Assembly (NCBI GenBank): GCA_964553045.1
Contig: CAZKJG010000016.1
Span: forward strand, 494 to 64,493
Length of the DNA stretch: 64,000 bases
Direction: 5' to 3'
From: an uncultured bacterium
Lineage (GTDB): Bacteria > Fermentibacterota > Fermentibacteria > Fermentibacterales > JCC-6
Positions within the stretch are counted from its first letter, which is position 1. Each line of letters begins with the position of its first letter. Below, one piece after another: positions 1 to 64,000 of this stretch. The position numbers and the translations under genes are program-made. The notes beneath the pieces are model-generated. The model did not search any database. It was not told where the DNA came from and saw only the letters and a list, made by a program, of their open reading frames with translations.

Positions 1-78
1 CCCAAAGAGTCCGCAGGTGCGTTCGATGCCCTGTCCTGCACAAATGTGAGAGAGCTGCGCGACCACTCGCGCCGGTAT

Positions 79-194
<116 letters not shown>

Positions 195-204
195 GTTCTT
201 CAGA

Positions 205-237
205 AGGCCCCCGGGCAAACGCCCGGGGGCCTTTTCT
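205..237 (+). terminator. Rho-independent terminator of the rRNA operon
   Basis: aaggcccccggg caaac gcccgggggcc followed by ttttct: a GC stem with a T-run immediately 3' of 5S. Confidence 0.7.
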
Positions 238-363
238 GTATGGGTGAGTCGATACCCCGGAATCGTGCGACTATTAGACTTGCGGCTGCTGCCGCCGGCG
301 GCTTAGACTTACCTGCAGGATCTGGCCGAGTTGGACGTCAACCCGAGACAGAGGGTGGATCAA

Positions 364-1688
364 TGGCGGCGGACGGCAGAGCGGCGGCGGGCGGGGAACG
401 GCTCTTCGGCATGCGGGCGGTCTACGGACGCTGGGTCTTCGTGGCTCTCGGCTTTTTCATCAACATCTGTCTTGGAGCCGTGTACGCCTTCAGTGTCTTC
501 CGAGGTCCTCTCGAGGCTGCCACAGAGGATGGCGGCTGGGCGATCTCAGCAACGGCCAGTGGCATGCCATTCATGGTCTTTCTGGCGATGTTCGCTCTGC
601 TCATGGCTCTCGCCGGCGGACTGGTTGGACGCTGGGGTCCGAAGAGAGCTGCACTTCTGGGTGGAGGCCTCGTCGGTACCGGCTGGATCCTCTCGGGATT
701 CTCGCCGAACATCATCTGGCTCACCATCTTCTACGGACTGATCGGAGGCGGCGGGGTCGGAATCATCTACGGCTGTCCCATAGCCCTGGCGGCGAAGTGG
801 TTTCCCGACAGAAAGGGGCTGGCAGTCGGCCTGACGGTGATGGGTTTCGGGCTTTCGGCTCTGCTCATGGTTCCCATCATGACGGCCATGATCGCCCACC
901 CGTCCATCGGCGCCCTGGGGGCCTTCAGGTACCTTGGAATGGTCTTTCTTGCAGCGCTGATCCTGCTTTCGCTGCCGCTGCGGAACCCGAGGGAAGGGTG
1001 GGCCCCTCCCGGATGGCAACCAAAGTCGTCCGGCGGCGAGACCGCCGCAAGGGCCGACCTGGACCGCAGGCAGATGGTGAGAACCGGCACGTTCTACGGC
1101 CTTTGGAGCACCTACACCATCGGCTGCCTGGCCGGACTGATGGCCATCGGCATAGCAAAGCCCTTCGGGAATGAGATCCTGGCCGCCTCGGGATACAGCG
1201 GATCGCGCACCACGGCGCTCCTCACCACCATGGTGGCTCTGTTCGCCATCTTCAACGGCTTGGGTAGGCCGCTGTTCGGCTGGCTCATCGACAGACTGAA
1301 CCCGCGCAAGGCTTCTTCGCTGTCGTTCGTTCTCATTCTGCTGGCCTCGGCCCTGCTGTACATCCGGGGCGGTAGCAGCCCCACTCTCTACTTCATCGCT
1401 TTTGCGGTTCTCTACCTGAATCTCGGAGGATGGCTCGCCATCGCGCCCACGGCTACCGCCACCTTCTTCGGAACCGGCCACTACGGGCAGAACTACGGGC
1501 TGGTGTTCACGTCGTACGGCGTCGGGGCTATTGCCGGGATGCTGCTGTCGGGGCTGATCCGTGATGCTGCAGGCGCCTATCTGCCGGTCTTCCTGCCGGT
1601 CATGGGTCTCGCAGCGCTCGGGCTGGTGATCTCCCTGCTCTTCCTAAAGCCGGTGAAAGGGGCGGGCAAGCGGAGCCCAGCTCTGTAG
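364..1688 (+). CDS. MFS transporter, oxalate/formate antiporter (OFA)-like family
   Basis: 12-TMS hydrophobic profile and MFS-like motifs (GRWGPKR, GLIGGGGVGIIYG). ATG at 364 chosen over the ORF-track start, which overlaps the 5S terminator. Confidence 0.8.
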
Positions 1689-1857
1689 ATCGAGCAAGAG
1701 TCAGCTCCGTGTGAACAGGTCCTTGCGGGTGTTCTTCAGAAGGCCCCCGGGTCTTGCTCGAGATTTTTGGCCCTTCCTCGGCTATTACTTATGATATTGC
1801 TATGGAATAGAAACCGTGCGTACCCCAACAGAGATTCCTCATGAGGAGACACCATTA

Positions 1858-2025
1858 GTGATCACCGACGCCGACCTAAAGAAGATGATGGACCATTACG
1901 GATACTCCGACGAGATCCGCAGGACCATCGAGAGGGAGCGCCTGCTGCCCAGCGAGCTTCTGAGCCGGCTGCAGGACAACCATCCGGACCGGGTGGGTTT
2001 TCTTAGTGCCCATGAGCCTCATTGA
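1858..2025 (+). CDS. Hypothetical small protein
   Basis: Short ORF with a GTG start preceded by GAGGAG, 4-nt overlap with the next gene. No recognisable domain. Confidence 0.3.
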   Translation: MITDADLKKMMDHYGYSDEIRRTIERERLLPSELLSRLQDNHPDRVGFLSAHEPH

Positions 2026-2051
2026 CGCTCAAGGCAATCCCTGAAATTATC

Positions 2052-2720
2052 ATGGAAGCGGAAGGAGTGCAGATGGATGGAAACTCCTCGTTTGCGATTG
2101 TCCTTCTTGTCTTAACGTCAATCTGCTTCTCCGAGGATACGCTCTTCCACACGGACTTCACGGAGGGTATGCCGGAGGGGTGGATTCCCGGCGAGGGATG
2201 GGGCTACAGCGACAGCCTCGATGCGATGAACCAGAGCATAAGCAGCCATGCATCCGGCTACAGCGGGCTGGACGAGGACTGGGGGACGCTGTGGTCACAC
2301 ACTCTGGTCTTGCCGGAGGACGCCGACTCCCTTCTCTTTGTCTTCGATGTCTACTGGCACGGCTGGGGCCAGGGATTCGGTATTCCTGATGTTCTCGAGT
2401 CCGAGTCGAAGATATCCGTGAGAAGCCCCGATACACTTGGTACCGAGCTGGTGCTGCAGAGCTTCTATGCCAGCGGCTACACCAGCTACGACCAGACCTA
2501 CGAGGACATCTACGCCATCCCCGTGACTTCCCTGCAGCCGGGCGATTCGCTGGTCATAGGCTTCTGGGGATACACCGCCGCGGAGCCCGACGACTTCTAC
2601 ATGGAGTTCTACACCGCGAATCTGGACTGGAGCATTCGAGAGGCTGCGGTACTGGCATACGAGCTGTCCAGTCTTAGCCCATCAACCTGGGGCGGGATCA
2701 AGTCGGGAGAAACGGACTAG
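2052..2720 (+). CDS. Hypothetical secreted protein
   Basis: N-terminal signal-peptide-like segment (NSSFAIVLLVLTSICFS). Aromatic/Gly-rich, no known domain recognised. Confidence 0.5.
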   Translation: MEAEGVQMDGNSSFAIVLLVLTSICFSEDTLFHTDFTEGMPEGWIPGEGWGYSDSLDAMNQSISSHASGYSGLDEDWGTLWSHTLVLPEDADSLLFVFDVYWHGWGQGFGIPDVLESESKISVRSPDTLGTELVLQSFYASGYTSYDQTYEDIYAIPVTSLQPGDSLVIGFWGYTAAEPDDFYMEFYTANLDWSIREAAVLAYELSSLSPSTWGGIKSGETD

Positions 2721-2970
2721 CGGAGCTTCTCGGTGTTGTTTTCTCTTGGTCTGTAAGATCTATGTCCATAAGGCTTTGCGGTCGTAGCGTATTCTCTCGT
2801 GTTCCCGATACAGCAGGACTTCTCTGCCCCGCAGTGGAGAAGCGATGATGAGCGGCAAGATCTACAGACGCTTCGATGACATGGTGTTCCGCGAGGTGGC
2901 GGGGCATCTGAGCACTACCTCGCTGCCGGGAAGACTGGCCCCCACACGTCCTGTAGGTAACGGGCAGCGA

Positions 2971-3363
2971 TTAGGCGAGTATGCGCCTTATCCCCTCCAC
3001 GGCCCTATCCGTAAGCTCCCTGTAGAGCGGCTCCACCGAGGCGATGACCACCAGGACCGCTGGCTGTCCCGCCACCTCAAAGGACTGGCAGATCACGGTG
3101 TCGCCGGAGGGGCCGGCCATGGTGATCTGATCGATGTCCTCCAGGCCGGTGAGGTCCAGGGCGGCGCTGTTCATCCGCCAGACGAATCCCGCCAGTGCGG
3201 CAAGCGCCTCCGAATCGAGCTCGGAGTCGATGTTCACTACGTCGAAGCCGTCCTCGGTGGTGAGAAGGGCGGCCCTGAAGCCGCCTTCGTCGGCGATGTG
3301 CTCCAGCTGCTTCTTCACCGCGTCCAGGGGTATGTCCGTGCGGTCCTTCCTGCGCTCCTTCAT
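2971..3363 (-). CDS. Roadblock/LC7 (MglB-like) domain protein
   Basis: About 130 aa with the Roadblock/LC7 fold signature (AALLTTEDGFDVV...GQPAVLVVIAS). Confidence 0.6.
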   Translation of the reverse strand: MKERRKDRTDIPLDAVKKQLEHIADEGGFRAALLTTEDGFDVVNIDSELDSEALAALAGFVWRMNSAALDLTGLEDIDQITMAGPSGDTVICQSFEVAGQPAVLVVIASVEPLYRELTDRAVEGIRRILA

Positions 3364-3551
3364 CTTCTCCCTCCACTCGATCCCGTCTCAATGTCAGGCG
3401 GTTCATCGGTCCAGCTGGGAGCAGGTCCGGGGTTCTTCCGAACTTATCCCATGGCAATATGCCCGTCTGCACCGGATTTGTCATCAAGAGCGGAACCGGC
3501 CTCCCGGATGACCTGCAAGGGAGGGACAGGAAAGCGAACGCTCCGCCCCGG

Positions 3552-4495
3552 TCAGATGAGCGTAAGGAGGGCCGTGGCTTCGGACTCCTCCAGGCGGATT
3601 CTGAGAAGGTAGACACCCGATGGGCATCTGGTTCCGTCGCCCGACATTCCGTTCCAGCTCAGGCAGACGGTCCCGGAATGGGCGAGCTCCTCCGTCATTC
3701 TCCTGACCAGGCGCCCCGAGGCGTCGTATATGCCCGCTTCGACGGTTCCCGCACCGGAAGCAGCCAACTCTACGGCGACCAGGGTGTGGAACGGGTTGGG
3801 CGAGATCCCGGTAATGGCCAGAGGCTGCTGGAGCGGTCCCCGGCCCTCTTCGACGCCCACGCCTCCGCCGTCGGTGGTGTGGACTATCACGCCGTACGGC
3901 CCCACTGCCCATCCGCTGCTGTAGTCGATGAAGAACACGGCGCTCGGCAGATGGGGCACCGCGCAGACCTGCTACGCCCAGGTGGCGCCGCCGTCCTCGG
4001 AGAAGAGTATCGCGCCCCCTGCACCTACTGTGTAGATGGATTCCGGGCTGGCGTAGAACACGTCTTCCAGGTTCATGGATGTGCCCGAGTCGCGCTCGAT
4101 CCAGCTGGAGCCTCCGTCGGAGGTGGTGAAGATGGCTCCCAGCTCCCCGACGACGCAGCCGTTCAGGGCATCGATGAAGTGGACGTCGGTGAAGGGCAGC
4201 TCCTGTTTCTGGTACAGCTGGGTCGTCCAGGTCTCGCCTCCATCAGAGCTGTGTACTATTGCCCTCTCGGCCCCCGCGGGGTAGGTGTTCTTGCCGCCGG
4301 CCATCCAGCCGCTGTCTGAGTCGATGAAGTGCAGTCCGGAGAAGTTCGTGGATATGCCGGGCTCCTGCTCCTCCCAGCTCTGGCCTCCATCGGAGGTGTG
4401 GAGCACGGTACCCCAGGAGCCCACAGCCCATCCTTCCTGGGAGCTTGCAAAGAAAACGTCTGCCAGGAATGCGTCGGTGCCGGATTCCTGCATCT
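3552..4495 (-). pseudogene. BNR/Ycf48-like repeat protein with T9SS C-terminal sorting domain, interrupted by an in-frame TAG; N-terminus unclear
   Basis: Repeated S-x-D-G-G-x-[ST]-W BNR motifs (SDGGQSWEE, SDGGETWTT, SDGGSSWIE, EDGGATWA, TDGGGVG). C-terminal SPNPF...GVYLLRIRL T9SS-type CTD. In-frame TAG at 3972-3974 joins two ORFs in the same frame. No signal peptide at the first in-frame ATG. Confidence 0.5.
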
Positions 4496-4580
4496 CCCAC
4501 CCGGCTGCCGCGTATGAGAAGGAGGCTATCGTCTTTGAGTGCAGCGTAATGGGCAACCGTCGAGGTGAGAGACTGAGCAG

Positions 4581-5497
4581 ATGGGCAAGATCGCGCTGGT
4601 CCTGCTTGTTCTGGCAGGGGCGTGGGCCGACTGGGCGGAGCAGACCGACTGGTCCGGGACAGGCGGCGTAGTCGGCCCGATGGACGAATGGGGATCGGAC
4701 TACAGCGCGTCCCAAGATGTGGATCCACTCTCCGTCCCGGGGCAGCTCCACCTGGACGGCCAGCTCGCCATGCACGAGGTTGCCGCCGGCTTCGACGGTG
4801 CATTCGCCGTACACTCCGCCGACATCGACGGTGACGGTGACATCGATGTGCTGGGCGGAGCCTGGGACCTGGGTGCGGTCAGCTGGTGGGAGAACGCCGA
4901 CGGCGGCGGTACCTCATGGCAGGTGCACCCGATGGACGAGAGCTTCCTGGGGGCCCATTCCGTCCACGGCGAAGACCTGGACGGTGACGGCGACATCGAT
5001 CTTTTGACCGCCTCCTTCAACACCGAGGAGATACTCTGGTGGGAGAACCTCGATGGCGCAGGGACCCAGTGGGCGGAGCACCTGCTCAGCGGGAGCTTCG
5101 AGGATGCCTGCTGCGTCTGGGTCGAGGACATTGACGGCAACGGAGCGCCGGACCCGCTGGGGGCCGCCTACGTCGACGACGAGATCGCCTGGTGGAACCT
5201 GCAGGCCTACGGCGGCGGCTGGCTGGAGTCCAGCGTTCTGGATACCGGCTGCGGTCCGGACTGGGAGAGCCTGCAGTGGTCGGGGGACTGCCCTTCAGGA
5301 ACTGACATCGGGTTTCAGGTGAGGGCCTCGAATGACCCGGACCAGATGGGGGGCTGGTCGGATACGCTGAATGCGCCGGACTGGGAGACTCCGGCTACCT
5401 GCCCCTCAGCAACAGGCCATACCGGCAGGCGATGCGGAACCGCCTGCCCCTGGCCGAAAGCACCGATGCAACCGGAGGCTGCAACCTCTAACCCCGG
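4581..5497 (+). CDS. FG-GAP/VCBS-like (DxDGDGDxD) repeat secreted protein, probable frameshift near 5390
   Basis: Signal peptide MGKIALVLLVLAGAWA. Repeated DIDGDGDIDV / DLDGDGDIDL / DIDGNGAPD motifs. After about 5390 the ORF-track frame turns into low-complexity GC-frame junk, while the +2 frame reads protein-like GYLPLSNRPYRQAMRNRLPLAESTDATGGCNL and stops at 5495-5497. Confidence 0.5.
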
Positions 5498-5872
5498 GCC
5501 CGTCAATGCCGAATGCGGGCCCCAGTCCCTGCTGCAATGGAAGCAGGTCTCTGTCCGCTGGAAGCAACATTTGTCCAGGTTGACGACCTGCCGGACGAAG
5601 GCAGCCTCGGCCCGCGCCGCGACTGCCGAAAAGGCCGTTACGGGGATATCCCCTGTCATTGACCCGAATAACGATTCCGCATATCCTCGTTTTGGGTGAC
5701 GAATAAACGGAACGGCCTGCGGCCGACTACTGGAGGATCGACGGACGGCTTGCACGGTGCGGCCGGCCCGCCGTCACATTCGGGCGCTGCAGGAGCTTCG
5801 TGGAGACCCAGACTACGGCTTCCCTGACTTAATCCCGTCCGGGTCTCATTGGCCGGATTCGGGCCAGAGTGA

Positions 5873-7252
5873 ATGGAGAGAACCATGGTTGTGACGGCAG
5901 CAAGACGGATCGTCCTGGCAACCGGATTGCTGATGCTGTTTCTCCCCTGCGGGTTGCAGGCGGCACCCTTTTCGGAAAGACTGCCCTCGGCTGGCGATGA
6001 TTCGGATACATGGCTTCGAATGACCCCGGAGCTGAGCTACCCGACCCAGTCCACCTCCATGGTTCTCAGCGAAGCGCAGCTGCCGATGCTGTGCTACAAG
6101 CCCACTTATTGGCAGGGCTGTAGCCTTCTGTTCGCCGAGTACGACGGAGACCAGTGGAACGAGTCGGAGGTGGACTGCGAGCAGTATTCCGGAGGTGGCA
6201 AACTGCTCCTGTCCCCGGACGGAGAGCCCATCATCCTGTACGGCAACTCGTACTACGACGAGTACCGGTACGCATGGCGTGAGGGTGACCAGTGGAACTG
6301 GGAGGCGTTCTGGAGCCCGACTGAAGGCGGCATTGACGGGGCCTTTGACTCCTCCGGCTGCTTTCATACGATGTTCATGGGGGATGTGAACACCTTCTAT
6401 TACGGCCTCAGGGACACCACCGGAGCCTGGTCCTTCGAGGAGGTGGGCCCATGCACCAACACGCCGGTGGCGCTCTGCCTGGACTCCCTGGGAATGCCTC
6501 ACGCCGTCTGGCAGAATGACTACTACCTTCACCACTACTGGCTCACCGCATCCGGCTGGGAGAGCGAGCCGATAATGGGAGAGTATCTGGAGACGCTTGC
6601 CCTGGAGTACGATGGGCAGGGCGTACTGCATCTGGTCTTTCAGGGCGCATCTGACATCCTCTACTGCCGGCGGTCGGCTGGCGGCTGGGAGCATGAGGTG
6701 GTGGACGATATGTCCGGCCTCTACTGCGACCTGGCGGTCTCGGACGACGGCACGGTCCACGTGGCCTACAACGACGGTCTCAACTTCGACCTGCGGTACG
6801 CCAAGAGAACGCTTTCCGGATGGTCGACGGAAGTCGTCAGCTGGGAAGGCACTTGCGGGCATTCGCCCAGCATAGACCTCGACGGGCTGGGCAACCCCTG
6901 GATGTGCCACGCCAGGTTCGACTCCTGCGAGGTGGTCTGGTGGGGCGAGGACACCTCCGCCGTGGCTCGCCGGCAGAGCCGGGTAACATCCGAATGGGGA
7001 ATCTCGGCTATTGAGCCCAATCCCATGATCTCCAACGGATTGGTGCATATATCCGTTCCGGAGGCCGGCCTGTACACGATGACTCTCTACGACTCATCGG
7101 GCCGGATCGCTTTCCGCCCCCGGGAATCCTTGCTGGATGCCGGCTCCGGTCAGGTGCCTGTCGATGCTTCCAGCCTGCCGGCCGGAACCTACATGGCGGT
7201 CCTGCGGGGTGAAGGGCGCCGCTGGTGCTCCCGGATGGTGGTTCTGCGCTAG
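5873..7252 (+). CDS. Secreted protein with T9SS C-terminal sorting domain
   Basis: Signal peptide (LATGLLMLFLPCGLQA). C-terminal IEPNPM...GLYTMTLYDSSGRI...GTYMAVL CTD. Confidence 0.7.
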   Translation: MERTMVVTAARRIVLATGLLMLFLPCGLQAAPFSERLPSAGDDSDTWLRMTPELSYPTQSTSMVLSEAQLPMLCYKPTYWQGCSLLFAEYDGDQWNESEVDCEQYSGGGKLLLSPDGEPIILYGNSYYDEYRYAWREGDQWNWEAFWSPTEGGIDGAFDSSGCFHTMFMGDVNTFYYGLRDTTGAWSFEEVGPCTNTPVALCLDSLGMPHAVWQNDYYLHHYWLTASGWESEPIMGEYLETLALEYDGQGVLHLVFQGASDILYCRRSAGGWEHEVVDDMSGLYCDLAVSDDGTVHVAYNDGLNFDLRYAKRTLSGWSTEVVSWEGTCGHSPSIDLDGLGNPWMCHARFDSCEVVWWGEDTSAVARRQSRVTSEWGISAIEPNPMISNGLVHISVPEAGLYTMTLYDSSGRIAFRPRESLLDAGSGQVPVDASSLPAGTYMAVLRGEGRRWCSRMVVLR

Positions 7253-7499
7253 CCCCGGGGCGCGCTTCGCTTGAACCTTCCCGGAAGGCCGCGGAGATGG
7301 ACAGGTTCGGGCTGATCTCTTCCATCGCCTCAGGGAAATGGGTGGACTGGGCGGAGCAGATCGACGGAAGCGTCCGTTCCGCACGCGGCGACCCTCCTGC
7401 GGGGGCCCCAACGAAGACGAAGGGTATGCCTGGGTCTGGCCGGCTGCTTTGACCGCTGGCCAGCAGGGGCATATCGTCCCCACGGAAGGGGGCTCCGCC

Positions 7500-8645
7500 A
7501 TGAAGGGGATCGAGCCGGCCCTGAGGGAATACCGTCCGCTGCAGAAGCACCTGGACCGGCAGGCCGTGGGCTTTCCCGCGACTCGGTCGGGGGCAGACCT
7601 CCGTTTCCTGAAGCGGATGTTCACGCCGGAGGAGGCCCGCCTGGCCCTCCATCTCAGCTTCCGTCCCTCTACGATCTCGCAGATAATGCGGACGGCTGGG
7701 AAGGAGCTCTCGAAGAGCAGGGCGCTGGAGCTCCTGGAGAGCCTGCTGGTCAAGGGCTCCATAGGCTCGCGGGACACCGGGGAGGGCGAGGCCTGGTTCC
7801 TCCTGCCCATGGTGGTGGGGATGTTCGAGGCTCAGGACGGCAGGCCCACCAGGGAGTTTTTCAGGGACGCCATGGCCTACATGGGTACCAGAACCTACGG
7901 CAAGTCGCTGCTGGCGGCGCAGCCGTCCCAGATGAGGACCATCCCCATCGGTGAGAGCATAACGGCCCAGCACAGCGTGGCCACCTGGGACCAGGTTTCC
8001 GAGATAATCGGCCGGGCATCTCCGCCCTTCGCTATACTGCCATGCATATGCCGGGAGACCAGCGCCATGCGGGGAAAGAGCTGCAGGGTTACGTCGCGCA
8101 CGGAGACATGTCTGGCCATGGGCGGCATGGCCGCGATGATCCTGCGGCGGGGCAGCGGCAGGGAGATCGACAGGGGAGAGGCCCTGGAGATAATCACCAT
8201 GAACCAGGCGGAGGGCCTGGTGCTTCAGCCGGCGAACGCCCGGTCCCCGGAGTTCATCTGCTCCTGCTGCGGTTGCTGCTGCGGCATGCTGAGCCTCCAG
8301 AAGATGCTTCCCCATCCCATCGACTTCTGGACCGCCGGCCATATGGCAAGGGTCGATAAGGAACGGTGCGGTGGATGTGGAGGCTGCGTCGAGAGGTGCC
8401 AGGTTGACGCCGTCAGGCTGAAAGGCTCGCCGCCACGGGCGGCAGTGGCCCCTACGAGGTGCATAGGATGCGGCCTCTGCGTACCCGCCTGCCCGGTGGA
8501 TGCCATATGTCTGGAATCCAGGAAGGACGCCCGAACTCCTCCCCGAAACTACGACGACCTCTACGAGACGATAGCGGCCCACAGGAAGGGCCCGGTCCGT
8601 CGGCTGATCATGCTGCTGAAGGTACTGCTGAGGATGCGTCAATGA
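7500..8645 (+). CDS. Cys-rich Fe-S protein with C-terminal 2x[4Fe-4S] ferredoxin domain
   Basis: C-terminal CGGCGGCVERC and CIGCGLCVPACP motifs. Upstream Cys clusters CICRETSAMRGKSC and CSCCGCCCG. Start chosen at the ATG at 7500. Confidence 0.6.
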   Translation: MKGIEPALREYRPLQKHLDRQAVGFPATRSGADLRFLKRMFTPEEARLALHLSFRPSTISQIMRTAGKELSKSRALELLESLLVKGSIGSRDTGEGEAWFLLPMVVGMFEAQDGRPTREFFRDAMAYMGTRTYGKSLLAAQPSQMRTIPIGESITAQHSVATWDQVSEIIGRASPPFAILPCICRETSAMRGKSCRVTSRTETCLAMGGMAAMILRRGSGREIDRGEALEIITMNQAEGLVLQPANARSPEFICSCCGCCCGMLSLQKMLPHPIDFWTAGHMARVDKERCGGCGGCVERCQVDAVRLKGSPPRAAVAPTRCIGCGLCVPACPVDAICLESRKDARTPPRNYDDLYETIAAHRKGPVRRLIMLLKVLLRMRQ

Positions 8646-8685
8646 TGCGAGCGGATACCGTTCCGCGCCTGCCCGGCTCCGGAAT

Positions 8686-10335
8686 ATGACCCTGGAGATC
8701 GGCTTTCTCTTCGCCCTGCTTGCCGCAGCGGTTGCCCTCTTCGTAAGCGAGCGGGTTTCCTTCGACGTAACGGCCCTGATAATCACGGCAGTACTCATGG
8801 CAACCGGAATCCTCACCGTGGAGGAGGGCCTCTCGGGCTTCAGCAACCAGGCCACAATAACCATCGGCGCCATGTTCGTGATCAGCGCCGGCTTCCGGCA
8901 GAGCGGCACCCTCAAGGCCGTGGGCTCCTTCTTCACCAGGGTGGCGGGGCGGAACGGCGGAAGAGGCCTGATGATGATTCTCCTGGCCGTGGGCGCCATT
9001 TCCGCCTTCATCAACAACACCGCAGCCGTAGCCATATTCATTCCCGTATTCATGGCCATATCCAGAAAGCTGCGCAGGAGCCCCTCCCGGCTGCTGATGC
9101 CCCTTTCCTTCGTATCCATATTCGGCGGCGCCTGCACCCTCATAGGCACCTCCACCAACATACTGGTCAGCTCCATCGCCCGGGACAGCGGGCTGCGCAG
9201 CTTCTCCATGTTCGAGTTCGCCCCCATGGGTCTGGTATTCATGGCCGTGGGCTTCGTCTACCTCTTCCTCTACGGAATCCGCAGGATACCGCGATACGGC
9301 AGGGACGAGAATCTCACCGGCCAGTACCGAATGGAAAAGCACCTCTACGACCTGAAGCTGAAGGAAGGGTGCGAGCATATAGGCAAGCCTTTGGAGAAAT
9401 CCATAATGACCGAAGACCTGGACACAGACGTCATCCGCGTTTTCCGTGGCAACGAGTCGAGGCCCGCCGCCCGGGCGCCCTCGGACCTTCGGGCCGGCGA
9501 TGTAATCCGCGTGCGGGGAAGCGCCGGGGAGATAGGAAGGATTGGCGACAGGGAGCACATGAGCGTGAGCTCTCCCGGCTACAGCGACGAGGATCTGCTG
9601 CGGGGCGGGGACCTGCTGATGGAGGTCTCGGTGGCCCCGGACTCCGGTCTGGTGGGCAAGAGGCTGGAGGACGCGGACCTCCAGAGGAGGCACGGGGTTG
9701 TGGTCCTGGCCATGAGGCACCAGGGCGAGCTGCTGCGGGAGGGCTACTCCGATGTGAAGCTGGCCGGCGGCGACTCCCTGCTGCTGTCCGTAGAGCGCGA
9801 TCGGGTGCCGGCCCTGGAGGAGGACACGGATTTCCTGGCGATCTCGCAGATCGAGCCCAAGAGGCATGACAGGAGGAAGATGGCGATCGCGGTTACGGTA
9901 CTGGCCGCGGTGATAGCGACCGCGGCCCTGAACGTGCTGCCGATAGTGGTCAGTGCTGTGGCCGGGGCCCTGCTGCTGGTGCTGACGGGCACCATTACGA
10001 CCAGGCAGGCCTACAGCTCGGTGCAGTGGAAAGTGATCTTCCTGCTGGCCATGGTGCTGACCAACACCGTCTCCAACCAGGCGTCCGCCGTCCTGCTGGC
10101 TCCCATCCTCATAGATGTAGCTGGAACGATGTCGGTGAACCCGCGCACCTTCCTCTTCGCCCTGGCCTTCGCCAGCTCGCTGAGCTTCGCCACCCCGGTT
10201 GGTTACCAGACGAACACGATGATCTACAACGCAGGCCGCTTCCGCTTCCGGGACTTCTTGAGGATAGGGCTTCCCCTCAGCGCGATTCTGTGGATCGTAG
10301 GCTCACTTGTGATTCCCCTGATCTGGCCGCTCTAG
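8686..10335 (+). CDS. SLC13/DASS-family permease with two central TrkA-C domains
   Basis: N- and C-terminal transmembrane halves flank two TrkA-C-like regulatory domains (DVIRVRG..., GDSLLLSVER...). Confidence 0.85.
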   Translation: MTLEIGFLFALLAAAVALFVSERVSFDVTALIITAVLMATGILTVEEGLSGFSNQATITIGAMFVISAGFRQSGTLKAVGSFFTRVAGRNGGRGLMMILLAVGAISAFINNTAAVAIFIPVFMAISRKLRRSPSRLLMPLSFVSIFGGACTLIGTSTNILVSSIARDSGLRSFSMFEFAPMGLVFMAVGFVYLFLYGIRRIPRYGRDENLTGQYRMEKHLYDLKLKEGCEHIGKPLEKSIMTEDLDTDVIRVFRGNESRPAARAPSDLRAGDVIRVRGSAGEIGRIGDREHMSVSSPGYSDEDLLRGGDLLMEVSVAPDSGLVGKRLEDADLQRRHGVVVLAMRHQGELLREGYSDVKLAGGDSLLLSVERDRVPALEEDTDFLAISQIEPKRHDRRKMAIAVTVLAAVIATAALNVLPIVVSAVAGALLLVLTGTITTRQAYSSVQWKVIFLLAMVLTNTVSNQASAVLLAPILIDVAGTMSVNPRTFLFALAFASSLSFATPVGYQTNTMIYNAGRFRFRDFLRIGLPLSAILWIVGSLVIPLIWPL

Positions 10336-10412
10336 CCGCGGCCCACCGCCATGGCCGGCCCGGCCCGGTGGTGGGTATATTCATCGGTCGAACCCTCGCT
10401 GAAGGGAGACGG

Positions 10413-11360
10413 ATGCGTCCGGTTCTGGTAACCGGTGGCAACAGGAGCGGAACCAGCTGGCTGGGTAAGATGCTGTGCCTCTCCCGGGAGCTGGTCTACG
10501 TCTGGGAGCCCTTCAACTTCGAGCACACCCGGCCAGATATCTTTCCCCGGCATCCCCTTAAGCGTCACTACCAGAGGGTGCTGCCACAGCAGCGGGGGGC
10601 CATGGCCAGGTTCATGCTGTGGTGCGTTCTGCACGATGTCATCCGCTTCAATGACAGGGGGCCGGGTCCGGCGGAGCTGGTCCGCAAGGACCTCAAGGTA
10701 GCCCGGATCATCGCCTCGATGGTTCTGGGCAGAAAGGCCCCCCTCTTCAAGGATCCCATAGCACTAATGTCAGCAGAGTGGGTGGCCGAGAGGTTCGGTG
10801 CCCGGGTGGTGATGGCCGTGAGGCACCCCGCCGCATACGTGAACAGCGTCAGAAGGCTGGATTGGCGCACCCCTGTAGAGGACTTCACCGAGCAGCCCAG
10901 GCTGCTGGAGAGCCTGCCGGCCGATCTGCGCGAGGCCCTGTTGAAGAGAGCCTTTGAACGGCCCATGCCCGACCATCACTTCGACCTGGTGGACGCCGCG
11001 CTGTGCTGGCGCGTTTTCTACACAGTTGTCCGGGAGTACATGGGCCGGCATCCGGACTGGATAACGTTACGGTACGAGGACATGTGCCGCGACTACATGG
11101 GGGGGGTCAGGCGGCTGTACGAAGGCCTGGGGCTGACGTGGTCGGAGGAGGTCGCGGCCGAGGTGGAGAAGCGCAGCGGCCGGGGCAACAGGCTCGTCCA
11201 GGGGGGCGTTGCACACCCGCAGACCCAGGACTCCCGGGCGGTAGCGGATGCCTGGAAGGGGCGCTTCACCCCCGAAGAGCTCCGAACCATCCGCGAGCTC
11301 TCCTCGCCGGCCTGGGAGGCGTTCTACTCAGCGGAGAGCTGGGAGCACCCGGACGCCTGA
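10413..11360 (+). CDS. Sulfotransferase family protein
   Basis: P-loop-like PAPS-binding motif VLVTGGNRSGTSWLGKML at the N-terminus. Strong SD (GAAGGGAG) before the ATG at 10413. Confidence 0.7.
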   Translation: MRPVLVTGGNRSGTSWLGKMLCLSRELVYVWEPFNFEHTRPDIFPRHPLKRHYQRVLPQQRGAMARFMLWCVLHDVIRFNDRGPGPAELVRKDLKVARIIASMVLGRKAPLFKDPIALMSAEWVAERFGARVVMAVRHPAAYVNSVRRLDWRTPVEDFTEQPRLLESLPADLREALLKRAFERPMPDHHFDLVDAALCWRVFYTVVREYMGRHPDWITLRYEDMCRDYMGGVRRLYEGLGLTWSEEVAAEVEKRSGRGNRLVQGGVAHPQTQDSRAVADAWKGRFTPEELRTIRELSSPAWEAFYSAESWEHPDA

Positions 11361-11371
11361 ATCCCCTGCGG

Positions 11372-12454
11372 CTACCGGCTCATCTTCTCCAGGGCTGCAG
11401 CGGTCTTTCGGGCGCACTCCCTCCAGGTGAGCTCCTCGGAGAGTTGCCTTCTGCGAGCCTTCTGGTCCTCCGTGACCCCTTTCTGCAGGGCTTTCTCGAT
11501 TCCGGCAGCCACCGAGTCGGTATCACCCGGGTCCACCATCCATGCTGCTTCGGAGAAGAACTCACCGATTCCGCCGACGTTGGACGCCACCACCGGCAGC
11601 CCCCAGGTGAAGGCCTCCGGGACGGGGATGCCGAAGCCCTCGTGGTGGGCAACGTGAAGCAGGCACACGGCATTGGAGTAGAGGTCGGCCAGCTCTTCGT
11701 CCGACACGTAGCCGGTGAAGGTCACCAGATCGTCCAGATTCAGCTCCGAGCTGAGGCGATGGTACTCCCCGGCCCTGAAGCCGTCCTTGCCGGCGATCAC
11801 AAGGGGAGGCACATCGCCCCTGTCGCGGAGTACGGCCATTGCCCGCAAGAGACCGTCGATGTTCTTCCTGGGCTCCAGCGTTCCCACCGCCAGAAGATGG
11901 CTGCCGGTCTTCGACTCCCTGCGGTGCTCGGCGAAGTGGTCAATGCCCAGCGGCGTGAGGAAGACACGACCCTCCGTCCCGGGGTAGGCCTCCAGAAGCT
12001 CGTTCATGGTGCATTGGGAGTTGACGGCGATGCAGTCGGCCCTGCGTGAGACCAGGTCCAGCTGTCTTCTCCACCTTCTGGTAACCCATTCGGGCTTCAT
12101 GTGTCCCAGCTTGATCGGGCCCAGATCGTGGACCATGCATGCCTGCCGGACGGCGGGACTTGCGGGAAGGAGGTCGCAGTTCGCGGAATGGACCCAGCCC
12201 ACCCCCCGCAGCGCCGCCGCGAATACGGGCCAGAGGTGTTTGGAGAGGCGCTGGGGAAAGGGGAAGCAGCGGCTTCTGCTCTCCAGGCCCTGGCTCAGGG
12301 GCGGCATCTTCCGGGTATACCGCCACTTCCAGACCTCGAGGTCGTAGCCCAGCTCCATCCACGCCGACATCAGCTCCAGTCCGTAGCGACCGATACCAGT
12401 ATTGCGGGTATAGTCGTAATCCACCTGAAATGCCACCTTCGGGGTGGACCTCAT
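11372..12454 (-). CDS. Glycosyltransferase family 4 (GT-B)
   Basis: C-terminal GT4 signature (EGFGIPVPEAFTWGLPVVASNVGGIGE). ATG at 12452-12454 preceded by GGAGG. Confidence 0.8.
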   Translation of the reverse strand: MRSTPKVAFQVDYDYTRNTGIGRYGLELMSAWMELGYDLEVWKWRYTRKMPPLSQGLESRSRCFPFPQRLSKHLWPVFAAALRGVGWVHSANCDLLPASPAVRQACMVHDLGPIKLGHMKPEWVTRRWRRQLDLVSRRADCIAVNSQCTMNELLEAYPGTEGRVFLTPLGIDHFAEHRRESKTGSHLLAVGTLEPRKNIDGLLRAMAVLRDRGDVPPLVIAGKDGFRAGEYHRLSSELNLDDLVTFTGYVSDEELADLYSNAVCLLHVAHHEGFGIPVPEAFTWGLPVVASNVGGIGEFFSEAAWMVDPGDTDSVAAGIEKALQKGVTEDQKARRRQLSEELTWRECARKTAAALEKMSR

Positions 12455-13518
12455 CCCTCCGCTCCCTTCGTCAGCTCCTCTGGAAAATGCTCGTAGAGGA
12501 TCTTCCTGAAGATCCTGCGGGGTATCTCGACTGAATAGTTGCGGTGAATCCAGTCCCTGGCCCTTCTCCGGACAGGGAGGGTTTCGCTCCAGTTCTTCGA
12601 AACCTGGTCCAGCTGCTCTCCGAGCTCCCGGGCGCTGTCGAAGGTGCTCACCAGTTCCGGCGCCTCCACCGCCACGTGCGTCCATGGCCTGGCTATTGTG
12701 TACAGGCCGCTGGCCATGTATGCGTTGACCTTCATCTGGTACAGGACCGGCATGATCTTCCTGCCGGTGGCCACGCCGACCTGGTACTGCGAGAGGAGCT
12801 GCGGTACCTGGAGGCGAAGGACCGGGGGCAAGCAGCGAACACGACCGCCTGTCCTTTTGCACATTTTCTGAACCCGGTCCCTCAGGGGACCGTCCCCGAC
12901 TATGTCCCCCTTCATGGTTTCGGAGACCATGACGCCCTCAATGAAGGCCTCCGGCTCGTGCACCGGATTGATCCCGGTGAGCAGGACGGCCCTCTCGGCG
13001 AGCGGGCTCTCTCTGTAGTGGAAGCGGGAGAGGTCCTGGTTGTGCGGTATCTCCCGGCTGCCCTCCACATGCATGGTGGGACAGGATGTGGCGAATACCG
13101 CCCCATCCAACACCTTCTGCAGACCCGGGTCCGGGTCTCGCCCGACCCTGGAGTGGATGCGCAGGGCATAGGGCAGACCTGTGCGCATGGCAGCGCAGCC
13201 CGCAGTCTGGTCCAGGCAAAGGACGAAATCCGCTCCAAACTCCTGAAAGCAGCTTTCTATCGCCCGCCTGAAAAGCATTTCGACCGCTGCGCTTCTGAAC
13301 CTGTCCCCCCGAATCAGGGGCCCGGCCAGCAGGCCCCTGATTCCCACGCCGGCAACCGGCACTCCCTCTATTGTCCGACGCGAACGGGGGATGTTGCGGA
13401 TGACGTACATCGCCCTGTGTTCTTCGCCGAACAGATCCAGTGGAGTGGTCCATCCGCCGCTGTAGCCGGGCATCGTATACGTGGTGGCCACCAGTATCCT
13501 CACACCGGCCCCCCGCAT
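12451..13518 (-). CDS. Glycosyltransferase (GT-B fold, GT4-like)
   Basis: N-terminal RILVATTY... GT-B start. 4-nt overlap with the downstream GT4 gene, so the two are likely co-operonic. Confidence 0.6.
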   Translation of the reverse strand: MRGAGVRILVATTYTMPGYSGGWTTPLDLFGEEHRAMYVIRNIPRSRRTIEGVPVAGVGIRGLLAGPLIRGDRFRSAAVEMLFRRAIESCFQEFGADFVLCLDQTAGCAAMRTGLPYALRIHSRVGRDPDPGLQKVLDGAVFATSCPTMHVEGSREIPHNQDLSRFHYRESPLAERAVLLTGINPVHEPEAFIEGVMVSETMKGDIVGDGPLRDRVQKMCKRTGGRVRCLPPVLRLQVPQLLSQYQVGVATGRKIMPVLYQMKVNAYMASGLYTIARPWTHVAVEAPELVSTFDSARELGEQLDQVSKNWSETLPVRRRARDWIHRNYSVEIPRRIFRKILYEHFPEELTKGAEG

Positions 13519-13570
13519 GGAACCGCCCTCAGGTATCCGGTGAAATCCGCTCTGGAAGACGACACTGGGA

Positions 13571-14686
13571 TCAGCGGCTGCCTGTGGCGATCATCGGCGC
13601 GACTGCGGTTTGCTCGCCCAGCTGCAGCCGGACCAGGTAGACACCTCCGGGGAGGGGAGCGCCGGAGGCGCTCAGGCCGTTCCAGCTCACGCTGTGGTTT
13701 CCGGCGGCGAGGGTCGCCCCCTCCATGGGGATCGCCACCAGCCTGCCGGAGACATCGTAGATCCCGAGCGAGACTACTCCCGATGTCGGCAGGGCGAACC
13801 CGATCTCCACCGGACCGGCAGAAGGGTTGGGTCGGCAGGAAGGAGGCTGAAGGAGATTTTCGGCCGAATCCACCTGCACCCCTGTGGGTCCGTATATCAG
13901 GCTGACGTACTCCGGATGGTCGATGAAGGGATTCCTGTTTTCCTGAATCTCGAATACGGCTTCGTTGCGGTCCAGCTCCTTCCCGCTGACGGGATCGGCC
14001 TCGTGCCATGACTGCAGCATCTCCCGGGCCCAGGGCGTGAGGACAGCCCCCTCCGCCATGGGACTGCCGGGCCAGCCGGCGTCCTCGTCCAGGTAGCGGG
14101 TGGCCATGTAGAAGTAGCCACGGGCCAGGTCACCCTGGAAGTCCACCCGCGGCTCGAACACGGTGCCCACATAGCCGGGAGCGCAGTTGGGCCCCAGCTT
14201 GCTTCCGTTCATGGATGTCCAGGTGGGCCAGTCCACCTCCCCGTACGGGTAGTTGCCGCGCCGCATGTTTACGTAGATGTCCGTGGGGATCACTACGAAC
14301 AGGTCCGTATACATGGGCATGACCTCGCCGCCGAACCAGCTTTTGGGCCAGCTGTGCTCGCGGTTGTAGCCCTCGCCCTCCCCGCTGGCGGTACCTCCCT
14401 GGTCCTCGCCGAACTCGTACTCGTAGGGCGGAGTTCCGCCGGGTATGTCGGAGTAGATGTCCCAGACCATGCCGCTGGGCTTGTCATCCGTTGTGTAGAA
14501 GGCTTCCCAGACATCGTCGTAGCTGATGGCCACGTGGTCGTCGATGATGTCGTGCAGGGCCTGCTGGAGTTCCTCCCCTGTAAGGCCCTCGGCGGAATCG
14601 TAGTAGCCCTCGGGGATCTCGGCCGCCGCCTGGCCGAGAACGGCCAGCAGCAGGATGGCCGTCCGGATGATCCATCGGTTGGGCAT
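13571..14686 (-). CDS. Extracellular endonuclease I family nuclease with T9SS C-terminal sorting domain
   Basis: Endonuclease I-like core (NREHSWPKSWF, NRNPFIDHPE). Signal peptide. C-terminal NPSAG...LGIYDVSGRLV...GVYLVRL CTD. Confidence 0.75.
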   Translation of the reverse strand: MPNRWIIRTAILLLAVLGQAAAEIPEGYYDSAEGLTGEELQQALHDIIDDHVAISYDDVWEAFYTTDDKPSGMVWDIYSDIPGGTPPYEYEFGEDQGGTASGEGEGYNREHSWPKSWFGGEVMPMYTDLFVVIPTDIYVNMRRGNYPYGEVDWPTWTSMNGSKLGPNCAPGYVGTVFEPRVDFQGDLARGYFYMATRYLDEDAGWPGSPMAEGAVLTPWAREMLQSWHEADPVSGKELDRNEAVFEIQENRNPFIDHPEYVSLIYGPTGVQVDSAENLLQPPSCRPNPSAGPVEIGFALPTSGVVSLGIYDVSGRLVAIPMEGATLAAGNHSVSWNGLSASGAPLPGGVYLVRLQLGEQTAVAPMIATGSR

Positions 14687-14789
14687 GTCGCGGGGACTCC
14701 CTTCCCGGCGGCTGAATTGGAGGTTATGGCAGAAAGCTGTCACCCCACGATCATACCACAGGAGGTGGAAGTCGCAAGTAAGGCGCTCC

Positions 14790-17246
14790 TCACTCCCCCA
14801 GGTGCGTCTGAAGCCACCTGTCGGTCTCCCACAGCAGGTGCAGTACCGACTCCCGGGCGCGGTAGCCATGACCCTCCAGCGGGAGCATCACCAGCCGCGC
14901 GGTGCCGCCCAGTCCCTTCAGGGCCTCGTAGAGCCTCTCGCTCTGCATCGGATAGGTGCCGGAGTTGCTGTCCTCCTCCCCGTGGATCAGCAGGAGCGGC
15001 TCGTTGATTCCGTCGGCGTGCATGAAGGGGGACATCTCGAAGTAGACGTCCGGCGCCTCCCACAGGGAGCGGTCCTCGGACTGGAAGCCGAAAGGGGTGA
15101 GGGTCCTGTTGTAGGCCCCGCTCTGGGCGATCCCCGCGGCGAAGAGGTCGGTATGGGCCAGGAGGTTCGCGGTCATGAAGGCCCCGTAGGAGTGTCCGCC
15201 CACGGCGATCCGGTCCGGGGCTGCCACCCCCATGGACACCGCCTGGTCCACCGCGGCCCGGGCGTTGGCCCTCAGCTGGGGAACGAAGCTGTCGTTGGTC
15301 TGAGCTCCGCTGTCGGCCACGATGGGCATCGAGGGGCTCTTCATAACCGCGTAGCCCCGCAGCAGCCAAACCAGGGGTGACCACCAGCCCACCCGGTCGA
15401 ATCGATGGGGAGATGTGCGGACCTGGCCGGCGGCATCGGCGCTGGCGTACTCCTGGGGATAGGCCCACATGACCATGGGCAGCGGGCCGTCGAAGACCGA
15501 GTGCCCCGGCGGCAGATAGACGACTGCCGACATGGGAAGCCCGTCTTCCCGCTCGTAGGTTACCAGCTGCTTTTCCAGACCGGCCAGCTGGGGCGTGGGA
15601 TGCGGAAAACGGGTCAGGGTGTCCAGGTCCGCCGAATCCAGATCCCGGGCGTAGTAGTTTGGGGGCTGGTTGGCGGATTCCCGTCTGGTGAGGAGGACCT
15701 CCAGCGAGTCATCGAGGAACATGATCGGGCGCTCGAACCATGGTGGCCGGGAGCGGAACAGCTCGCCGACCTGCCCCGATTCGAGGCTCATTCTCCTGAG
15801 AAAGGGCCGGTCGCCCTCGGGCGTAGCGCCGTCACCGCGGAAGAATATCCACTCTTCGGTCGGGTCGGTGACCAGGACCTCGCGGCCGCGGGAGTTACGG
15901 CGGGTCAGGGGCTCGCCGGGATCGGCGTAGGCGTCTTCAAAGCTGTACTCAAGCAGCAGCCTCCCACCCTCCGGTTCGGCGGGGGGCAGCAGCCACAAGC
16001 GGGAGGTTCTGGTTGGCCACCACCACTCCGACAGCAGCGAAAGGCTGTCGCTGCACCAGGTCAGGCCTCCGTAACGGAGTTCCGTTCTGGCCAGCGTGTC
16101 CGGCGGGCCGTCAAAGGGGGCGGACAGAATGAGAACCCTGTCCCGCAGCTCCGCGTCCGCGGATGCATCGCCGCCGTCCATGGCCTCCACCCAGCACAGC
16201 GCGGCGTCGGCATCTGCCCTCCAGTGGAAGCTGCGGGGCCCCGGGGCGACGCTTCCGAAAGCGATGGGTATCTCCTCCTGCAGCGGAAGGTCCGCAACTG
16301 TTCTTACCGCGTTTCCCGAGCTGTCCAGAATCCGAACCAGCTGTGGAAAGCGGTATGCGGGAACGCTGTACGACCATGGACGCTGAAGGGTCGAGACCAG
16401 GAGGTATCTGCCGTCGGGGGAGGAGGTGAAGAACCAGATCTTCTCCGGGCCGAAGAGCCTCTCCACCGAACCGTCCATGCCCACCCGGCAGAGCACGGAG
16501 GTCATGTGGTGGTCGAAGAGCCTTCCGTCATGGGGGGTCTTGAGAAGATCGGCGTAGGTTCGGGCCGGGGCGGTGGCTCCCCGGGACTCCCTGACCACCG
16601 GGCCGGCCGGTACGTCGGAAGGCTCGGGGCCCGGCCCCCGCTCGTCGGGGACCATGCAGCAGATGATGGACTCCCCGTCCGGGGCCCACTGGGGAAACTC
16701 GCTGGCCGCCAGGCTGAGGCGGGGTCCGGTCAGGCGCCTGGCGCGCGCGTCGGCCGATTCCACCAGCCAGAGCTCGCCTCCCGAGGGAGTCATGCGGATC
16801 ACGAGCAGCGAGGTCCCGTCCGGCGACCACTCCGGATGCGTAAGCCACGAGCCCTCCGGGAAGCCCCGCACTTCACCGGCGAATCCGCCATCCATGCTGC
16901 GAATCTCCATGGAGCTGAAGTACCATTGCCTGGTGGGTGCGTTCCGGTCCACGTCTATTCTCAATCCCGCAAGCTCCGCCTCATCCACGGCCAGGTCTTC
17001 TATGGGAGGGTTGACCACCGGGTGCATCAGCAGAATCCATCTTTTTTCGGGCGATATGCGGACCCAGGGCGAACGGGGCGCGTCCACGACCTCCGCCAGC
17101 TCCTCCGGGGGAAGCCGGTAGAGGGGAATGGAATCGGAATCGACGGTTGTACCCGTAAGGCAGATCAGCGCCGTTGCCGCCGCGGCAGGGATCAAGGCCC
17201 ACCTCCATGGCTCTTTGGGGTAACGCTCACAAGTCCAGGGGAACAA
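14790..17246 (-). CDS. S9 family serine peptidase (beta-propeller plus prolyl-oligopeptidase-like alpha/beta hydrolase)
   Basis: GGHSYGAF nucleophile elbow, C-terminal LLIHGEEDSN...LEGHGY catalytic region, long N-terminal propeller. Start codon uncertain. Confidence 0.85.
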   Translation of the reverse strand: MFPWTCERYPKEPWRWALIPAAAATALICLTGTTVDSDSIPLYRLPPEELAEVVDAPRSPWVRISPEKRWILLMHPVVNPPIEDLAVDEAELAGLRIDVDRNAPTRQWYFSSMEIRSMDGGFAGEVRGFPEGSWLTHPEWSPDGTSLLVIRMTPSGGELWLVESADARARRLTGPRLSLAASEFPQWAPDGESIICCMVPDERGPGPEPSDVPAGPVVRESRGATAPARTYADLLKTPHDGRLFDHHMTSVLCRVGMDGSVERLFGPEKIWFFTSSPDGRYLLVSTLQRPWSYSVPAYRFPQLVRILDSSGNAVRTVADLPLQEEIPIAFGSVAPGPRSFHWRADADAALCWVEAMDGGDASADAELRDRVLILSAPFDGPPDTLARTELRYGGLTWCSDSLSLLSEWWWPTRTSRLWLLPPAEPEGGRLLLEYSFEDAYADPGEPLTRRNSRGREVLVTDPTEEWIFFRGDGATPEGDRPFLRRMSLESGQVGELFRSRPPWFERPIMFLDDSLEVLLTRRESANQPPNYYARDLDSADLDTLTRFPHPTPQLAGLEKQLVTYEREDGLPMSAVVYLPPGHSVFDGPLPMVMWAYPQEYASADAAGQVRTSPHRFDRVGWWSPLVWLLRGYAVMKSPSMPIVADSGAQTNDSFVPQLRANARAAVDQAVSMGVAAPDRIAVGGHSYGAFMTANLLAHTDLFAAGIAQSGAYNRTLTPFGFQSEDRSLWEAPDVYFEMSPFMHADGINEPLLLIHGEEDSNSGTYPMQSERLYEALKGLGGTARLVMLPLEGHGYRARESVLHLLWETDRWLQTHLGE

Positions 17247-17386
17247 GTATTTTTGAGCGTATCGATGACGTCAACTGAAACGGTCTCGGAGTGGAATACT
17301 CCGCGGGTATTCCCCGGAACCCAAGCCCGGGCTGTTGCCTGTCATGGTCCGGATATCGGGTATCTCAAGACGGTTCCGTACCGCCC

Positions 17387-18970
17387 CTACTCCGGCGGAG
17401 CCGGAAGCGGTGTGAGGAAGTAGTCTCTATCGCCCGCCAGGGGACGGGCTCCTCCCCTGGCTGGATCGTATCCCAGCGTGGGGTCGCAGCCGGGGCGGTC
17501 GAACAGCGGCGCGTCGGCCGCTAAGGCGTACCTGTTGTAGGTGTCGACATCCCAGGTAGTGCAGAGTGCCTGGTAGGGAAAAGCCTCCGGATCCTGCCAG
17601 GCCAGCCCCTCCACGTTCCCGTGCATGTAGATGCCGGCGGCCCTCTCGTGCTCGGGGTCCATTCCGTCGCCGATTATCAGGATCACGTGGTTCACCGGCT
17701 CTGTCAGGCGAGCGCATCCGGCAAGCACAGAATAAAGATGTGTGTTGTCCACAATCCCTTCCACAGCGGGCGCCGGCGGCGTGCCCTCGCAGCTTCGAAG
17801 CAGCTCCAGGGCCCGCTCGGGGCCGGCGGCGGCAACGCTGACCAGCTCGTTGGTATGCACCTTGCAGCCCCATGTGACCTGGGCGTTGGGATAGGTACGA
17901 TTCGGGTCCTCGCCCTCCATTGCCGGAAGCTCACCCCTACCCAGGGGGTTGTTCATGGCCAGTCGCATGTATCCGTTTGAATGGTCGGAGGTGACCAGCA
18001 CGAGCGTGTTCTCCCGGCTCAGGGCGGCGGAGGTGTCGATGTAGCCCATCACATCGTCCACCGCTGTCTCCAGGTCCCACATGGAGCCGATCATCCAGTG
18101 GTAGTTGTTGTTGTGGCTGGCCCAGTCGATGTCCCCCTGCTCGAGCACGAGGAAGAAGCCCTGGTCGTCGCGGGAGAGGTAGTCCAGAGCGGCAACCGCC
18201 GTCTCCGCCAGAGTCGGGTTCTCCTCTGTGACCGGTTCGACCGCGCCGGTGCCATCCCCGGCGGGGACGGGCGGCTCGAAGCACCCCTGAGCCCCGCCGA
18301 AGAGACCGAACACGCCGACTCCGTCATCTGGGTCGAGGCCTTCCACCGCTTCGGCGAGGAGTACCGCCCCGTCCATGCCCACTGTCCGCTCGGCCAGTAC
18401 GTAGCGCGTATCCCCCCGGACCAGCCTGTCGTAGTACTCGCGGGAGATGTGACCCCTGGAGTTGCTCCAGTCCGGGTTCTCCCAACCCGGGTGTCCGGCG
18501 CCGACTATCAGGTCCGCCAGGCCTCCTTCTATCATCTCTTCGGAAATGCCGGGTCCCGTACGCCCCTCGTAGCCGTCGTAGTAATGGTTGCGGTCGGGGC
18601 TGTGGGCCACGAAACAGGCCGGAGTGGCGTGGCAGAAGGGAACGGTGGATGCCACCCCCACGGCCCATCCCAGGGAGTCACAGCGCTCGCCCAGGTTGGC
18701 AAGTGCTCCGTCGGGCGGGTCCCCGGCCTCCCAGCAGACGTTGCCGGCCTCGGTCTTCTCGCCGGTGGAGATGGCCGTGCCTGCGGCCGCCGAATCGGTG
18801 GCCGGTATCCTTCCGTCCCCGACGTTCTCTTCCCCGGCCTCGGTTCCTTCGGCCGCGGAATCGGACGGCGTCTGCCCGTCGGACTCGCCACACGCCGCCG
18901 AGAGCATGAGCACGGCGGCCGTCAGGAGGGATGCACCATCTGCCCGCAGACCTTTCCTGCCGCACATCAT
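17387..18970 (-). CDS. Alkaline phosphatase family lipoprotein
   Basis: DSAAAGTAISTGEKTEAGNV active-site motif and LVTSDHSNG metal site. Lipobox LMLSAAC. Confidence 0.8.
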   Translation of the reverse strand: MMCGRKGLRADGASLLTAAVLMLSAACGESDGQTPSDSAAEGTEAGEENVGDGRIPATDSAAAGTAISTGEKTEAGNVCWEAGDPPDGALANLGERCDSLGWAVGVASTVPFCHATPACFVAHSPDRNHYYDGYEGRTGPGISEEMIEGGLADLIVGAGHPGWENPDWSNSRGHISREYYDRLVRGDTRYVLAERTVGMDGAVLLAEAVEGLDPDDGVGVFGLFGGAQGCFEPPVPAGDGTGAVEPVTEENPTLAETAVAALDYLSRDDQGFFLVLEQGDIDWASHNNNYHWMIGSMWDLETAVDDVMGYIDTSAALSRENTLVLVTSDHSNGYMRLAMNNPLGRGELPAMEGEDPNRTYPNAQVTWGCKVHTNELVSVAAAGPERALELLRSCEGTPPAPAVEGIVDNTHLYSVLAGCARLTEPVNHVILIIGDGMDPEHERAAGIYMHGNVEGLAWQDPEAFPYQALCTTWDVDTYNRYALAADAPLFDRPGCDPTLGYDPARGGARPLAGDRDYFLTPLPAPPE

Positions 18971-19060
18971 GTCTCGTCCTTTCCGAGTACCCTCATGAGG
19001 AACCACACCGCAAGCAAACCCCTCTCTGTCAAGGCACCGTTGAGCACCCGGCGGCGGCCG

Positions 19061-19564
19061 CTACATGAACCTCTCGAAGCGGTCGGCTGCCGCGCCGCAG
19101 ACGGGACACTTGCCCGGCGGGTCCGCCCGGGCGCAGAGGTAGCCGCAGACCCGACAGCGGTGGACCGGCAGCGCAAGCTCGCCGGATACCCTCTCCGGAC
19201 CGACCGATTCCCTGTTCTGCGGCCGTTGGGACGGGTCGGCCGGTCTCCTCTCCGGAACCGCCCCCAGCTCCTTCTCGCCGTCGCGGACCTCGTCGGAGAC
19301 GTACAGCCCGCAGTAGCAGGCGCCGTGCTCCACCAGGTCGGCGTCGCGGTAGTCGCAGGGGCAGATGATGTCCAGATCGTTGTCCCGCTCGCCGTCGGCC
19401 AGCCTGCAGGGGCATGCCATGTAGCCGTAGCGGTCGATGTTGGTGACCAGGCCCTCCATGAGCTGCATCGTGAACTCCCGGTCGGGGTTGAGGTTGTAGC
19501 CACCTTTCGCGGCCTGCTTCTTCAGCTTGTCGTAGAGCTTCTCGGCCCGTTTCCCGACGCTCAC
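19061..19564 (-). CDS. Ferredoxin:thioredoxin reductase catalytic-subunit-like protein fused to a C-terminal rubredoxin domain (FDR-like)
   Basis: FTR-B-like CPC...CPC/CYC motifs (YMACPCR, ICPCDYR, ACYCGLY). C-terminal CRVCGY...CPVCG rubredoxin knuckles. GTG start overlaps the glutaredoxin stop (GTGA). Confidence 0.75.
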   Translation of the reverse strand: MSVGKRAEKLYDKLKKQAAKGGYNLNPDREFTMQLMEGLVTNIDRYGYMACPCRLADGERDNDLDIICPCDYRDADLVEHGACYCGLYVSDEVRDGEKELGAVPERRPADPSQRPQNRESVGPERVSGELALPVHRCRVCGYLCARADPPGKCPVCGAAADRFERFM

Positions 19565-19848
19565 TGGTCCACCCCCAGAGCTTCCCGCAGCCTTTCGGGG
19601 TTGTGCCCGGCCACAACGGTTTCGCCATCCACCACGACGGTTGGGAAGCTTCCCACCGGGTTGTGCCTCTTCATCTCCTCGACGGCCTCGGTCCTCTCGC
19701 TGCCGCTGCGCCTGTCCACGTAGACGTAGGAGTACTCCACCCCCAGGCTGTCCAGCAGCTTCCTTGTCTTGCGGCACCAGACGCAGGTGCTCAGGGCGAA
19801 GAGCACTACCTTGCCCCTGTCCTCCCCGTCCACATGTGTCAGGTCCAT
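19561..19848 (-). CDS. Glutaredoxin/NrdH-like thioredoxin-fold protein
   Basis: About 95 aa with STCVWC (CxxC) active site and a glutaredoxin-like layout. Confidence 0.7.
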   Translation of the reverse strand: MDLTHVDGEDRGKVVLFALSTCVWCRKTRKLLDSLGVEYSYVYVDRRSGSERTEAVEEMKRHNPVGSFPTVVVDGETVVAGHNPERLREALGVDQ

Positions 19849-20099
19849 GCACGACCTCCAGTCGGGTTGGCCATTTTCGGTCTTGAGACTCCCTCCACCC
19901 TAATCCCTGCAGGGGGGTTCGGCAAGGAAATCTGGTGAATCGTCTATTCGGCGCATAGCACGAATACCTCGGAAGGGAGATAGCATACGGCACGACATAC
20001 AGAGGCTCCGGCCGTTGACGGAAAAGGGTTCTGCAGGGACGGGCCGCATCCCCCCGAAGAGATGGCCGGTGTCACGGAAACCGCCGACAGACGAATGTC

Positions 20100-20891
20100 C
20101 TATTCGCTTCGGATCAGGTATCCGGCGGTGACCTCGGGGTGCCTGTATCCGTAGCGTCTTTCCGGCCTTCTGCCCTTGTAGATGGCATGCTCTGGGCAGA
20201 AGCTGATGCAGGCGTTGCAGCCCTCGCAACGGTTGTGCCAGACCGGTCTTCCCATTTCGTCGCGCGTGATGTCGCCGGATGGGCAGATTTTCACGCACAA
20301 ACCGCACGACGTGCAGTTCTCGTTTGCGTGGAAGGCGTTGTCCGCCTTGCGTATTCCCTTGGAGAACAGGGGGTGAACCAGCCTGGCCAGCAGTCCGTAG
20401 AGGCCGCCCCCCCTTCCCTCCAGCATGGTTATTCGGTCGATAACGCCGCCGGCGATGGATTGCAGCGAGCTTTCCGCCCGCTCCAGCTTTGCAGATGCCT
20501 TGGGCCCTGGCTCCTGAGGCTTCTCCCGCAGCCTGGAGTTGGAGGGCATTACGACGTCGAAAAGGGCGTCCGGGCGCTGTCCCGCCGCCGCGGCCAGCTT
20601 CTCGAACTGGCGCAGAGCGTTTCCGTAAACGCCGGCATGGGTGGCAACGCAGAAGAGGTAGTCGGCTTCGATGCCTTCCAGCCCCTCCATCAGCTCCCCG
20701 ACCAGTACCGGCATGCCGCCGGCGTAGACGGGGAAGGCAAAGCCCACAACGTTGTCCTCGACATGGATTGCCTGATCCCGCAGGCGATCGGTTATGTGCA
20801 CCAGCCTGGTGTCCCCGATCCTGTCTCCGATGCTCCGGGCAGCGTGGTAGCTGTTGCCGGTTCCGCTGAACCAGTATATCGTGCTGCCCAT
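20100..20891 (-). CDS. EFR1-family protein: flavodoxin-like domain fused to 2x[4Fe-4S] ferredoxin
   Basis: N-terminal IYWFSGTGNS flavodoxin-like FMN loop. C-terminal CTSCGLCVKICP and CEGCNACISFCP. Confidence 0.75.
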   Translation of the reverse strand: MGSTIYWFSGTGNSYHAARSIGDRIGDTRLVHITDRLRDQAIHVEDNVVGFAFPVYAGGMPVLVGELMEGLEGIEADYLFCVATHAGVYGNALRQFEKLAAAAGQRPDALFDVVMPSNSRLREKPQEPGPKASAKLERAESSLQSIAGGVIDRITMLEGRGGGLYGLLARLVHPLFSKGIRKADNAFHANENCTSCGLCVKICPSGDITRDEMGRPVWHNRCEGCNACISFCPEHAIYKGRRPERRYGYRHPEVTAGYLIRSE

Positions 20892-20913
20892 CTTCTGCCT
20901 TTCGTGCGTGAGT

Positions 20914-21795
20914 CTACTCTTCCGACCTGTTCTCTTCGTCGTCCGGCTCCACGTGCACCACCGCTTCCAGTATATCACATTCGCACTCCTCGACCTTCTC
21001 CTGGACGGCGGTGGCGATGCGGTGTCCCTGGGCTACGGACAGGTCAGGGTCCACCAGAATGTGGACGTCCAGCGTCAGCGCTCCGGCCATCTTCCTGACC
21101 CTGAGCCTGTGCGATGAATGAACCCCCGGGACCCCGTCGATGGTTCGTCCTATCCGTCGGACCATCTTTCTCCCCGGTGCCCGGTCGATGAGCTCTTCCA
21201 CAGCGTCCTTTACCAGCTTCACGGCGGTCACGGCCAGAAATGCCGCCAGCAGGGCGGCGGCGAACCGGTCGAGGAAAGCCCACCTCTGGCCCCCGAAGGT
21301 GGCCCCGGCGATTCCGGCGGCCGCGGCCAGGGAGGTGAAGGCGTCTGTCCTGTGGTGCCAGGCGTTGGCCACAACCGAGGGGTCCCTGGCTTTCCGCCCC
21401 ACTCTCTTCGTGACATGGTACAGGAGCTCCTTGGGAACCATCGAGCCCACGGCCACCAGCAGCGGCAGCAGGCCCACCTTGATTTGGTGGGGCTGTCCGT
21501 AGGAAGCTATGGCGTCGTAGGTGATCCAGCCGGCCGTGACCAGGAGCGAGACACCCACCACTATGGAGACCAGGGTGGCCACCCTCCTGTGTCCGTAGTG
21601 GTGGTGGTCGTCGGCCGGCCGTCCCGAGAATCGCAGACCCAGCAGCACAGTCGCGTCGCTGGCCAGGTCCGACACCGAGTGCAGTCCGTCGGCAAGCAGG
21701 GCCCGAGCCCCGGTAAGCAGGCCCACGGTTACCTTGACGGCCGCCAGTCCGACATTCGTGGCCAGTCCCAGGAGGGTAACTTTCTTCGGGGTCAT
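20914..21795 (-). CDS. Cation diffusion facilitator (CDF) family transporter
   Basis: CDF signature (LLADGLHSVSDL...HYGHRR), six TMS, C-terminal cytoplasmic domain. Confidence 0.85.
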   Translation of the reverse strand: MTPKKVTLLGLATNVGLAAVKVTVGLLTGARALLADGLHSVSDLASDATVLLGLRFSGRPADDHHHYGHRRVATLVSIVVGVSLLVTAGWITYDAIASYGQPHQIKVGLLPLLVAVGSMVPKELLYHVTKRVGRKARDPSVVANAWHHRTDAFTSLAAAAGIAGATFGGQRWAFLDRFAAALLAAFLAVTAVKLVKDAVEELIDRAPGRKMVRRIGRTIDGVPGVHSSHRLRVRKMAGALTLDVHILVDPDLSVAQGHRIATAVQEKVEECECDILEAVVHVEPDDEENRSEE

Positions 21796-22769
21796 CAGTA
21801 ACCCAGCTCCGGGTCGACACTGTGAGGCACCGGCTTCCCCGCTGCTGCCGCCTCTATCAGGCGGCCCAGGTAATGGACCCGGCGCGACTCCAGCTCGGCT
21901 ACGTTCATAGCGCCGCCCCTGTGCGGGCTCATCACCACGTTGTCCAGCTTCCCGAAGGGAAAGTCGGAGGGATCGGTGCCGGTTCTGGATTCCGCGCCAC
22001 GGGGGTAGCTGTACCAGACATCGATGCCGGCCGCACCGATCACCCCGTCCCGGAGGGCCTCGTACAGAGCCTTCTCCTCCACCAGCGTCCCCCGGCCCAC
22101 ATTGACCAGCACCGCCCGTTGCCGCATCGAAGACAGCCTGTCCGCGTCCATAATGCCCCGCGTCTCGTCGGTGAGGGGAAGCGAGAGCACAACCGCATTC
22201 GCCTCGACCAGCTGTCCGTCCAGGGCCGACGGCGGAAGCACGGGAGCCCCTTCGCGCACCTCTCCCGGCTTCACGTGACGGGCGATTCCCACCACGTTCG
22301 CCTCCATCGCGATGCAGGTGCGGGCCACCCTGCGTCCGATCTCGCCCATCCCCACCACCAGTATGCGGCTTCCACTGATCAGCATGGCGTTTTCAGGCGA
22401 GTAGCGTATGGTCCAGTCGCCTTTACGGAGGTTCCGGTCCGCCCGGACGATGCGCTTGGCCGCCGCCAGAAGAAGGCCTACGGCCAGCTCGGCGGCAGCG
22501 GGGGCGTTGTGGTGTATGTTGTGAACCGCCAGATGCGGGAACTCCTCCAGGAGCTCCCGGATCGATGCCGGAAGACCCGCCCAGGGAATCACGAGCCAGC
22601 GAAGTGAAGGGACATCCAGCATTTCCCTCTCGGGACGGCCGCACACGAGCATCTCGTAGTCTTCCGGGCCGTGTGATCCGGTGTGCAGCTCAGCGCTGCC
22701 AGCGGTGATTTGCCTCAGCTCCCGAAGGGCGTCTCGGCCCCACTCGCCCGGCATGTATACCCTGAGCAT
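21795..22769 (-). CDS. D-isomer-specific 2-hydroxyacid dehydrogenase family, NAD-binding
   Basis: GMGEIGRRVAR Rossmann motif, VNVGRG, catalytic SPHRGG. Start at M (MLRVYMPGEW) preceded by GGAAGGGA. Confidence 0.8.
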   Translation of the reverse strand: MLRVYMPGEWGRDALRELRQITAGSAELHTGSHGPEDYEMLVCGRPEREMLDVPSLRWLVIPWAGLPASIRELLEEFPHLAVHNIHHNAPAAAELAVGLLLAAAKRIVRADRNLRKGDWTIRYSPENAMLISGSRILVVGMGEIGRRVARTCIAMEANVVGIARHVKPGEVREGAPVLPPSALDGQLVEANAVVLSLPLTDETRGIMDADRLSSMRQRAVLVNVGRGTLVEEKALYEALRDGVIGAAGIDVWYSYPRGAESRTGTDPSDFPFGKLDNVVMSPHRGGAMNVAELESRRVHYLGRLIEAAAAGKPVPHSVDPELGY

Positions 22770-23018
22770 GTATTCCCTTCCGCGGACCCAGTGCAAATCT
22801 AGCACAAGCATTGCTCCCCGTGAACCGCACCCGGTAGGATACGGATGTTCGTGACAACTGCAGCGGGTTGTCTCCGAAAGGGTGATCGGCCGAATTGCAG
22901 GCGTACGGAGGGCTGCGATGTTTCCTGGCGGAATTGTACGGGGCAACGGGCGGCAAGGTGCTGCCGGCAGCGCCTGCCGGAAGAAGATCGATCCTCCGCG
23001 TTCCTGCGGAGTCCCGAG

Positions 23019-23507
23019 TTGACCACCGGTTCTTCGAGTGCGACGGTTTACGTCGATGCCGACGCATGTCCCGTGAAGTCCGAGGTCTACAGGGTAGCCA
23101 GACGGTACGGCCTTTGCGTCGTCGTGGTGTCGAACTCCTGGATGCGCATCCCTCCGGGAAGCTGGGTGACCCTGCAGGTAGTGGACAGGGGCGAGGGGGT
23201 GGCGGACGACTGGATAGCCGAAGCGGTGAGCAGGGACGACATCGTCGTCACCGGCGACATACCCCTGGCCCGGCGCTGCATAGAGGCCGGCGCTCTGGTG
23301 ATGGGCCTGCGCGGAAGGCCCTTCACCGCGGAGAACATATGCTCGGCCCTGGCGACCAGGGATCTGATGGCCGGCCTCCGCGATCAGGGGATAATGGAGG
23401 GGGGCGGTCCCTCTCCCTTCGGGAGGAAGGACCGCTCGCGGTTCCTGGAGGCCATGGACGAGATGGTCAACGCGGTGCTGGCGGGCAGAGCGGACCGGTA
23501 CCGCTGA
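23019..23507 (+). CDS. YaiI/YqxD family protein (UPF0178/DUF188)
   Basis: VYVDADACPV N-terminal motif typical of UPF0178. Probable TTG start. Confidence 0.6.
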   Translation: MTTGSSSATVYVDADACPVKSEVYRVARRYGLCVVVVSNSWMRIPPGSWVTLQVVDRGEGVADDWIAEAVSRDDIVVTGDIPLARRCIEAGALVMGLRGRPFTAENICSALATRDLMAGLRDQGIMEGGGPSPFGRKDRSRFLEAMDEMVNAVLAGRADRYR

Positions 23508-23927
23508 GGAGGCCGAGGCCGTTCGAACAGGTGGCTCGAGACGAGCCTGTGGTGTACACCCTCTGGCGGAGTGACAGCTTGATGTCGTAGGCCGGTATCC
23601 CGTCTTGCCGGTCGATCGGAACCTCCCACGGGAGGGCCTCTGCGCCCTGTCGCTTCAGTTGCCGGCCCACGTTCGGGGCTCGGGATGTCGAAGACCGGCC
23701 GGTCCAGTGTTTCCTTCAGGGCCCGGACGTTGCCGGTTGGGTCCACGGCCAGGTACGTCGCCGGCAGTCTGCAGGACGGGGGATCGTTGCTTCGGTCCTG
23801 CGTGCCGCCTCCAACGGCTCTTTCCCGCAGTCGGTATATTGCCCTTTACCGTTCGGACCGATCAACGCAGTTTTTGTGCGGATCGTGCGTACTCCATGGT
23901 TTGACGTTACCGGGGAGATGGAGGAAC

Positions 23928-24857
23928 ATGATGGAAGCGCTGAGCGGCTTTCTGCAGGAGGTCGGCTGGCAGGACAGGCTTCTCGATCTGGTGAAGATAG
24001 TGTTCATACTGGTTCTGGCCTGGGGGGCCAGGCTGGCCCTGCGAAAGGCCATGGACAGGATGGAGGGCAGGCTGGTCCGTCGGCACGAGAAGGAGGGGGA
24101 GCCGCCCTCGGAGGTGGGCAAGCGCGTTTCCACCATCATGAAGCTGGTGCGTCAGGCCGTATCGATCGTATTCTGGGGCATGGTGTTTCTGATAGTGCTC
24201 CGCGAGCTGGGCGTGAATATCGCCCCCCTCCTCGCTGGCGCCGGAATACTGGGCCTGGCCGTGGGGTTCGGCGCGCAGAACCTGGTTCGGGACATCATAT
24301 CGGGGCTGTTCATGCTCCTGGAGGACCAGGTCCGGGTGGGTGACGTGGCCATCATCAACGGAACCGGCGGCTTCGTGGAAGAGGTCAACTTCCGCACCCT
24401 GGTGCTTCGTGACCTCGGCGGCGTGGTGCACGTATTCCCCAACGGCGGCATAACGAGTCTGAGCAACATGACCCACGACTGGTCGGCCTACGTCTTCGAG
24501 ATCGGGGTTGCCTACAAGGAGGACACCGACCGGGTGGTCGAGGTAATGGAGGAGGTCGGCGCGGAGCTGCGGGCGGACGAGTACTTCGGCAAGCTGATAC
24601 TGGAGGATCTGGAGATATTCGGTGTCGACAAGTTCGACAGCTCCTCGGTGGTGATAAAGGCCCGCCTCAAGACCAGGCCGGTGAAGCAGTGGGAGGTGGG
24701 CAGACAGTACCTCAGAAGGCTGAAGTACGCCTTCGACGAAAGGAATATAGAGATTCCGTTCCCCCACCAGAGCCTCTACTTCGGCGAGGCCAGCAGACCC
24801 ATAGAGCTTAAGCTGGTGGGCGGCCGGGAGGAGCTTTCGGCCGCAGCGGCCGACTGA
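23928..24857 (+). CDS. Mechanosensitive ion channel (MscS family)
   Basis: Three N-terminal TMS then MscS beta-domain (GDVAIINGTGGFVEEVNFRTLVLRDLGGVVHVFPNG). GGAGG SD. Confidence 0.85.
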   Translation: MMEALSGFLQEVGWQDRLLDLVKIVFILVLAWGARLALRKAMDRMEGRLVRRHEKEGEPPSEVGKRVSTIMKLVRQAVSIVFWGMVFLIVLRELGVNIAPLLAGAGILGLAVGFGAQNLVRDIISGLFMLLEDQVRVGDVAIINGTGGFVEEVNFRTLVLRDLGGVVHVFPNGGITSLSNMTHDWSAYVFEIGVAYKEDTDRVVEVMEEVGAELRADEYFGKLILEDLEIFGVDKFDSSSVVIKARLKTRPVKQWEVGRQYLRRLKYAFDERNIEIPFPHQSLYFGEASRPIELKLVGGREELSAAAAD

Positions 24858-24921
24858 CCGTAAGGAGAGCCTTGCGGCCGTTGGACATTGTCCAGATTAT
24901 CTGTCTGGGAGGTGAGGCCGG

Positions 24922-25602
24922 ATGACTGCGCCCAGGTCGGTTCTGAACGGTCTGCTACAGGCCTACTGGGATTCGCAGGAGCACGGCCGCCGGGAGCTGC
25001 TCGAGAGGGTTTGGACGGAGTTGGGCGGCCGGGGGGCGGTCCTCATAACGGACATGTCCAGGTTCTCCAGGATCACCCGCGAGCTGGGCATCGTCCACTA
25101 CCTGGCCATGATCCGCTGCATGCAGAGAACGGTCTCTCCGCTGGTGGAGTCCCGGGAAGGAATGGTCGTGAAGCTGATGGCCGACAACTGCTTCTCCCTC
25201 TTCACCGATGTGCCGCAGGCCCTGGAGGCGGCTATGGCCATGGTCGGCGCGGTGGGAGCGGTGAGCACCAGCAGGCCGGAGGATCCTCCTCTGGAGGTCT
25301 GCTCCGGCCTCGACTGGGGCAGGCTGCTCCTGGTCTGCTCCGAGGATGAGGACCGCAGGGTCTGCGACTACTTCGGCGATCCGGTGAACGTGGCCAGCAA
25401 GCTGGGAGAGGATCTGGCGGGTCCCGGTGAGGTTCTGATAACCGGAAGGGCCATGGAGCGTGTGCCGGCGGACGCCGTGCCGAAATGCCGGGAACGGAGG
25501 TTCCGCATATCGGGCTTGGAGATCGACGCCTTGTCGGTACGCCCCGCCTCGAAGACAGCCTTTGCCTGCAAGCCCAGAGGCCCGATGCGGAGATCTGAGT
25601 GA
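24922..25602 (+). CDS. Stand-alone class III nucleotidyl (adenylate/guanylate) cyclase catalytic domain
   Basis: AVLITDMSRFS (metal-binding Asp), ADNCFSLF, and GDPVNVASKLGE (GDxVNxASR motif). About 226 aa, no sensor domain. Confidence 0.6.
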   Translation: MTAPRSVLNGLLQAYWDSQEHGRRELLERVWTELGGRGAVLITDMSRFSRITRELGIVHYLAMIRCMQRTVSPLVESREGMVVKLMADNCFSLFTDVPQALEAAMAMVGAVGAVSTSRPEDPPLEVCSGLDWGRLLLVCSEDEDRRVCDYFGDPVNVASKLGEDLAGPGEVLITGRAMERVPADAVPKCRERRFRISGLEIDALSVRPASKTAFACKPRGPMRRSE

Positions 25603-25690
25603 CCGTCATCATGGCTGTCCTGTTTGTGTATAATCCTGAGTAGGGTATCCGTGCGATCATGATCGGAAGCGCCATAAAGAGGGGAACCCG

Positions 25691-27016
25691 TTGAACGAGG
25701 TAACGGTAGTTGGTGCGGGCCTTGCCGGAAGCGAAGCCGCATGGCAGCTGGCCCGAGCCGGCATACCGGTGAGGCTGGTGGAGATGCGCCCTGCGCAACA
25801 GACCCCGGCGCACAGCACCGGGCGTCCGGCCGAGCTGATCTGCTCCAACTCCCTGCGGTCGAAGTCAATGTCCAACGCCGCCGGGGTTCTGAAGGAGGAG
25901 CTGCGCCGCGCCGGCTCGCTGCTCATCGACGTGGCAGACCGCACCTCGGTTCCCGCGGGAATGGCGCTGGCGGTGGACAGGGACCTGTTCTCCAGAGGCG
26001 TAAAGCAGCGTCTGGAGGCGGAACCGCTGATCGAGATCGTAAGGAGGGAGGAGAAGGAGGTGCCGCCTCGGTGCGCGATAGTCGCCACGGGCCCCCTCAC
26101 CGCCGGAGCCCTGGCCTCCAGTCTCGTGGAGCTGACCGGCGTGGAGAGTCTCTACTTCTACGACGCCATAGCCCCGGTCGTAGACGAGGAGAGCATCGAC
26201 CGCTCCAGGGCCTTCCTTCAGTCCCGGCACGAACCGGTGGGTGAGGGCGACTACCTGAACTGTCCCTTCTACCGGGAGGACTACGAGGCTTTCGTACGCG
26301 AGCTCCTGCAGGCGGAGAAGGTTCCCCTCAAGCGGTTCGAGCGGGAGATACACTTCGCCGGCTGCATGCCGGTGGAGGCCATCGCAGGCCAAGGCCTGGA
26401 AACGCTGGCGCACGGGCCAATGCGCCCGGTCGGCATCAGGGACCCCCGCACCGGCAAGCAGCCGTACGCCGTGGTTCAGCTGCGCATGGAGAACCGGGCC
26501 GGCACCGCCTGGAACATGGTGGGCTTCCAGACAAAGCTCACCTACTCCGAGCAGCGTCGCGTCTTTCGAATGATCCCGGGTCTGGAGGAAACCGAGTTCC
26601 TCAGGTACGGGTCCATGCACCGCAACACCTTCGTGGACGGGCCGGAGGTCCTGGACGAAAGGTTGAGGCTGAAGAGCAGGCCCGGCGTGCGTCTGGCGGG
26701 CCAGATAACCGGTGTGGAGGGCTACATCGAGTCCATCGCTTCGGGATTCCTGGCGGCGGCCTTCACCGCTTCGGAGGCTCTGGGGGCGGAACTGGAGCCG
26801 CCACCCAGGGAGACGGCCCTGCGCTCCCTCTTGGCCTACGCCACCCGACCGGGAAAGGGCACCTTCCAGCCCAGCAACATCAACTTCGGCCTCTTTGCTC
26901 CCATTGAGAAGAGGATGCGGAAGCGGGAGCGCAGAAGGGAGTACGGTCGAAGGGCACTGGAGAGCCTGGGCCCCTGGCTGGATTCACTGCACCGCGTGCT
27001 GGACCCGCTCAGCTGA
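25691..27016 (+). CDS. trmFO: Methylenetetrahydrofolate--tRNA-(uracil54-C5)-methyltransferase TrmFO
   Basis: VTVVGAGLAGSEAAWQLA FAD motif, LICSNSLRS, GQITGVEGYIESIASG. Characteristic TrmFO length and order. Confidence 0.9.
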   Translation: MNEVTVVGAGLAGSEAAWQLARAGIPVRLVEMRPAQQTPAHSTGRPAELICSNSLRSKSMSNAAGVLKEELRRAGSLLIDVADRTSVPAGMALAVDRDLFSRGVKQRLEAEPLIEIVRREEKEVPPRCAIVATGPLTAGALASSLVELTGVESLYFYDAIAPVVDEESIDRSRAFLQSRHEPVGEGDYLNCPFYREDYEAFVRELLQAEKVPLKRFEREIHFAGCMPVEAIAGQGLETLAHGPMRPVGIRDPRTGKQPYAVVQLRMENRAGTAWNMVGFQTKLTYSEQRRVFRMIPGLEETEFLRYGSMHRNTFVDGPEVLDERLRLKSRPGVRLAGQITGVEGYIESIASGFLAAAFTASEALGAELEPPPRETALRSLLAYATRPGKGTFQPSNINFGLFAPIEKRMRKRERRREYGRRALESLGPWLDSLHRVLDPLS

Positions 27017-27746
27017 GCAGCAGCTTCAGAACGCTTCCCAGAACGGCGACCACCAGCACGGCCTTTATCCACCTCTCTCCCCTGCTGATGTTGAAGACGG
27101 TGCCCATCCAGCCGCCCAGGGCGTTGCCGGCCGTGAGGACCAGCGCCGGAAGCCAGTAGATCTTGCCCCCCAGGAGGAATACGGCAATTGCGGGAACGGT
27201 GTAGATGCCGACTATCAGAACCTTCAGGCTGTTCGTCCTCACCATGGAGAGTCCGCCGAGGTTGTGGAGCAGCATGATGATCAAGAATCCCACTCCGGCC
27301 TGTATGACCCCGCCGTATACGCCGACCAGAAAGAATAGGGCCGCGAGGAGCCCCTTTCTGCGAGGGGTCTCGCCGTTGGCCGCGCTGCTGCGCTTCAGCA
27401 GTATGGCCGCCAGCACGGCCAGCATGACGGCCGCCAGCAGGGTGCGCATCTGGGCCTCGTCCATACGGACCGCGATCCCGGCCCCCAGGAGCGCGCCCCC
27501 GACCGCAGGAAGCGCCAGCATCAGCCCGAGCTTGGGCTGGAATAGGCCCGAATGCCGGAATCGGCTAATGGATACGATGTTCTGCCCCAGTATGGCTATT
27601 CGGTTGGTTCCGTTGGCGACCGTCGGCGGAAGGCCGAGGAAGATCAGCGCGGGCAGTGTCAGCAGGGAACCGCCGCCGGCGGAGATGTTAATGAAGCCGG
27701 CCAGGCAGCCGGCTGCCAGGAGCAGCAGGAGTCGCAGAGGCTCCAA
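27009..27746 (-). CDS. TSUP (TauE/SafE) family membrane transporter
   Basis: Duplicated 4-TMS halves with FINISAGGGSLLTLPALIFLGLP and GGVIQAGVGFLII motifs. Confidence 0.8.
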   Translation of the reverse strand: MEPLRLLLLLAAGCLAGFINISAGGGSLLTLPALIFLGLPPTVANGTNRIAILGQNIVSISRFRHSGLFQPKLGLMLALPAVGGALLGAGIAVRMDEAQMRTLLAAVMLAVLAAILLKRSSAANGETPRRKGLLAALFFLVGVYGGVIQAGVGFLIIMLLHNLGGLSMVRTNSLKVLIVGIYTVPAIAVFLLGGKIYWLPALVLTAGNALGGWMGTVFNISRGERWIKAVLVVAVLGSVLKLLLS

Positions 27747-27844
27747 TTGCCCTCCGTGGGCTGGGGTGGCGTCAGCAATCGAATCATCAAGATACCCCTC
27801 CCGATGCCGGGGGACAAGACCCTCCGGGAAGCGGTTGGAGCGGT

Positions 27845-28615
27845 CTAGACGAAGGCGGGGCTTTCGCGGCGGCAGGCGCCCGAGGAGAGCTTTTCGGCCA
27901 GGGCGATATCACGCAGCTGTCGCAGAAGGAGCATGGCCCTCTTTCCCCGATACCTTCCGGGCAGTATTCGGTCGATTACCAGCCAGAGACCATCGTTGGA
28001 GATTGCTACTCTTCCCGGGCCGGTACGGCCGCTGAGGTACTCGCTGTCCAGGCCCATCGGCGAGCTGGTGGTTCGCAGATGACCGTCGACGATCTCGCAG
28101 GCGAAGCAGGGAGGCTGCGAGATGACTCCGGTACGCAACAGCACTCGGCCGTCGTGCAGGATCTGTACGCCGCTGCTGACGTCCCGGTCGTTCCTCCGAC
28201 CCCGGAGCACCTGAGAGGAAATGACGTCGCCGGGACCAACCGCACTGGCAGCGGGAAGGCCGAGTCTCTGCTCGCCGTGGAGCTTCAGGCCGGCCTCGGC
28301 CAGGGTTCTGCCCGAAGGGAACCTCCTGTCGTCCAGCCGCCCCCTGTAGCCGCGAAGCGTAGAGGTCATCAGAAAGGCGACGGAACCGGTTCCGTCGCGG
28401 CCCACGGCGAACGGGTCCCAGACCATCAGCCCGGCCGTGACAGCTGCCAGGAGGCTACGCAGCCACCGCGACCAGCCGGACCCTCCGGTCTCGAGGATGC
28501 AACGCAGCTCCGCCGAAGGGCGGCAGGGCTCCGTTGCCGCAGCGGTCGGGATGCTCAGCTCTTCCAGCGCCTTCGAGATTTCTCGAATGGTTCCCCCGCT
28601 CACCGGCCAGACCAT
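27845..28615 (-). CDS. Hypothetical membrane-anchored protein
   Basis: One N-proximal TMS (LLAAVTAGLMVW). Weak resemblance to the phosphodiester-glycosidase (DUF2233) core but lacking the DGGGS motif. Confidence 0.4.
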   Translation of the reverse strand: MVWPVSGGTIREISKALEELSIPTAAATEPCRPSAELRCILETGGSGWSRWLRSLLAAVTAGLMVWDPFAVGRDGTGSVAFLMTSTLRGYRGRLDDRRFPSGRTLAEAGLKLHGEQRLGLPAASAVGPGDVISSQVLRGRRNDRDVSSGVQILHDGRVLLRTGVISQPPCFACEIVDGHLRTTSSPMGLDSEYLSGRTGPGRVAISNDGLWLVIDRILPGRYRGKRAMLLLRQLRDIALAEKLSSGACRRESPAFV

Positions 28616-28748
28616 CGGCTCCTCCTTTCCCCCCTCGACCGCTTCGCATGCAGACTGGTCCGCCGCTGTTAAACCCCTATTAAGGAAGGTTTAAGTTCTC
28701 GATTGGGGGTGGCCGGGGCGACGGCCGGCTTGCATCTTCGGTTCGGAG

Positions 28749-29207
28749 GTGGACATGGGCTGGCTTCGATACGCCCTTCCGGGACTGCTGGCACTGGTGG
28801 CCGTACTGGTGACCCTGTCGCTTCTGAAGAGAAGGGCCTTGGAGGATCTCAGACGGAGGCTGGCCGGCCGGACGATCGTGCGAATAGACCGCAGGGCCAA
28901 TTTCTTCGGCGTCGAGTCGAAGGGTCAGGCGCAGCTGCGCGGCAACGGGGTTCTGGTGCTTACGTCCGGCCAGCTCGTCTTCGAGATGCTTCTGCCCAGA
29001 AGGGAGATGGTCATGGACCTTTCCAGGGTCAGGCGTCTGGCCAGTGTGAGAAGCCATCTTCACAAGTCGGTGATGAGGCCGCTGCTTCGCGTGGAGTTCG
29101 ATGACGGCGCCGGGGGAACGGATGCCGTGGCATGGTATGTGCGCGATGTTGACGAATGGATCACCGCGATAGCGGCGCTGTGCGAATGCGAGGTGGAGGG
29201 CGCATAA
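28749..29207 (+). CDS. Hypothetical membrane-anchored protein (bacterial PH-like domain suspected)
   Basis: N-terminal TMS (LPGLLALVAVLVTLSLL) followed by a beta-rich about 100-aa domain. Confidence 0.4.
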   Translation: MDMGWLRYALPGLLALVAVLVTLSLLKRRALEDLRRRLAGRTIVRIDRRANFFGVESKGQAQLRGNGVLVLTSGQLVFEMLLPRREMVMDLSRVRRLASVRSHLHKSVMRPLLRVEFDDGAGGTDAVAWYVRDVDEWITAIAALCECEVEGA

Positions 29208-29262
29208 GCCTCCGACCTTCCGCCATCCTCCTCCTCCGGGCGGAAGGTGGGGCCAGGCCGTG

Positions 29263-29805
29263 CTAGGCCCCTGCGGCCTGCGCCTTCGAGTCGTCCGGGC
29301 TCTCGTCGATCAGGCCCATCTTCTCCAGTCTGGCGAGTATGGCCTGATCGGTTCTGCCCAGGACCCTGCCTATGGCCTCTACCTCACTGCCGTTCTCGAA
29401 ACGGGACCGAAGTGTCTCCTCGTCCTCTTCGGTCCAGCGTGAGAAGGCGCGGGGATGCTCTTTGCGCAGGGTGTCTCCCGGGAGGTCGCCCCGGTCCTCG
29501 ATGGCCCTGAGAGCCTCTTCTCCGGCGCGGTCCACCTGTTCCAGCAGACCGCTGATGTCCTCCTCGAAGACCATCACCCGGGACTGCTCGAAGCCCTGGT
29601 CGCCCCGGCGGCGCGACTCGGTGAGCACCATGTAGAAGCGGCCGTTGACCGCCTGGCGCACGTCGATGAAGTAGCAGACCTTACCCGAGGTATGCCTTCC
29701 GGAGTGGACCGTGGTGCGTGAAGCGTTGCTCTGCATAACCTTCCTCCTTTCACTGAACACCAGTTCACCTACTCCTATTGTACCCGGGAATCCGAACCTT
29801 TTCAA
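29263..29805 (-). CDS. PUR-alpha-like/DUF3276 nucleic-acid-binding protein
   Basis: KVCYFIDVRQAVNGRFYMVLTESRR resembles the bacterial Pur-alpha-like repeat. Acidic linker and C-terminal helical region. Confidence 0.45.
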   Translation of the reverse strand: MKRFGFPGTIGVGELVFSERRKVMQSNASRTTVHSGRHTSGKVCYFIDVRQAVNGRFYMVLTESRRRGDQGFEQSRVMVFEEDISGLLEQVDRAGEEALRAIEDRGDLPGDTLRKEHPRAFSRWTEEDEETLRSRFENGSEVEAIGRVLGRTDQAILARLEKMGLIDESPDDSKAQAAGA

Positions 29806-30055
29806 GGGGGGAACAAAAAGTGACGGGCAGGTATATATACATCGGGTGAGATGATTGACGGTCTGCCCAAAACAGGGTGAACGATTCGAATCATCTGCCT
29901 GTCCCCCCTCTTCCCTCCAGAGGGGGGACCCCTCCGGGGAGGGGCGCCGCCTCCTTACCGGCAGCCGACCCCTGCGGAAAGGGCGTCCCTCCCCACTTCC
30001 TGAGAAGAGGCCGCCGGCATCGGCGGCCTCTTCAGTTCAGTACCGTACCGATGGA

Positions 30056-30092
30056 GAAAGGGCCGGGTCTCCCCGGGGAGGCCCGGCCCCGC
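30056..30092 (-). terminator. Rho-independent terminator downstream of the M28 peptidase gene
   Basis: On the minus strand ggccgggcctcc ccgg ggagacccggcc then tttct. A second perfect palindrome gaggccgccg gcatc ggcggcctc lies at about 30009-30033. Confidence 0.5.
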
Positions 30093-30108
30093 TACGTGTG
30101 TGCCGGTC

Positions 30109-31680
30109 CTACCTGGTGACCACCAGCTTCGCGGTTGCCGTGCTGCCTCCGTCGATGACGCGCAGCAGGTGCACGCCCACCGGCAGCCTTCGGGCACCCA
30201 TGGAGAAGGCGGCGGCGCCCTCCGCATCTACGTCCCGGCGAAGAAGGCACCGGCCGGAGAGGTCGTAGACCTCCACCACTGCCGGGCCGCCCAGGTTCCG
30301 TGAGAGGCTGACGGTTACCGATTCCGAGGCAGGATTGGGCGCCAGGCCCACGGTGAGCCCGCTGCCGGCGGTCTCCGCAAACCCGTCCCCCGAGACTCCC
30401 TGTCCCACCGGCTCCGCCAGGTACGCCACCGTGGCGATGGCGCCCTTTATGCAGTTGGTGCCGAAGGGGAAGTACTCCAGGTAGTTGTCGAGTATGTCGG
30501 ATGTCTGGTGGTAATAGGGGTTGCCGTAAACATCGACCTCGATATTCAGAAGCGCGGAATACCCCTCGTCCCAGAAGGAGGAGTGATCACTGTAGGTCAT
30601 GCCCGGGTTGTGGTCGACGTTTTTTTCCAGGACGGGCACGTACGTGTCGGTGATGGCGTCCATCGCCAGGGCAAGTCCCGTGGACTGGGTATCGTAGACC
30701 ACCCACAGCTGGTCGCTTCCGGTGGGGCCGTAGTAGAGCATGTCCATGTTCACCACGCCCAGAATATCGTCTCCGGCCGCGGAGGCCTGCTCGGCGTAGT
30801 AGTCGCTGCCGTACAGCCCCTGCTCCTCCCCGCCGAAGGCCAGGTAGCGGACCGTGTACTTGAAGTCGTACCCGGACATCACCCGTGCTGCCTCCAGGAC
30901 TCCGGTGGAGCCGCTTCCATTGTCGTCGGCGCCGGGGGCGTCCGTATTGGGGTAGGGCGATGTGGAGTCAAGGTGTCCGCAGATTATGTAGATCTGGGTG
31001 GAATCCTCCGTCCCGGGCTGCTCGGCTATCACGTTCTGGCAGTCGTAGCTGCCCATGGAGAAGGTCTGCTGCTCCGCCGCCAGCCCGTAGGCCTCGAACC
31101 TCGACTCCATCCAGTTGCAGGCGCTGTCGTAGTTGTCGGTGCTGGAGTACCTGGTCTGGTAGTCCTGCAGGTGCTGGGTAACGGCCAGTATGCTGTCCTC
31201 CGACACGGCATCGACTATGTCCGCCACCTCGTCGTCGTAGCCCCTGTCCGTGAGGGGTATGGTCGACGGGGCGGAGATGTGCCTCTCCTCCAGCGGCCCG
31301 ATGAAATGCACGCCCTCCATCATCGGCGGAGTGGCGGCGTCGGGGACGTCGATACGGACGATAGCGGTCCGGCCCCTGTGAAGGACGATCTCGCCCAGCG
31401 TCCGAAGGCCTTCTATGCCGGATTCGTCGCGAAGGGTGGCCAGACGGTATGCCCCCAGCTCTCCGGCGGGGTCGTCCAGAACCTCCGTCCTCTCGGCCGG
31501 AAGAACGTCCGGGTCTCCCAGAAGCACCACGAAATCGGTTCCAACGTGAACAACCATGGCTCCGCCCGCCCATTCACTTCCAGTAAGTGCGCGGGTGTCG
31601 CAGTCGAGGCTGAAAAGCGCGTCTGCGGATACGGCGAATACCGCTCCCAGCAGGAGCAGCACGGCAAGATGCTTGATCAT
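30109..31680 (-). CDS. M28 family zinc aminopeptidase with T9SS C-terminal sorting domain
   Basis: HLDS...D.GADDNGSG and EEQGLYGS M28 metal ligands. Signal peptide. C-terminal NPASESVTVSL...VEVYDLSGR...GVHLLRV CTD. Confidence 0.85.
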   Translation of the reverse strand: MIKHLAVLLLLGAVFAVSADALFSLDCDTRALTGSEWAGGAMVVHVGTDFVVLLGDPDVLPAERTEVLDDPAGELGAYRLATLRDESGIEGLRTLGEIVLHRGRTAIVRIDVPDAATPPMMEGVHFIGPLEERHISAPSTIPLTDRGYDDEVADIVDAVSEDSILAVTQHLQDYQTRYSSTDNYDSACNWMESRFEAYGLAAEQQTFSMGSYDCQNVIAEQPGTEDSTQIYIICGHLDSTSPYPNTDAPGADDNGSGSTGVLEAARVMSGYDFKYTVRYLAFGGEEQGLYGSDYYAEQASAAGDDILGVVNMDMLYYGPTGSDQLWVVYDTQSTGLALAMDAITDTYVPVLEKNVDHNPGMTYSDHSSFWDEGYSALLNIEVDVYGNPYYHQTSDILDNYLEYFPFGTNCIKGAIATVAYLAEPVGQGVSGDGFAETAGSGLTVGLAPNPASESVTVSLSRNLGGPAVVEVYDLSGRCLLRRDVDAEGAAAFSMGARRLPVGVHLLRVIDGGSTATAKLVVTR

Positions 31681-31804
31681 CGTTTCCCCCAGGCAGGTTT
31701 GCTGCGGCCCACTTCTTCACACTCAATTACTACTGAATGCCCCACAAGATGTCTATGAATTACAACCGCCCCGCGTGAAAGCGGTTCCGCTCCAACGGCC
31801 CGAC

Positions 31805-32617
31805 CTAGAGGAGGATCGGTCTCACCCCGCCGGCGAACCTGTTCAGCAGCATCAGGCAGAAGAGCAGCATCGGCAGGGACGCATAGCGCACGAACAGCCT
31901 CTCCGTCTCCCTGCGCGGCCGGACGTCCCATCTTCTCATAAGGGGCCGGAGGACGGAGGCGAGAAGCAGGAAGAAGAGGGCAAGGTCGAAGATCCTGCCG
32001 CCGCTGGCCGCCAGCCGGAACGCGAAGCGCATCTGCGCTTCCCGGCCCATGGTCCACAGCACCAGTCTCTCGGCCAGCAGCGTGACCGATGCGAAGCGCC
32101 ATACGCAGAATGCCATTACGAGGAGGAATAGCCTTACCGGCCAACTCCTCCTTCCGGATATGCCCATGAGGAAGCCGCACAGCTGGGTGAACAGGGCGAA
32201 GCCCCAGAGGTAGAGTATTCCCGCCCGCCACCTGATTAGGATCATGCCCAGGGCCGACCCCTGATTCATTCGCAGCGCGTTGAGGATCATGCCGGCGGCC
32301 AGGAGTGGCAGCAGCGCCGCGGCCCGGGGTATCACCTTTGCCGCCAGGAGCTTCCATCGTCCGGTTGGCAGCGAGAGCAGGTACTCCGTCGCACCGTCCC
32401 TCTCCTCCCGGTCGAACATGTTGTAGGCCAGGGAGGCGGCGGAGACCAGAATGAACAGATCCATTCCGTTGGACAGGTACTCCATCAGGGTTACTCCAGA
32501 CCTGTACAGGCTGTTGTCCAAGAGGTAGAGCGCCGGTACCAGCGTGAAGAGCATGAGAATCCAGGACAGCTGCCGCAGGGTTTCGGTTGTCTCGGCCTTC
32601 AGGATCGCAGTCTGCAT
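31805..32617 (-). CDS. ABC-2-type transporter permease-like membrane protein
   Basis: Six-TMS profile. Paralogous to the upstream gene (shared DGAxEYLL.LP motif). ATG with AAGGGAG SD. Part of the GntR-ABC operon. Confidence 0.55.
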   Translation of the reverse strand: MQTAILKAETTETLRQLSWILMLFTLVPALYLLDNSLYRSGVTLMEYLSNGMDLFILVSAASLAYNMFDREERDGATEYLLSLPTGRWKLLAAKVIPRAAALLPLLAAGMILNALRMNQGSALGMILIRWRAGILYLWGFALFTQLCGFLMGISGRRSWPVRLFLLVMAFCVWRFASVTLLAERLVLWTMGREAQMRFAFRLAASGGRIFDLALFFLLLASVLRPLMRRWDVRPRRETERLFVRYASLPMLLFCLMLLNRFAGGVRPILL

Positions 32618-32631
32618 CGGACTCCCTTCTT

Positions 32632-33330
32632 TCATCCCGCAAGTGCCGTCGCCGCGGGCCAGGCTAGCACTGCCATGGGTACGAGTGCCAGTTTGGTGAA
32701 CTCGCGCTCTCTCTGGGCAACGGGTCGCAGATCCCAGCTTCTCATTGCCCACAGCACCAGCATCAGCAGGACAACAGATGGCGGAAGCAGCTTCAGCGGA
32801 TCGGAGGTAGCGAAGAGAGGGAGGGGCTGGAAGAAGCGCGCGGGCGTCGCCGCCAGCACGAATACGCTGGCTCCCATTGCCAGGACCATCAGCCTCGAAG
32901 CCCAACGGCCTCCCCCCATGGTTCCAAGTAGGAAGCCGCTTACCAGGATGAAGCCCAGGAAAACCAGCAGTCCGGCGGTGTCGTAGAACCAGAGGCCTCC
33001 CTTCGCCGCAGTCGTTCCCACCAGGTACAGGACCAGGAGAACGCCCAGGCGGGGCAGGGATTTCGCAAACAGAATCCGGGCCGGACTCACCGGAAGGCCG
33101 AGCAGGTACTCCTCCGCTCCGTCCGACCGCTCCGCGGAGAACATCCTCCAGGACGAGACGCCAGCGGCGATGAGCCAGAGAATGGCGAATCCGCCCGTCA
33201 TATACTCGACCAGGCCGGTTCCGGTTTGCAGCGCTTCGTGGTCGACGGCATGCACGACAGGCATCAGCGCGAGAAGGGCCATGACAGTACCGGCCTCCCC
33301 CAGCGCCCTCATGGTCTCCCTACGAAGCAT
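32632..33330 (-). CDS. ABC-2-type transporter permease-like membrane protein (tandem paralog)
   Basis: Hydrophobic six-TMS protein sharing SAERSDGAEEYLLGLPVSPARILFAK with the downstream paralog. Confidence 0.55.
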   Translation of the reverse strand: MLRRETMRALGEAGTVMALLALMPVVHAVDHEALQTGTGLVEYMTGGFAILWLIAAGVSSWRMFSAERSDGAEEYLLGLPVSPARILFAKSLPRLGVLLVLYLVGTTAAKGGLWFYDTAGLLVFLGFILVSGFLLGTMGGGRWASRLMVLAMGASVFVLAATPARFFQPLPLFATSDPLKLLPPSVVLLMLVLWAMRSWDLRPVAQREREFTKLALVPMAVLAWPAATALAG

Positions 33331-34150
33331 CGTACTCGTTCCCCATGAAGGCGGTGAGTATCTCGCTGAGATCCATGCCCTGCACGGATCCCGGCGGTGG
33401 CTCGGCATCCCCGGGACGGTAGGGGTAGACGACGTGCCTGCGCTCTCCGAGGATCGTTTGGGTTCCAAGGATGGGGCAGTCCGGTGTAAGGCCCTCGGCG
33501 GCGACGCTCCTGGTACAGGCCTTGAGATCCTGAACGCGCTCATCCAGACGGACGCTCTCATGCCCCAGGAAGATCACCCGGTCCACTATGTTCTCTATCT
33601 CGTGGAAGTTCAGATTCACCATCAGAATTGCCGGTCTGCAGCGGTCCATCACGCCTATCAGCTTCTCGAAGACCAGTCCCCGCAGGAAGGGGTCGACTGC
33701 GTGCAGCACCTCGTCGATAAGCGCCAGCCGTGGCTTAGTGGAGAGCACGATGGACAGCTGCACCAGAACCCGCTGGCCCACCGACAGGTCGCTTATCCTG
33801 TCGGAGGTCTCCACACCCGCGCTCCTGGCCAGAGACATGTCGGCAGCAGCCGTTCCGAATATCCCGGCATGGAAGTCCGCGGCCTGCTGCACCGTCATGC
33901 TCTCGTAGATGCTCAGGCTCTCCGGCAGGTAGGCGATACTGCGTCTGGGATCGCTGCCAGGGGGGAGACCGTGGTCTACGCTTCCCGACCCGGGCCTCAG
34001 AACCCCGGCCAGCAGCCGGAGCAGAGTGCTCTTGCCGGTCCCGTTGGGGCCGGTGAGCATTACCGTCTCCCCGGCGTCTATGCGGATGCTCAGGTTGTCC
34101 AGGATTCTGTTCGATCCGTAGGAGAATCCGATATCATTGGTCGCGATCAT
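33320..34150 (-). CDS. ABC transporter ATP-binding protein
   Basis: Walker A GPNGTGKST, signature LSVGQR, Walker B LALIDE, H-loop. ATG at 34150 chosen (SD GAAAGGTG). Confidence 0.85.
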   Translation of the reverse strand: MIATNDIGFSYGSNRILDNLSIRIDAGETVMLTGPNGTGKSTLLRLLAGVLRPGSGSVDHGLPPGSDPRRSIAYLPESLSIYESMTVQQAADFHAGIFGTAAADMSLARSAGVETSDRISDLSVGQRVLVQLSIVLSTKPRLALIDEVLHAVDPFLRGLVFEKLIGVMDRCRPAILMVNLNFHEIENIVDRVIFLGHESVRLDERVQDLKACTRSVAAEGLTPDCPILGTQTILGERRHVVYPYRPGDAEPPPGSVQGMDLSEILTAFMGNEYDAS

Positions 34151-34523
34151 CGTCTGCTTCACCTTTCAGCTCCATGGAGACGGCGTTCAGGATCCTGTCG
34201 GAGTCGGCGCCCAGGGAAGCGGCCCGGGAAACGTATTCCCGCGCCAACCTGTGCAGGATTGTCTTCCGCCTGTCCTCCAGGCCTTTGGGAGGGTCGGACA
34301 CGAATACTCCGAGGCCCCTGCGCGCCCTGACGACTCCGTCGTCCTCCAGCTGCCGGTAGGCCCTGGCGACCGTGTTCGGATTCAGCTTCAGCGAGGCCGC
34401 CAGCTCCCTGATGGACGGAAGCTTGTCACCGGGCTGCAGACGCCCGGAGACTACCCGCATGATGATGCCCCGCCGGAGCTGCTCGTACACCGGAACCGCC
34501 GACCTGGAATCGATCTTCAGCAA
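34134..34523 (-). CDS. GntR-family transcriptional regulator, YtrA subfamily (short C-terminal domain)
   Basis: GntR wHTH (PGDKLPSIRELAASLKLNPNTVARAYRQLEDDGVV), about 129 aa. TTG start preceded by AAGGGAG. First gene of a GntR-ABC ATPase-permease-permease operon. Confidence 0.7.
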   Translation of the reverse strand: MLKIDSRSAVPVYEQLRRGIIMRVVSGRLQPGDKLPSIRELAASLKLNPNTVARAYRQLEDDGVVRARRGLGVFVSDPPKGLEDRRKTILHRLAREYVSRAASLGADSDRILNAVSMELKGEADDDRDQ

Positions 34524-34640
34524 ATCATCTCCCTTCAACTGTACTAGAATACTAATACAGCGATACAGATTGTCAAAGAGGCTCTTTTCAGGATCGTCCC
34601 TACTTCCTAGGTTCATTCCATCAAAAGGGGAGGAGTGCAC

Positions 34641-36089
34641 ATGCTTCTGGCGATATTCATAGTCTACCTGGCCGTGGTCCTGGGCATCGGTCTCTGGACG
34701 TCCCGGACATCCAGGACGGAGAGCGACTACGTCCTGGGAGGCGGCAAGCTGTCCGGGACGACACTGGCCTTCTCGGAGAGGGCCACCGGGGAATCCGCCT
34801 GGCTGCTGCTGGGCCTTACCGGCCATGCCTACGCGGAGGGCATCAGCTGCATCTGGATAGCACTGGGATGCGTTACCGGCATACTGTTCATCTGGTTCGC
34901 CATGTCCCGCAGGCTCCGGGCCCTGACGGAGGAGACGGGAGCCCTGACAGTACCGGGCCTGCTCTCCCGCAGGTTTCCGGGGGCCGAGCGGCCCATCGGT
35001 CTTCTTTCGGCCATAATAGTGATCTTCTTCTTCCTGTTCTACATAGCAGCGCAGTTCAGCGGCGCCGGAACCGTACTGGAGAAGACATTCGGCCTCGATC
35101 CCACCAGCGGAGTGCTCATCGGATCCATAGTAGTGACCCTGTACTGCCTCCTGGGTGGTTTCATAGCGGTGGTGGTGACCGATCTGATACAGTCCATACT
35201 GATGATCATCACCCTGGTGGTTCTCCCCGTAGTGGCGCTGTTCGTGGTGGGGGCCCATGACCTGAGCATGGGGGCGGCGCTGCGGGAGGCCGGTCCGGCC
35301 CTGTCCACCCTCACCGCAGGCAAGGGCGGGCTGGCCGCCGTGCTGTTCGTCCTCAGCGGCATGAGCTGGGCCCTCGGCTACACCGGTCAGCCGCAGCTGT
35401 TGACGCGCATGATGGCCATGCGGAGCGACGAAGACGTGAAGAGGGCCAGATGGGTGGCCGGAGCCTGGACGCTGCTGGCCTACACCGGGGCCATGCTCAT
35501 CGGGATCACGGGATTCACCCTGGTCAAGGGAGGAGTGCTGGGATCGGAAGCGGCCACGCTGGCCGCGGACGCCGAGAAGATACTGCCGGTGATGATCATG
35601 GGTCTGCTGACCCCCATACTGGCCGGCATACTCCTGTCCGGAGCGGTCTCGGCAATGATGTCCACGGCGGACTCCGAGCTGCTGGTCTGCTCCTCGGCCG
35701 CCAGCGAGGACGTGGTGGCCAACATGGCCAGCCGCAGGCCGGACGGACGCAAGCTGCTCTGGGTAACCAGGGCCATGACACTGCTGATCGGCGGAATAGC
35801 CCTGCTGCTGGCGCTGGCCATGGAGGAGACCGTATACAGCTTCGTCTCGTACGCCTGGGCCGGACTGGGGGCCTCCTTCGGCCCGGCCCTGGTGCTTCTG
35901 CTCTTCTGGAAGCGGCTGTCCCGCTACGGCGTGTACGCGTCACTGATATGCGGAGCACTCGGTACCGTGGTCTGGAAGAACTGGCTGCTGGTGCCCACGG
36001 GGGTATCGGAGAGGCTGGGCGCCTACGTCTTCAGCTTCCTGATGGTGGTCATCGTCTCGCTGCTGCTTCCCGAGCGCAGGCGCGCCTGA
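34641..36089 (+). CDS. Sodium:solute symporter (SSS) family transporter
   Basis: 13-TMS SSS profile (PutP/PanF-like). ATG at 34641 after AAAGGGGAGGAG. Confidence 0.85.
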   Translation: MLLAIFIVYLAVVLGIGLWTSRTSRTESDYVLGGGKLSGTTLAFSERATGESAWLLLGLTGHAYAEGISCIWIALGCVTGILFIWFAMSRRLRALTEETGALTVPGLLSRRFPGAERPIGLLSAIIVIFFFLFYIAAQFSGAGTVLEKTFGLDPTSGVLIGSIVVTLYCLLGGFIAVVVTDLIQSILMIITLVVLPVVALFVVGAHDLSMGAALREAGPALSTLTAGKGGLAAVLFVLSGMSWALGYTGQPQLLTRMMAMRSDEDVKRARWVAGAWTLLAYTGAMLIGITGFTLVKGGVLGSEAATLAADAEKILPVMIMGLLTPILAGILLSGAVSAMMSTADSELLVCSSAASEDVVANMASRRPDGRKLLWVTRAMTLLIGGIALLLALAMEETVYSFVSYAWAGLGASFGPALVLLLFWKRLSRYGVYASLICGALGTVVWKNWLLVPTGVSERLGAYVFSFLMVVIVSLLLPERRRA

Positions 36090-36189
36090 CTACAGTACGG
36101 GACAGTCGGCCGCAAAGTCGATTACTCGCGTATTTGAGCTAAAACGCCTCCGTCCCTTTTCCGCTCCTTTTCTAATATAGCAAATCGAC

Positions 36190-36220
36190 TTGACAATATA
36201 GAAAACCCAGTTACTATATG
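36190..36220 (+). promoter_or_regulatory. Sigma70-like promoter upstream of the DUF4097 gene
   Basis: TTGACA (36190-36195), 18-nt spacer, cTATATg (about 36214-36220), in an AT-rich island about 35 nt upstream of the ATG. Confidence 0.4.
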
Positions 36221-36254
36221 TGCGTCGAGATTGCGCACAATGAAAGGGAATGTC

Positions 36255-37181
36255 ATGGACGAAGAGAGGAAGAAGATCCTGGAGATGGTGGCCGATGGGA
36301 AGATATCGGCCGACGACGGGGCCAAGCTCCTGTCCGCCCTGGAGCAGGGCGGTGGCGAGGGCAGGCCGTCGGCAGGGAAAGGGTTCCACAGGTCCCCCCG
36401 GCATTCCCGGGGATTCGAGTCCGTGCTCTCGGCGCTCTCCGGCATAGGCCCGGCGGTGCGGAACGCCGTGGAGTCCGCCATGTCCACGTTCGACATCGAC
36501 TCGGGCGATTCCTTCGACACCGATGTATACGAGGACCTGGAAGTCTTAGACTATGCCGCCGGCGCCGTAGAGGTCCCCGAAGGGTGCAGGCTGGTCTTCC
36601 GGACCCGAAGGCGGGAGGGGGGTAACCTCGAGCTGCAGGGGCACGAAGAGAGCACACTGCTGGTGGACGGCGATACGGAGGGCCTGAAGGTGATGGGCGA
36701 CGGGGAGATGATCGTGGTCGTCTGGGGCGATGGCCTTCTGAAGGCCGGTGTCCCCGCTTCGGCCCCTGTGGAGGTAAGGACCACCGGCGGCGATGTCTGT
36801 GCCTCGGGCATGTCCCGTGAGCTCAGGGTGAAGACCCTGGGAGGCAGCATCACCATGGAGGACGTTCGGGGCGCCCTCTCGGCGAAGACCATGGGCGGCT
36901 CCATCGTGCTCAGCGCTTCCGGAGGGCTCTCCGGAGCCTGCGCCGCCAAGACCATGGGCGGGGACGTATCCGTCACGCTGCCCACGGGGGCGGTATCCTC
37001 GCTGAGCGCCAAGACCCTGGGAGGCGAGGTGAGCATCGACGAGTCCCTGGGCCGGGTGGACCTGCAGGGCGGCCCGGGCTCCAGCAGGGGGACCCTGAGC
37101 TGCGAGGGCGGCGCCGACTCTTCGCTCTCGGTGAAGACGCTGGGCGGAAACATATCCGTGGAAAGGCGAGAGGATGGATGA
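36255..37181 (+). CDS. DUF4097 (YvlB/LiaG-like) beta-strand repeat protein
   Basis: N-terminal helical module (MDEERKKILEMVADGKISADDGAKLLSAL) then repeated VKTLGGSI / AKTMGGSI / AKTLGGEV / VKTLGGNI beta-repeats. Confidence 0.7.
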   Translation: MDEERKKILEMVADGKISADDGAKLLSALEQGGGEGRPSAGKGFHRSPRHSRGFESVLSALSGIGPAVRNAVESAMSTFDIDSGDSFDTDVYEDLEVLDYAAGAVEVPEGCRLVFRTRRREGGNLELQGHEESTLLVDGDTEGLKVMGDGEMIVVVWGDGLLKAGVPASAPVEVRTTGGDVCASGMSRELRVKTLGGSITMEDVRGALSAKTMGGSIVLSASGGLSGACAAKTMGGDVSVTLPTGAVSSLSAKTLGGEVSIDESLGRVDLQGGPGSSRGTLSCEGGADSSLSVKTLGGNISVERREDG

Positions 37182-37539
37182 GAACAGGGTACCTCCGCGA
37201 TGCCCCTCCTGCGGGGCCGCCATGCGGGTGGTTCGAGTGGAGTGTCCGGTATGCGGAACGGAAGTGACCGGTGACTTCGAACTCTGTCCCGCGTGCAGGC
37301 TGGGCGACGACCACCGAAGGATCTTCGACGCCTTTCTGCGGGCCCGCGGCAACGTGCGTGCCGTGCAGGGTGAGCTGGGCGTTTCCTATCCGACCGCCAG
37401 ACAGCGGATAGAGGAGATGTTCAGCGTTCTGGAGAAGGGCCCGCCGAGACCGGATCCCATGGTGGTCCTGAAGAAGCTGGAGGCCGGGGAGATAGACGTG
37501 GGGGCCGCTGCGGAGCTGCTGGCCGGAGGTGGCGGCTAG
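37174..37539 (+). CDS. DUF2089-like zinc-ribbon/HTH protein
   Basis: CPSCG...CPVCG zinc ribbon, a second CPAC pair, then a helical HTH-like C-terminus. ATGGATGA overlap with the DUF4097 stop. Confidence 0.65.
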   Translation: MDENRVPPRCPSCGAAMRVVRVECPVCGTEVTGDFELCPACRLGDDHRRIFDAFLRARGNVRAVQGELGVSYPTARQRIEEMFSVLEKGPPRPDPMVVLKKLEAGEIDVGAAAELLAGGGG

Positions 37540-38652
37540 CTAGGGGCGGGCTTCCGCTTCCGCCATCCAGTGCTGCAGCCTCCGCAGGCCTTCGGCCGGC
37601 ACCCGGTGTCCGCCCCGGAAGTCGAACAGCGTAACATCGTAGTCGAAGGACTCCAGCAGCCGCTTGGCCTCCATGCCCGCCTCGAACTCCACCGAGCGGT
37701 CCTCGCGTCCGTGGATTATCAGCACGGGCAGGCGGCTGGCGGCCTCCAGGACCTCGTCCGACGTATATTCCCTGTCCAGCCAGCCGGCGTTCACCACCAG
37801 GCCGTCGAAGACGTCGGGGTTGTGCAGACCGATCTCGTAGGTGAAGCCCCCGCCCTGGGAATGGCCCATCAGGTACACGCCGGAGACGGAATAGCGCTCC
37901 CGCAGGCTGCTCACGACTTCCAGCACGTACTCCTCGGCGATCGGCGCAGCCCTGTCACAGGTTTCCGTTCCGGGCTCTCCGATCATCCAGCTGTAGCCGC
38001 GGAAGTCCACGCCCTCCATTTCGAACGGCGCCCGGGGGCAGGCGAAGATGAAGTCCGGGTCATCGAACTCCCGCCACAGCCCGGAGAAGTCGTCGGGATT
38101 GCTTCCGTAGCCGTGAAGGGCAACCAGCAGCGGCAGGCGGGCGGAGGAGTCGTAATCGGCCGGCACGTGCACACGGCATGGCAGCAGGGTCCTGGACTCC
38201 ATGTACAGAGGCGTACCCAGCTCCCTCCGCCGGGCCAGTATGTCCCGGGTCAGGGTGTCGATGGCGGCCATGAAGGCCGGGTGCTGGCGTACCGGATTCA
38301 GGTCCGGGTCCCGCTCGATGTGCCCCAGGTTCGAGAAGCCGGCCTCGACCGCCAGCGCCAGATAGCGTGCTGCCAGCTCGGCCTCGCCCAGAAGCCCGTA
38401 GCAGCAGGCGAGGTTGTAGATGTTGCCGGTATCGGACACGTCGTAGCGAAGGGCCGCCAGGTAGTAGCCGGCCGCCTCCTCGTAATCGCCTGAAAGGTAT
38501 GCTTCGAGGGCCTGCCTCTCCAGCCTGGGCAGATCCACCGAGAGGAAGTCCCCCTCACGGGAGGAGTAGGGGTCTATGTCGGATACGTTCACGACCTCGT
38601 AGGAGAAGACTGCCGCGGCGGCAATCATCATCGGCAGAACGCATGCCCTCAT
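37540..38652 (-). CDS. Secreted alpha/beta hydrolase (phospholipase/carboxylesterase-like) with N-terminal TPR region
   Basis: Signal peptide. TPR-like repeats (YYLAALRYD...LACCYGLLGE). GHSQGG nucleophile elbow, C-terminal HGREDR...GGH triad candidates. Confidence 0.7.
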   Translation of the reverse strand: MRACVLPMMIAAAAVFSYEVVNVSDIDPYSSREGDFLSVDLPRLERQALEAYLSGDYEEAAGYYLAALRYDVSDTGNIYNLACCYGLLGEAELAARYLALAVEAGFSNLGHIERDPDLNPVRQHPAFMAAIDTLTRDILARRRELGTPLYMESRTLLPCRVHVPADYDSSARLPLLVALHGYGSNPDDFSGLWREFDDPDFIFACPRAPFEMEGVDFRGYSWMIGEPGTETCDRAAPIAEEYVLEVVSSLRERYSVSGVYLMGHSQGGGFTYEIGLHNPDVFDGLVVNAGWLDREYTSDEVLEAASRLPVLIIHGREDRSVEFEAGMEAKRLLESFDYDVTLFDFRGGHRVPAEGLRRLQHWMAEAEARP

Positions 38653-38683
38653 CTCAGCCTCGGGGGCTCTCGACGGCCGCGAA

Positions 38684-40642
38684 TCAGCGGCCGCCCGTGA
38701 TTACCTCCAGAACCTCGGGGAAGTCAACTCCCAGCTCCTCGAGCTTCTCCCGCCCGGGTACGCCGTCTTCGCTCCATCCCCTAAGCCGGTAGAGGGCGTC
38801 GAGGAGTCGGTTGTAGCGGTCTTCCCTGTGCTTCCGCAGGGCCGAGACCTTCTCTTCTGCGGACATGGATTCGGGGTCCGTTCCTGCCTCTTCGCGAAGC
38901 TGGCTGTCGTACATGTCCCTTCGGGTCTCGTACTCGTCCTCGGTCACCGGGCCCTGGGCACGATAGGGAAGTGAATCGTGCTCCCTGGTACCGTAGCCCA
39001 TTCGCAGGTCGAAAACCCTCCGGAAGTTGTGAACCCTCTCGGACATCTCCAGGAGGCTGCCCGGAGTCTGGCCGCTGCCGGTAACGCCCTCGAAGAGGCC
39101 GCAGTAGCTGAGCACCCTTGCCGGGGCCTTTTCCGGATCAAGTGAGTTCCAGGGAAGGCCGCACAGGCCGCAGAGGCTGAACCAGCTGTTCCAGAGCTGA
39201 GAGCTGTGGAGGGCCTCGGCCAGTTCTTCGGGCCCGCGTGGGCCATCCTTCCCGACCCCGGTGAGCATCGGCCAGCGGCCATCCTGCAGGTCGCCACCTG
39301 CACCGGCGCCGAGGGCGGCCTGATGGACGAGCGATTCCCCGGTTGCGACCTGAGGCAGTTCCAGTCCCTTGCTCTCCATTCCGATGTCTTCCAGCAGCTC
39401 CCCATCGGCGTCGTAGTGCTCCTCGAAGTAGTACTTCATGAAGCGGATGCCCTTGCCCGCAATGCGTCCGAAGCCCCTGGACTCCGCCACGGCATGCAGC
39501 AGGGCGAGGGCGGCACCGTCGTTTCCGAATTCGAGCTTCAGGCCGTCGGTCTTCTCCGCGTCGAGTATGCCCTGCTCGAAGCACTCCATGACAAAGGCTG
39601 TCGAGGTGGCGAAGGAGATGGGATCGATTCCGTAGGTTCCGCAGTAGAAGCAGTACTCCATGACGAAGTCGGGATCGAAGATGCCCATGTTGGAGGCTCC
39701 GGCGACCACTCCGTAGTCCGGGCCCTCCACAGAGACGGGTTCCCCTGCGTAGGGGCCGGTCTGCGGCTCGAAGCCCGAGACCGACTTTCGGCAGGATAGC
39801 CCGCAACCCAGCCAGCAGGCGTCTGTACTTCCGGTGTCGAAGTATGGGGAGAGGGATTCTTCGTACAGGCACTTCGCGTCTTCGTGGCCGTATGCGCGGC
39901 AGTTGGCCACCGGAAGGAGGTTGGCTTCGCTCATGCTCTCGATGAGTCGGGCGGTTCCCGAACGTCGCAGACCTCCCTGAACGCCCCGGGAGAATACGAT
40001 ATCGCGTGTGATCTCCATACCGGCTCTGCGGATCGCGTCCGCGTCGCCGGGCGCACCGGGATGGTCGTGAAGGCTCAGGGCTTCGGTGGGGCAGACCTCC
40101 ACGCATATCCCGCAGCCGGTACAATACCCGTCATCCGGCCGGGGAATGCTCAGCCTGCGCTCGGAGCCGCTCCCGGCGAAGCTGATGACTTCCTGTCCGT
40201 TAAGCCGGCGACAGGCCTGGACGCAGAGACCGCAGAGAATGCAGGCCCTCGGGTTGCAGTCAGCCCCGCGAACTGCGGGGCGCGGCCGCTGTATTCCGTG
40301 GGAGCGCGCCATCTCGCGAATGGCCTCGACCTTTGGCCATCGGGCGTAGAGCAGCTCCAGCACATTCCTGCGGTGCGACACCACTCTTTCCGAGGAGGTA
40401 TCCACCTTCAGATCGCTGCGAACGGGGAAGGTGCAGGAGGCGACCAGCCGCCTGCCGCCGCCGTCATCCACCTCGACCATGCACAGCCGGCAGGCGCCGT
40501 AGGGCTCCGTCAGGGGGCTTCCGCAGAGCGCGGGTATTCCGACCCCGGCCATCTCCGCCGCCTCCATGACCGTGGTATCACGCGCCACCTCGACCACTTC
40601 GCCTTCCAGATCGACCTTGAACATCTCCCGATCACCCATCAT
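38684..40642 (-). CDS. Chimeric subunit: HydA/NuoG-like N-terminal Fe-S module ([2Fe-2S] plus 2x[4Fe-4S]) fused to AOR catalytic domains 2-3
   Basis: N-terminus: 2Fe-2S ferredoxin fold (CGSPLTEPYGACRLCMV), CILCGLCVQAC, CTGCGICVEVCP. C-terminus: AOR-family motifs CWLGCGLSC ([4Fe-4S] ligands) and GIDPISFATSTAFVMECFEQGIL (the AOR D.IS.G..A.AMEL.E.G pterin-domain motif). ATGATGA start/stop overlap with the upstream gene. Confidence 0.8.
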   Translation of the reverse strand: MMGDREMFKVDLEGEVVEVARDTTVMEAAEMAGVGIPALCGSPLTEPYGACRLCMVEVDDGGGRRLVASCTFPVRSDLKVDTSSERVVSHRRNVLELLYARWPKVEAIREMARSHGIQRPRPAVRGADCNPRACILCGLCVQACRRLNGQEVISFAGSGSERRLSIPRPDDGYCTGCGICVEVCPTEALSLHDHPGAPGDADAIRRAGMEITRDIVFSRGVQGGLRRSGTARLIESMSEANLLPVANCRAYGHEDAKCLYEESLSPYFDTGSTDACWLGCGLSCRKSVSGFEPQTGPYAGEPVSVEGPDYGVVAGASNMGIFDPDFVMEYCFYCGTYGIDPISFATSTAFVMECFEQGILDAEKTDGLKLEFGNDGAALALLHAVAESRGFGRIAGKGIRFMKYYFEEHYDADGELLEDIGMESKGLELPQVATGESLVHQAALGAGAGGDLQDGRWPMLTGVGKDGPRGPEELAEALHSSQLWNSWFSLCGLCGLPWNSLDPEKAPARVLSYCGLFEGVTGSGQTPGSLLEMSERVHNFRRVFDLRMGYGTREHDSLPYRAQGPVTEDEYETRRDMYDSQLREEAGTDPESMSAEEKVSALRKHREDRYNRLLDALYRLRGWSEDGVPGREKLEELGVDFPEVLEVITGGR

Positions 40643-42483
40643 CGAACCTCCACGGCCTCGAAGCTGCACACATCCCTGCACATGCCGCAGCGGATACATG
40701 TTCGATCGTCTATTCGGTGGGTCTCGCCGGGCTCACCCGAGATCGCACCCACGGGGCAGACCTCGGCACAGGCCGTGCATCCCGTGCACTTTCCCTTGTC
40801 GATGCTGAACCGGATCAGCTCCGGACATTCAGCCGCCGGGCACCTGCTCTCCTCGATGTGGGCCGAGTACTCCTGGGGGAAGTTTCGGATGGTGCTCAGT
40901 ACCGGGCCTGCCGCCCGCTGTCCCAGGCCGCATATGCTGCACTCGGCCATAGTGTCTCCCAGCTCCTGCAGAAGACCTGTGTCCTCCCTGGAGCCCTCCC
41001 CCCGGATGATCCGTCCCATTACCTCCGACATGGCCGCCAGCCCCTCTCTGCAGGGGACGCACTTGCCGCAGGACTCCTCCAGCAGAAGGTCGATGCAGTA
41101 GCGGGCGTAACGGACCATGCAGGTGTCCTGGTCGATCACCGTGAGCATACCCGAGCCCATGGACACGCCGGCATCTGCCAGCGCGTCGAATTCCAGGGGC
41201 AGGTCGAGGTCGCTCTCGGGAATCAGCACGCCGGAGGGACCTCCCAGCTGCGCCGCCTTGAAGCCGGCGCTGTCCGGCGGGCCGCCGCCGATATCGAAGA
41301 TCACTTCCCTGAGCGTGATGCCCATCGGCACTTCCACCAGCCCGGTGGCGGCAACGCTTCCCGACAGCCCGAGCACCTTGGTGCCGGAGGAGTTTTCGGC
41401 GCCCTTGGAGGCGAACCACTCGGGGCCCCTTGCGATGATGGAGGGCACGCACGCCAGGGTCTCGACGTTGTTCAGAACCGTCGGCCTGCCCAGAAGGCCT
41501 TTCTCGAAGGAGGGGACATAAAGGTCATGGGCCTCGGGCGGAAGCCCGGCAAGTGCGGCCATGAGCGCCGAGGACTCGCCGCAGACGAAGGCCCCCTCGC
41601 CCCTGTGCAGATCGACATGGAAATCGAAGCCCGTACCGAGTATGTCCTCTCCCAGCAGCCCCCGGTCAGCCGCCTGCTCGATGGCCCGGCCGAGCCTCTT
41701 CAGTGCAAGGGGATACTCACGTCTGGTGTAGATGTATCCCCGTCTGGCTCCCGTGGCATAAGCGGCGATGAGCATCCCCTCGAGGATCGAATGGGGATCC
41801 GACTCGACGATCCTGGCGTCCTTGAACCCCCCCGGGTCGCTGTCTTCTGCGTTGCAGACCAGGAGGGGCTCTTCACCCGCGCTCCCGGCGGCCTCCCTGC
41901 AGCTGCGCCATTTCGCGCCCGTATGGGCTCCCCCTCCGCTCCTGCCGCGCAGCCCAGAGCTCACCACGGCTTCGACTACCTCTTCGGGCTTCATCTTGTC
42001 CAGTACCTCTGCCAGGGCACCGTATCCCCCTGCTCCCAGATAGTCGTCCATGCTCTCGGGGTCGGTCTGAGTGCGGTTCTGCAGGACGACCAGCTCCTGT
42101 TTTCCGAAGAATGGCACATCCTCGACGCGGGGACATATCTTGTCGCCGCTGCGGTACATCAGCCTCTCCACCGGCTTGCCGTCCTCGAGGTGCTGGGCGA
42201 TTATGTCCGCGAGGTCGTCGCCGCCCACCCTGGTGTAGAGGATGCCGTCGGGCTGCACAAGCACCAGCGGCCCCTCTGCACAGAAACCCAGGCATCCGCT
42301 CCGTACGACCAGGTACTCCTCGGAGAGGTCCCTCTTGATGAACTCGCCCACCAGCCTGTCGTAGAGGCCCGAAGACTGCCGGGCCCCGCAGCCGGTCCCG
42401 GTGCAGACCAGGATGGTCTTCCTGTAGTCCTGGCGCCTCCTGCGGGCCCTTTCCTGCAGATCCTTCAGCTCCTCAAGCGTCAT
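40639..42483 (-). CDS. HydB/HoxF/NuoF-like NAD(P)H-binding flavoprotein with N-terminal thioredoxin-like [2Fe-2S] and C-terminal 2x[4Fe-4S]
   Basis: GAGGYGA NAD/FMN region, FVCGESSALMAAL, ESCGKCVPCREG (N3 cluster). N-terminal CTGTGC...CLGFC. C-terminal CTGCTACAEVCP and CIRCGMCRDVC. Confidence 0.85.
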   Translation of the reverse strand: MTLEELKDLQERARRRRQDYRKTILVCTGTGCGARQSSGLYDRLVGEFIKRDLSEEYLVVRSGCLGFCAEGPLVLVQPDGILYTRVGGDDLADIIAQHLEDGKPVERLMYRSGDKICPRVEDVPFFGKQELVVLQNRTQTDPESMDDYLGAGGYGALAEVLDKMKPEEVVEAVVSSGLRGRSGGGAHTGAKWRSCREAAGSAGEEPLLVCNAEDSDPGGFKDARIVESDPHSILEGMLIAAYATGARRGYIYTRREYPLALKRLGRAIEQAADRGLLGEDILGTGFDFHVDLHRGEGAFVCGESSALMAALAGLPPEAHDLYVPSFEKGLLGRPTVLNNVETLACVPSIIARGPEWFASKGAENSSGTKVLGLSGSVAATGLVEVPMGITLREVIFDIGGGPPDSAGFKAAQLGGPSGVLIPESDLDLPLEFDALADAGVSMGSGMLTVIDQDTCMVRYARYCIDLLLEESCGKCVPCREGLAAMSEVMGRIIRGEGSREDTGLLQELGDTMAECSICGLGQRAAGPVLSTIRNFPQEYSAHIEESRCPAAECPELIRFSIDKGKCTGCTACAEVCPVGAISGEPGETHRIDDRTCIRCGMCRDVCSFEAVEVR

Positions 42484-42499
42484 GATCGCAAGCCCCTCT

Positions 42500-42964
42500 C
42501 TATTCGAAACGCGCCAGGAGGTCGCCGACCTCCGATGGTCTCACAGTACCCACAACCTCGCCGTTTACGGCTACGGCGGGGGCCAGTCCGCAGCAGCCCA
42601 GGCATCTCACCCGTTCCAGCGAGAACCTGCCGTCTTCGGTGGTCTCCCCCTCCTCAATGCCCAATTCCCTCTCCAGAGCCGACATCAGCCTGGGGGCGCC
42701 CTTCAGAAAGCAGGCGGCGCCCATGCAGACCTGGATATTCCTCTCCCCCCGGGGCTTCAGGCTGAAGCCCGAGAAAAAGGTAGCCAGATGGAAGAGCCTT
42801 CCCCGGGGTACGCCGATCAGCAGAGCCAATCTTCCCAGGGCCTGCTCGGGTATGTACCTGTAGATCTCCTGGACGTCCTGCAGCATCTCGGTGGCGTACT
42901 CGGGGTCGCGGTTCCATCTCTGCACAATGCGGTCGATTCTCTCCAGGGCATCCACCCTAATCAC
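42500..42964 (-). CDS. HydC/HoxE/NuoE-like thioredoxin-like [2Fe-2S] subunit
   Basis: CMGACFLKG...CLGCCGLAP cluster motifs. GTG start inferred near 42955-42964 at the AOR-N stop; plus or minus 9 nt uncertain. Confidence 0.7.
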   Translation of the reverse strand: MIRVDALERIDRIVQRWNRDPEYATEMLQDVQEIYRYIPEQALGRLALLIGVPRGRLFHLATFFSGFSLKPRGERNIQVCMGAACFLKGAPRLMSALERELGIEEGETTEDGRFSLERVRCLGCCGLAPAVAVNGEVVGTVRPSEVGDLLARFE

Positions 42965-43793
42965 CACCCTCGTCGCAAGGATCGCCGCCACAGGGGATTT
43001 CCTCCTCCAGGACCAGCTTGGAACATGCGGCAGGGGCCTTGACCACAAGGGCCTTAAGGCCCTTGCGCCGAAACACCGAGCCGGCTCCCCCCCGGCCACC
43101 CTGGAAGGTCCGTATCGTCCTCCCCCGGGGGTCCCACCATGAGAGGCCGAGTGAGCCGATCCAGCTGTTCTCTGCACCCCTGCCGGCGGTGACAGTGGAG
43201 AGCAGCCTGCGATCTTCGTCCTCCCCGGAGTACATCTCGAAGAGCTCACGCACCGCCAGGTGGGTGTCCGTGGAGAGTAGCGGGCTCTCTTCCAAGGTTA
43301 CCCGGCCCTCGGTGCCGTCAATTCTCACGATGACGTCCGTTTCCGCCTTGCCCACCAGCACCAGCCCGTCGAAGCCGGCGAACTTCAGCAGGGGTCCGAA
43401 ATGGCCGCCGGCGCTGGAATCCACGACCGCCCCGGTAGTGGGTGATATTGTCGCAATGGAGGAGTATCCCGCACCGGGAAACAGCGCCGTGCCTCCGAGG
43501 GGCCCGGATGATATGCATATGGGATTCCCGTCGCTGTCCCACTTTGTCTTCGGAGTGGTCTCCTGCCAGGCCATGAGGAGGTTGAATCCCCTGCCTCCGA
43601 CGAAGAGGTCCTTCATGCTCTCGGTTACGGGAACTGTCCTGAAGGAGGGCTCGGATACGTTCACTCTGAGTATCTCGCCCGTGTAGCCCTTCGCGGCCCC
43701 TCTGGGATCGTAGGAGAACTCCGCCAGGACCTTCTGAGCCTTCAGAATATCCCGGGCTGTCCGCTTCTCGGCCATGCGCATCCCCCGGTTCAT
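42957..43793 (-). CDS. AOR N-terminal domain (domain 1) as a stand-alone protein
   Basis: Collinear with the AOR N-domain: GYTGEILRVNVSE, GGRGFNLLM, GPLGGTALFPGAGYSSIATISPTTG, GGHFGPLLKFAGFDGLVLVGKAE, VTAGRGAENS. Ends after about 210-240 aa, without domains 2-3. Confidence 0.8.
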   Translation of the reverse strand: MNRGMRMAEKRTARDILKAQKVLAEFSYDPRGAAKGYTGEILRVNVSEPSFRTVPVTESMKDLFVGGRGFNLLMAWQETTPKTKWDSDGNPICISSGPLGGTALFPGAGYSSIATISPTTGAVVDSSAGGHFGPLLKFAGFDGLVLVGKAETDVIVRIDGTEGRVTLEESPLLSTDTHLAVRELFEMYSGEDEDRRLLSTVTAGRGAENSWIGSLGLSWWDPRGRTIRTFQGGRGGAGSVFRRKGLKALVVKAPAACSKLVLEEEIPCGGDPCDEGGD

Positions 43794-44038
43794 CTGGAGC
43801 TGACGGCTTGTTTCTGCCGGCTCATCGCCAATTGCCAGTGTATTACTCTACCCACTGAGCCGGTTATGGACAATACCCATCCAACTCTTTTTCACTGAAA
43901 GATGGACGGTTAGGCTCACATTCGGAAGGGTTTGTCCGTCGAAGCCGGGACGATCCTGTCCAGGGGAGGCTTGACTTGATAAATGGCCGTCACAATCCTT
44001 ACCCTGAGAGTGTGTATTTCCATGGGGAAGGAGGATAC

Positions 44039-45052
44039 ATGAGAGCTTTGCTTCTTCTTGCGCTGGTTCCGGCCATAGCCTTTGGGGCGAGCGTGGTCAA
44101 GACGATAGATGCCCCCGATAGCGGCATCGCCGGCCTCGCCTGGGGCTCGGGAAGCCTGTGGGCGTCGGACGGAGGCACCGGCAACGTGTACGAGCTGGAC
44201 CCCGCTGACGGAACGGTTCTCAGCTCGTTCTACTGCGACAACGGAACACCCGGGGGGCTGGCTCACATGTCCGGCGACCTCCACGTGCTCAACTCCGAGT
44301 CGGGCACCTACGTCGGCTACGTCTACAAGTACTCCGAGGGAGGGTCCTACCAGGGCGCATACGACACGACCTGTTGAGGCAGCGCCCTCTACCAGTCGGT
44401 GACTGGTATAGCTTCCGACAACACATCTTACACCTACGTCCTTGGAGACGGCTACTACGACGACCCCGTCGTCGAGTACTTCAACAGCAGCGGCAACGTG
44501 GGAACCTCTCCCTACATGCAGGACATGCCGGCCCTGTCCTCGCACTACGACATAGCCTACGAGGGCGGCGACGGCGACGGCGACATATGGGTCGCCTGCG
44601 ACGCGGCCGACAGTCCCATAAGATCATACGACACCGACGCTCAGATGGTTGCCTGGGTGTCCGGGGGCGATCTGCCCTCCGGCGCGCAGATTCGGGGATT
44701 GACCTTCGATACCAACGGATACCTCTGGGCCAGCGACTACAACGCCCAGAAGATCTACCAGATCGATCTGACCAGCGGCGCCGCCGAGGGAGTCAGCTCG
44801 ACGGTAGGAGGCATGGCCCTTTCCGTTTCCAGCAACCCGTTCTTCGGTTCGGTCACCCTCAGCCTCAGTGGCGTGGAGGGGACCGCCGAGCTGGCCGTCT
44901 TCGACCTCGCCGGCAGAACGGTTGCCCGGGAGCGGATCGGGAGCGGCTCTTCGATTGCCTGGAACGGGGAAGGAGTGCCCAGCGGCACCTACCTTGTCCG
45001 CGCCACCACCGAAGACGGTGTCTCGGCCACCAGGCTGGTCACCAAGCTCTAG
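44039..45052 (+). pseudogene. Secreted beta-propeller-like (NHL/SGL-like) protein with T9SS CTD, interrupted by an in-frame TGA
   Basis: ATG at 44039 after GGAAGGAGG. Signal peptide MRALLLLALVPAIAFG. In-frame TGA at 44375-44377 (YDTTC*GSALYQ) joins two same-frame ORFs. C-terminal SSNPFFGSVTLSL...LAVFDLAGRTV...GTYLVRATT CTD. Confidence 0.5.
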
Positions 45053-45077
45053 GCAAGAGAGCATCAGTGCAGTGAAG

Positions 45078-45107
45078 GGGCCGGGAGGCCTTCCTCCCGG
45101 CCCTTTC
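45078..45107. terminator. Rho-independent terminator between convergent genes
   Basis: gggccgggagg cctt cctcccggccc tttccc: perfect 11-bp stem and a T-run, directly after the T9SS cargo gene. Confidence 0.55.
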
Positions 45108-45200
45108 CCTATTCGCCCTCCAGCTCTGCCCGATCCCACAGTAAGCAGTGCGTGGCCTCTGCCCAGGCGTCCAGGGTTTTTTGGGGAAACGGGCCGGGGG

Positions 45201-45890
45201 TCAGGCCCGTACCTGTACCTCTTCCACATAGGGCTCCACGGCCCGCGCGGTCTCCTCCAGATACCCCTTTGGATAGGGGGGGAGGTCGCGGTAGGCGTCC
45301 GACAGGGTCTTGCCGCCGCGGAATCTCTGAAGGACGTAGCGCTGGAAGGGGCCGTGCGTTCGAAGTATTCGCTCCACGCCCTCCTTGTCCACGATGCCGG
45401 GAACCATGGTGGTTCGGATCTCGTAGGCCGGAAGTGCCCTGATCATCTCCAGGCTCTCCACGACATCATCGAATCGGGCGTGACCTCCGGTGGCTTTCCC
45501 GTAGGCTCCCGGCGCGGCCTTGAGGTCCATCGCCACGTAGTCGACCAGGTCCAGGACCTCCCGGAGCCTCTTCGGCAGGGTACCGTTCGTGTCCAGCTTC
45601 ACCGGAAGGCCGGTTTCCCTGCGCACGCTGAGAATGAAATCGGACAGGCCGGGGCTGAGAAGGGGCTCACCGCCGGTTATGGAGACTCCCTCTATGAAGC
45701 CATCCCGGGCCTTGAGGCGGTCGAGGACGATGTCGGCCGACAGGGTGTACTGGTCCGCCAGGAGGTCGGGACGCACCAGCTCGGGGTTGTGGCAGAAGGG
45801 GCAGTAGAGGTTGCAGCCACCGAAGAAGACCACCGAGGCTATCTTGCCGGGGTACTCTATGAGGCTGGTTCCCTCGAAGGAGCGGATCAA
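45201..45890 (-). CDS. nrdG: Anaerobic ribonucleoside-triphosphate reductase activating protein (radical SAM)
   Basis: CNLYCPFCHN radical-SAM motif close to the N-terminus, typical NrdG size. Non-ATG start, exact start uncertain. Confidence 0.8.
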   Translation of the reverse strand: MIRSFEGTSLIEYPGKIASVVFFGGCNLYCPFCHNPELVRPDLLADQYTLSADIVLDRLKARDGFIEGVSITGGEPLLSPGLSDFILSVRRETGLPVKLDTNGTLPKRLREVLDLVDYVAMDLKAAPGAYGKATGGHARFDDVVESLEMIRALPAYEIRTTMVPGIVDKEGVERILRTHGPFQRYVLQRFRGGKTLSDAYRDLPPYPKGYLEETARAVEPYVEEVQVRA

Positions 45891-46072
45891 CTCCCGGATT
45901 CCTGCGCGGAGCCGATGCTCACGTACTCGCGCTGCTCGAACTCTTCGCGCTTGCCGCGGTTCCAGTCCTGCACCGGACGGTAGTAGCCCACTACCCTGGA
46001 GTAGACCTCGGTCCTTACGGCTTTGATCCTGGTTCCCCTGTCGATTCCCTCTTCCGAGCGCGCGTCTGCCAT
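45887..46072 (-). CDS. Small protein carrying an NrdD-type glycyl-radical motif (RVVGYYRPV...WNRGK)
   Basis: 61-aa ORF MADARSEEGIDRGTRIKAVRTEVYSRVVGYYRPVQDWNRGKREEFEQREY.... ATG one nt after the nrdD TGA, with GGAG/AGGTG upstream. Stop overlaps the nrdG start. Confidence 0.55.
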   Translation of the reverse strand: MADARSEEGIDRGTRIKAVRTEVYSRVVGYYRPVQDWNRGKREEFEQREYVSIGSAQESGS

Positions 46073-46073
46073 T

Positions 46074-48191
46074 TCAGATCTCCACCTTTCCAACCTCCAG
46101 AGAGAGGCTCCTCTGGTTGGAGCTCTCCCCGCTCTCGTGCATGACCCTGTAACTCCCCTCCTGTAGGAGGTCTCCGCCGTTCCAGACCATTTCCATGCCG
46201 TGCTTGGCTATCTCCTCGTCGGTGTGCGGGTAGGGACATACGAAGTGCTCGCCGGCTATGTAGCCGTGAACGGGGCATATGGAGAAAGTGGGAGTAAAGC
46301 TGAAGTAGGGAAGGCTGAAGTTCTCCACTACGGTTCTGGCCAGCTTTCGGACCATCTTCCAGTCCGTGATGGCCTCTCCTATGAACACGTGCACCACGGT
46401 CCCGCCGGTGAACTTGCCCTGCAGGGGGTCCTGATGGCCCAGAAGCTCGAACATGTCGGTCCTAACGTCCACCGGCAGATGGACGGAGTTGGTGTAGTAG
46501 CGGTTCGTGCCCCCCATCGCGGCAGCGTCCGGGAACCTTTCGAGGTCCTTTCGGGCCAGCCTGTAGGAGGCCCCTTCGGCCGGAGACGCCTCCAGGTTGT
46601 ACAGGTGGCCGCTCTCGTGCTGGAACTCCGTGAGCTTGTCGCGCATGAAGTCAAGGACCTCCAGAGCCCAGTCACGGGACCGGGAGTCCTCGATGCCCTG
46701 GCCTGTGAAGTTGATGCAGGCCTCGTTCATGCCGATGAGGCCGACGGTGGAAAAGTGGTTGGCCCAGTACGATCCCTGCTCGCTCTTGATGCTGCCCAGG
46801 TAGTGGCGCGTATAGGGGTAGAGTCCCCGGTCGGTCAGTTCCTCTATGAGCCCCCGCTTCAGCTCCAGCGACTCCCGCGCCGCCTCCATGACCGCGCTGA
46901 GCCGGTTGTAGAACTCGTCGTGGTTGCCGGCTGTGTAGGCTATCCTGGGCAGGTTTACGGTCACCACTCCGATGGAGCCGGTGAGCGGGTTCGACCCGAA
47001 AAGCCCGCCGCCGCGCTTTCGCAGCTCGCGGTTGTCCAGCCGAAGACGGCAGCACATGCTGCGGGCGTCGTCGGGGTCCATGTCCGAGCCCACGAAGTTG
47101 CTGAAGTAGGGGATGCCGTACTTGCCCGTCATCTCCCACATGGGGCGCAGCTCCTCGTTGTCCCAGTCGAAGTCCTCGGTAAGGTTGTAGGTGGGAATGG
47201 GGAACGTGAATATCCTCCCCTTCTCGTCACCCTCCATCATCAGGCGGGAGAATGCGCGGTTGAAGACGTTCATCTCCTCCTGGAAGTCGGCGTAGGTCAG
47301 CTCCCGCTCCCCGCCGCCCACCACCACTTTGCGTTCGGCCAGCGAAGGCGGGACCTTGAGGTCCATGGTGATGTTGGTGAACGGCGTCTGAAAGCCGACC
47401 CTCGTGGGGATGTTCACATTGAAGAGGAACTCCTGCAGACACTGCTTGACCTCGTTCTCGTTGAGGCGGTCGTAACGGATAAACGGGGCCAGCAGGGTAT
47501 CGAAGTTGGAGAACGCCTGGGCACCGGCCGCCTCCCCCTGCAGGGTGTAGAAGAAGTTCACTATCTGCCCCAGTGCCGTCCTGAGGTGCGAGGGAGGTGC
47601 CGACTCGATCTTGCCCCTGGCCCCCCGGAAGCCGTACCGAAGCAGCTCCATCAGGTCCCAGCCCACGCAGTAGGGGCCGAGTATGCCGAGGTCGTGTATG
47701 TGCATGTCGCCGTTGTCGTGGTACTCCTTTATGCGTGGTGTGTAGATCTTGCTCAGCCAGTACCTGGCCGTGATGGAGGAGGAGAGGTAGAAGTTCAGAC
47801 CCTGGAGGGAGTAGTTCATGTTGGAGTTCTCGTTTACCCTCCAGTCCTCCCGGCCGATGTAGTCGCCGACCAGGCCGTCGATTCCGCTGAATATCCGGTC
47901 GACCTCGCGGGCCTCGTTGCGCTTCTCGCGGTAGAGGATGAAGGCCCTGGCCGCGGCGGTCAGGCCCCGCAGCACAAGGGTCTCCTCGATGAAATCCTGT
48001 ATCTGCTCTACGGTGGGGACGGTGCCGCCCTTGAAGAATTCCATGTACAGTGCGGCCTCCACCTGGCCGGCCAGGTCCGCCGGGCTCTCTTCGCTCTCGC
48101 CGACCCTGAGGGCCTTCTCGATGGCCAGCTGGATCTTCCTCTTGCGGTAGGTGGCAATCCGTCCGTCACGCTTGCGTATCAACCAGTCCAT
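46074..48191 (-). CDS. nrdD: Anaerobic ribonucleoside-triphosphate reductase (class III) with ATP-cone, apparently lacking its C-terminal glycyl-radical motif
   Basis: N-terminal ATP-cone (IRKRDGRIATYRKRKIQLAIEKAL), class III RNR core, degenerate Zn site CPVH...CPYPH. The ORF ends without an RVxGY motif. Confidence 0.9.
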   Translation of the reverse strand: MDWLIRKRDGRIATYRKRKIQLAIEKALRVGESEESPADLAGQVEAALYMEFFKGGTVPTVEQIQDFIEETLVLRGLTAAARAFILYREKRNEAREVDRIFSGIDGLVGDYIGREDWRVNENSNMNYSLQGLNFYLSSSITARYWLSKIYTPRIKEYHDNGDMHIHDLGILGPYCVGWDLMELLRYGFRGARGKIESAPPSHLRTALGQIVNFFYTLQGEAAGAQAFSNFDTLLAPFIRYDRLNENEVKQCLQEFLFNVNIPTRVGFQTPFTNITMDLKVPPSLAERKVVVGGGERELTYADFQEEMNVFNRAFSRLMMEGDEKGRIFTFPIPTYNLTEDFDWDNEELRPMWEMTGKYGIPYFSNFVGSDMDPDDARSMCCRLRLDNRELRKRGGGLFGSNPLTGSIGVVTVNLPRIAYTAGNHDEFYNRLSAVMEAARESLELKRGLIEELTDRGLYPYTRHYLGSIKSEQGSYWANHFSTVGLIGMNEACINFTGQGIEDSRSRDWALEVLDFMRDKLTEFQHESGHLYNLEASPAEGASYRLARKDLERFPDAAAMGGTNRYYTNSVHLPVDVRTDMFELLGHQDPLQGKFTGGTVVHVFIGEAITDWKMVRKLARTVVENFSLPYFSFTPTFSICPVHGYIAGEHFVCPYPHTDEEIAKHGMEMVWNGGDLLQEGSYRVMHESGESSNQRSLSLEVGKVEI

Positions 48192-48391
48192 GCATGCCCC
48201 CGCGTCGGCGAAATGTGGAGATGCTTCCGGTACGTCAATGCAATAAACGATCCATAGTCCCGCCGCCGTGAAACCGGCGGCATACGGCGACGCGACCCAC
48301 TCGGGTGATTGTAAGCGGCAGCCGATGCCAGATTATCAACCCCCCACCGATTCCGATCATATGGAATCGGAAAACGCAGTCAACCCCGAAA

Positions 48392-48440
48392 GCACAATAT
48401 CTTGTATTTGGGTCGAAGAACAGAATACAATATGTAGTAG
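48392..48440. promoter_or_regulatory. Two candidate NrdR boxes upstream of nrdD
   Basis: gcACAATATCTTGTat (48392-48407) and atACAATATGTAGTag (48425-48440) match the NrdR consensus acaCwAtATaTwGtgt at 13/16 and 12/16, spaced 33 bp, in the 400-bp region 5' of nrdD. Confidence 0.5.
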
Positions 48441-48591
48441 ATATGGAAATTCCCCTTATCGCTTGATTCGCATGTCTTTAGAGATGGAATCCCGAAATTG
48501 GCCGAGTAGACTGGTGGTGTCCGTCCTGCTGGGGGTTGTGCATATTGCGGGCTGGATTCCAGGCGCTTGCGGCGGACGGGGGTAATAAACC

Positions 48592-49479
48592 ATGGCAGAC
48601 CAGCCAAGGGTTCCCGCCAGGGTCATGGCCCTGCTGGCCGTCGTCCTGTGGTCCACCGCCGCCTCTGCCTTCAAGCTGACGCTCCGCTACCTCTCCCCCT
48701 ACATGCTCCTGTTGCTGTCCTCGGCCGTTTCGCTGGCCGTACTCTGGGGGCTGGATCTGGCCAGGGGCGGGGGCCGGTCGCTGCAGGGCCGGTGGGCGGC
48801 CCTGCGCGGCCTGATGAACCCATTCCTCTACTACCTCGTGCTGCTCACTGCCTACGACCGGCTTCCGGCCCAGATAGCCATGGTGATCAACTACCTCTGG
48901 CCCATAATGCTGGTCCTGCTCTCGATACCCGTTCTCGGTCAGAGGATCGGGCTGGCGGGCATTGGAGCGGTACTGGTGAGCTTCAGCGGAGTGGTCGTGC
49001 TGGCCATGGGGGCCGGAGGCGACCTCTCCGGAGCCGGTCTGGGCCCGATGCTGCTGGCGCTTCTCAGCACTGTAATCTGGGCCGCCTACTGGCTTCTGAA
49101 CATGAAGAGCCGCGGCTCGGGTGTCTCCGCTCTCAGGGGGAACTTCCAGTGGGGAATGATCTACCTGCTCGCGTACGGACTTCTCACCGGCGAGCTGAGG
49201 GTCCCGGTTCTCGAGGGCGTGCTCGGAGCCGCATACGTTGGTCTTTTCGAGATGAGCCTTACCTACGTGGTCTGGCTGTCCGCCCTCTCCCATGCCCGGA
49301 CCACGGCAGAGGTGAGCAGCATGATCTACCTGACGCCCTTTCTCTCCCTTCTGGTCATAGCAGTATCGGTGGGGGAGAAGATAAGTCCATGGACGGTCGC
49401 CGGGCTGGTTCTGGTGATAGGGGGAATAGTACTGGAGAGGGGCCTGGGGCGGGTTGGCGCAGCCGTGGGCCGGCGTTAG
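48592..49479 (+). CDS. DMT superfamily (EamA-like) transporter
   Basis: Ten-TMS profile with two EamA-like halves. Confidence 0.8.
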   Translation: MADQPRVPARVMALLAVVLWSTAASAFKLTLRYLSPYMLLLLSSAVSLAVLWGLDLARGGGRSLQGRWAALRGLMNPFLYYLVLLTAYDRLPAQIAMVINYLWPIMLVLLSIPVLGQRIGLAGIGAVLVSFSGVVVLAMGAGGDLSGAGLGPMLLALLSTVIWAAYWLLNMKSRGSGVSALRGNFQWGMIYLLAYGLLTGELRVPVLEGVLGAAYVGLFEMSLTYVVWLSALSHARTTAEVSSMIYLTPFLSLLVIAVSVGEKISPWTVAGLVLVIGGIVLERGLGRVGAAVGRR

Positions 49480-49524
49480 CTTGCCGATGGATGATGGGGC
49501 GGTCTCACACGGAGGAGGGAGAGG

Positions 49525-50592
49525 ATGGTGCTGGCAGCTGCTGCGGTTCTGGCGCTGGCGGTCGGGCCGGCTGCGCTGGAGTGCGAGATTCTGGACAGCG
49601 TTCGCGTGGACATGGGCTACGGAGCGGCCTTTCAGGTGCTGTGCCTGGGGGCCGGACCCACCGGCGGAGTGGCGGCAGGTGGCGTCACCGGCGAAGGCGT
49701 GGACTACATGAGCCGAGCCTTCACCGTGGGCCTCGGCTCCGGCTGGAACGTGCAGTGGAGCGGTATTGCCGAGGGGGTGAACTCGGGCTGGATCTCCTCG
49801 GTAAGCCCCTCCTGGGACGGCGGATGCATCTGCGGCGGGGCCACAGACTACTCGCCCGGTGACCAGGGCGACGCCTGGGTGGTGGCTCTGGACCCCGGGG
49901 GGTTCGTCCGGTGGCAGCACCATCGTGAGGGCGAAAGCGAGCTTTCAGAGGTGTCGTGGGTGTCCGGGTCGCACATGCGCTCCCTGGCCGCAGGATACAC
50001 CCATGACCAGGCCGGAAGGCCCCGGTCATGGCTTCTGAGGCTGGACGACGCCGGCAGGGCCACCTCCAGAAGCGAAGTGGACCTGGACGGCTTCAAGGTG
50101 CTGGGCGCTTGCTCCACCTTCGCCGGAGAGACGGTGATGGTGGGCTCCCGCTACGGAGCGGCCGCCGCGGTGATGGTGGACGGCGAGGGCGGGACGGCAT
50201 GGACCGACCCCGCCATCGTGGAGGGGGCCCTGGGGACCGTGGAGGAGTGCGAGGGAGGATTGCTGTCCGGTGGCCACGCCTACGCAGACGGCGGCGACCC
50301 GCTGCTCTGCCTTCACTCCCGGCTGGGGGGCAGCCGATGGGTACGCAACCTCGCCGAGGACGGTTACTCGGGCAGCGTATTGGACCTGGCGCCCATTCCC
50401 GGAATTGGCAGCGCGCTGGTCATTGCCGGTTCTCCGCGTCTGGTCGTATGCGATCTGCAGGGCAAGCCCCTGGGAGAGGTTGATCCGGGCTTCCGTCCGT
50501 CGGCGGTGGCCGCCCTGGAGGACGGCACCCTGGCGGTTGCCGGCAGCGGCATGGGCGAGGTGCGACTGGCGCGGCTGCGCATCACCCGGTAA
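49525..50592 (+). CDS. Hypothetical secreted protein
   Basis: Signal peptide (AAAVLALAVGPAALE). Gly/Ser-rich, no known domain recognised. GGAGGAGGGAGAGG SD. Confidence 0.5.
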   Translation: MVLAAAAVLALAVGPAALECEILDSVRVDMGYGAAFQVLCLGAGPTGGVAAGGVTGEGVDYMSRAFTVGLGSGWNVQWSGIAEGVNSGWISSVSPSWDGGCICGGATDYSPGDQGDAWVVALDPGGFVRWQHHREGESELSEVSWVSGSHMRSLAAGYTHDQAGRPRSWLLRLDDAGRATSRSEVDLDGFKVLGACSTFAGETVMVGSRYGAAAAVMVDGEGGTAWTDPAIVEGALGTVEECEGGLLSGGHAYADGGDPLLCLHSRLGGSRWVRNLAEDGYSGSVLDLAPIPGIGSALVIAGSPRLVVCDLQGKPLGEVDPGFRPSAVAALEDGTLAVAGSGMGEVRLARLRITR

Positions 50593-50628
50593 AAAGGGGA
50601 CGGAGGTCTCGCCCTCCGCCCCGCCTGT

Positions 50629-51126
50629 CTACACGAGGTCGAGGAGCCACCGCTTCAGCAGGCTTCCGGCCAGCGTCAGAATCCCCGCCGCCCCCATCAC
50701 AACCACAACCGTGGCCACGTCCCACGGGTTCAGCAGGAAGGCCATGGCCAGCCCGGACGCGGGGGGGTGCTCGGTGTCGGTGACGGTCATGACGAAAAGC
50801 GATACGGCCACAGCTGCCGCCCCGGCCACCGCCCTCCAGACGGTCCATTCGGTCCCGCAGGAGGTGAGGGCGGAGACCGTGAGCATACTGAGGATGCCGC
50901 AGGCGGCGCCCACGGCGTAGCCCCCCAGGACTGCCCTGGGCGCCGCGGAGTAGGAGTTCGGGGCGGCGAAGACGATGAAGGCGCTGGCCCCCAGGGAGGC
51001 GATGATGGCCGTCTGCTGCACCGTGTCCAGGAGCATGAGGACCACGAATATCACGGCTCCCGCGGCCAGGCTCTGCCAGATGTACCGGAACACGTGATGG
51101 CGCAGGCCCGTGTCCAGGAATCTCAT
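50629..51126 (-). CDS. HPP family membrane protein
   Basis: Four-TMS profile with HPP motif. The long 5' extension of the ORF-track entry is GC-frame artefact. ATG at 51126 overlaps the M16 stop (ATGA). Confidence 0.65.
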   Translation of the reverse strand: MRFLDTGLRHHVFRYIWQSLAAGAVIFVVLMLLDTVQQTAIIASLGASAFIVFAAPNSYSAAPRAVLGGYAVGAACGILSMLTVSALTSCGTEWTVWRAVAGAAAVAVSLFVMTVTDTEHPPASGLAMAFLLNPWDVATVVVVMGAAGILTLAGSLLKRWLLDLV

Positions 51127-53753
51127 TCGTCCGTCTTCTCCGGAACGTCCCCGGCCCGGGAGATGAAGAGGGGCCTCTCCGGCCCCAGCCACCGGCGGGC
51201 CACCTCCAGGAGGTCTTCGGGGGTGAGGGAGAGTGTTCTCCGCAGGCTCTCCAGGTCGTACCCGAGGCTCCTGCCCCTGGCCAGGTGGACCAGTATGTAC
51301 TCCGCCACGCTGCCGTAGTCCATCCGTTCCAGGGAGTGCCTTCCCACCCGGTAGGCGCAGGCCAGCCGGAGCTCTGTTCCGCTCACCGGCTCGGACGCCA
51401 TCCTGTCCAGCTCCTCCCTGACCGAGGCCATGGCCCTTCCGGCGCTGGTGCCGCCGGTGGAGAGGTAGAGTATGAGCCTGCCGCACCCGGGCCAGGGCAG
51501 ATAGGCGCTTCCCACGGCGTAGGCCAGGCCCTCCCGGTCGCGTACCCTGTGGCCCAGGCGGGAGCCTATTCCGCCCCCCAGCAGCCAGCTTATCAGGCCC
51601 ATGGCGTCCCTCTGGCCCGAGAAGCGGTCCGGAGCCTCCAGCCCCATCAGAATTGCCGCCTGCTGCATGCCCTCCATGTGCTGGCTTCTGCTCAGAGGCG
51701 TCTCGGGCAGGCTTCCCACGCTTCTCTCCGGCAGCGGCCCGGAAGGGCCCTGCCATCCTTCCAGCAGCCTGTCCAGGCGATCCAGGACGGCGTCCGCATC
51801 CAGGTCTCCCACCGCCACGAAGATGGCCCCACGGGGCCTGCAGCAGAGCCGGTGCCATGCCCGGACGTCCCCTGAGCCTATTCGGTCCAGGGTCTCAAGT
51901 GTGGGTATTCGGGCCACCTCGGGGGGGCGGCACATGAGCAGCGAGAGGTTGTCGGCCGCCAGTCCGAAGGGCGACTCGTGCTTGCGGCCGATCTCCGCGG
52001 TCTTCTCGGCCGTCACCCGATCCACGTCTTCCTCGCGGAGGGCCGGATGCAGCAGTACGTCCGCCACCGTCTGCAGGACCTCGTCCGTCATCGACGGCAG
52101 GAAGGTGGCCATGCCCCTGGAGAACTCCCGTCCCGCCCCCAGGTCCAGGCTCCCGCCCCGGTCCTCCAAAACGGCGTGGAGCTGCCTGTAGCCCAGGGAC
52201 TTCGTTCCCCGCATCATCGATTCGGCGGTGACGGAGCAGAGCCCCGCCATCTCCGACGGCTCTGCGTCGGAGGCCATGGGGAACGAGAATGACATCGCCG
52301 CCGTGGGGAAGCTGTGGTCCTCGATGACCACTGCCCTCGCCCCGCACTCCAGCACCCGCTCCACCGCGCCCCGGGAGATCGACCTGCGGGGGAGCGCCAG
52401 CAGGCGGTGAGGTACCTGCAGGCCCCGGAGATCGATGGATTCCGGCTCCCGGACGTCTCCGGGAGGCGCTTCGGAGGGGACCTCGGCGGAGGGGGAGAGG
52501 ACGCCGCCGCCTGCCGCGGGCTCCATTCGGACCAGCAGCGCCCCGTCGGGGGACAGGTATTCGGCGGCCGCCCGCATCAGGTCCTCCGGAGTGGCGCTGG
52601 ATGAGGCTTCCAGCAGCATGTCCGTTCTGTCGACGCTGTCGAAGCGGGTCACGTCCATCCCCAGCTGGATTGCCCTTCCCGCCGGGTTGGAGGAGGCGAA
52701 GAGGGCGTCCGCGCGCACCCGGGTGGCCAGCGATTCCAGCTCTTCGGGGTCCAGCGGCTCGTCGGCGAGGCTCGCAATTGCGGACTCCACCACCTCAGCG
52801 GTCTCGCGGTGCTCCACCCCCGGGGCCAGCGTTGCGGCGACCACGAACAGGCCAGGGTCTATTCCGCCCAGCGACGAGGCGGAGACTCCCACCGCCAGCC
52901 CCGTCTCCACCAGGGAGGACTCCAGTATTCCGGTCCTTCCGGCGGCCAGCCTCAGGGCCAGCATCTTCAGAAGCGCCGCGTCCGGATGATCTCCGGGCGG
53001 TACCCGGAACCCCAGGGCCAGGCGCCTGAGGGTGGAGGGGTGCTCCAGGTCCAGCTCCCGGCGGCCGCCGGGTCGGGGATCGGGCGCGATTCCGGAAGGG
53101 GGAGCGGGGACCGCATCCTCCGAGCCCCTGAAGATCTCGCCGCAGAGCTTCTGCGCATGGTCTTCGTCTATGCATCCGCAGATGGAGAGAACCGCGTTCT
53201 CCGGACGGTAGACCTCATCGTAGTAATCGAGCACCTTCGCCCGCGTGAACCCCTCCACGTCCTCCGCTGCGCCCGCCACCGGCCAGCGGTACGGATGGCT
53301 GGGGAAGGCCTCTGCGTAGAGCCGGTCCATGAGCATGCCGTTGGGATTGTCGCGGCCCGTCATCCGCAGCTCCTCCAGGACCACCTGCCGCTCTGCCGCC
53401 AACTCTTCTGCCGCCATGGTGCAGTTGTGCATCCTGTCCGCCTCTATTCGCAGCACCCGCTCCAGGCTCCTGTCCGGCACCACGGTGTAGTATGCCGTCA
53501 TGTCCCTGGAGGTGAAGGCGTTGGCCACTCCACCCGCCCTCTTTATGAGCTGCCAGTACCGCGACGGCGGCATTCGAGTGGTTCCCTTGAACATCATGTG
53601 CTCCAGGAAGTGGCTCAGCCCCCGCACGCCCTTCCTCTCGTTGCGGGAGCCGACCCGGTAGGAGAGAACGCAGGCCGCCACCGGCGCGTACTCCACCCTG
53701 CGCAGGATTACTGTCATGCCGCCGGGAAGCACTGCTTTTGCGGGCCGGTCCAA
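51123..53753 (-). CDS. M16 family (pitrilysin/insulinase-like) zinc peptidase, tandem M16 units
   Basis: HFLEHMMFKGT (HxxEH) zinc motif in the first unit. Second inactive-type M16 unit. 876 aa. Possible TTG start after GGAGGG. Confidence 0.8.
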   Translation of the reverse strand: MDRPAKAVLPGGMTVILRRVEYAPVAACVLSYRVGSRNERKGVRGLSHFLEHMMFKGTTRMPPSRYWQLIKRAGGVANAFTSRDMTAYYTVVPDRSLERVLRIEADRMHNCTMAAEELAAERQVVLEELRMTGRDNPNGMLMDRLYAEAFPSHPYRWPVAGAAEDVEGFTRAKVLDYYDEVYRPENAVLSICGCIDEDHAQKLCGEIFRGSEDAVPAPPSGIAPDPRPGGRRELDLEHPSTLRRLALGFRVPPGDHPDAALLKMLALRLAAGRTGILESSLVETGLAVGVSASSLGGIDPGLFVVAATLAPGVEHRETAEVVESAIASLADEPLDPEELESLATRVRADALFASSNPAGRAIQLGMDVTRFDSVDRTDMLLEASSSATPEDLMRAAAEYLSPDGALLVRMEPAAGGGVLSPSAEVPSEAPPGDVREPESIDLRGLQVPHRLLALPRRSISRGAVERVLECGARAVVIEDHSFPTAAMSFSFPMASDAEPSEMAGLCSVTAESMMRGTKSLGYRQLHAVLEDRGGSLDLGAGREFSRGMATFLPSMTDEVLQTVADVLLHPALREEDVDRVTAEKTAEIGRKHESPFGLAADNLSLLMCRPPEVARIPTLETLDRIGSGDVRAWHRLCCRPRGAIFVAVGDLDADAVLDRLDRLLEGWQGPSGPLPERSVGSLPETPLSRSQHMEGMQQAAILMGLEAPDRFSGQRDAMGLISWLLGGGIGSRLGHRVRDREGLAYAVGSAYLPWPGCGRLILYLSTGGTSAGRAMASVREELDRMASEPVSGTELRLACAYRVGRHSLERMDYGSVAEYILVHLARGRSLGYDLESLRRTLSLTPEDLLEVARRWLGPERPLFISRAGDVPEKTDE

Positions 53754-53912
53754 GTGCCCTTCCCTCCAGAGGAAGCCTCAATCGACGAATGTGAAATCTA
53801 CCCGATTCCACCCTCCGATGTCACCGGGGCCGGGCCCTTCGGGCCCGTCGGCTTGGACGGGAATGACGGGATCGATATGTTACCCTGACATCAACATACA
53901 GAAGGGAGGAAC

Positions 53913-55547
53913 ATGTTCGACGCTGCATCAGACGTACCGTTTCCGGCCAACGAGCCGGTCCTTTCCTACGCTCCCGGGACCAAGGAGAGAGAGGCCCTGG
54001 AGAAGGAGCTGAAGAGACTCGGGTCAGGGGTGGAGGAGATTCCACTGATCATCGGCGGCAAAGAGGTTAAGACGGGTGACATCGCCGAGGTGGTCTGCCC
54101 CCACGATCACGGTCACGTTCTGGCCCGCTACCATCGGGCAGGCCCCGAGCACGTTGAGATGGCCGTCGAGACCGCCATGGAGGCATGGCGGGAGTGGTCG
54201 GACATGGACCACGATCAGCGGTTCGCCGTCTTTCTCAAGGCCGCCGAGCTGCTCTCCGGCCCTCGCAGGCACACCGTCAACGCCGCCACCATGCTCAACC
54301 AGTCGAAGAACCCCTTTCAGGCCGAGATAGACAGCGCCTGCGAGCTGATCGACTTCTGGCGCTTCAATCCGTGGTATGCCCAGCAGATCTACGCCCAGCA
54401 GCCCCTCTACAGCCCTGATGGCACCTGGAACAGGACCGAGTACAGGCCCCTGGAAGGCTTCGTTCTGGCGGTGACCCCGTTCAACTTCGTCTCCATAGGC
54501 GGCAACCTTCCCACTGCTCCGGCCATGATGGGGAACGTGGTCATCTGGAAGCCGGCCTCTTCGGTGGTATTCTCCAACTACCAGATAATGAAGATCCTCA
54601 TGGAGGCCGGAATGCCGGCCGGAGTGATCAACTTCCTGCCCGGTTCGGGCTCGAAGATCGGCGACCCGCTGGTGGACAGTCCCCATCTGGCCGGCATCCA
54701 CTTCACCGGCAGCACAGGCACCCTGCAGCACATGTGGAGAAGGGTGGCGGACAACCTCGACAGATACCGCGGCTTCCCCAGGATCGTGGGGGAGACCGGG
54801 GGGAAGGACTTCGTGATGGTCCACCCCAGCGCCGACGTCGAGCAGGTATCCACCGCCCTGATCCGTGGAGCCTGGGAGTACCAGGGCCAGAAGTGCTCGG
54901 CGGTGAGCAGGGCCTACGTACCCAAGTCGATGTGGGACGGCGTGAGGAAGCGCCTGGTGGCCGCAGCCGGGGAGATAGAGCCCGGCCCGGTGGAGGAAGT
55001 GTCCAGGTTCTTCAACGCCGTGATAGACCGTGCGGCCTTCGAGAGCATCGGGGAGTACCTGGACCTAGCCCGGGAGTCCGAAGACTGCGAGGTAGTCACC
55101 GGCGGGGGCCGTGACGACAGCGTGGGCTACTTCATCGAGCCCACAGTAGTGCGCACCACGGACCCGAAGCACCGGCTGATGCAGGAGGAGATCTTCGGCC
55201 CCGTCCTCACCGTCTACGTATACGATGACTCCAAGTGGGAGGAGACCCTCTCGCTGTGCGACGGGACCTCCCCCTACGGCCTCACCGGTGCGGTGTTCGC
55301 CACAGACCGCCAGGCGGTGGCCAAGGCCGAGACCGCGCTGCGCCACAGCGCCGGTAACTTCTACATCAACGACAAGCCCACGGGAGCCGTGGTGGGACAG
55401 CAGCCCTTCGGGGGCGCCCGGGCGTCGGGAACCAACGACAAGGCCGGCAGCGCCTTCAACCTCATGCGCTGGGTGAGCCCCAGGGCGGTGAAGGAGAACT
55501 TCAACCCGCCCCGGGACTACGGCTACCCCTTCATGGACAGGGACTGA
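53913..55547 (+). CDS. pruA: L-glutamate gamma-semialdehyde (1-pyrroline-5-carboxylate) dehydrogenase
   Basis: Collinear similarity to RocA/PruA-type P5CDH: VIWKPAS, catalytic QKCSAVSRAYV, EEIFGPVL, YGLTGAVF. GAAGGGAGGA SD. Confidence 0.9.
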   Translation: MFDAASDVPFPANEPVLSYAPGTKEREALEKELKRLGSGVEEIPLIIGGKEVKTGDIAEVVCPHDHGHVLARYHRAGPEHVEMAVETAMEAWREWSDMDHDQRFAVFLKAAELLSGPRRHTVNAATMLNQSKNPFQAEIDSACELIDFWRFNPWYAQQIYAQQPLYSPDGTWNRTEYRPLEGFVLAVTPFNFVSIGGNLPTAPAMMGNVVIWKPASSVVFSNYQIMKILMEAGMPAGVINFLPGSGSKIGDPLVDSPHLAGIHFTGSTGTLQHMWRRVADNLDRYRGFPRIVGETGGKDFVMVHPSADVEQVSTALIRGAWEYQGQKCSAVSRAYVPKSMWDGVRKRLVAAAGEIEPGPVEEVSRFFNAVIDRAAFESIGEYLDLARESEDCEVVTGGGRDDSVGYFIEPTVVRTTDPKHRLMQEEIFGPVLTVYVYDDSKWEETLSLCDGTSPYGLTGAVFATDRQAVAKAETALRHSAGNFYINDKPTGAVVGQQPFGGARASGTNDKAGSAFNLMRWVSPRAVKENFNPPRDYGYPFMDRD

Positions 55548-55667
55548 CCGGCGCTTTAGCGCAGCAGCAGGGGCGGGCCCGGCCCGCCCCTGACTGCCTT
55601 GCGGAATCGGGAACAGGCCTTTCCTGAAACGCCGCCCGGGCAATCGGGCGGAGCGGCCCGGGGTTCC

Positions 55668-56165
55668 TCAGTGGTAGCTGCGGAGACTGAACGTGATGAC
55701 GGATCCCCGGCTGCAGCGCAGCACGTTCTCCTCATCGAAGGAAATCTCCGAGACAGGCATCTCCCCGCGGTCCATCGTCTCGGGGCCCCGGGGCCCTTCG
55801 TACATCACCTCGAACTCCACGTGGGGGTCCCACTCGTCCAGGACCTCGGGCGGCGGGGCCTCCGGGCCGCTGTAGCCGGGGTCGCCAAGCTGTACCAGGA
55901 GGTAGTCGGGGGTCCACACCGCCGAGTTGCCTGCGGCCTCCCGGACGCTGCTGCGGGATGTCGCGGGCTCCCCCACGTCGCTCTCGTAGTGGATGGCGAC
56001 GAAGATCTCCGGAGGACCGCCCGTCCCGTTCCAGTCCGAACCGTCGGGCCTGGCCCGGGGGATGTCCTCCACCCGGAGCTCTGTGATGATGTAGGGGGTG
56101 CATGGTCCGATGTAGGCTGCGGCCGCTGCGGCGAGCGCCGCCGCCAGGGCGAGGGCCTTTAGCAT
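55668..56165 (-). CDS. Hypothetical secreted protein
   Basis: Signal peptide MLKALALAAALAAAAAAY, Pro/Glu-rich mature region, no known domain. Confidence 0.45.
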   Translation of the reverse strand: MLKALALAAALAAAAAAYIGPCTPYIITELRVEDIPRARPDGSDWNGTGGPPEIFVAIHYESDVGEPATSRSSVREAAGNSAVWTPDYLLVQLGDPGYSGPEAPPPEVLDEWDPHVEFEVMYEGPRGPETMDRGEMPVSEISFDEENVLRCSRGSVITFSLRSYH

Positions 56166-56351
56166 ACGTCTTCCCTTTCGTTAATGGGCTGTATGTCTCA
56201 TCACGGTACGCAACGAATACGATTACGCAACTTCAGCCTCGGTCAAGCCCACCGCCGACGGAGGGGCATTGACACGGAGCGCAGCGACTCTGCAGCCTAG
56301 ACGAAGCGACGATGCTGGCCGGGCCCATGAAGAGAAGGCGGGAGCAATGTG

Positions 56352-56912
56352 ATGGGCGCCCTGGAAGAGCTGCAGTGCTCCAGGTGTGGAAGCGTCGACC
56401 TGGAAGAGGTCTCCCCGGATCGGTTCAGATGCACCTACTGCGGCTGCTACCTGCAGCGCGACGTTCCGGAAGCGAACCTGACCGTCGACCACCGCAGGTG
56501 CCCCGAGTGCGGGCAGGTGAACGAACCCCACGCCAGCTACTGCGGGCGCTGCGGCTTTCGAATGGTCAGGGCCTGTCCACGCTGCGCCCATCTGTTTCGC
56601 TGGGACATGACATGCTGCCCCAGATGCGGTTTCCGACAGGACCCCGACGAGCGGTTCGTCTGCCTTCTGCAGGGCGGTCTGGGTCAGTTCTGGGTGCTCA
56701 CCAGCAAGAAGCTGTATCACAGGGTCACCAATGCGCTCGTGGAGGTCTTCGAGTCGGTTCCGCTGGAAAGCGTGAAGAGGGTCCGCTACAGGAAGGGCAT
56801 ATTCTCCAACAAGCTGAAGGTCTTCCGCAATGGTGGCCGGAACATGGTTATTCTCTCCGACGGCAACGAGCAGATGTACCGCCACCTGCGGGAGTTGACC
56901 GAATCCGGATGA
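56352..56912 (+). CDS. Multiple zinc-ribbon protein with C-terminal PH-like domain
   Basis: Five CxxC pairs (CSRCG, CTYCG, CPECG, CGRCG, CPRCA, CCPRCG) then a beta-rich about 80-aa domain. Confidence 0.5.
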   Translation: MGALEELQCSRCGSVDLEEVSPDRFRCTYCGCYLQRDVPEANLTVDHRRCPECGQVNEPHASYCGRCGFRMVRACPRCAHLFRWDMTCCPRCGFRQDPDERFVCLLQGGLGQFWVLTSKKLYHRVTNALVEVFESVPLESVKRVRYRKGIFSNKLKVFRNGGRNMVILSDGNEQMYRHLRELTESG

Positions 56913-56976
56913 TGAGGGATGAATAGGGCGTAGGTCGAGATACCGACAACTCACCGATGGGGCGCTTGCAGGCGGC

Positions 56977-58269
56977 ATGGACGATGCTCTGACCAGGATA
57001 CTGTGCACCGGCGACATACACATGGGCCGGGTGCCATCCGCACTTCCCGAGGATGCCGGCGTCAGAAGGCACAGCGCCACCAGCGCGTGGAGGGGCCTGG
57101 TCGACGAGGCGGTCGAGCGCCGCGTACACGCGGTGATCCTGACAGGCGACATCGTAGACCGCGCTAACCGATCCTACGAGTCCATCGGCCCCCTGGAGGC
57201 CGGGCTGCGCATGCTCGCCGAGGCGGGAATCCGCGCTTTTGCGGTGGCGGGCAACCACGACTTCGATGTCCTTCCCCGGCTGGCGGATGTTCTCGAGCCC
57301 GGCCTGCTGACAGTGCTGGGCCGGGGGGGCAGCTGGTCGGAGGAGCCCCTGGTCCCCGACGGGAAGACCGCTCCCCGCCTGGTCATCCGCGGCTGGTCGT
57401 TCCCCGCGCAGCACGTGTCCAGCTCACCGCTTTCAGACCTTCCGGAGGTCCGCTACGACCTGCCCGTCATCGGGGTGATGCACGCCGATCTGGACGCGCC
57501 CGGCAGCAATTACGCCCCGGTGGCAAGGGCGGAGCTCTCGGGCAGAGGAGTGGGAACCTGGCTTCTGGGCCATATCCACAAACCCTTCCGCGGCAGGACG
57601 GATACCGGTGAGATGTACCTGTACCCCGGCTCACCGCAGCCGCTCGATCCCGGAGAGGACGGCAAGCACGGTCCCTGGCTGCTGGAGGTCGGCCCCGAGG
57701 GCGAGGTGGAAGCCGGCATGCTGCCCCTGGCCACCGTCCGATACGACAGCGTCGAGGTTAGCATGGAGGATGCAGAGAGCGAGTCGGAAGTCAGGGAGCG
57801 CCTCATTAGCGCCATTGCCGATGCCGGTGCAGACGGGGACGCTTCCGGCCGGGTCGAGCACCTGGTGCTCCGGGCGGTCCTGGTCGGACGCACCACCCTG
57901 CAGCGCAGGCTCCGGGAGATCACCCGGGGCGCCAGCGATGATCTCAGGATGGAGTCCGGAGACGCCTCGGTGTCCCTGGAAAGGGTACTCTTCGATACCC
58001 GCCCCGCCCATGACCTCCGGCGGCTTGCCGAAAGGAAGTCCCCCGTCGGGATACTGGCCCGCTGGATCATGGCCCTGGAGGGCGGCGGGCAGACACCGGA
58101 GGCGCGCGGGCTCCTGGAGGCGGTGGAGCAGAAGATCGGGGAGCTGCGGGGGTCCCGCGTATGTGCTCCGGTCCGCGAACACCTGGATGGGCTGAAAATC
58201 GCCGACCTGGCCAGAAGGCAGGCGCTGCTGCTTCTCGACGAGCTGCAGTCCCAGATCGGGGGGGAGTAG
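56977..58269 (+). CDS. SbcD/Mre11-like calcineurin-type metallophosphoesterase (DNA repair exonuclease family)
   Basis: Phosphoesterase motifs I-IV (LCTGDIHMG, GDIVDR, GNHD, GHIH). C-terminal helical extension. Confidence 0.75.
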   Translation: MDDALTRILCTGDIHMGRVPSALPEDAGVRRHSATSAWRGLVDEAVERRVHAVILTGDIVDRANRSYESIGPLEAGLRMLAEAGIRAFAVAGNHDFDVLPRLADVLEPGLLTVLGRGGSWSEEPLVPDGKTAPRLVIRGWSFPAQHVSSSPLSDLPEVRYDLPVIGVMHADLDAPGSNYAPVARAELSGRGVGTWLLGHIHKPFRGRTDTGEMYLYPGSPQPLDPGEDGKHGPWLLEVGPEGEVEAGMLPLATVRYDSVEVSMEDAESESEVRERLISAIADAGADGDASGRVEHLVLRAVLVGRTTLQRRLREITRGASDDLRMESGDASVSLERVLFDTRPAHDLRRLAERKSPVGILARWIMALEGGGQTPEARGLLEAVEQKIGELRGSRVCAPVREHLDGLKIADLARRQALLLLDELQSQIGGE

Positions 58270-58272
58270 CGC

Positions 58273-61200
58273 GTGGGCCGCGAAAGCCCGACGCTGTTGC
58301 AGCTGCGAATCATCCGGATGCCGGGCTTCCCCCGCGCACAGTCCTTTGCGCTGGATGAGCTGGTGCCGGGCATCAACGTCCTGTACGGACCCAACGAGAT
58401 AGGCAAGACAACGGTTGCCGATGCCATCGGAATGCTGCTGCACGGCCGGCCCGGAGGCGGGCGCGAGGAGCTGGAGGCGCTGGTCGGGATCGGGGAGGAC
58501 TGCCGTGACGTGGTCTACATCAACGGCGGGTTCGACCCCGAGCCTCCCCACCGGCTGCCCGCCGACCACACCCGCTACCGGCTCAGCCTGCATGAGCTGC
58601 TGCAGGCCGGGGACCCCAACCGCAGCTTCGCCGAGCTCGTCCTCCGGGAGTCGGCCGGAGGCTGCGACGTCCGTGGCGCCGGAGAGGCGCTGGGGTTCAG
58701 GGAAGCACCTCCATCCACGAACATCGGCGAGTACACCCGGTACAGGACCTGCAGGAACAGGCTGAAGGAGGCCAGGAGCAGCGCCGAGGACCCCCGACGC
58801 CTGGAGGATGAGCTGCAAGGCCTCCAAAGCGAGAAGAGGGAGGTACAGAGAGAGTCGGAGACCGCCGACGCCCTCGAGGTCGCACTCGAGTACGCAGGGC
58901 ACTCCTCCGGGCTGAACAGCCTGCGCAGCGAGCTGGATGCGTTGCCCGATCCGCTCGAGTCCATGACGGGCGACGAGGCCGACCGGCTGAAGGCCCTCAG
59001 GAAGGAGTGCAAGGCTCTCGAGAGGGAGCTCGAAGAGGCCGAGGGCACTCTGGCCGATGCGCAGCGGGAGATGGAGCGGACCGGCCTGTCCGGCGCCGTT
59101 CCCCGCAAGCTGCTCAAAGAGCTTGGCGGCAAGGTCGAAGCCATGAAGCAGATCAGCAGGGATATCGACTCGCTTCAGCGCAGGCTCGGCGGCCTGGAGG
59201 GGAAGCTCAGGGAGACGGAGAAGACACTGGGTGACACGGTAGACCCCGCCGCCCTCGGTAGGGTAGATGTCGCTCTTGTCGACCGGGCCGGAAAGGTGGC
59301 CCGCAGACTGGCCGGCCTTCATGCAAGCGAGGAGGAGCTTCGAGCGGTAACCAGGATTCAGTCCGGCGACTCACCCGAGGTGGACGCCGACGAGCTCAGG
59401 GATGCCGGACGCGCCCTGAGACGCTGGCTGGCGTCGCCGGAGCCGCGACGGTCCGGCAGACGGACGTTAGATCTTGCCGGCGCCGCTCTGGCCGTAGTGG
59501 CCGGTATGGGCGGAATAGCGCTAACGATTTTCGGCAAGACCGGATGGCCCGCCGCCGTGGTCGGGGCCGCGGCACTGGCAGCAGGTCTGATCCTCGTCTC
59601 CGGTTTCCTGACAGGGCGCCCGGAAACCGACAATCGCCCCGTCTACCGCGGCGAGTTCGAGCGCGCCGGGGTCGAGCCCCCCCGGAGCTGGAGCCGGGAT
59701 GGGGTCTCGGACCGCCTCGACGAGCTGGAGAACTCCCTGGCCGGGGCTCGCCTGGCGGAGAGGTGCCGAAGCAGCAGGGAGCGGATAGAGCGGGAGATCG
59801 CGAAGCTCAGAGACGGGCTTGAGGACGAGGCCGGTCGTCTCTCGGAGCAGGTGGGAGCTCCCATTACGGGTAACGGTGAAGGGTTTCTCTCGCTCGTTGC
59901 GAACCTCAACAGGTGGCAGGAGGTCCGCGCCGACAAGATCGGGGTGGAGGGTGAGCTGGAGGAAGCCCGTAAGCAGTACCTGGAGCTGGCCCACGAGGTC
60001 TCGGAGGCTCTCGTCCCGTACGGCTTCGATTCCTCCGAAGACCTGCAGGCCCTCAATGCCGCAGTCGGGGACCTCTCCGAGAGGGCAGATACATACCGGA
60101 GGGGAATGGACCGCAGGGAAAACGCCGAAAAGGACAGGGCCCGCGCCGAAGACCGCATGAAGGCGAAAGAGGGGGAGATGGCGGACCTCTTCGAGAGGCT
60201 CGGACTGAAGGACGGGGACGAGGCCGGCCTAAGGCGGCTCTGCGGACAGGTGGAGAAGTACAACTCCCTTCGGGAAGAGGCGAGCAAGGCCTCCACGCTG
60301 GCCGAGGCGTCTCTACGCAGGCTCAAGGACATGCCCGGCTGCGAGCCGAAAATGGCCGACCTCGACGAGGCCACCCTGGAGCTTCGGCTTGGCGAGCTGG
60401 ACGGTTGCGGCAGCCGCCTCAAAGAGCTGAATGAGGAGATTCCGACCCTGCAGGAACGGATACGACAGGCCAAGCAAAGCCACGAGATCGAAGACGCCCT
60501 CGGGTCTCTGGACGGTGCCAGGCACGACCTTGCGCTCAGACTGGAGGAGCACGCCGGGAAGATGGCGGGGTGGGCCGTGGCGGAGACCCTCATGGAGGCG
60601 ACCAGGGACTCCAGCCGCCCGAAGGTGTTCCATCGGGCTGCGGAGCTGCTGGCCGACTTCACCAGGGGCCGCTGCGAGCTGAGATTCGACGAAGGCGGGA
60701 GTCCGGAGTTCCGGGCGCGGGACACCGTTCATCGAACCACCAAGGGCCTTGACGAGCTGTCCTCCGGCACCAGGGTCCAGCTGCTGATGGCCGTCAGGCT
60801 GGCCTTCGTGGAGCGCGAGGAGAGAGGCGCCAGGCTGCCGGTGGTTTTCGACGAGGCTCTGGCCAACAGCGACCGCGCCAGGGCGGAGGCGACAATCGGG
60901 GCGATGATCGACACCGCCCGCAGTGGCCGGCAGGTCTTCTACCTCACCGCCCAGGAGGATGAGGTGTCCAAGTGGAAGGCGGCCCTGGAGGGCTGCGACG
61001 ATCCCCCCGAGCATCGGTTCATCGACCTCGCCCGGGTCAGGAAGCTCCAAGATGCAAGAAGGGCTCCAGCCCTGCAGCCGGTGCCGGTGGATGCCCTTGC
61101 CGTCCCCCCACCGGAGGGAAGGGGCCACGCCGCATACGGCAGCCTCCTCGAAGTGCCGCCGTTCGATCCTTCGGCCGAAACCGGCGCCGCTCACATCTGG

Positions 61201-61737
61201 TACGTGGTGGATGACCCTGATACGCTCTACGACCTCCTCCACAGCAGGGGCATTCAGCGGGTGGGACAGCTGCGATCCCTGGCCAGGCTGGCAGGAGCCG
61301 GTGATGGCCTTTTCCCCTCGGCTGAAGCGCGGGACAGGGCGCTTGCCCTGGCGGAGGCCCTGGACGCGTACAGGCTGGCCTGCATGGAGGGCAGGGGCAG
61401 GAGGGTGGACAGGTCTGTACTGGAGGACGCCGACGGGGTCACCTCAACCATGCTCGACAGGGTCGCGAAGAAGGCCCGGGAATGCGGCGGGGATGCCCGC
61501 AGGCTGCTCGATGCCCTGGAGAACGGGGAGGTCCCCGGCTTCAGAGCGGACAAGCGCCGCCAGCTTCAGAGCTACCTCGGGAGTGGGGGATACCTTCCGG
61601 CCACCGAGCCGCTTCGGCCCGACGAGATAAGGGTGCGGGTGCTCCGGTCGGTCCGTAAGCGTATAGAAGACGGCACTCTCGATCCGGATGACGTGTACGC
61701 CCTGCTGAAACGCGCGGCGGCTTCCTCGGGAAGTTGA
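58273..61737 (+). CDS. SbcC/Rad50/YhaN-like AAA ATPase with coiled coil and about 290-aa C-terminal extension
   Basis: N-terminal Walker A GPNEIGKTT. Long coiled-coil middle. Signature LSSGTRVQLLMAVRLA, Walker B/D-loop VVFDEALANSD at about aa 820-860, then a further about 290 aa. GTG start after GGGGGAG. Confidence 0.75.
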   Translation: MGRESPTLLQLRIIRMPGFPRAQSFALDELVPGINVLYGPNEIGKTTVADAIGMLLHGRPGGGREELEALVGIGEDCRDVVYINGGFDPEPPHRLPADHTRYRLSLHELLQAGDPNRSFAELVLRESAGGCDVRGAGEALGFREAPPSTNIGEYTRYRTCRNRLKEARSSAEDPRRLEDELQGLQSEKREVQRESETADALEVALEYAGHSSGLNSLRSELDALPDPLESMTGDEADRLKALRKECKALERELEEAEGTLADAQREMERTGLSGAVPRKLLKELGGKVEAMKQISRDIDSLQRRLGGLEGKLRETEKTLGDTVDPAALGRVDVALVDRAGKVARRLAGLHASEEELRAVTRIQSGDSPEVDADELRDAGRALRRWLASPEPRRSGRRTLDLAGAALAVVAGMGGIALTIFGKTGWPAAVVGAAALAAGLILVSGFLTGRPETDNRPVYRGEFERAGVEPPRSWSRDGVSDRLDELENSLAGARLAERCRSSRERIEREIAKLRDGLEDEAGRLSEQVGAPITGNGEGFLSLVANLNRWQEVRADKIGVEGELEEARKQYLELAHEVSEALVPYGFDSSEDLQALNAAVGDLSERADTYRRGMDRRENAEKDRARAEDRMKAKEGEMADLFERLGLKDGDEAGLRRLCGQVEKYNSLREEASKASTLAEASLRRLKDMPGCEPKMADLDEATLELRLGELDGCGSRLKELNEEIPTLQERIRQAKQSHEIEDALGSLDGARHDLALRLEEHAGKMAGWAVAETLMEATRDSSRPKVFHRAAELLADFTRGRCELRFDEGGSPEFRARDTVHRTTKGLDELSSGTRVQLLMAVRLAFVEREERGARLPVVFDEALANSDRARAEATIGAMIDTARSGRQVFYLTAQEDEVSKWKAALEGCDDPPEHRFIDLARVRKLQDARRAPALQPVPVDALAVPPPEGRGHAAYGSLLEVPPFDPSAETGAAHIWYVVDDPDTLYDLLHSRGIQRVGQLRSLARLAGAGDGLFPSAEARDRALALAEALDAYRLACMEGRGRRVDRSVLEDADGVTSTMLDRVAKKARECGGDARRLLDALENGEVPGFRADKRRQLQSYLGSGGYLPATEPLRPDEIRVRVLRSVRKRIEDGTLDPDDVYALLKRAAASSGS

Positions 61738-61786
61738 ATAGTCGGCGAAACAGACATCTTCCGGCAGAACTGGAGGCTTTGGAAGC

Positions 61787-62137
61787 ATGGCATCATCGGC
61801 CAAGGGAAACAGAGCGATAGGCATCGTCATCCGGCTACCCGTCAATATCACCAAGAAGGAAGAATGGGTGATAGCCACCTGTCCGGCTCTGGATGTCAAT
61901 ACTCAGGGCAGGAGCTGCGCTGAGGCCAGAAAGAACATGGAGGAGGCTCTCTCGCTATTTCTTGAGTCCTGCCTTGAGAGGGGTGTTCTCAACGAGGTGC
62001 TCAGAGGTGCCGGATTCACAAAAGTAGAGAGTCCTGTCCAGAACGGACCCCAGCAAGACAGCGGGTCTTTCGTGGAGGTTCCCCTGTCGCTGCTGAGAGG
62101 TAAGAAGGCCGACCGCTCGGCAAAATGCCCCGTCTGA
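61787..62137 (+). CDS. HicB-like antitoxin (UPF0150 family)
   Basis: IVIRLPVN...WVIATCPALDVNTQGRSCAEARKNMEEAL pattern of HicB-like antitoxins. 13-nt overlap with the downstream toxin-like gene. Confidence 0.6.
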   Translation: MASSAKGNRAIGIVIRLPVNITKKEEWVIATCPALDVNTQGRSCAEARKNMEEALSLFLESCLERGVLNEVLRGAGFTKVESPVQNGPQQDSGSFVEVPLSLLRGKKADRSAKCPV

Positions 62138-62388
62138 CCCCGATACACTGGAAGACCCTGGAATGTGTATTTACAAAATTCGGGTTCTGCTACAAACGCC
62201 ATAGGGACAGTCACAGAATATACGAGAAGCTCGGCAGCCCCAGACCGATCGTTAATCCCACATACGAGCAGATTCAGGTGGAGATTATCAGGGGTCCCAT
62301 GGGAACTGCAGGGATGTCCCGCAAAAAGTACTTCGAGCTGCTTGAGATCTGCTGGGATACACAGCTGCCGCCTGTTCGCAGGGTTTGA
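62125..62388 (+). CDS. HicA/YcfA-like mRNA interferase toxin
   Basis: About 87 aa with FGFCYKRHRDSHRIYEK (compare HicA GF...R..GSHR.Y). Paired with the HicB-like gene. Confidence 0.55.
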   Translation: MPRLTPIHWKTLECVFTKFGFCYKRHRDSHRIYEKLGSPRPIVNPTYEQIQVEIIRGPMGTAGMSRKKYFELLEICWDTQLPPVRRV

Positions 62389-62442
62389 TTTGACAGGCGT
62401 CAAGGACCGGGTAGTCCAATGCGCCCGGGGAAGTGTCCATGC

Positions 62443-63408
62443 CTACTGGCCGTTTCGGTGCCGCTGCACGTTCAGAGCCTTCCATCGCAGAAGCGGATGA
62501 TCCTGAATGCGCGCAGCCAATTCTGCATCTTCGGTCAGCAGGCCGGGGACGATCTCACCATGGTCCAGCAGGCGATCCAGGAACTCGGCTTCGTCAGGTG
62601 TGAATTGTGCCTGAGCAGCCATGCGCTCGCGGCAGGTCTCGACCATCTGCTTCGCCCACCCAGGCTGAAGAGATTCTCGGACGGTTATGCTCAAAACCGG
62701 CAGAAGTTGGTTCTCCAATTCGTGAGGATCGCATTCTACGTCGTCCACCGAGATGGTCCGCCAGTCGCGGCGGTTCATGGCTCCGTAGAGGATGAAGGCA
62801 AGCCGCAAGCGGCCAGGATCGAGTTTCGCGGCGGTCAACAGCCGGTGTGCATCGTACACGTCCCTGCTGGCCCGGCGTGCAAACAGCGCCGCCAGCTTGC
62901 CAGCCGCCAGTTCGTGCATATCGAGAACGGGGATACCGCTAGCGGAGTACGTGCCCACATCCGCTGAGTCCATCGATGTCATGGGCCATAGCAGGACGCG
63001 GAACATGAAATTCAGATCGACTTCCAGGTTTCCGCCACCGCCAAGGGCGCTGTCGTAACGCAAGCGCCATTTGCCGCCCGCATGGTCACTGGGTATGCGC
63101 GTCACGGACAGTTCCTCCCGCTGGCAGACGACCTGCACGGTGCTCTCGACCTTCTCTCGGTCAGCCAGCATCTCCTCTCGGTCAGCCGCGCCAACGTAGT
63201 TCAGGTCGATATCAACCGACAGGCGCGGCAGGTCGAAGCAGAACAGGTTGAGCGCGGTGCCGCCTTTCAGTGCGAAGCGAGCACCAAGCGCCGGATGTCG
63301 CTGGAACACAGTCAGGAGATTGAGCAGGTGGATGACCTTCTCCAGCACCTCCGGTCGGAAGCCAGTCGCCTCGGATTCGGCCATAAGACGTTCTCGTGAT
63401 ATTCTCAA
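62443..63408 (-). CDS. AbiEii/AbiGii-family nucleotidyltransferase toxin (type IV TA)
   Basis: ALKGGTALNLFCF...LSVDIDLNY nucleotidyltransferase motifs typical of AbiEii (DUF1814). TTGA overlap with the upstream AbiEi-like gene; alternative ATG at 63384. Confidence 0.7.
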   Translation of the reverse strand: MRISRERLMAESEATGFRPEVLEKVIHLLNLLTVFQRHPALGARFALKGGTALNLFCFDLPRLSVDIDLNYVGAADREEMLADREKVESTVQVVCQREELSVTRIPSDHAGGKWRLRYDSALGGGGNLEVDLNFMFRVLLWPMTSMDSADVGTYSASGIPVLDMHELAAGKLAALFARRASRDVYDAHRLLTAAKLDPGRLRLAFILYGAMNRRDWRTISVDDVECDPHELENQLLPVLSITVRESLQPGWAKQMVETCRERMAAQAQFTPDEAEFLDRLLDHGEIVPGLLTEDAELAARIQDHPLLRWKALNVQRHRNGQ

Positions 63409-64000
63409 ATCTCACGCTCCCACGCCCGCGTCAGCACCTTTTCGGGGACAATCAGGTTCCAGTTCGTAACCAACTGTCCTGGATTCCCTCGATCCATGTA
63501 GTGGGGTTGACGAGGGCGGGCCTCTCGCAGCCTGGCGAGCTGCCAGTCTTCCACCATGAGTTCCCCATGATGCTGTTCGAGGAAGAAGCCGACCTTTGCG
63601 ACGGTTGTGGCGTTCCGCAGGAGCAGCGCATATTCGACGATCTGCTGGATGTCGTAGTATTCCACGGACTCGGCGGAACGCCAGATCTCCTCCCAGCCAC
63701 CCCCGAGGTCTGGCCGGTCGAGCACGTCCACCAGAGACCGTTCCAGAGATGTGACCCTGATGTCGTGCCCGAGGCGGTCGACTGTCTTAACTCCAAACAG
63801 CTCCCCTGCTTCTCTACGTAGAGCCTTCTGCGGTGAGACGCGACGGAAGTGGCAGCCCCGAAAATCTTTAGGCCGCATCGCCTTATTGCTGATTATGATG
63901 TACTCGCTTGACACTGTGTATGCGCGTCCGTGCAACTGGAAGGCCGAGTGATAAGCGATCACGGCATCCTCGGCCAGCTTGGAGGCGACCAGCCATGGGT
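63405..64000 (-). CDS. AbiEi-like antitoxin/transcriptional regulator, 5' end beyond the window
   Basis: C-terminal domain pattern of AbiEi-family proteins, directly upstream of and overlapping the AbiEii gene. The ORF runs to the window edge. Confidence 0.55.
   Translation of the reverse strand, partial: PWLVASKLAEDAVIAYHSAFQLHGRAYTVSSEYIIISNKAMRPKDFRGCHFRRVSPQKALRREAGELFGVKTVDRLGHDIRVTSLERSLVDVLDRPDLGGGWEEIWRSAESVEYYDIQQIVEYALLLRNATTVAKVGFFLEQHHGELMVEDWQLARLREARPRQPHYMDRGNPGQLVTNWNLIVPEKVLTRAWEREI

What the first reader, a model, noticed from the sequence alone, without database searches (positions are those of the whole stretch)
42957..43793. AOR N-terminal domain encoded as an independent gene
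The gene matches only domain 1 of the AOR fold (about 210 aa of collinear similarity), then terminates. Its stop overlaps the next gene's start. In all characterised AOR-family enzymes domain 1 is covalently continuous with domains 2-3. A genetically split AOR implies assembly in trans. The gene order AOR-N, HydC-like, HydB-like, chimera rules out a simple frameshift between AOR-N and AOR-C.
Basis: partly seen in the sequence, partly recalled or inferred. Interest (0 to 1): 0.7.

Follow-up and report, generated by a model that had tools for sequence, protein, structure and literature searches.

The report
Split tungsten-type oxidoreductase, decaying here
The gene really does encode only the first domain of an aldehyde-oxidoreductase-type enzyme. 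It belongs to a widespread four-gene electron-bifurcation-type complex that I found described nowhere in the searchable literature, in which that enzyme is split in two; in this organism's lineage both catalytic sites appear to have decayed.

Summary
ORF 42957-43793 (-) encodes a complete, stand-alone AOR domain 1: Pfam AFOR_N E=7e-42, and an AF2 model (pLDDT 90) that matches only AOR chains. Its TAG stop overlaps the start of a NuoE/BfuC-like gene. A NuoF/BfuB-like gene follows, then a fusion of a WorA/BfuA-like FeS domain to AOR domains 2-3.

The stop is not an error. Dozens of independent assemblies from several phyla carry the same gene order. AOR-N is free, fused to BfuC, or fused to BfuC-BfuB. 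The closest unsplit relatives are ~720-aa AORs at 44-49% identity. I read this as a new "Type 1" Wor-Bfu architecture; the published WOR and Bfu classifications do not cover it.

This window's copy is atypical. Its clade lacks the flanking ThiF and ThiS genes that the positional orthologue has. It keeps only 1 of the 4 conserved AOR active-site residues. It deviates at 42 of 150 near-invariant AOR-C columns, with different replacements in different members. The FMN/NAD loop of BfuB is also altered. All FeS cysteines are kept, and dN/dS is 0.13-0.47. The complex here is probably no longer a canonical aldehyde oxidiser.

The parts
42957..43775 (-). AOR-N: free-standing AOR/WOR domain 1. It is 272 aa from ATG 43775; an alternative upstream ATG at 43793 gives 278 aa.
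   Evidence: Pfam AFOR_N E=6.8e-42. PDB phmmer hit to 1aor_A residues 3-127 at E=7.6e-18. AF2 pLDDT 89.9 and Foldseek hits to AOR chains only. Identical 272-aa protein in two public assemblies.
42500..42964 (-). BfuC (NuoE/HydC-like [2Fe-2S] subunit). The GTG start overlaps the AOR-N stop by 8 nt; alternative GTG starts lie at 42967 and 42955.
   Evidence: Pfam 2Fe-2S_thioredx E=9.5e-42. Best PDB hits are the HydC, WorC and NfnC subunits of bifurcating enzymes at 1e-33 to 5e-38. Sequence reading. In other lineages this protein is fused to AOR-N.
40639..42483 (-). BfuB (NuoF/HydB-like). It has an N-terminal [2Fe-2S] domain, an FMN/NAD module, an N3-type [4Fe-4S] cluster and a C-terminal 2x[4Fe-4S] domain. 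The FMN/NAD loop is atypical: RGRSGGGAHTG, and PEAHDLY in place of GEPRxKY.
   Evidence: Pfam. PDB hits 7t2r_B 3.7e-185, 8a6t_B and 9mqx_B 5.8e-176. Motif alignments. 40 of 230 family-invariant columns are changed, none of them a Cys.
38684..40642 (-). BfuA_N::AOR-C chimera. The N-terminal ~215 aa resemble WorA and carry a [2Fe-2S] and two [4Fe-4S] motifs. They are fused to AOR domains 2-3. The start is ATG 40642 or 40639, overlapping the BfuB TGA stop.
   Evidence: Pfam Fer2_4, Fer4 and AFOR_C (E=1.5e-70). PDB hit 9mqx_A (WorA) at 2.4e-32. Foldseek: 9mqx_A 197 columns at rmsd 2.7 A, AOR chains 457-532 columns. pLDDT below 50 for residues 1-23 supports the later start. Start context.
43776..43975 (.). 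Intergenic region upstream of AOR-N. In the positional orthologue L092 a ThiF (MoeB-like) gene sits here; it is absent in this clade.
   Evidence: Gene maps of L092 against L089, L090 and L094. No ThiF-like sequence in the window (tblastn).
38653..38683 (.). Short spacer between the chimera and the alpha/beta-hydrolase gene. In the orthologous locus L092 a ThiS (MoaD-like) gene sits here; it is absent in this clade.

Best explanation
The gene is a real, separately translated subunit. It encodes domain 1 of an AOR/WOR-type tungstopterin oxidoreductase whose domains 2-3 are fused to the C-terminus of a WorA/BfuA-like FeS domain three genes downstream. Together with BfuC and BfuB, the four translationally coupled genes encode a 'Type 1' Bfu-family complex. 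In canonical members, AOR-N and AOR-C are inferred to reassemble around the pterin cofactor. Electrons would then pass from the AOR [4Fe-4S] cluster through BfuA clusters A4, A2 and A1 to the BfuBC flavin core, which would reduce NAD+ and ferredoxin. This step is inferred by analogy with WorABCSL. The gene order equals an AOR gene interrupted at the domain 1/2 linker by a BfuC-BfuB-BfuA_N cassette. In this window's lineage the complex has been remodelled. The flanking ThiF and ThiS genes are gone. Three of the four conserved AOR active-site residues are replaced, as are the Arg76-equivalent Lys, the pterin-motif Asp and the FMN/NAD loop of BfuB, and the replacements differ between clade members. 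All FeS ligands and the folds are kept, and the genes remain under purifying selection. My reading is that the complex here no longer catalyses canonical W-dependent aldehyde oxidation coupled to NAD+. It persists as a relaxed or repurposed FeS protein complex.
For: The split is real and conserved. 78 of the best 120 homologue clusters are AFOR_N-only, 35 are AFOR_N+NuoE fusions and 7 also carry AFOR_C. The same gene order occurs in Fermentibacteraceae and Aegiribacteria MAGs and in MAGs labelled Myxococcales, Deltaproteobacteria, Bacillota, Sumerlaeota, Krumholzibacteriota, Bdellovibrionales and Syntrophomonadaceae, with three fusion states. Unsplit ~720-aa relatives at 44-49% identity are followed by ThiS. 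The best PDB match of the chimera's N-terminal part is WorA 9mqx_A, and BfuB and BfuC match bifurcating enzymes best. Canonical loci are flanked by ThiF, ThiS, MoaA, MoaC and MoeA. Decay in this clade: the chimera deviates at 42 of 150 near-invariant columns, against 0-6 in canonical members (one distant unsplit member, P0158, deviates at 19). In a second alignment the counts are 84/262 for the chimera, 18/84 for AOR-N, 40/230 for BfuB and 6/41 for BfuC, with no Cys lost. Of the 42 columns changed in at least 3 of the 4 clade members, only 3 share the same new residue. In PfAOR numbering, T243 is kept while E313 is G, Y427 is V and H448 is Q (the residue list is from PMC13328260). The block at residues 441-530 is 83-92% identical among canonical members but 46-64% identical within the clade, and it has lower pLDDT. 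BfuB motifs are altered differently in L089, L090 and L094. The positional orthologue L092 has the same flanks plus ThiF and ThiS, which this clade lacks. dN/dS within the clade is 0.13-0.47, against 0.12-0.20 for a canonical pair.
Against: No biochemical data exist for any member, split or unsplit. Trans-assembly and bifurcation are inferred from homology and gene fusions, not shown. Changed active-site residues could reflect new chemistry rather than loss; BamB also departs from the AOR catalytic residues (from my own knowledge). dN/dS well below 1 and intact ORFs in at least three species show that the genes still do something. Only 64 kb of the genome is visible, so pterin-cofactor genes or a second canonical operon may lie elsewhere. 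Loss of adjacent ThiF and ThiS does not prove loss of the cofactor. Some BfuB substitutions (for example AEDSDPG for ADEGDPG) are conservative, so NAD(H) binding may survive.
Confidence: 0.7

Rival explanations
1. The window encodes a fully active split, electron-bifurcating aldehyde (or related) oxidoreductase. AOR-N and the chimera assemble around tungstopterin as in canonical relatives, and the substitutions only retune substrate or nucleotide specificity.
For: All four ORFs are intact and translationally coupled. dN/dS is 0.13-0.47. All FeS cysteines, T243 and many fold-defining residues are kept. The models are confident.
Against: Three of the four residues conserved in aldehyde-oxidising WORs are replaced, by different residues in different clade members. 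The Arg76-equivalent Lys and the pterin-motif Asp are lost. ThiF and ThiS are deleted from an otherwise syntenic locus. The most conserved block of the family is the least conserved block in this clade.
Confidence: 0.15
2. Neofunctionalisation: the AOR shell and the BfuB flavin site have been adapted to a different cofactor, substrate or partner, for example a purely FeS-based electron relay or a sensor. The complex would then be a new functional type.
For: Purifying selection persists. The FeS chain is intact from AOR-C to BfuB. The locus is retained in at least three species.
Against: The replaced positions are not conserved within the clade: only 3 of 42 share a residue. That pattern is what relaxation gives, not a new active site. 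No new conserved motif or added domain was seen.
Confidence: 0.13
3. Artefact or pseudogene: the stop at 42957-42959 is a sequencing or assembly error, or AOR-N is a fragment of a once full-length AOR broken by a frameshift.
For: None was found beyond the general possibility of error in metagenome assemblies.
Against: The DNA after the stop encodes NuoE, not AFOR_C. The same stop-delimited protein occurs in many independent assemblies and phyla. AFOR_C lies 2.3 kb away, fused in frame to a BfuA domain. The breakpoint coincides with the domain 1/2 linker of unsplit homologues.
Confidence: 0.02

Closest known systems
WorABCSL (Wor-Bfu) of Acetomicrobium mobile, PDB 9MQX (Schut 2021; Feng 2025, PMC12318220)
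   Same: Both pair a BfuABC-type core with an AOR/WOR-type pterin catalytic module. The chimera's N-terminal domain is most similar to WorA: phmmer 2.4e-32, and Foldseek 38% identity at rmsd 2.7 A. From my reading of the sequence, it shares WorA's cluster complement (2Fe-2S plus two 4Fe-4S, with no A3-type H-x3-C-x2-C-x5-C motif). BfuB and BfuC match WorB and WorC at 5.8e-176 and 7.7e-36.
   Different: There is no WorS polyferredoxin and no full-length WorL. WorL is split: domains 2-3 replace WorA's Zn-finger and C-terminal helix, and domain 1 is a separate gene, or is fused to BfuC or BfuC-BfuB elsewhere. A 1:1 catalytic-to-core stoichiometry is implied rather than 3:1. The AOR part belongs to a different, ~720-aa subfamily with a C-x3-C-x3-C cluster motif.
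Type 1 Bfu enzymes (HydABC [FeFe]-hydrogenase, Nfn-Bfu, Fdh-Bfu, F420-Bfu; Schut 2022, PMC9304861)
   Same: The catalytic domain is fused C-terminally to the BfuA N-terminal FeS domain, and a three-gene BfuABC-like core is present.
   Different: The fused catalytic module is only two-thirds of its fold; the remaining third is on another polypeptide. An AOR-type module is not among the Type 1 enzymes named in the passages of that paper I read. Wor-Bfu is classed there as Type 2, with separate S and L subunits.
Monomeric AOR (P. furiosus AOR, 1AOR) and the unsplit ~720-aa AOR subfamily (Chloroflexota, Bipolaricaulota, Bathyarchaeia, Desulfobacterales, Bacteroidales MAGs)
   Same: The fold is the same (domain 1 plus domains 2-3). 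C291, C295 and C494 are kept; C288 is replaced, with an extra Cys downstream. A ThiS neighbour is shared. Canonical split members keep T243, E313, Y427 and H448.
   Different: Here the fold is split across two genes separated by two others. This window's copy keeps only T243 of the four residues and lacks the Arg76-equivalent Lys and the Asp338-equivalent residue.
Class II benzoyl-CoA reductase BamB-I
   Same: An AOR-family W subunit sits in one gene cluster with NuoEFG-like (BamGHI) subunits. BamB also departs from the aldehyde-type active-site residues (from my own knowledge).
   Different: BamB is a single full-length chain (4z3w_A, 653 aa). Bam has Hdr-like subunits that are absent here. 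No aryl-CoA context is present.

Membership tests
AOR/WOR family (WorL) | N-terminal domain 1 fold (AFOR_N / IPR013983) | tested here: met
   Pfam E=6.8e-42. Foldseek returns only AOR chains, TMq 0.65-0.69.
AOR/WOR family (WorL) | Domains 2-3 (AFOR_C / IPR001203) on the same polypeptide as domain 1; the 2026 WOR classification selects WorL by both domains in one protein | tested here: not met
   AFOR_N and AFOR_C lie on different ORFs 2.3 kb apart. Selection criterion from PMC13328260 section 5.
AOR/WOR family (WorL) | [4Fe-4S] ligands (PfAOR C288, C291, C295, C494) | tested here: inconclusive
   C291, C295 and C494 equivalents are kept. C288 is Thr, and an extra Cys lies four residues after C295, giving C-x3-C-x3-C. 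This pattern is invariant across the whole subfamily.
AOR/WOR family (aldehyde-oxidising members) | Conserved residues Thr243, Glu313, Tyr427 and His448 (PfAOR numbering) | tested here: not met
   The window has T, G, V and Q. Clade relatives have R/R/R, C/C/Y and R/Q/N at the last three positions. Canonical split and unsplit relatives have T, E, Y and H.
AOR/WOR family | Pterin and Mg contacts from domain 1 (Arg76 equivalent, Asn93) and the D-x-x-G-L-D motif (Asp338) | tested here: not met
   The family Lys (Arg76 equivalent) is Tyr here. Asn93 is Ser. Asp338 is Gly.
AOR/WOR family | Bound W (or Mo) bis-pyranopterin cofactor | not testable with these tools
   Only indirect evidence: ThiF, ThiS and Moa genes flank canonical loci but are absent from this locus and this window.
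BfuABC electron-bifurcating family | BfuB with an N-terminal [2Fe-2S], an N3-type [4Fe-4S] and a C-terminal 2x[4Fe-4S] domain | tested here: met
   Pfam domains. Full-length alignment to 7t2r_B with all Cys motifs aligned. No Cys is lost among the invariant columns.
BfuABC electron-bifurcating family | Canonical FMN/NAD(H) site in BfuB (RGRGGAGFPTG loop; G-x-P-R-x-K segment) | tested here: inconclusive
   The window has RGRSGGGAHTG and PEAHDLY. L090 and L094 differ again. Canonical relatives have RGRGG(A/G)GFP(T/A)G and GEPRAKY. Whether binding survives cannot be judged from sequence.
BfuABC electron-bifurcating family | BfuC [2Fe-2S] subunit, and a BfuA N-terminal domain with A1 [2Fe-2S] plus A2 and A4 [4Fe-4S] | tested here: met
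   Pfam. PDB hits to HydC and WorC and WorA. Cys motifs read directly from the translation.
BfuABC electron-bifurcating family | Demonstrated bifurcation: simultaneous NAD+ and ferredoxin reduction | not testable with these tools
   No member of this architecture has been characterised in the literature searched.
WorABCSL-type (bifurcating WOR with separate WorS and WorL) | Separate WorS polyferredoxin and full-length WorL, and WorA ending in a Zn finger plus C-terminal helix | tested here: not met
   No WorS or WorL gene is in the operon. The WorA-like domain continues into AFOR_C.
YdhV-type AOR (NCBIfam NF007354) | Score above the model cut-off (868 bits) | tested here: not met
   81-108 bits, over domain 1 only, for the window protein, the unsplit relatives P0154 and P0158, and the fused relative P0085.

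The most novel reading that the evidence does not exclude
A widespread class of Bfu-type complexes remains undescribed. It occurs in MAGs labelled Fermentibacteraceae, Aegiribacteria, Elusimicrobia, Aminicenantes, Myxococcales, Krumholzibacteriota, Sumerlaeota, Bacillota and others. In it a tungstopterin AOR has been cut at its domain 1/2 linker and stitched onto the bifurcating core, with domain 1 joined to BfuC or BfuC-BfuB and domains 2-3 joined to BfuA. The active site would therefore form only when the complex assembles. This window would capture a lineage in which that machine has shed its pterin and perhaps its flavin/NAD chemistry, yet is kept as an FeS-only complex with a new role.
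Probability: 0.35. Interest if true: 0.75.

Novelty: new variant of a known kind. Interest (0 to 1): 0.62.

Why it matters
Every characterised AOR/WOR enzyme carries the pterin site in one chain. A conserved natural split, with the two pieces fused to different subunits of an electron-bifurcating core, would be a new way of wiring a tungsten enzyme directly into flavin-based bifurcation, without a WorS 'nanowire'. It would make active-site formation depend on complex assembly. The current WOR classification selects proteins that hold both domains, so it excludes these enzymes by design and the diversity of W enzymes in uncultured anaerobes is probably undercounted. The decayed copy in this window, set beside its intact positional orthologue, is a natural before-and-after pair for studying how a multi-cofactor complex loses its catalytic sites while keeping its FeS chain. 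For genome annotation, the 'aldehyde:ferredoxin oxidoreductase' label on this gene should not be read as evidence of aldehyde metabolism in this organism.

Tried and rejected
1. Frameshift or sequencing error at the stop. Rejected: NuoE follows the stop, not AFOR_C, and the stop recurs in many independent assemblies.

2. Programmed frameshift making an AOR-N::BfuC fusion here, as in the fused lineages. From my reading of the sequence there is no slippery heptamer at GAGGGTGGTGATTAG. The junction geometry also differs between relatives: an 8-nt overlap in L001 against a 1-nt gap in L092.

3. A full-length AOR or cofactor genes elsewhere in the window. tblastn found none. The only MoaA hit is the radical-SAM NrdG.

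4. Membership of the YdhV family. The score is far below the cut-off.

5. Remnants of ThiF or ThiS in the two intergenic gaps. Nothing significant was found.

6. Literature on a split AOR. Searches on NuoE/NuoF + AOR + fused, BfuA + split, Pfam names, Fermentibacteria and Elusimicrobia gave no description. PMC8639347 is not held.

7. NJ tree of AOR-C. Split forms mostly group together, but three unsplit Bipolaricaulota sequences nest among them and the Planctomycetota two-gene variant L017 branches elsewhere. The tree is too crude to say whether the split arose once.

8. Naming the organism. Cluster look-ups carry no names. A Fermentibacteria/Aegiribacteria affiliation is inferred only from the closest named homologues.

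9. Whether the same genome also holds a canonical operon. This could not be tested; the one genome-collection scan did not return this genome.
Full report
**1. The observation.**
On the minus strand, ORF 42957-43793 (278 aa from the first ATG) is followed by three further ORFs: 42500-43249, 40639-42483 and 38684-40699. Pfam gives these assignments:
- AFOR_N only for the first ORF (E=6.8e-42; residues 39-252; profile positions 1-197 of 199).
- 2Fe-2S_thioredx for the second.
- Complex1_51K, NADH_4Fe-4S and 2xFer4, plus a weak N-terminal 2Fe-2S_thioredx match, for the third.
- Fer2_4, two 4Fe-4S motifs and AFOR_C (E=1.5e-70; residues 229-657) for the fourth.

The AOR-N stop is TAG at 42957-42959. 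In-frame GTG codons of the NuoE-like gene lie at 42967, 42964 and 42955. The 8-nt overlap, with the start at 42964, is the arrangement gene callers give in relatives. BfuB ends in a TGA that overlaps the chimera's ATG at 40642 or 40639, behind a GGAGG. The four genes are therefore tightly coupled.

The likelier AOR-N start is ATG 43775, giving 272 aa. That exact protein is called in two public assemblies.

An AF2 model of AOR-N has pLDDT 89.9 and pTM 0.87, with only the last ~22 residues uncertain.

**2. The stop is real and the arrangement is conserved.**
I searched AOR-N against 5.8 billion proteins. Of the best 120 clusters, 78 hold AFOR_N only (about 255-305 aa), 35 hold AFOR_N fused to the NuoE-type domain (~420-448 aa), and 7 also hold AFOR_C; several of those 7 are marked partial.

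Gene maps show the same order: AOR-N (with or without a BfuC fusion), BfuB, then BfuA_N::AOR-C. They come from NCBI MAGs of Fermentibacteraceae and from ENA assemblies. The operon is usually followed or flanked by ThiS, ThiF, MoaA, MoaC and MoeA/MoCF genes.

A scan of one genome per GTDB species found at least 595 loci encoding relatives of the AOR-C part. Among the 80 kept, 13 are chimeras. Their record titles name Aegiribacteria, Myxococcales, Myxococcota, Deltaproteobacteria, Bacillota, Sumerlaeota, Planctomycetota, Syntrophomonadaceae, Haliangium, Krumholzibacteriota and Bdellovibrionales. The other 67 are unsplit ~700-750-aa AORs from Chloroflexota, Bipolaricaulota, Bathyarchaeia, Bacteroidales, Desulfobacterales, Cloacimonadota and others.

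From stop-to-stop ORFs and BLAST coordinates, the fusion states are:
- AOR-N free: L001, L009-L012, L092 and the window.
- AOR-N::BfuC: L004, L013, L016.
- AOR-N::BfuC::BfuB: L015, L018, L020, L021.

One Planctomycetota contig (L017) has AOR-N directly followed by BfuA_N::AOR-C, with no BfuC or BfuB in the 7.4 kb available.

Unsplit relatives P0154, P0156 and P0158 share 36-46% identity with the AOR-C part. P0154 and P0158 are single genes followed by ThiS.

In alignments, AOR-N ends just after the last strand of domain 1 ('LKALVVK'; PfAOR about residue 205). The chimera's AOR part begins at the segment that follows in unsplit proteins. The gene order is therefore colinear with an AOR gene interrupted at the domain 1/2 linker by a BfuC-BfuB-BfuA_N cassette. 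A sequencing error or a simple frameshift is excluded.

**3. What the family most likely is.**
- The chimera's N-terminal ~215 aa are most similar to WorA of the A. mobile WorABCSL enzyme (9mqx_A: phmmer 2.4e-32; Foldseek 197 columns, 38% identity, rmsd 2.7 A).
- They carry one [2Fe-2S] and two CxxCxxCxxxC motifs. I read no H-x3-C-x2-C-x5-C (A3) motif in the translation. That is the cluster set reported for WorA.
- BfuB aligns end to end with the B subunits of structurally characterised bifurcating enzymes (7t2r_B 3.7e-185, 8a6t_B, 7q4v_B, 9mqx_B 5.8e-176), with all Cys motifs aligned.
- BfuC matches HydC, WorC and NfnC.

Schut et al. 2022 (PMC9304861) define Type 1 Bfu enzymes as those whose BfuA carries the catalytic domain. 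The Type 1 enzymes named in the passages I read are FeFe, Nfn, Fdh and F420. Wor-Bfu is placed in Type 2, with separate S and L subunits. The 2026 WOR classification selected WorL sequences by the presence of both InterPro domains in one protein, so split forms fall outside it. I found no description of a split AOR in the searchable literature.

My reading is that canonical members are a Type 1 Wor-Bfu with a split catalytic subunit. AOR-N and AOR-C would reassemble around the pterin. Electrons would pass from the AOR [4Fe-4S] through A4, A2 and A1 to the BfuBC core, which would reduce NAD+ and ferredoxin. The homology, synteny and fusions are shown. Trans-assembly, the cofactor and bifurcation are inferred.

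**4. This window's copy is atypical.**
Across 32 canonical sequences (28 chimeras and 4 unsplit AORs, 29-59% identical to the window protein), 150 columns are near-invariant. The window protein deviates at 42 of them. Its closest relatives P0122, P0123 and P0126 deviate at 51, 47 and 39. Canonical members deviate at 0-6, and one distant unsplit member at 19.

The affected motifs:

| Motif (PfAOR position) | Family | Window |
|---|---|---|
| Y312/E313 | VDGPEYET | VEGPDYGV |
| D338 | FYCDTYGIDTIS | FYCGTYGIDPIS |
| Y427 | EYSEYVTKESLAQQGGYG | ELPQVATGESLVHQAALG |
| H448 | KGxQHDEAWLIFMDM | GGDLQDGRWPMLTGV |

The 2026 classification names four residues as conserved in aldehyde-oxidising WORs: T243, E313, Y427 and H448. 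The window keeps only T243. Canonical split relatives keep all four.

AOR-N changes in step: the Arg76-equivalent Lys becomes Tyr, Asn93 becomes Ser, and KQAGRGG becomes FQGGRGG. The same positions are changed in P0002, P0004 and P0007 but not in P0003, P0005 or P0006, which are 66-70% identical to the window protein.

With a 12-locus canonical panel, the deviation counts are 84/262 for the chimera, 18/84 for AOR-N, 40/230 for BfuB and 6/41 for BfuC. No cysteine is lost.

Of the 42 AOR-C columns changed in at least 3 of the 4 clade members, only 3 carry the same new residue in all four. This is the signature of relaxed constraint rather than of a new conserved site.

The block at residues 441-530 is the most conserved part of canonical proteins (83-92% pairwise identity). 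It is among the least conserved in this clade (46-64%), and it has lower pLDDT in the model.

BfuB is affected too. The FMN/NAD loop RGRGG(A/G)GFP(T/A)G reads RGRSGGGAHTG in the window, RGRGGEGDPTG in L090 and RGRGGEGVPTA in L094. GEPRAKY reads PEAHDLY, PEAHDLY and AEPVDLY.

**5. Positional orthology and loss of cofactor genes.**
The canonical locus L092 holds P0006 and P0125, which are 66% and 57% identical to the window proteins. Its flanks are the same as the window's: a T9SS-tail protein, a 112-aa ORF, the operon, an alpha/beta-hydrolase and DUF2089. It also has ThiF immediately upstream of AOR-N and ThiS immediately downstream of the chimera.

In the window (identical to L089) and in L090, both genes are missing from otherwise identical surroundings. 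L094 also lacks the upstream ThiF, but its contig ends inside the chimera, so ThiS cannot be checked there. The gaps left in L089 are 263 bp and 55 bp. tblastn finds no remnant and no Moa, MoCF, ThiS or ThiF gene anywhere in the 64 kb.

The divergent clade is therefore an in-place descendant of a canonical operon, not a distant paralogue. Residue decay coincides with loss of the adjacent cofactor-maturation genes.

**6. It is not a dead pseudogene.**
All four ORFs are intact in L089 and L090. In L094 they are intact as far as the contig reaches, since it ends inside the chimera. NG86 dN/dS values are as follows:

| Gene | Within the clade | Canonical pair L092-L001 |
|---|---|---|
| AOR-N | 0.13-0.21 | 0.12 |
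| BfuC | 0.26-0.42 | 0.13 |
| BfuB | 0.24-0.31 | 0.17 |
| Chimera | 0.36-0.47 | 0.20 |

Flanking genes give 0.08-0.33 within the clade. Constraint on the chimera is roughly halved but still clearly present. All FeS ligands, T243 and 87 of the 150 invariant columns are retained in all four clade members.

I therefore commit to this reading: a real split-AOR subunit in a complex that, in this lineage, has lost canonical W-dependent aldehyde oxidation and probably normal NAD(H) chemistry, yet persists as an FeS protein complex under relaxed selection. My confidence is about 0.7.

The rivals are a retuned but active enzyme (about 0.15), true neofunctionalisation (about 0.13) and an artefact (about 0.02).

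**7. Limits.**
- No member of this architecture has been studied biochemically.
- Multimer modelling and coordinate analysis were not available.
- Only 64 kb of the genome is visible.
Affiliation with Fermentibacteria/Aegiribacteria is inferred from the nearest named homologues.
- The NJ tree is too coarse to decide how often the split arose.

**8. Verdict.**
It is incomplete about how common the arrangement is, and probably wrong if it is taken to mean an active AOR in this organism. I rate the novelty as a new variant of a known kind: a Bfu-family W-oxidoreductase with a split, fused catalytic subunit. Interest is 0.62.

Noticed in passing
window 45887-48191 (-): The anaerobic ribonucleotide reductase NrdD also appears to be split. 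The 705-aa ORF (46074-48191) matches only Pfam NRDD profile positions 1-530 of 562. A separate 61-aa ORF in another frame (45887-46072, starting 1 nt after the TGA) carries a sequence I take to be the glycyl-radical motif (TEVYSRVVGYYRPV). The same two-ORF layout is called in the related locus L090.
   Followed up: partly
L017 100-2882 (Planctomycetota MAG JBFZBV010000477.1): This is a two-gene variant of the split AOR. AOR-N (248 aa) is directly followed by BfuA_N::AOR-C, and no BfuC or BfuB lies in the 7.4-kb contig. Downstream genes are ketoacyl synthases. In the NJ tree it branches with unsplit Bathyarchaeia and Desulfobacterales sequences, so it may be an independent split or a secondary loss of BfuCB.
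   Followed up: partly
L015, L018, L020, L021 (loci): Single ORFs of about 900-1230 aa (stop to stop) hold AOR-N, BfuC and BfuB in one frame. This is a triple fusion upstream of BfuA_N::AOR-C. It was not checked against gene calls or for assembly errors.
   Followed up: no
L006 8192-12076: In one of three assemblies of the same population, BfuB and BfuA_N::AOR-C are called as a single 1294-aa gene, while L004 has two genes. This is probably an assembly indel.
   Followed up: no
window 79-195 (+): A complete 5S rRNA gene (Rfam RF00001, 104.5 bits) lies at the very start of the window, so an rRNA operon probably lies just upstream. ARAGORN finds no tRNA gene in the 64 kb.
   Followed up: no
window 43976-45075 (+) and 37174-38652: The operon sits between a small 112-aa ORF with a T9SS (Por_Secre_tail) protein on one side and an alpha/beta-hydrolase with a DUF2089 zinc-ribbon protein on the other. 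This neighbourhood is conserved in L090, L092 and L094, which is what allowed positional orthology to be established.
   Followed up: yes
P0147 (NCBI, 564 aa): This protein is annotated as an AOR C-terminal domain protein and carries FG-GAP/VCBS repeats plus AFOR_C, at 62% identity to the window chimera. It is marked partial in NCBI and may be a chimeric or misassembled gene model from this clade.
   Followed up: no
window 50001-54000: GC content rises to 0.67-0.70 here, against about 0.63-0.65 elsewhere. It falls to 0.59 in the last 2 kb (62001-64000). I did not examine this further.
   Followed up: no

Follow-up and report, generated by a model that had tools for sequence, protein, structure and literature searches.

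Class III ribonucleotide reductase (RNR) is an oxygen-sensitive enzyme that supplies the building blocks of DNA, and glycyl-radical enzymes are described as single chains whose C-terminal domain swings out for activation and back for catalysis. In the locus considered here, from an uncultured member of the Fermentibacteria, the nrdD ORF ends without a glycyl-radical motif, and the motif is encoded in a short ORF of its own between nrdD and nrdG. Is this a gene split by a frameshift, or is the radical domain made as a stand-alone subunit? An earlier inspection of the letters alone (hereafter the sequence-only reading) had left both options standing for this 64-kb stretch of DNA, the whole of which we refer to as the window. 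We consider it very probable that the locus encodes a two-polypeptide class III RNR, with the radical domain provided in trans and activated by NrdG; evidence from biochemistry, proteomics or transcripts is lacking both for the 61-aa product and for a complex. Feature coordinates are collected in table 1.

Table 1. Features of the split nrdD locus, in window coordinates
Feature	Position	Strand	Description
Candidate NrdR boxes	48393..48438	-	Two 13-nt palindrome-like boxes, ACTACATATTGTA and ACAAGATATTGTG
nrdD-large	46074..48191	-	705-aa ORF: ATP-cone and alpha/beta-barrel core, without glycyl-radical domain
Cys380-Cys381 codons (SMCCRLR)	47049..47054	-	Finger-loop pair expected to receive the radical; conserved, aligned to 4COI
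nrdD-large C-terminal end, residues 639-705	46077..46277	-	CPVHGY...CPYPH, then lineage-specific tail (from alignments)
nrdD/small-ORF junction	46073..46088	-	In order: SD-like AAGGTGGAG, ATC, TGA, one spacer base, ATG
Small ORF	45887..46072	-	61 aa, stand-alone NrdD-type glycyl-radical domain; proposed radical-bearing subunit
Gly29 of RVVGYY	45986..45988	-	Predicted radical glycine; GGC codon, by codon count
nrdG	45201..45890	-	Radical-SAM activase, 229 aa; TTG start at 45890

The domains divide cleanly between the large and the small ORF, as judged by Pfam, NCBIfam and an alignment to T. maritima NrdD. The large ORF (nrdD-large) carries a PF03477 ATP-cone at residues 5-93 (Pfam) followed by the NRDD family PF13597 at residues 121-658 (E 1e-171; 572.6 bits against a cut-off of 26.2), and it scores 971 bits on the NCBIfam model NF006126 (cut-off 548) and 493 bits on TIGR02487 (cut-off 326). 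Its coverage of the profiles stops short of their ends, at 1-530 of 562 positions for PF13597 and 5-659 of 684 for NF006126, and no [YF][ST]R..G[YF] or RVxG[YF] radical motif occurs anywhere in the 705-aa ORF. The C-terminal glycyl-radical domain that is expected of NrdD on the same polypeptide is thus absent from nrdD-large, as the sequence-only reading had claimed, and its motif lies in the next ORF. The catalytic residues are conserved: SMCCRLR aligns with ...SCCRL... of T. maritima NrdD (4COI), and the two cysteines are invariant in an alignment of 14 diverse homologues. Toward the C-terminus, the putative zinc-ribbon region reads C639-x2-H642 ... C652-x3-H656 where fused relatives of the same family have CPxH...CPxC, the second CxxC being replaced by CPYPH. 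After CPYPH there follows a lineage-specific tail, TDEEIAKHG...EGSYR...LSLEVGKVEI; in fused relatives just 4-25 residues separate the cysteine motif from EVYSR.

The product of the small ORF, MADARSEEGIDRGTRIKAVRTEVYSRVVGYYRPVQDWNRGKREEFEQREYVSIGSAQESGS, contains the class III RNR glycyl-radical motif EVYSRVVGYYRPVQDWNRGK. It matches the very end of the PF13597 profile (533-560 of 562) and no other Pfam family, and in NCBIfam it matches NrdD models only (NF006126, 650-682 of 684). A radical domain of the PFL type, the Pfam family Gly_radical (PF01228) to which we take GrcA to belong, is not recognized in it by either collection. Gly29 corresponds to the glycine of RIVGY in T. maritima NrdD, which is chain position 621 by counting along the alignment, and residues 20-50 align with residues 612-643 of that protein when the large and small chains are concatenated as the query; the small ORF alone gave no PDB sequence match at E up to 0.1. 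The best 120 database matches to the small ORF are all PF13597 proteins of 47-88 aa, and an exhaustive search of 1.84 billion cluster representatives returned 2484 matches, the best 150 of which are all short (48-202 aa). Such stand-alone ORFs are mostly unnamed in the databases, "hypothetical", or mislabelled as full-length reductase. Orphan copies of the small protein were also seen on contigs of phages and prophages; none of these copies has an nrdD within 3.5 kb.

When the two chains were concatenated, AF2 gave a model (mean pLDDT 82.8) in which the core of the small protein forms a beta-hairpin and a helix (pLDDT 62-87). A stretch of low confidence at 678-713 connects this core to the large part, and within it residues 678-705 have pLDDT below 50. 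The best fold matches of this model in the PDB (Foldseek) are class III RNRs, which confirms the fold class only.

The large ORF ends ...LEVGKVEI with a TGA stop at 46076-46074, and a single spacer base, A (46073), separates this stop from the ATG of the small ORF at 46072. An SD-like AAGGTGGAG at 46088-46080 places its GGAG 7 nt before that ATG, giving the small ORF a translation signal of its own. At the other end, the TGA of the small ORF (45889-45887) overlaps the TTG start of nrdG. The separate 61-aa ORF and its overlap with nrdG are therefore as the sequence-only reading described them. Its upstream limit of 46095 refers to the same ORF but takes in an in-frame TTG at 46093, which is the start in the automatic ORF list; translation probably begins at the ATG at 46072, which has the SD before it. 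The arrangement at nrdD and the small ORF is a termination-reinitiation type of coupling.

The nrdG product reaches 167.8 bits on TIGR02495 (NrdG2; cut-off 131.15) and also matches PF04055, so that the adjacent activase expected of a class III RNR system is present. The order nrdD, small ORF, nrdG is shared by the window, two further relatives (L003 and L005) and M. rubra. The two boxes ACTACATATTGTA and ACAAGATATTGTG, which resemble what we take to be the NrdR consensus, lie 33 bp apart and about 200 bp upstream of nrdD; they are the sole two matches in the 64-kb window (0.07 expected) to a pattern that was built from the boxes themselves.

To interrogate the nrdD loci of relatives, a comparison that the sequence-only reading had proposed, we fetched 80 species-representative genomes with the large subunit, and the two-gene split layout was found in 60 of them. 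Because likeness to the window protein decided which 80 loci were taken, the share of split ones is not representative of NrdD overall. The split loci fall into clade A (31 of the 80 GTDB species; Fermentibacteria, WOR-3, Thermodesulfobacteriota and an Aquificales MAG) and clade B (29 of the 80; Desulfuromonadales). Clade B has the radical motif RVCGFF (EVYARVCGFF), and its large subunits end 5-9 residues past a CPHH motif, without a tail. Cultured isolates with the layout are Malonomonas rubra DSM 5091 and Thermosulfurimonas dismutans S95 (L030); in addition, the large subunit of Thermodesulfatator indicus DSM 15286 recurs unchanged in another assembly, where the small ORF comes directly after it. 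Among the top 120 large-subunit clusters, half lack the radical domain. The split layout is common in sequence databases and occurs in many anaerobic bacteria. The suggestion that a stand-alone radical subunit would be unusual for class III RNR thus holds for the literature that we searched but not for the sequence databases.

A neighbour-joining tree of the large-subunit core places fused relatives between the two split clades, with clade A sister to the fused Caldisericia. On this simple tree, calculated without support values, the split arose at least twice, once in clade A and once in clade B. The junctions vary from a 14-nt overlap, through overlaps of 8, 4 and 1 nt, to a 194-nt spacer, and use TAA, TAG and TGA stops and all three relative frames, the small ORF being in the same frame as nrdD in eight relatives; an SD-like motif precedes every small-ORF start that was chosen. 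The small ORF is under strong purifying selection: the median dN/dS of its 36-codon core is 0.10 in clade A and 0.035 in clade B, and the core differs between the window and a related species (L006) by seven synonymous changes and one non-synonymous change.

Could the two ORFs nevertheless be one gene? In the window, the reading frame of the small ORF meets no stop over some 45 codons ahead of its ATG, and one indel there would give a continuous frame; the locus of a Woesearchaeota MAG (L074) does look like such an overlapping frameshift. We nonetheless give virtually no credence to an artefact, in which an ordinary fused nrdD would have been broken in the window contig by an indel introduced in sequencing or assembly: contigs that derive from different sequencing runs, SRR7048227 and SRR7048228, have the identical TGA-A-ATG junction, the related species L006, with a large subunit 94% identical, has the same junction as TGA-C-ATG, and the 60 species genomes with two ORFs include spacers of up to 194 nt that contain stops and their own SDs. 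About 72 extra residues lie between the cysteine and radical motifs when compared with T. maritima NrdD, so the split form is not one base away from a fused gene. The frameshift-split nrdD of the sequence-only reading fails likewise on the recurrence of the layout, the non-homologous junctions with their own SDs, and the purifying selection. Programmed recoding, by a +1 frameshift at ATC-TGA-A or by stop read-through, would produce fused NrdD and no separate small product. The window has an SD-like GGTGGAG just ahead of ATC TGA A, an arrangement that loosely recalls the prfB frameshift site, and the eight relatives in which both ORFs share a frame also speak for recoding. Nothing is conserved at the junction, however, where the geometry differs in nearly every lineage (gaps of 1-194 nt besides the overlaps, with every stop and every frame), and in many relatives a stop closes the frame of the small ORF only a few codons upstream. 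There is no slippery codon, as re-pairing from AUC to UCU is inferred to be poor, and the 7-nt spacing from SD to ATG suits ordinary initiation, leaving recoding very improbable.

A different objection accepts two proteins but makes the small one a true GrcA-like spare part, with the large subunit keeping a radical site in its tail, for example at EG[SA]YR. Both HMMER and MAFFT do match portions of the tail to the radical motif of fused NrdD: in the HMMER alignment the window tail EIAKHGMEMVWNGG lies against RITGY...WNSGK from the P. copri protein, in that of MAFFT EGSYR lies against VGYFR, and the best local match in hhalign pairs GSYRVMHE with GYYRPVQD. Against this, the profile-profile match of 33 tails with 33 small proteins is not significant (hhalign probability 0.8%, P 0.07), the tail glycine varies (DKAYR, EEAYR, TSAYR), WNGG is confined to the window lineage, and the large subunits of clade B have no tail at all. 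A spare part in the manner of GrcA would also coexist with a full-length enzyme having its own radical domain, which is not the case here: the partner large subunit lacks the domain, and the 64-kb window, the only place where a second nrdD was sought, showed none. We find this explanation hardly tenable. That the tail is a relic of a radical domain was considered as well and, with WNGG specific to one lineage, the glycine unconserved and the hhalign probability at 0.8%, was left unproven. It is equally improbable that the locus is a decaying or non-functional RNR or that its large subunit serves a radical-independent role. No functional data speak to this, but large subunits from different phyla share 55-73% identity and their catalytic motifs are invariant, the small ORF has a dN/dS of 0.035-0.10, the gene order with nrdG is kept in all four loci named above, and candidate NrdR boxes lie upstream of nrdD.

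The stand-alone radical subunit, the other option of the sequence-only reading, is the one that is sustained: the two-ORF layout is conserved, the small ORF is selected and the large subunit has no radical domain. Lacking that domain, the large subunit must have the small protein as an obligate subunit rather than a spare part. In the two-polypeptide enzyme, the 705-aa protein would supply the ATP-cone, the catalytic barrel and the finger-loop cysteines, and the 61-aa radical domain would be made separately from its own SD and ATG, its translation coupled to nrdD upstream and to nrdG downstream. NrdG, a radical SAM protein, would take hydrogen from Gly29; the Gly loop of the small protein would then enter the large-subunit barrel, as the C-terminal domain does in fused NrdD, and the radical would move from Gly29 to Cys380/381 and on to the substrate. 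Assembly in trans, activation by NrdG of the free or bound peptide, glycyl radical formation, NTP reduction and any benefit are all inferred. One possible benefit is that a radical domain cleaved by O2 could be cheaply replaced, as with GrcA/YfiD for pyruvate formate-lyase.

If this is true, nature provides a class III RNR with an always-separate radical peptide of 5-7 kDa, a minimal NrdG substrate, and activation and catalysis would be physically separable; the split enzyme would then be a direct test of replacement of O2-cleaved radical domains as a general repair strategy. These ideas are directly testable, since cultured strains (M. rubra, T. dismutans and, via its identical large subunit, T. 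indicus) have the layout. A broader proposal, for which we see the case as evenly balanced, is that stand-alone NrdD-type glycyl-radical peptides form a large unannotated family of obligate trans-acting class III RNR subunits in several phyla, with independent fission at least two to three times, and that the phage and prophage orphans may plug into a host enzyme. Should it be correct, class III RNR would be two-component in many organisms, with an exchangeable, disposable cofactor protein. For annotation, truncated large subunits may be lost or wrongly classed in surveys that apply a length or radical-motif filter. The literature searched contained no account of a split NrdD, which is not proof of absence.

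Compared with the canonical single-chain NrdD and its NrdG (T. maritima 4COI; NF006126/PRK08270), the window system has the same ATP-cone, barrel, CC finger loop, EVYSRVVGY and NrdG2-type activase. It differs in having the radical domain on a separate polypeptide, in the CPYPH that replaces the second CxxC of the zinc ribbon, and in the roughly 72 residues added around the break (large 653-705 plus small 1-19).

To our knowledge, GrcA/YfiD for pyruvate formate-lyase is the only known trans-acting radical domain. GrcA/YfiD and T4 Y06I are, like the window small protein, small stand-alone glycyl-radical domains; both kinds are presumably activated by the cognate radical-SAM activase and, in the window case by inference, act in trans on a large barrel subunit (PMC8683613). 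To that extent the analogy drawn by the sequence-only reading is apt. It does not extend further: the PFL that GrcA repairs carries a radical domain and the window large subunit has none, the small ORF belongs to the NrdD and not the PFL-type family, it sits in an nrdD-nrdG operon, and the small NrdD protein has 48-61 aa, against about 14 kDa for YfiD (PMC8683613). Reviews, among them one of 2026 (PMC13450708), name formate lyases as the only enzymes with known spare-part proteins, and speculate on the existence of others (PMC13450708, PMC8683613).

A split in another RNR class is found in Pseudomonas aeruginosa, where the class II enzyme NrdJa/NrdJb is encoded by two consecutive genes and the C-terminal piece comprises zinc-finger and accessory domains (Crona et al. 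2015, cited in PMC9669993). As in the window NrdD, an RNR catalytic chain is naturally divided between two consecutive genes, but the enzyme belongs to the B12-dependent class and the separated piece is not the radical carrier. In class I RNR, a stable radical resides on a separate smaller subunit and is delivered to a cysteine of the catalytic subunit. The likeness of class I alpha/beta to the split NrdD is one of function only, without homology: class I beta is a ferritin-like metalloprotein that works by long-range radical transfer, whereas for the 61-aa peptide direct insertion into the active-site barrel is presumed.

The class III ribonucleotide reductase (RNR) locus of the window lies on the minus strand (table below). 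Its large subunit carries an ATP-cone (residues 5-93) and a Pfam NRDD match at residues 121-658, which extends over no more than positions 1-530 of the 562-position profile; NCBIfam NF006126 matches with 971 bits over positions 5-659 of 684. The protein ends ...LEVGKVEI before a TGA, and EVYSRVVGYYRPVQDWNRGKREEF, corresponding to the final 28-33 positions of the Pfam and NCBIfam NrdD models, is encoded in the 61-aa small ORF, whose TGA overlaps the TTG start of nrdG. The sequence-only reading had described an NrdD without radical motif, a separate ORF with the glycyl-radical sequence 1 nt past the nrdD stop and behind a GGAG, and a small-ORF stop overlapping the nrdG start; this description is accurate in all details. 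Two palindrome-like boxes upstream of nrdD (ACTACATATTGTA and ACAAGATATTGTG) resemble the NrdR operator consensus; the box pattern, derived from the boxes themselves, has no other match in the window (0.07 expected), and if the boxes are NrdR operators, the nrdD operon would be NrdR-regulated. A stand-alone AFOR_N adjoining a diaphorase-like module, as found nearby, is unusual.

Features of the nrdD region of the window
Feature	Position	Strand	Remarks
nrdD-large, 705 aa	46074..48191	minus	class III ribonucleotide reductase catalytic subunit by Pfam/NCBIfam
Junction	1 spacer base A at 46073, ATG at 46072	minus	GGAG 7 nt upstream of ATG
Small ORF, 61 aa	45887..46072	minus	radical domain
nrdG, 229 aa, NrdG2-type activase	start overlapping small-ORF stop	minus	TIGR02495, 167.8 bits
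Palindrome-like boxes	48393-48438	minus	two of 13 nt, 33 bp apart, about 200 bp upstream of nrdD
AFOR_N ORF, 278 aa	42957-43793	minus	matches only AFOR_N (N-terminal domain of aldehyde:ferredoxin oxidoreductase)
NuoE-like and NuoF-like genes	after AFOR_N ORF, to about 40639	minus	2Fe-2S thioredoxin-like; Complex1_51K + 4Fe-4S
Protein with weak Por_Secre_tail match	44399-45052	plus	T9SS sorting

Two explanations had been put forward for this arrangement, a frameshift that split nrdD and a stand-alone radical subunit like GrcA/YfiD. A frameshift in the window is rejected, as contigs from two sequencing runs encode the same 61-aa protein and relatives have the split layout with differing junctions. 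When 5.8 billion proteins were searched by word index with the small ORF, 419 matched; the best 120 are all 47-88 aa long and all carry the NRDD Pfam domain, and wherever a source is named it is a MAG of Candidatus Aegiribacteria, Fermentibacteria, Sabulitectum or WOR-3. The order nrdD (700-707 aa), small ORF, nrdG is common to the three contexts examined, but each has its own junction: in one the two ORFs are 1 nt apart, in another they overlap by 8 nt, and in the third they are 26 nt apart. Comparison with the nrdD loci of relatives, suggested in the sequence-only reading, likewise returned two ORFs with varied junctions: in a GTDB scan with a profile of three large subunits (one genome per species, best 80 loci kept), 60 loci have an nrdD without radical domain and, after it, the radical motif in a small ORF of its own, 18 are fused (single-chain NrdD), one is split differently (L073) and one resembles an overlapping frameshift (L074). 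As these loci were picked by similarity to the window protein, 60/80 is no estimate for NrdD overall. In L074 (positions 5000-5100, a Woesearchaeota MAG), the radical motif is read in a +1 frame that overlaps nrdD, starting within its end, which looks like a real frameshift or an assembly error, the case feared for the window.

Across the split loci, the distance from nrdD stop to small-ORF start ranges from -14 to +194 nt, the nrdD stop codons include TAA, TAG and TGA, and, taking the nrdD frame as reference, each of the three possible small-ORF frames is found; all chosen starts (ATG, GTG or TTG) have an SD-like motif such as GGAGG or AAGGAG in front of them. Programmed frameshifting or read-through was also considered and rejected: junctions vary, long spacers contain stops and the small-ORF frame is closed a few codons upstream of its start in many relatives, so no single such mechanism could fuse the pairs. 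ATGA, TAATG and TGA-N-ATG junctions, the last being that of the window, are typical of translational coupling and would fit joint production of the two chains. In a gap-free 36-codon core around the motif, the median dN/dS of the small ORF (Nei-Gojobori) is 0.10 for clade A (124 unsaturated pairs) and 0.035 for clade B (57 pairs), the two split groups described below; between the window and the fetched locus L006, this core has 7 synonymous differences and 1 non-synonymous difference.

Cultured strains among the split forms are Malonomonas rubra DSM 5091, Thermosulfurimonas dismutans S95 (L030) and Thermodesulfatator indicus DSM 15286. The M. rubra large subunit ends ...CPHHHDDEQAA; downstream come an AAGGAG, a small ORF of 47-50 aa (M..AKCDAKTEVYSRVCGFFRPVQQWN) and nrdG, the spacer before the small ORF measuring 20-29 nt according to which start codon is taken. 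That of T. indicus (P0140) has 690 aa and no radical domain; downstream of the gene for an identical protein in another assembly, a 58-aa NRDD-domain ORF begins after 15 nt. The best 120 large-subunit clusters obtained with a 14-sequence profile divide into 60 without and 60 with the radical motif. With the 61-aa ORF as query, phmmer run exhaustively against 1.84 billion 50%-identity representatives gave 2484 matches (E up to 0.001), the best 150 of which are all short (48-202 aa, most <110), and some could be fragments.

In an NJ tree without support values, built on the core of the large subunits between residue 1 and the CPYPH motif, the split proteins fall into two separate clades. Clade A comprises Fermentibacteria including the window, WOR-3, Thermodesulfobacteriota, one Aquificales MAG and two unclassified MAGs; its sister in this tree is formed by fused Caldisericia proteins, which have the clade A motif CP.(E/D)H(S/T).EEL..YG and then, about 15 residues on, EVYSRIVGYF. 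Clade B comprises Desulfuromonadales (Malonomonas, Desulfuromusa, Pelovirga, Geopsychrobacteraceae) and falls among canonical fused proteins (CPxC-x3-C-EVYSR). In clade A, a large-subunit tail of 30-55 residues extends past CPYPH and about 10-25 small-protein residues precede the motif, whereas clade B large subunits end 5-9 residues past CPHH and their small proteins (47-52 aa) start M-A-T-K-C-D-x-K-T-EVYSRVCGFF, keeping the cysteine found ahead of EVYSR in fused NrdDs. Tree topology and differing anatomy together suggest that the split arose at least twice. One MAG labelled Chloroflexota (L059) has an nrdD locus that nests in clade B and hardly differs from the one in a Desulfuromonadaceae MAG (L063); the label is probably a binning error.

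What looks like a third, independent split was seen in L073 (positions 4056-4500, a Candidatus Moraniibacteriota MAG), where nrdD ends ...CPKCVVNQEVEVVRKVCC and the radical motif TEVYSRIVGYIRPV follows about 270 nt downstream, in a segment of 112 codons stop-to-stop (protein at most 112 aa) with its own CxxC...CxxC ribbon. P0190 (L088, JGI 3300000866 contig) is a fused NrdD (...CPYEHSEENYSKYGIEVNSRKQIPCEVYSRVVGYF; CPYEH...YGIEVNSRKQIPCEVYSRVVGYF) intermediate between the Caldisericia and Thermodesulfobacteria types; its element is probably viral, given the neighboring PD-(D/E)XK nuclease, Gp3-like protein and UDG-DNA polymerase A fusion. Clade A tails (window 46077-46220) share [ST][DE]EE[IL]..[FY]G, EG[SA]Y[RK] and a hydrophobic LFL..G or KVFLNKAK end; these elements, of low AlphaFold2 confidence, could be a docking site for the small subunit. 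Thermodesulfobacteriota small subunits (L086:4589-4765, L027-L030) end in cysteine pairs (..TGCGCR, ..GVCACSK, ..RRTCGC), reminiscent of the redox cysteines at the C-termini of class I and class II RNRs; several fused NrdDs also have a terminal CC or C-x-C, and the window small ORF has none.

Aligned to T. maritima NrdD (4COI), large-subunit residues 155-652 correspond to chain positions 103-608 and small-ORF residues 20-50 to positions 612-643 (KVDEYMRIVGYLVPVSAFNKERRE...), so that the split form has about 72 extra residues around the break. Gly29, the predicted radical glycine of the small protein, lies opposite the RIVGY glycine, and C380/C381 of the large subunit opposite the finger-loop CC. 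An AlphaFold2 model of the two concatenated window proteins (from a 101-row alignment in which fused proteins were combined with large subunits and small proteins) has a mean pLDDT of 82.8 and pTM of 0.79, its closest fold matches being the class III RNRs of P. copri, S. thermophilus, T. maritima and T4. The span 678-713, which takes in the last part of the large tail and the first 8 small-protein residues, has pLDDT <50; in residues 714-760, two strands are followed by the turn with Gly29, a short strand and a helix (block-mean pLDDT 62-87).

The locus has two genes with two translation starts, conserved and under selection, with intact catalytic residues and an adjacent activase. That the small protein is the radical-bearing subunit of a class III RNR, the stand-alone alternative of the sequence-only reading, is supported; the function is inferred from strong comparative evidence and untested. 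NrdG would make the radical on Gly29, whether the peptide is free or already in the complex, and the glycine loop would sit in the barrel as in fused NrdD, although docking of Gly29 near the cysteines is not shown; the radical would then pass to the finger-loop cysteine and on to substrate. By analogy with YfiD/GrcA (PMC8683613), and as a plausible speculation, the split would be of advantage under O2 damage: O2 cleaves the chain at the radical glycine, and here this would cost only a replaceable 7-kDa peptide.

An IMG/VR scan with the 61-aa ORF yielded 80 viral or prophage loci (L089-L168), 79 with the radical motif. In 67 of the 79, at most about 150 residues of reading frame precede the motif, too few for it to be the end of a full-length NrdD, and most of these frames are only 45-125 codons long. 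An NrdD profile found no core within 3.5 kb of any of the 67; this set also has 12 fused loci, and in 10 of these the same search does detect it. Examples are a 45-aa ORF among MuB-like, Gam and GemA genes in a Mu-like prophage early region (L102:3480-3617) and a 115-aa zinc-ribbon version between integrase and ThyX (L148:3270-3617). The orphans are of three sequence types: the first (about 46-50 aa) starts KC..K-TEVYSR, the second (about 70-90 aa) starts NGDLxLDNG, and the third (80-120 aa) has a CxxC..CxxC ribbon. They are candidates for trans-acting radical domains with which phages may supply the enzyme of a host; an nrdD in other parts of these genomes is not excluded.

Split RNRs are known outside class III, and a phage class I alpha subunit is among them, split by a homing endonuclease. 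In class II, a split RNR is known as NrdJa/NrdJb (PMC9669993). For class III, no report of a split or truncated NrdD was found in open-access full text, and the RNR phylogeny and structure papers there are silent on it. The expectation that such a subunit would be unusual for class III RNR is upheld by this absence, and qualified by the 60 split loci among the 80 selected. Andorfer et al. speculated that GrcA-like proteins may exist for other family members. GrcA/YfiD is the closest functional analogue of the small protein, but two of its defining features are lacking: its domain is of the PFL type, whereas that of the small protein is of the NrdD type, and its partner has a radical domain of its own, which the large subunit lacks. 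The closest homologue class is canonical NrdD; the locus has its barrel domain, finger-loop cysteines and adjacent NrdG activase, but not the radical domain on the same chain.

Follow-up and report, generated by a model that had tools for sequence, protein, structure and literature searches.

The stretch of DNA analysed here (the window) covers 64,000 nucleotides of a contig from an uncultured bacterium of the Fermentibacterota, and towards its end it carries a gene for an Mre11/SbcD-type metallophosphoesterase followed directly by a gene for a Rad50/SMC-fold ATPase (Table 1). Checking of the ORFs confirmed the coordinates and the ATPase length given in a preliminary description of this DNA. 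The GTG start codon of the ATPase gene lies 3 nt past the nuclease stop codon and is preceded by GGGGGGAG, and the two genes are translationally coupled, forming an operon. This arrangement extends beyond the window: the nuclease gene is immediately upstream of the ATPase gene, with the two overlapping or coupled, in all 50 non-redundant loci that include upstream DNA. Both ORFs are real, as 63 full-length homologues of the ATPase (E 1e-28 down to 0) and 1178 homologues of the nuclease put the pair far beyond chance. Scans for promoters and terminators around the pair were uninformative. The preceding gene, encoding a double zinc-ribbon (DZR) protein, keeps its order with the nuclease and ATPase genes in a 90%-identical relative (L100) and is not conserved upstream of the pair in more distant loci; the DZR protein may belong to the operon in this lineage only. 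The genes upstream of the pair in the window are otherwise housekeeping genes.

Table 1. Positions of the nuclease–ATPase pair, its domains and its neighbours in the window (nucleotide numbering of the window; residue numbering of the respective protein).
Feature	Nucleotides	Residues	Strand	Evidence or remark
Double zinc-ribbon (DZR) protein	56349..56912		+	187 aa, 64 nt upstream of the pair; Pfam DZR 1.6e-11
Mre11/SbcD-type metallophosphoesterase	56977..58269		+	430 aa, ATG start
Nuclease catalytic domain		~1-235		Metallophos/Mre11 motifs
Nuclease C-terminal half		~236-430		Conserved within the family
Rad50/SMC-fold ATPase	58273..61737		+	1154 aa, GTG start
ATPase N-terminal head half	58273..58722		+	AAA_23 1.7e-7, AAA_27 2.3e-4; AF2 beta strands 7-72
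Walker A, GPNEIGKTT	58387-58413	39-47	+	G39, N41, G44, K45 invariant
Ascending coiled-coil arm	58723..59460	~151-396	+	AF2 long helices 151-387; Foldseek SMC, Rad50, MukB
Hydrophobic helical hairpin, coiled-coil apex	59461..59610	397-446	+	Hydropathy; AF2 helices 397-420, 426-446
Descending coiled-coil arm	59611..60618	~447-782	+	AF2 helices 475-778; partial LmuB, JetC and Rad50 coiled-coil matches
ATPase C-terminal head half	60619..61023	783-917	+	hhalign to SbcC and a YhaN-family protein; invariant columns
Pro-rich flexible linker	61024..61122	~918-950	+	Conserved P945, P947
All-alpha C-terminal domain	61123..61737	~951-1154 + stop codon	+	AF2, HMM search
HicB-like ORF	61787-62137		+	No match in Pfam, PADLOC or NCBIfam
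HicA, weak	62125-62388		+	Pfam E 1.6e-4, under the gathering cut-off
AbiEii	62443-63408		-	PADLOC 1.5e-106
AbiEi	63405-63962		-	PADLOC 7.8e-72, profile positions 81-263 only
Foreign island, separate from the pair	61787..63962			HicB-like, HicA, AbiEii, AbiEi

The two products had been described as an SbcD-like nuclease and an SbcC/Rad50-like ATPase of the YhaO/YhaN type, and their motifs, folds and profile matches bear this out. The nuclease matches Pfam Metallophos above the cut-off (E 1.4e-11), its best sequence matches in the PDB are Mre11/SbcD proteins (E ~1e-5), and all five phosphoesterase motifs (DxH, GD, GNH[DE], H, GHxH) are present; across 121 homologues, D13, H15, D58, N93, H94, H169, H199 and H201 show at least 95% conservation. 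Its NCBIfam Mre11/SbcD matches are weak, N-terminal and below the curated cut-offs (34.3 vs 77.65 bits for sbcd; 43.7 vs 550 bits for Mre11_Halo), and no PADLOC model matched it.

In the ATPase, according to the AF2 model and the invariant columns, the motifs are divided between the N-terminal and C-terminal ends, with a long antiparallel coiled coil in between, and Foldseek matched the full-length model (pLDDT 80) to SMC, Rad50, MukB, JetC and SbcC (E 1e-11 to 1e-4). The C-terminal head half contains the signature LSSGT (S830), the Walker B motif VVFDE (D860/E861) and the D-loop D867, and all four of these residues are invariant. By contrast, the H-loop position is occupied by alanine (A893), as it is in 90% or more of the family members, and aligns with the histidine of 'IVSHV' in SbcC and of 'FFTHH' in a YhaN-family protein; loss of this histidine could mean that ATP hydrolysis is weak or altered. 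On profile comparison, the ATPase is closer to the YhaN type than to canonical SbcC, with hhalign giving 98% probability (E 1.5e-13) for a PGAP 'YhaN family protein' and 92% (E 6.6e-7) for SbcC. The Pfam model of the YhaN AAA domain (AAA_27) stays just under its cut-off on the window protein (21.3 bits, with the cut-off at 22) and covers the P-loop only, and PF13514 is precomputed on several of the homologues.

At the apex of the coiled coil, a hydrophobic helical hairpin replaces the zinc hook of Rad50/SbcC. Its two helices reach KD19 peaks of 2.06 (residues 401-419) and 2.31 (residues 428-446), and in 63/63 full-length homologues hydrophobic segments occur only at 30-50% of the protein length. 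The CxxC hook is absent from the window ATPase and was found in the middle third of just one of the 63 homologues, whereas the canonical SbcC used for comparison (L006) does carry it. The hairpin is probably a membrane anchor or a hydrophobic dimerisation element, membrane insertion being predicted from hydropathy alone. It matches the central domain of SbcE/YhaN, which was reported to be hydrophobic and insoluble (PMC2811018).

It is worth noting that the ATPase continues well past its head. The preliminary description had counted about 290 unusual extra residues, a figure that holds when counted from the D-loop (1154-867 = 287); however, about 50 of these belong to the canonical head, and profile alignments to canonical SbcC and to the 'YhaN family protein' stop at residues 892-906, 10-25 residues before the ends of those proteins. 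The true extension therefore spans residues ~918-1154 (~237 aa). It is indeed unusual, comprising a Pro-rich linker of ~30 aa and an acidic helical domain of ~200 aa. The linker (residues 923-951) has low pLDDT and is without secondary structure in both AF2 models, and the domain is modelled as 12 helices (pLDDT 92.7, pTM 0.81), with conserved Y955, HxWY (974-977), G998, GRGxxVDR (1040-1047) and F1090. No Pfam family matched the domain, and Foldseek found neither a PDB fold (best E 0.75) nor a viral fold in BFVD (best E 0.62). An HMM search retrieved it from 1987 representatives of clusters at 50% identity, where it almost always ends proteins of ~1150-1220 aa. The extension is real and family-defining, and on the AF2 model its domain is, with confidence, a new fold. 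The domain is net acidic (mean net charge -9), which disfavours a DNA-binding role and suggests an adaptor or autoregulatory one.

The extension might have corresponded to a known YhaN C-terminus, as the earlier description had allowed. It is absent from the PGAP 'YhaN family protein' (L095, Sphingopyxis), which stops 10 residues past the aligned head. YhaN of Bacillus subtilis is 963 aa long. Considering that its heptad regions take up ~300 aa each (PMC2811018), the extension cannot fit into this protein either, as judged from length arithmetic and not from an alignment.

On its downstream side, the pair had been described as immediately adjoining HicBA and AbiEi/AbiEii modules. The AbiE genes and a HicA-like gene do abut, but the 'HicB' is without any match and the HicA match is weak. 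The composition of the pair (GC3 0.82-0.83, codon-use KL 0.06-0.11) is that of the core genes of the window (GC3 0.80 +/- 0.05), whereas GC3 is 0.66 in HicBA and 0.70-0.71 in AbiE, and between 62 and 64 kb of the window GC drops to 0.59. HicBA and AbiE thus stand out clearly as foreign and the pair is native in composition; the island starts after the pair, which lies outside its boundary. The GC and codon comparison proposed in the preliminary description therefore argues against the pair being embedded in a toxin–antitoxin/Abi island.

Beyond the window, the family is found in bacteria of at least seven phyla and on haloarchaeal plasmids (nine copies), at only 30-40% identity; haloarchaeal plasmid copies sit within defence islands. 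Its distribution is patchy and includes transfer between domains, a pattern typical of accessory or defence genes and not of core repair genes. No relative of the pair was found on IMG/VR viral contigs. A search of the genome contigs with a profile of the full-length alignment was taken up by generic Walker motifs and returned only two loci, one of them the canonical SbcCD comparator. The literature on the family, on defence systems that join an Mre11-like with an SMC-like protein and on YhaN/Rv1278/COG4717 yielded the 2009 SbcE paper alone.

Neighbouring genes were called as the longest ORF with a GC3 filter, which mis-called some regions, so that the neighbour statistics are approximate. The strongest recurrent neighbours of the family are genes of double-strand break (DSB) repair. 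AddAB-like helicase-nuclease genes are adjacent in about 7 of 50 loci (L001, L002, L007, L011, L063, L097, L034), in several orientations and on scattered branches of the tree, and LigD is adjacent at L040 and L054 and 3 kb off at L002. This adjacency of AddAB-like genes to the pair extends to haloarchaea, a group described as lacking AddAB (bioRxiv 10.64898/2026.05.08.723854). A repeated link to defence, through Shango and through the haloarchaeal plasmid islands, is also real. Complete SngA/B/C sets adjoin the pair, co-oriented, at L001, L003 and L013 (SngC E 1e-262 to 1e-269, SngB 8e-182, SngA 1e-84), which are far apart on the ATPase tree, on three separate branches, and differ in gene order; L001 has a run of seven collinear genes in which the pair is joined by SngABC and the AddAB-like genes. 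In addition, the pair at L003 neighbours an integrase and a type ISP RM enzyme, at L099 Tiamat, a DrmD-like gene and pAgo, and at L065 GmrSD. PADLOC models match about 10 of 91 small neighbours, which are mostly assorted housekeeping genes; in most of the 50 loci the pair is flanked by ordinary metabolic genes, and at least 40 of the loci have neither a Shango nor an AddAB-like partner nearby.

Overall, we consider it probable (roughly 0.6) that the pair is a DNA-end complex of the YhaO/YhaN (SbcF/SbcE) branch, a native accessory machine for repair or surveillance and not a component of the island. By analogy with Mre11-Rad50/SbcCD, the two proteins would most likely assemble as (nuclease)2(ATPase)2. 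When ATP brings the two heads together, they may clamp DNA ends and present them to the nuclease, for processing or destruction of free ends. The apex hairpin would probably tether the complex to the membrane or zip the two arms together, and the helical domain, to judge from its acidic charge and its ~30-aa linker, is most likely an adaptor or autoregulatory module. In other genomes, the module is repeatedly coupled to AddAB-like resection enzymes, LigD and Shango.

The preliminary description had favoured phage defence. In one version of this idea, the pair would be a stand-alone, two-gene anti-phage or anti-plasmid system, in which a membrane-tethered nuclease destroys the ends of incoming linear DNA and the C-terminal domain senses or gates activation, a tentative reading that we regard as possible although rather improbable. 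The window pair does touch the Abi/TA island, and its place at the edge of the AbiE/HicA genes counts against the accessory-machine reading. The patchy, cross-domain spread, the nine haloarchaeal plasmid copies, the defence-island copies at L003, L099 and L065, and the small neighbours matching PADLOC models also favour stand-alone defence, and a membrane anchor would put the complex where foreign DNA enters. However, the window copy has a native composition and lies outside the island, neither protein is covered by a PADLOC model apart from partial matches, viral contigs yielded no copy, most loci have metabolic neighbours, and the commonest specific neighbours are repair genes. The position of the window pair thus does not support the defence idea, which finds some footing at the family level in the Shango adjacency and the haloarchaeal defence islands. 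A more far-reaching version, which we consider doubtful, is that the module is a mobile, membrane-tethered destroyer of DNA ends in prokaryotic immunity: the hairpin would sit at the site of foreign-DNA entry, partner motors would bind to the acidic domain, and the pair would provide Shango with its missing nuclease and/or work with horizontally spread AddAB-like enzymes, haloarchaeal copies included.

If the pair depended on such a partner motor, either the nuclease-less SngABC of Shango or an AddAB-like enzyme, it would be an effector or accessory module, and the window copy would be an orphan or have its partner elsewhere. The full, co-oriented SngABC sets on distant branches, the seven-gene run at L001 and the AddAB-like neighbours even in haloarchaea speak for this, as would an acidic tethered domain that could, from its charge, be a docking module. 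Yet the great majority of loci have no such partner nearby, adjacency may only reflect a shared stay in defence or repair islands, and three genes were experimentally sufficient for Shango (bioRxiv 10.1101/2022.11.11.516204), which together make this dependence unlikely. It is very improbable that the complex acts off DNA ends altogether, as a membrane-associated SMC-like ATPase and a phosphoesterase for another substrate such as RNA, nucleotides or signalling molecules. In its favour, the calcineurin-like phosphoesterases are a catalytically versatile group, the curated Mre11, SbcD and Rad50 cut-offs are all missed widely, the H-loop histidine is lost, and the C-terminal domain is acidic, not basic. 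By contrast, every top match in sequence or structure is to Mre11/SbcD or Rad50/SMC, the gene-pair architecture is that of SbcCD and SbcEF, and DNA is the substrate of all the recurrent neighbours (AddAB, LigD, Ku and the helicase of Shango).

Mre11-Rad50/SbcCD are among the best-studied DNA-end machines, whereas their YhaN/YhaO-type relatives have hardly been studied. The sub-family defined here comprises ~2,000 clusters at 50% identity in many bacterial phyla and on haloarchaeal plasmids, and departs from the known structure in three ways: its apex is hydrophobic, the H-loop histidine is lost, and a new domain is tethered to the head. It has been placed repeatedly and independently beside AddAB-like enzymes, LigD and Shango, whose mechanism is unexplained. 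If membrane anchoring and partner docking are true, the sub-family would reveal how a machine that processes DNA ends is positioned and controlled, and could offer a testable clue to the killing of phage DNA by Shango. For the window, we suggest annotating the pair as an SbcEF-like DNA-end nuclease complex, neither of the Lamassu/Gabija type nor part of the AbiE/HicA island.

Among known systems, Lamassu, Gabija and Wadjet resemble the pair in using SMC/ABC-type ATPases with nucleases in defence, and the preliminary description had linked the pair to the Lamassu/Gabija/SbcCD class from its position. PADLOC gave partial matches to the ATPase only: LmuB (8.9e-17) at residues 495-845 and profile positions 271-524 of 611, JetC (3.8e-7) in the coiled coil and GajA (1e-5) at P-loop residues 16-59. 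LmuA and LmuC were not found in the locus by PADLOC, nor were the Wadjet partners JetA/B/D, and a Toprim domain and GajB were not found in the window. None of the three systems uses an Mre11-type phosphoesterase partner, as the pair does. With partial P-loop and coiled-coil matches and partner genes absent, membership in Lamassu, Gabija, Wadjet or PARIS was rejected. The metallophosphatase systems of the DefensePredictor paper are unrelated to the pair. Shango adjoins the module in three unrelated lineages and, like it, is predicted to be membrane-associated (through a TerB domain in Shango and the hairpin in the pair), but SngA, SngB and SngC are unrelated to the pair in sequence, and SngA (TerB), SngB (ATPase) and SngC (helicase) were not found among the window genes scanned with PADLOC and Pfam.

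The pair shares with SbcCD/Mre11-Rad50 the combination of a nuclease and an ABC-type ATPase whose long coiled coil is antiparallel, the catalytic and ATPase motifs, and fold matches to Rad50, SbcC and SMC. B. subtilis has an addBA-sbcDC operon, which the AddAB neighbourhood of the family recalls. However, the pair is without the zinc hook and the H-loop histidine, has an extra C-terminal domain and falls far under the NCBIfam SbcD, Mre11 and Rad50 cut-offs, and canonical SbcCD (L006) aligns over the C-terminal head half only; membership in canonical SbcCD was rejected on the missing hook and histidine and the missed cut-offs.

SbcE/SbcF (YhaN/YhaO) of B. subtilis also has a phosphoesterase gene directly upstream of the gene for an SMC-like ATPase, and SbcE acts in DSB repair and competence and is located at the cell poles (PMC2811018). 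The window family differs in that the H-loop histidine of the YhaN family is alanine, in the linker and ~200-aa helical domain that follow the head (for the B. subtilis protein, judged from its length), and in its occurrence beyond Gram-positives, in many Gram-negative phyla and haloarchaea. It agrees with SbcE in an ATPase without a CxxC hook, with a hydrophobic centre between two long heptad regions (PMC2811018), and in a Walker A motif of the type G-x-N-x-x-GK-T/S, and its homologues are labelled 'YhaN' in the sources.

The two co-directional ORFs of the pair lie exactly where the preliminary description had placed them, and motifs, fold and profile matches agree with its reading of an SbcD-like nuclease followed by an SbcC/Rad50-like ATPase of the YhaO/YhaN type. 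The ATPase ORF starts with GTG 3 nt past the nuclease stop codon, with a GGGGGGAG ribosome-binding site ahead, making the pair one translationally coupled unit; a phosphoesterase gene is directly 5' of the ATPase gene in every locus having upstream DNA. The nuclease belongs to the calcineurin-like phosphoesterases (Pfam Metallophos, E = 1.4e-11); among proteins of solved structure, Mre11 and SbcD match it best in sequence (E about 1e-5). Its catalytic residues (D13/H15, D58, N93/H94, H169, H199/H201) are all present and are kept in at least 95% of 121 homologs. Invariant residues of the ATPase include G39, N41, G44 and K45 (Walker A), S830 (signature), D860/E861 (Walker B) and D867 (D-loop). 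The full-length AlphaFold2 model (54-sequence alignment, pLDDT 80) has a classic split head and two long helical arms, and Foldseek matched it to condensin/Smc5-6, MRN Rad50, MukB, JetC, and E. coli SbcC (E = 1e-11 to 3e-4). The assignment to an Mre11/SbcD-type nuclease and a Rad50/SbcC-type ATPase of the YhaO/YhaN (SbcF/SbcE) branch is secure, and the pair is therefore a predicted machine for DNA-end recognition and cutting.

Coordinates of features in the window and in other loci carrying relatives of the pair (L numbers)
Feature	Locus	Positions	Strand	Remarks
Phosphoesterase (nuclease) ORF	window	56977-58269	+	430 aa
ATPase ORF	window	58273-61737	+	1154 aa
DZR (double zinc-ribbon) ORF	window	56349-56912	+	187 aa
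DZR ORF	L100	37-597		
Supposed HicBA ORFs	window	61787-62388	+	13-nt overlap
AbiEi ORF	window	63405-63962	-	covers positions 81-263 of 265-position PADLOC profile
High-GC region	window	48481-50917		GC 0.68-0.70
481-aa ORF	window	48481-49923	-	GC1 0.79, KL 0.39
Shango SngA/SngB/SngC	L001	2739-8638		PADLOC
Shango SngA/SngB/SngC	L003	13553-19408		PADLOC
Shango SngA/SngB/SngC	L013	4150-9741		PADLOC
AddB-like + AddA-like genes	L001	13778-20706		haloarchaeal
AddB-like + AddA-like genes	L097	132-7026		haloarchaeal
AddB-like + AddA-like genes	L063	10887-18190		haloarchaeal
Two WYL/WCX regulator genes	L007	13549-15647		PafB/PafC-like
Ubiquitin-type genes	L013	16605-18695	-	2 kb 3' of pair
Four-gene block	L094	4762-15477		Haloarcula plasmid
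Four-gene block	L096	1921-12477		Natrinema plasmid

Strongly hydrophobic segments are confined to the middle of the ATPase in all 63 full-length homologs (residues 401-419 and 428-446 in the window protein, KD19 2.1-2.3), and a CxxC motif occurs in this region in only one of them. In the AlphaFold2 model, the region forms a pair of helices capping the arms, a hairpin that might insert into the membrane rather than zip two arms together. In addition, at least 90% of family members have alanine in place of the H-loop histidine (A893 in the window, 60949-60951), a substitution that may alter the ATPase cycle.

The ATPase was previously noted to carry about 290 extra residues; 287 can indeed be counted from the D-loop, but the true extension is shorter. 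Profile alignments stop at residue 892 against a canonical SbcC (L006, from Planotetraspora, whose hook is CxxC and whose H-loop reads "IVSHV") and at residue 906 against a protein that PGAP names "YhaN family protein" (L095, on a Sphingopyxis plasmid), in both cases 10-25 residues short of the comparator's end, placing the extension at about residues 918-1154. It opens with an unstructured Pro-rich linker (about 30 aa), followed by a roughly 200-aa domain that is entirely helical and, modeled by itself, gave high confidence (42-sequence alignment, pLDDT 92.7, pTM 0.81). The domain matched no Pfam family, and neither PDB structures (best E = 0.75) nor viral proteins (best E = 0.62) provided a fold match. 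Its profile retrieved 1987 proteins from 1.84 billion cluster representatives, 1464 of them at E ≤ 1e-30; nearly all complete matches are proteins of 1,150-1,220 aa with the domain at the extreme C-terminus, indicating a fixed, family-defining module, not a local oddity. Conserved positions are Y955, H974-x-W976-Y977, G998, G1040-R-G-x-x-V-D-R1047, and F1090. Because the domain carries a net negative charge (-9 on average, and between -2 and -11 in non-halophiles), a simple DNA-binding role is disfavored, and the tethered domain might instead act as an adaptor or autoregulator.

The preliminary description had also placed the pair at the edge of a toxin-antitoxin/Abi island containing HicBA and AbiEi/AbiEii. 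AbiE was recovered downstream by PADLOC (AbiEii, 1.5e-106; AbiEi, 7.8e-72, lacking the profile's N-terminal third), but HicBA is weakly supported, as the HicA-like ORF, at E = 1.6e-4, falls short of the Pfam cut-off and the upstream ORF (116 aa), the supposed HicB, matched nothing in any library. With an in-frame stop before the window end, the N-terminal (winged-helix) part of AbiEi seems missing or frameshifted, and the AbiE module may be degenerate. The pair itself resembles core genes in composition (GC3 0.82-0.83, codon-usage divergence 0.06-0.11; core genes, GC3 0.80 ± 0.05), unlike AbiE (GC3 0.70-0.71) and the HicBA-like ORFs (0.66, the lowest in the window). Upstream genes are ordinary, encoding an M16 peptidase, aldehyde dehydrogenase, NrdD, AFOR, and a NuoF-like protein, and the DZR-nuclease-ATPase order is common to the window and a relative with a 90% identical nuclease (L100). 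Composition, upstream genes and this synteny place the island boundary after 61.75 kb, with the pair on the native side. The DZR gene, 64 nt 5' of the nuclease gene, is not conserved at this place in more distant loci, and its product may be a lineage-specific operon member; matches to Cas12f TNB were weak and reflect the zinc ribbon only. Farther upstream, a region of unusually high GC has several overlapping ORFs and uncertain gene calls, including a 481-aa ORF with atypical codon-position GC and no Pfam match.

Family neighborhoods were compared across 101 loci. These were gathered by contig look-up, from plasmid records and by a metagenome scan that used the HLWY and GRGxPVDR motifs as seeds, and were searched with HMMs built from the first neighborhoods; 71 of them have a complete ATPase and form 50 clusters at 85% identity. 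Neighbor gene calls are heuristic and neighbor counts approximate. AddB-like and AddA-like helicase-nucleases occur next to the pair, in varying orientations, in L001, L002, L007, L011, L063, and L097; in L034, the neighbor is an AddA-like gene. LigD adjoins the pair in L040 and L054, and LigD and Ku are 3 kb off in L002. Complete Shango systems (SngC, E = 1e-262 to 1e-269; SngB, 8e-182; SngA, 1e-84) always abut the pair co-oriented, twice upstream and once downstream. In a rough NJ tree, LigD-linked copies form one clade, while Shango- and AddAB-linked copies are scattered on distant branches, suggesting that these juxtapositions arose repeatedly.

In L007, an actinobacterial-type locus with AddAB-like genes upstream, two WYL/WCX regulator genes are directly 3' of the ATPase gene; WYL proteins make up 3 of the 91 smaller flanking proteins, and these recurring neighbors hint at DNA-damage-responsive regulation. 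In L013, genes for ThiF (E1-like), Prok-E2_E, and Multi_ubiq adjoin a UvrD/M78 protein, DUF4365, and RhuM, and the region looks like a defense island with a ubiquitin-like conjugation system.

The pair is also present on nine haloarchaeal plasmids. The Halapricum copy adjoins AddAB-like genes and an HNH nuclease, and that of Haloferax alexandrinus is in a defense island with Tiamat, an HKD-Snf2 protein, PDC-S01, and a Piwi protein. The haloarchaeal AddAB-like genes come from a Halobacteriales MAG contig, Halapricum desulfuricans plasmid pHSR-Est01, and brine metagenomes; since archaea were reported to lack AddAB/RecBCD (bioRxiv 10.64898/2026.05.08.723854), these cassettes were acquired horizontally. 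Haloarcula and Natrinema plasmids have a same-strand four-gene block in common, in which an "ATP-binding protein" (~1230-1285 aa) and a 562-aa hypothetical protein, neither with a PADLOC or NCBIfam match, precede the nuclease and ATPase.

Overall, we favor, with a probability of roughly 0.6, a native accessory DNA-end processing complex that is not part of the island. Repeated coupling to AddAB-like genes and LigD, native composition and housekeeping neighbors at most loci point to DNA-end repair or resection. A stand-alone defense system is a weaker candidate, consistent with the patchy cross-domain spread, plasmid carriage, copies in defense islands, and neighborhoods fused three independent times with Shango, a system without its own nuclease; but neighbors are unremarkable at most loci. 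Of the 91 flanking proteins, about 10 match PADLOC models (CARF-PIN, WYL, LmuB/C, DpdF, MADS, AriA), and the Pfam families are mostly assorted metabolic ones. The same Shango and AddAB-like juxtapositions would fit a partner-dependent effector of these systems, which we consider improbable, and the sub-family would be more interesting if either coupling proves functional. A non-DNA function is the most improbable reading. RecBCD/AddAB and SbcCD are repair enzymes and also barriers against foreign linear DNA, so DNA-end processing in repair and a role in defense are not exclusive.

The earlier suggestion of a Lamassu/Gabija-type defense system was not borne out by PADLOC, which gave only partial ATPase matches, to LmuB (coiled coil and signature, 8.9e-17), JetC (coiled coil), and GajA/AriA (P-loop), with no model matching the nuclease and none of the partner genes defining these systems at the locus. 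The NCBIfam curated cut-offs for SbcD, Mre11, Rad50, and SMC were all missed by wide margins, no model of the sub-family was found in Pfam, NCBIfam, or PADLOC, no paper on it was found in the literature, and IMG/VR viral contigs yielded no relative. In profile comparisons, the YhaN-family protein (98%, E = 1.5e-13) is a closer match to the family than SbcC is (92%, E = 6.6e-7). Canonical SbcC has CxxC and the H-loop histidine, whereas the family has the hydrophobic hairpin and alanine; the YhaN-family protein also keeps the histidine. B. subtilis SbcE/YhaN was reported to lack CxxC and to have a hydrophobic, insoluble central domain, to partner with YhaO/SbcF, to form polar foci, and to have a role in double-strand break repair and competence (Krishnamurthy et al., PMC2811018). 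The apex hairpin of the family, likewise without CxxC in all but one homolog, resembles this central domain, and the sub-family is best classed as an apparently undescribed group among the SbcEF/YhaNO-type Mre11-Rad50 relatives.
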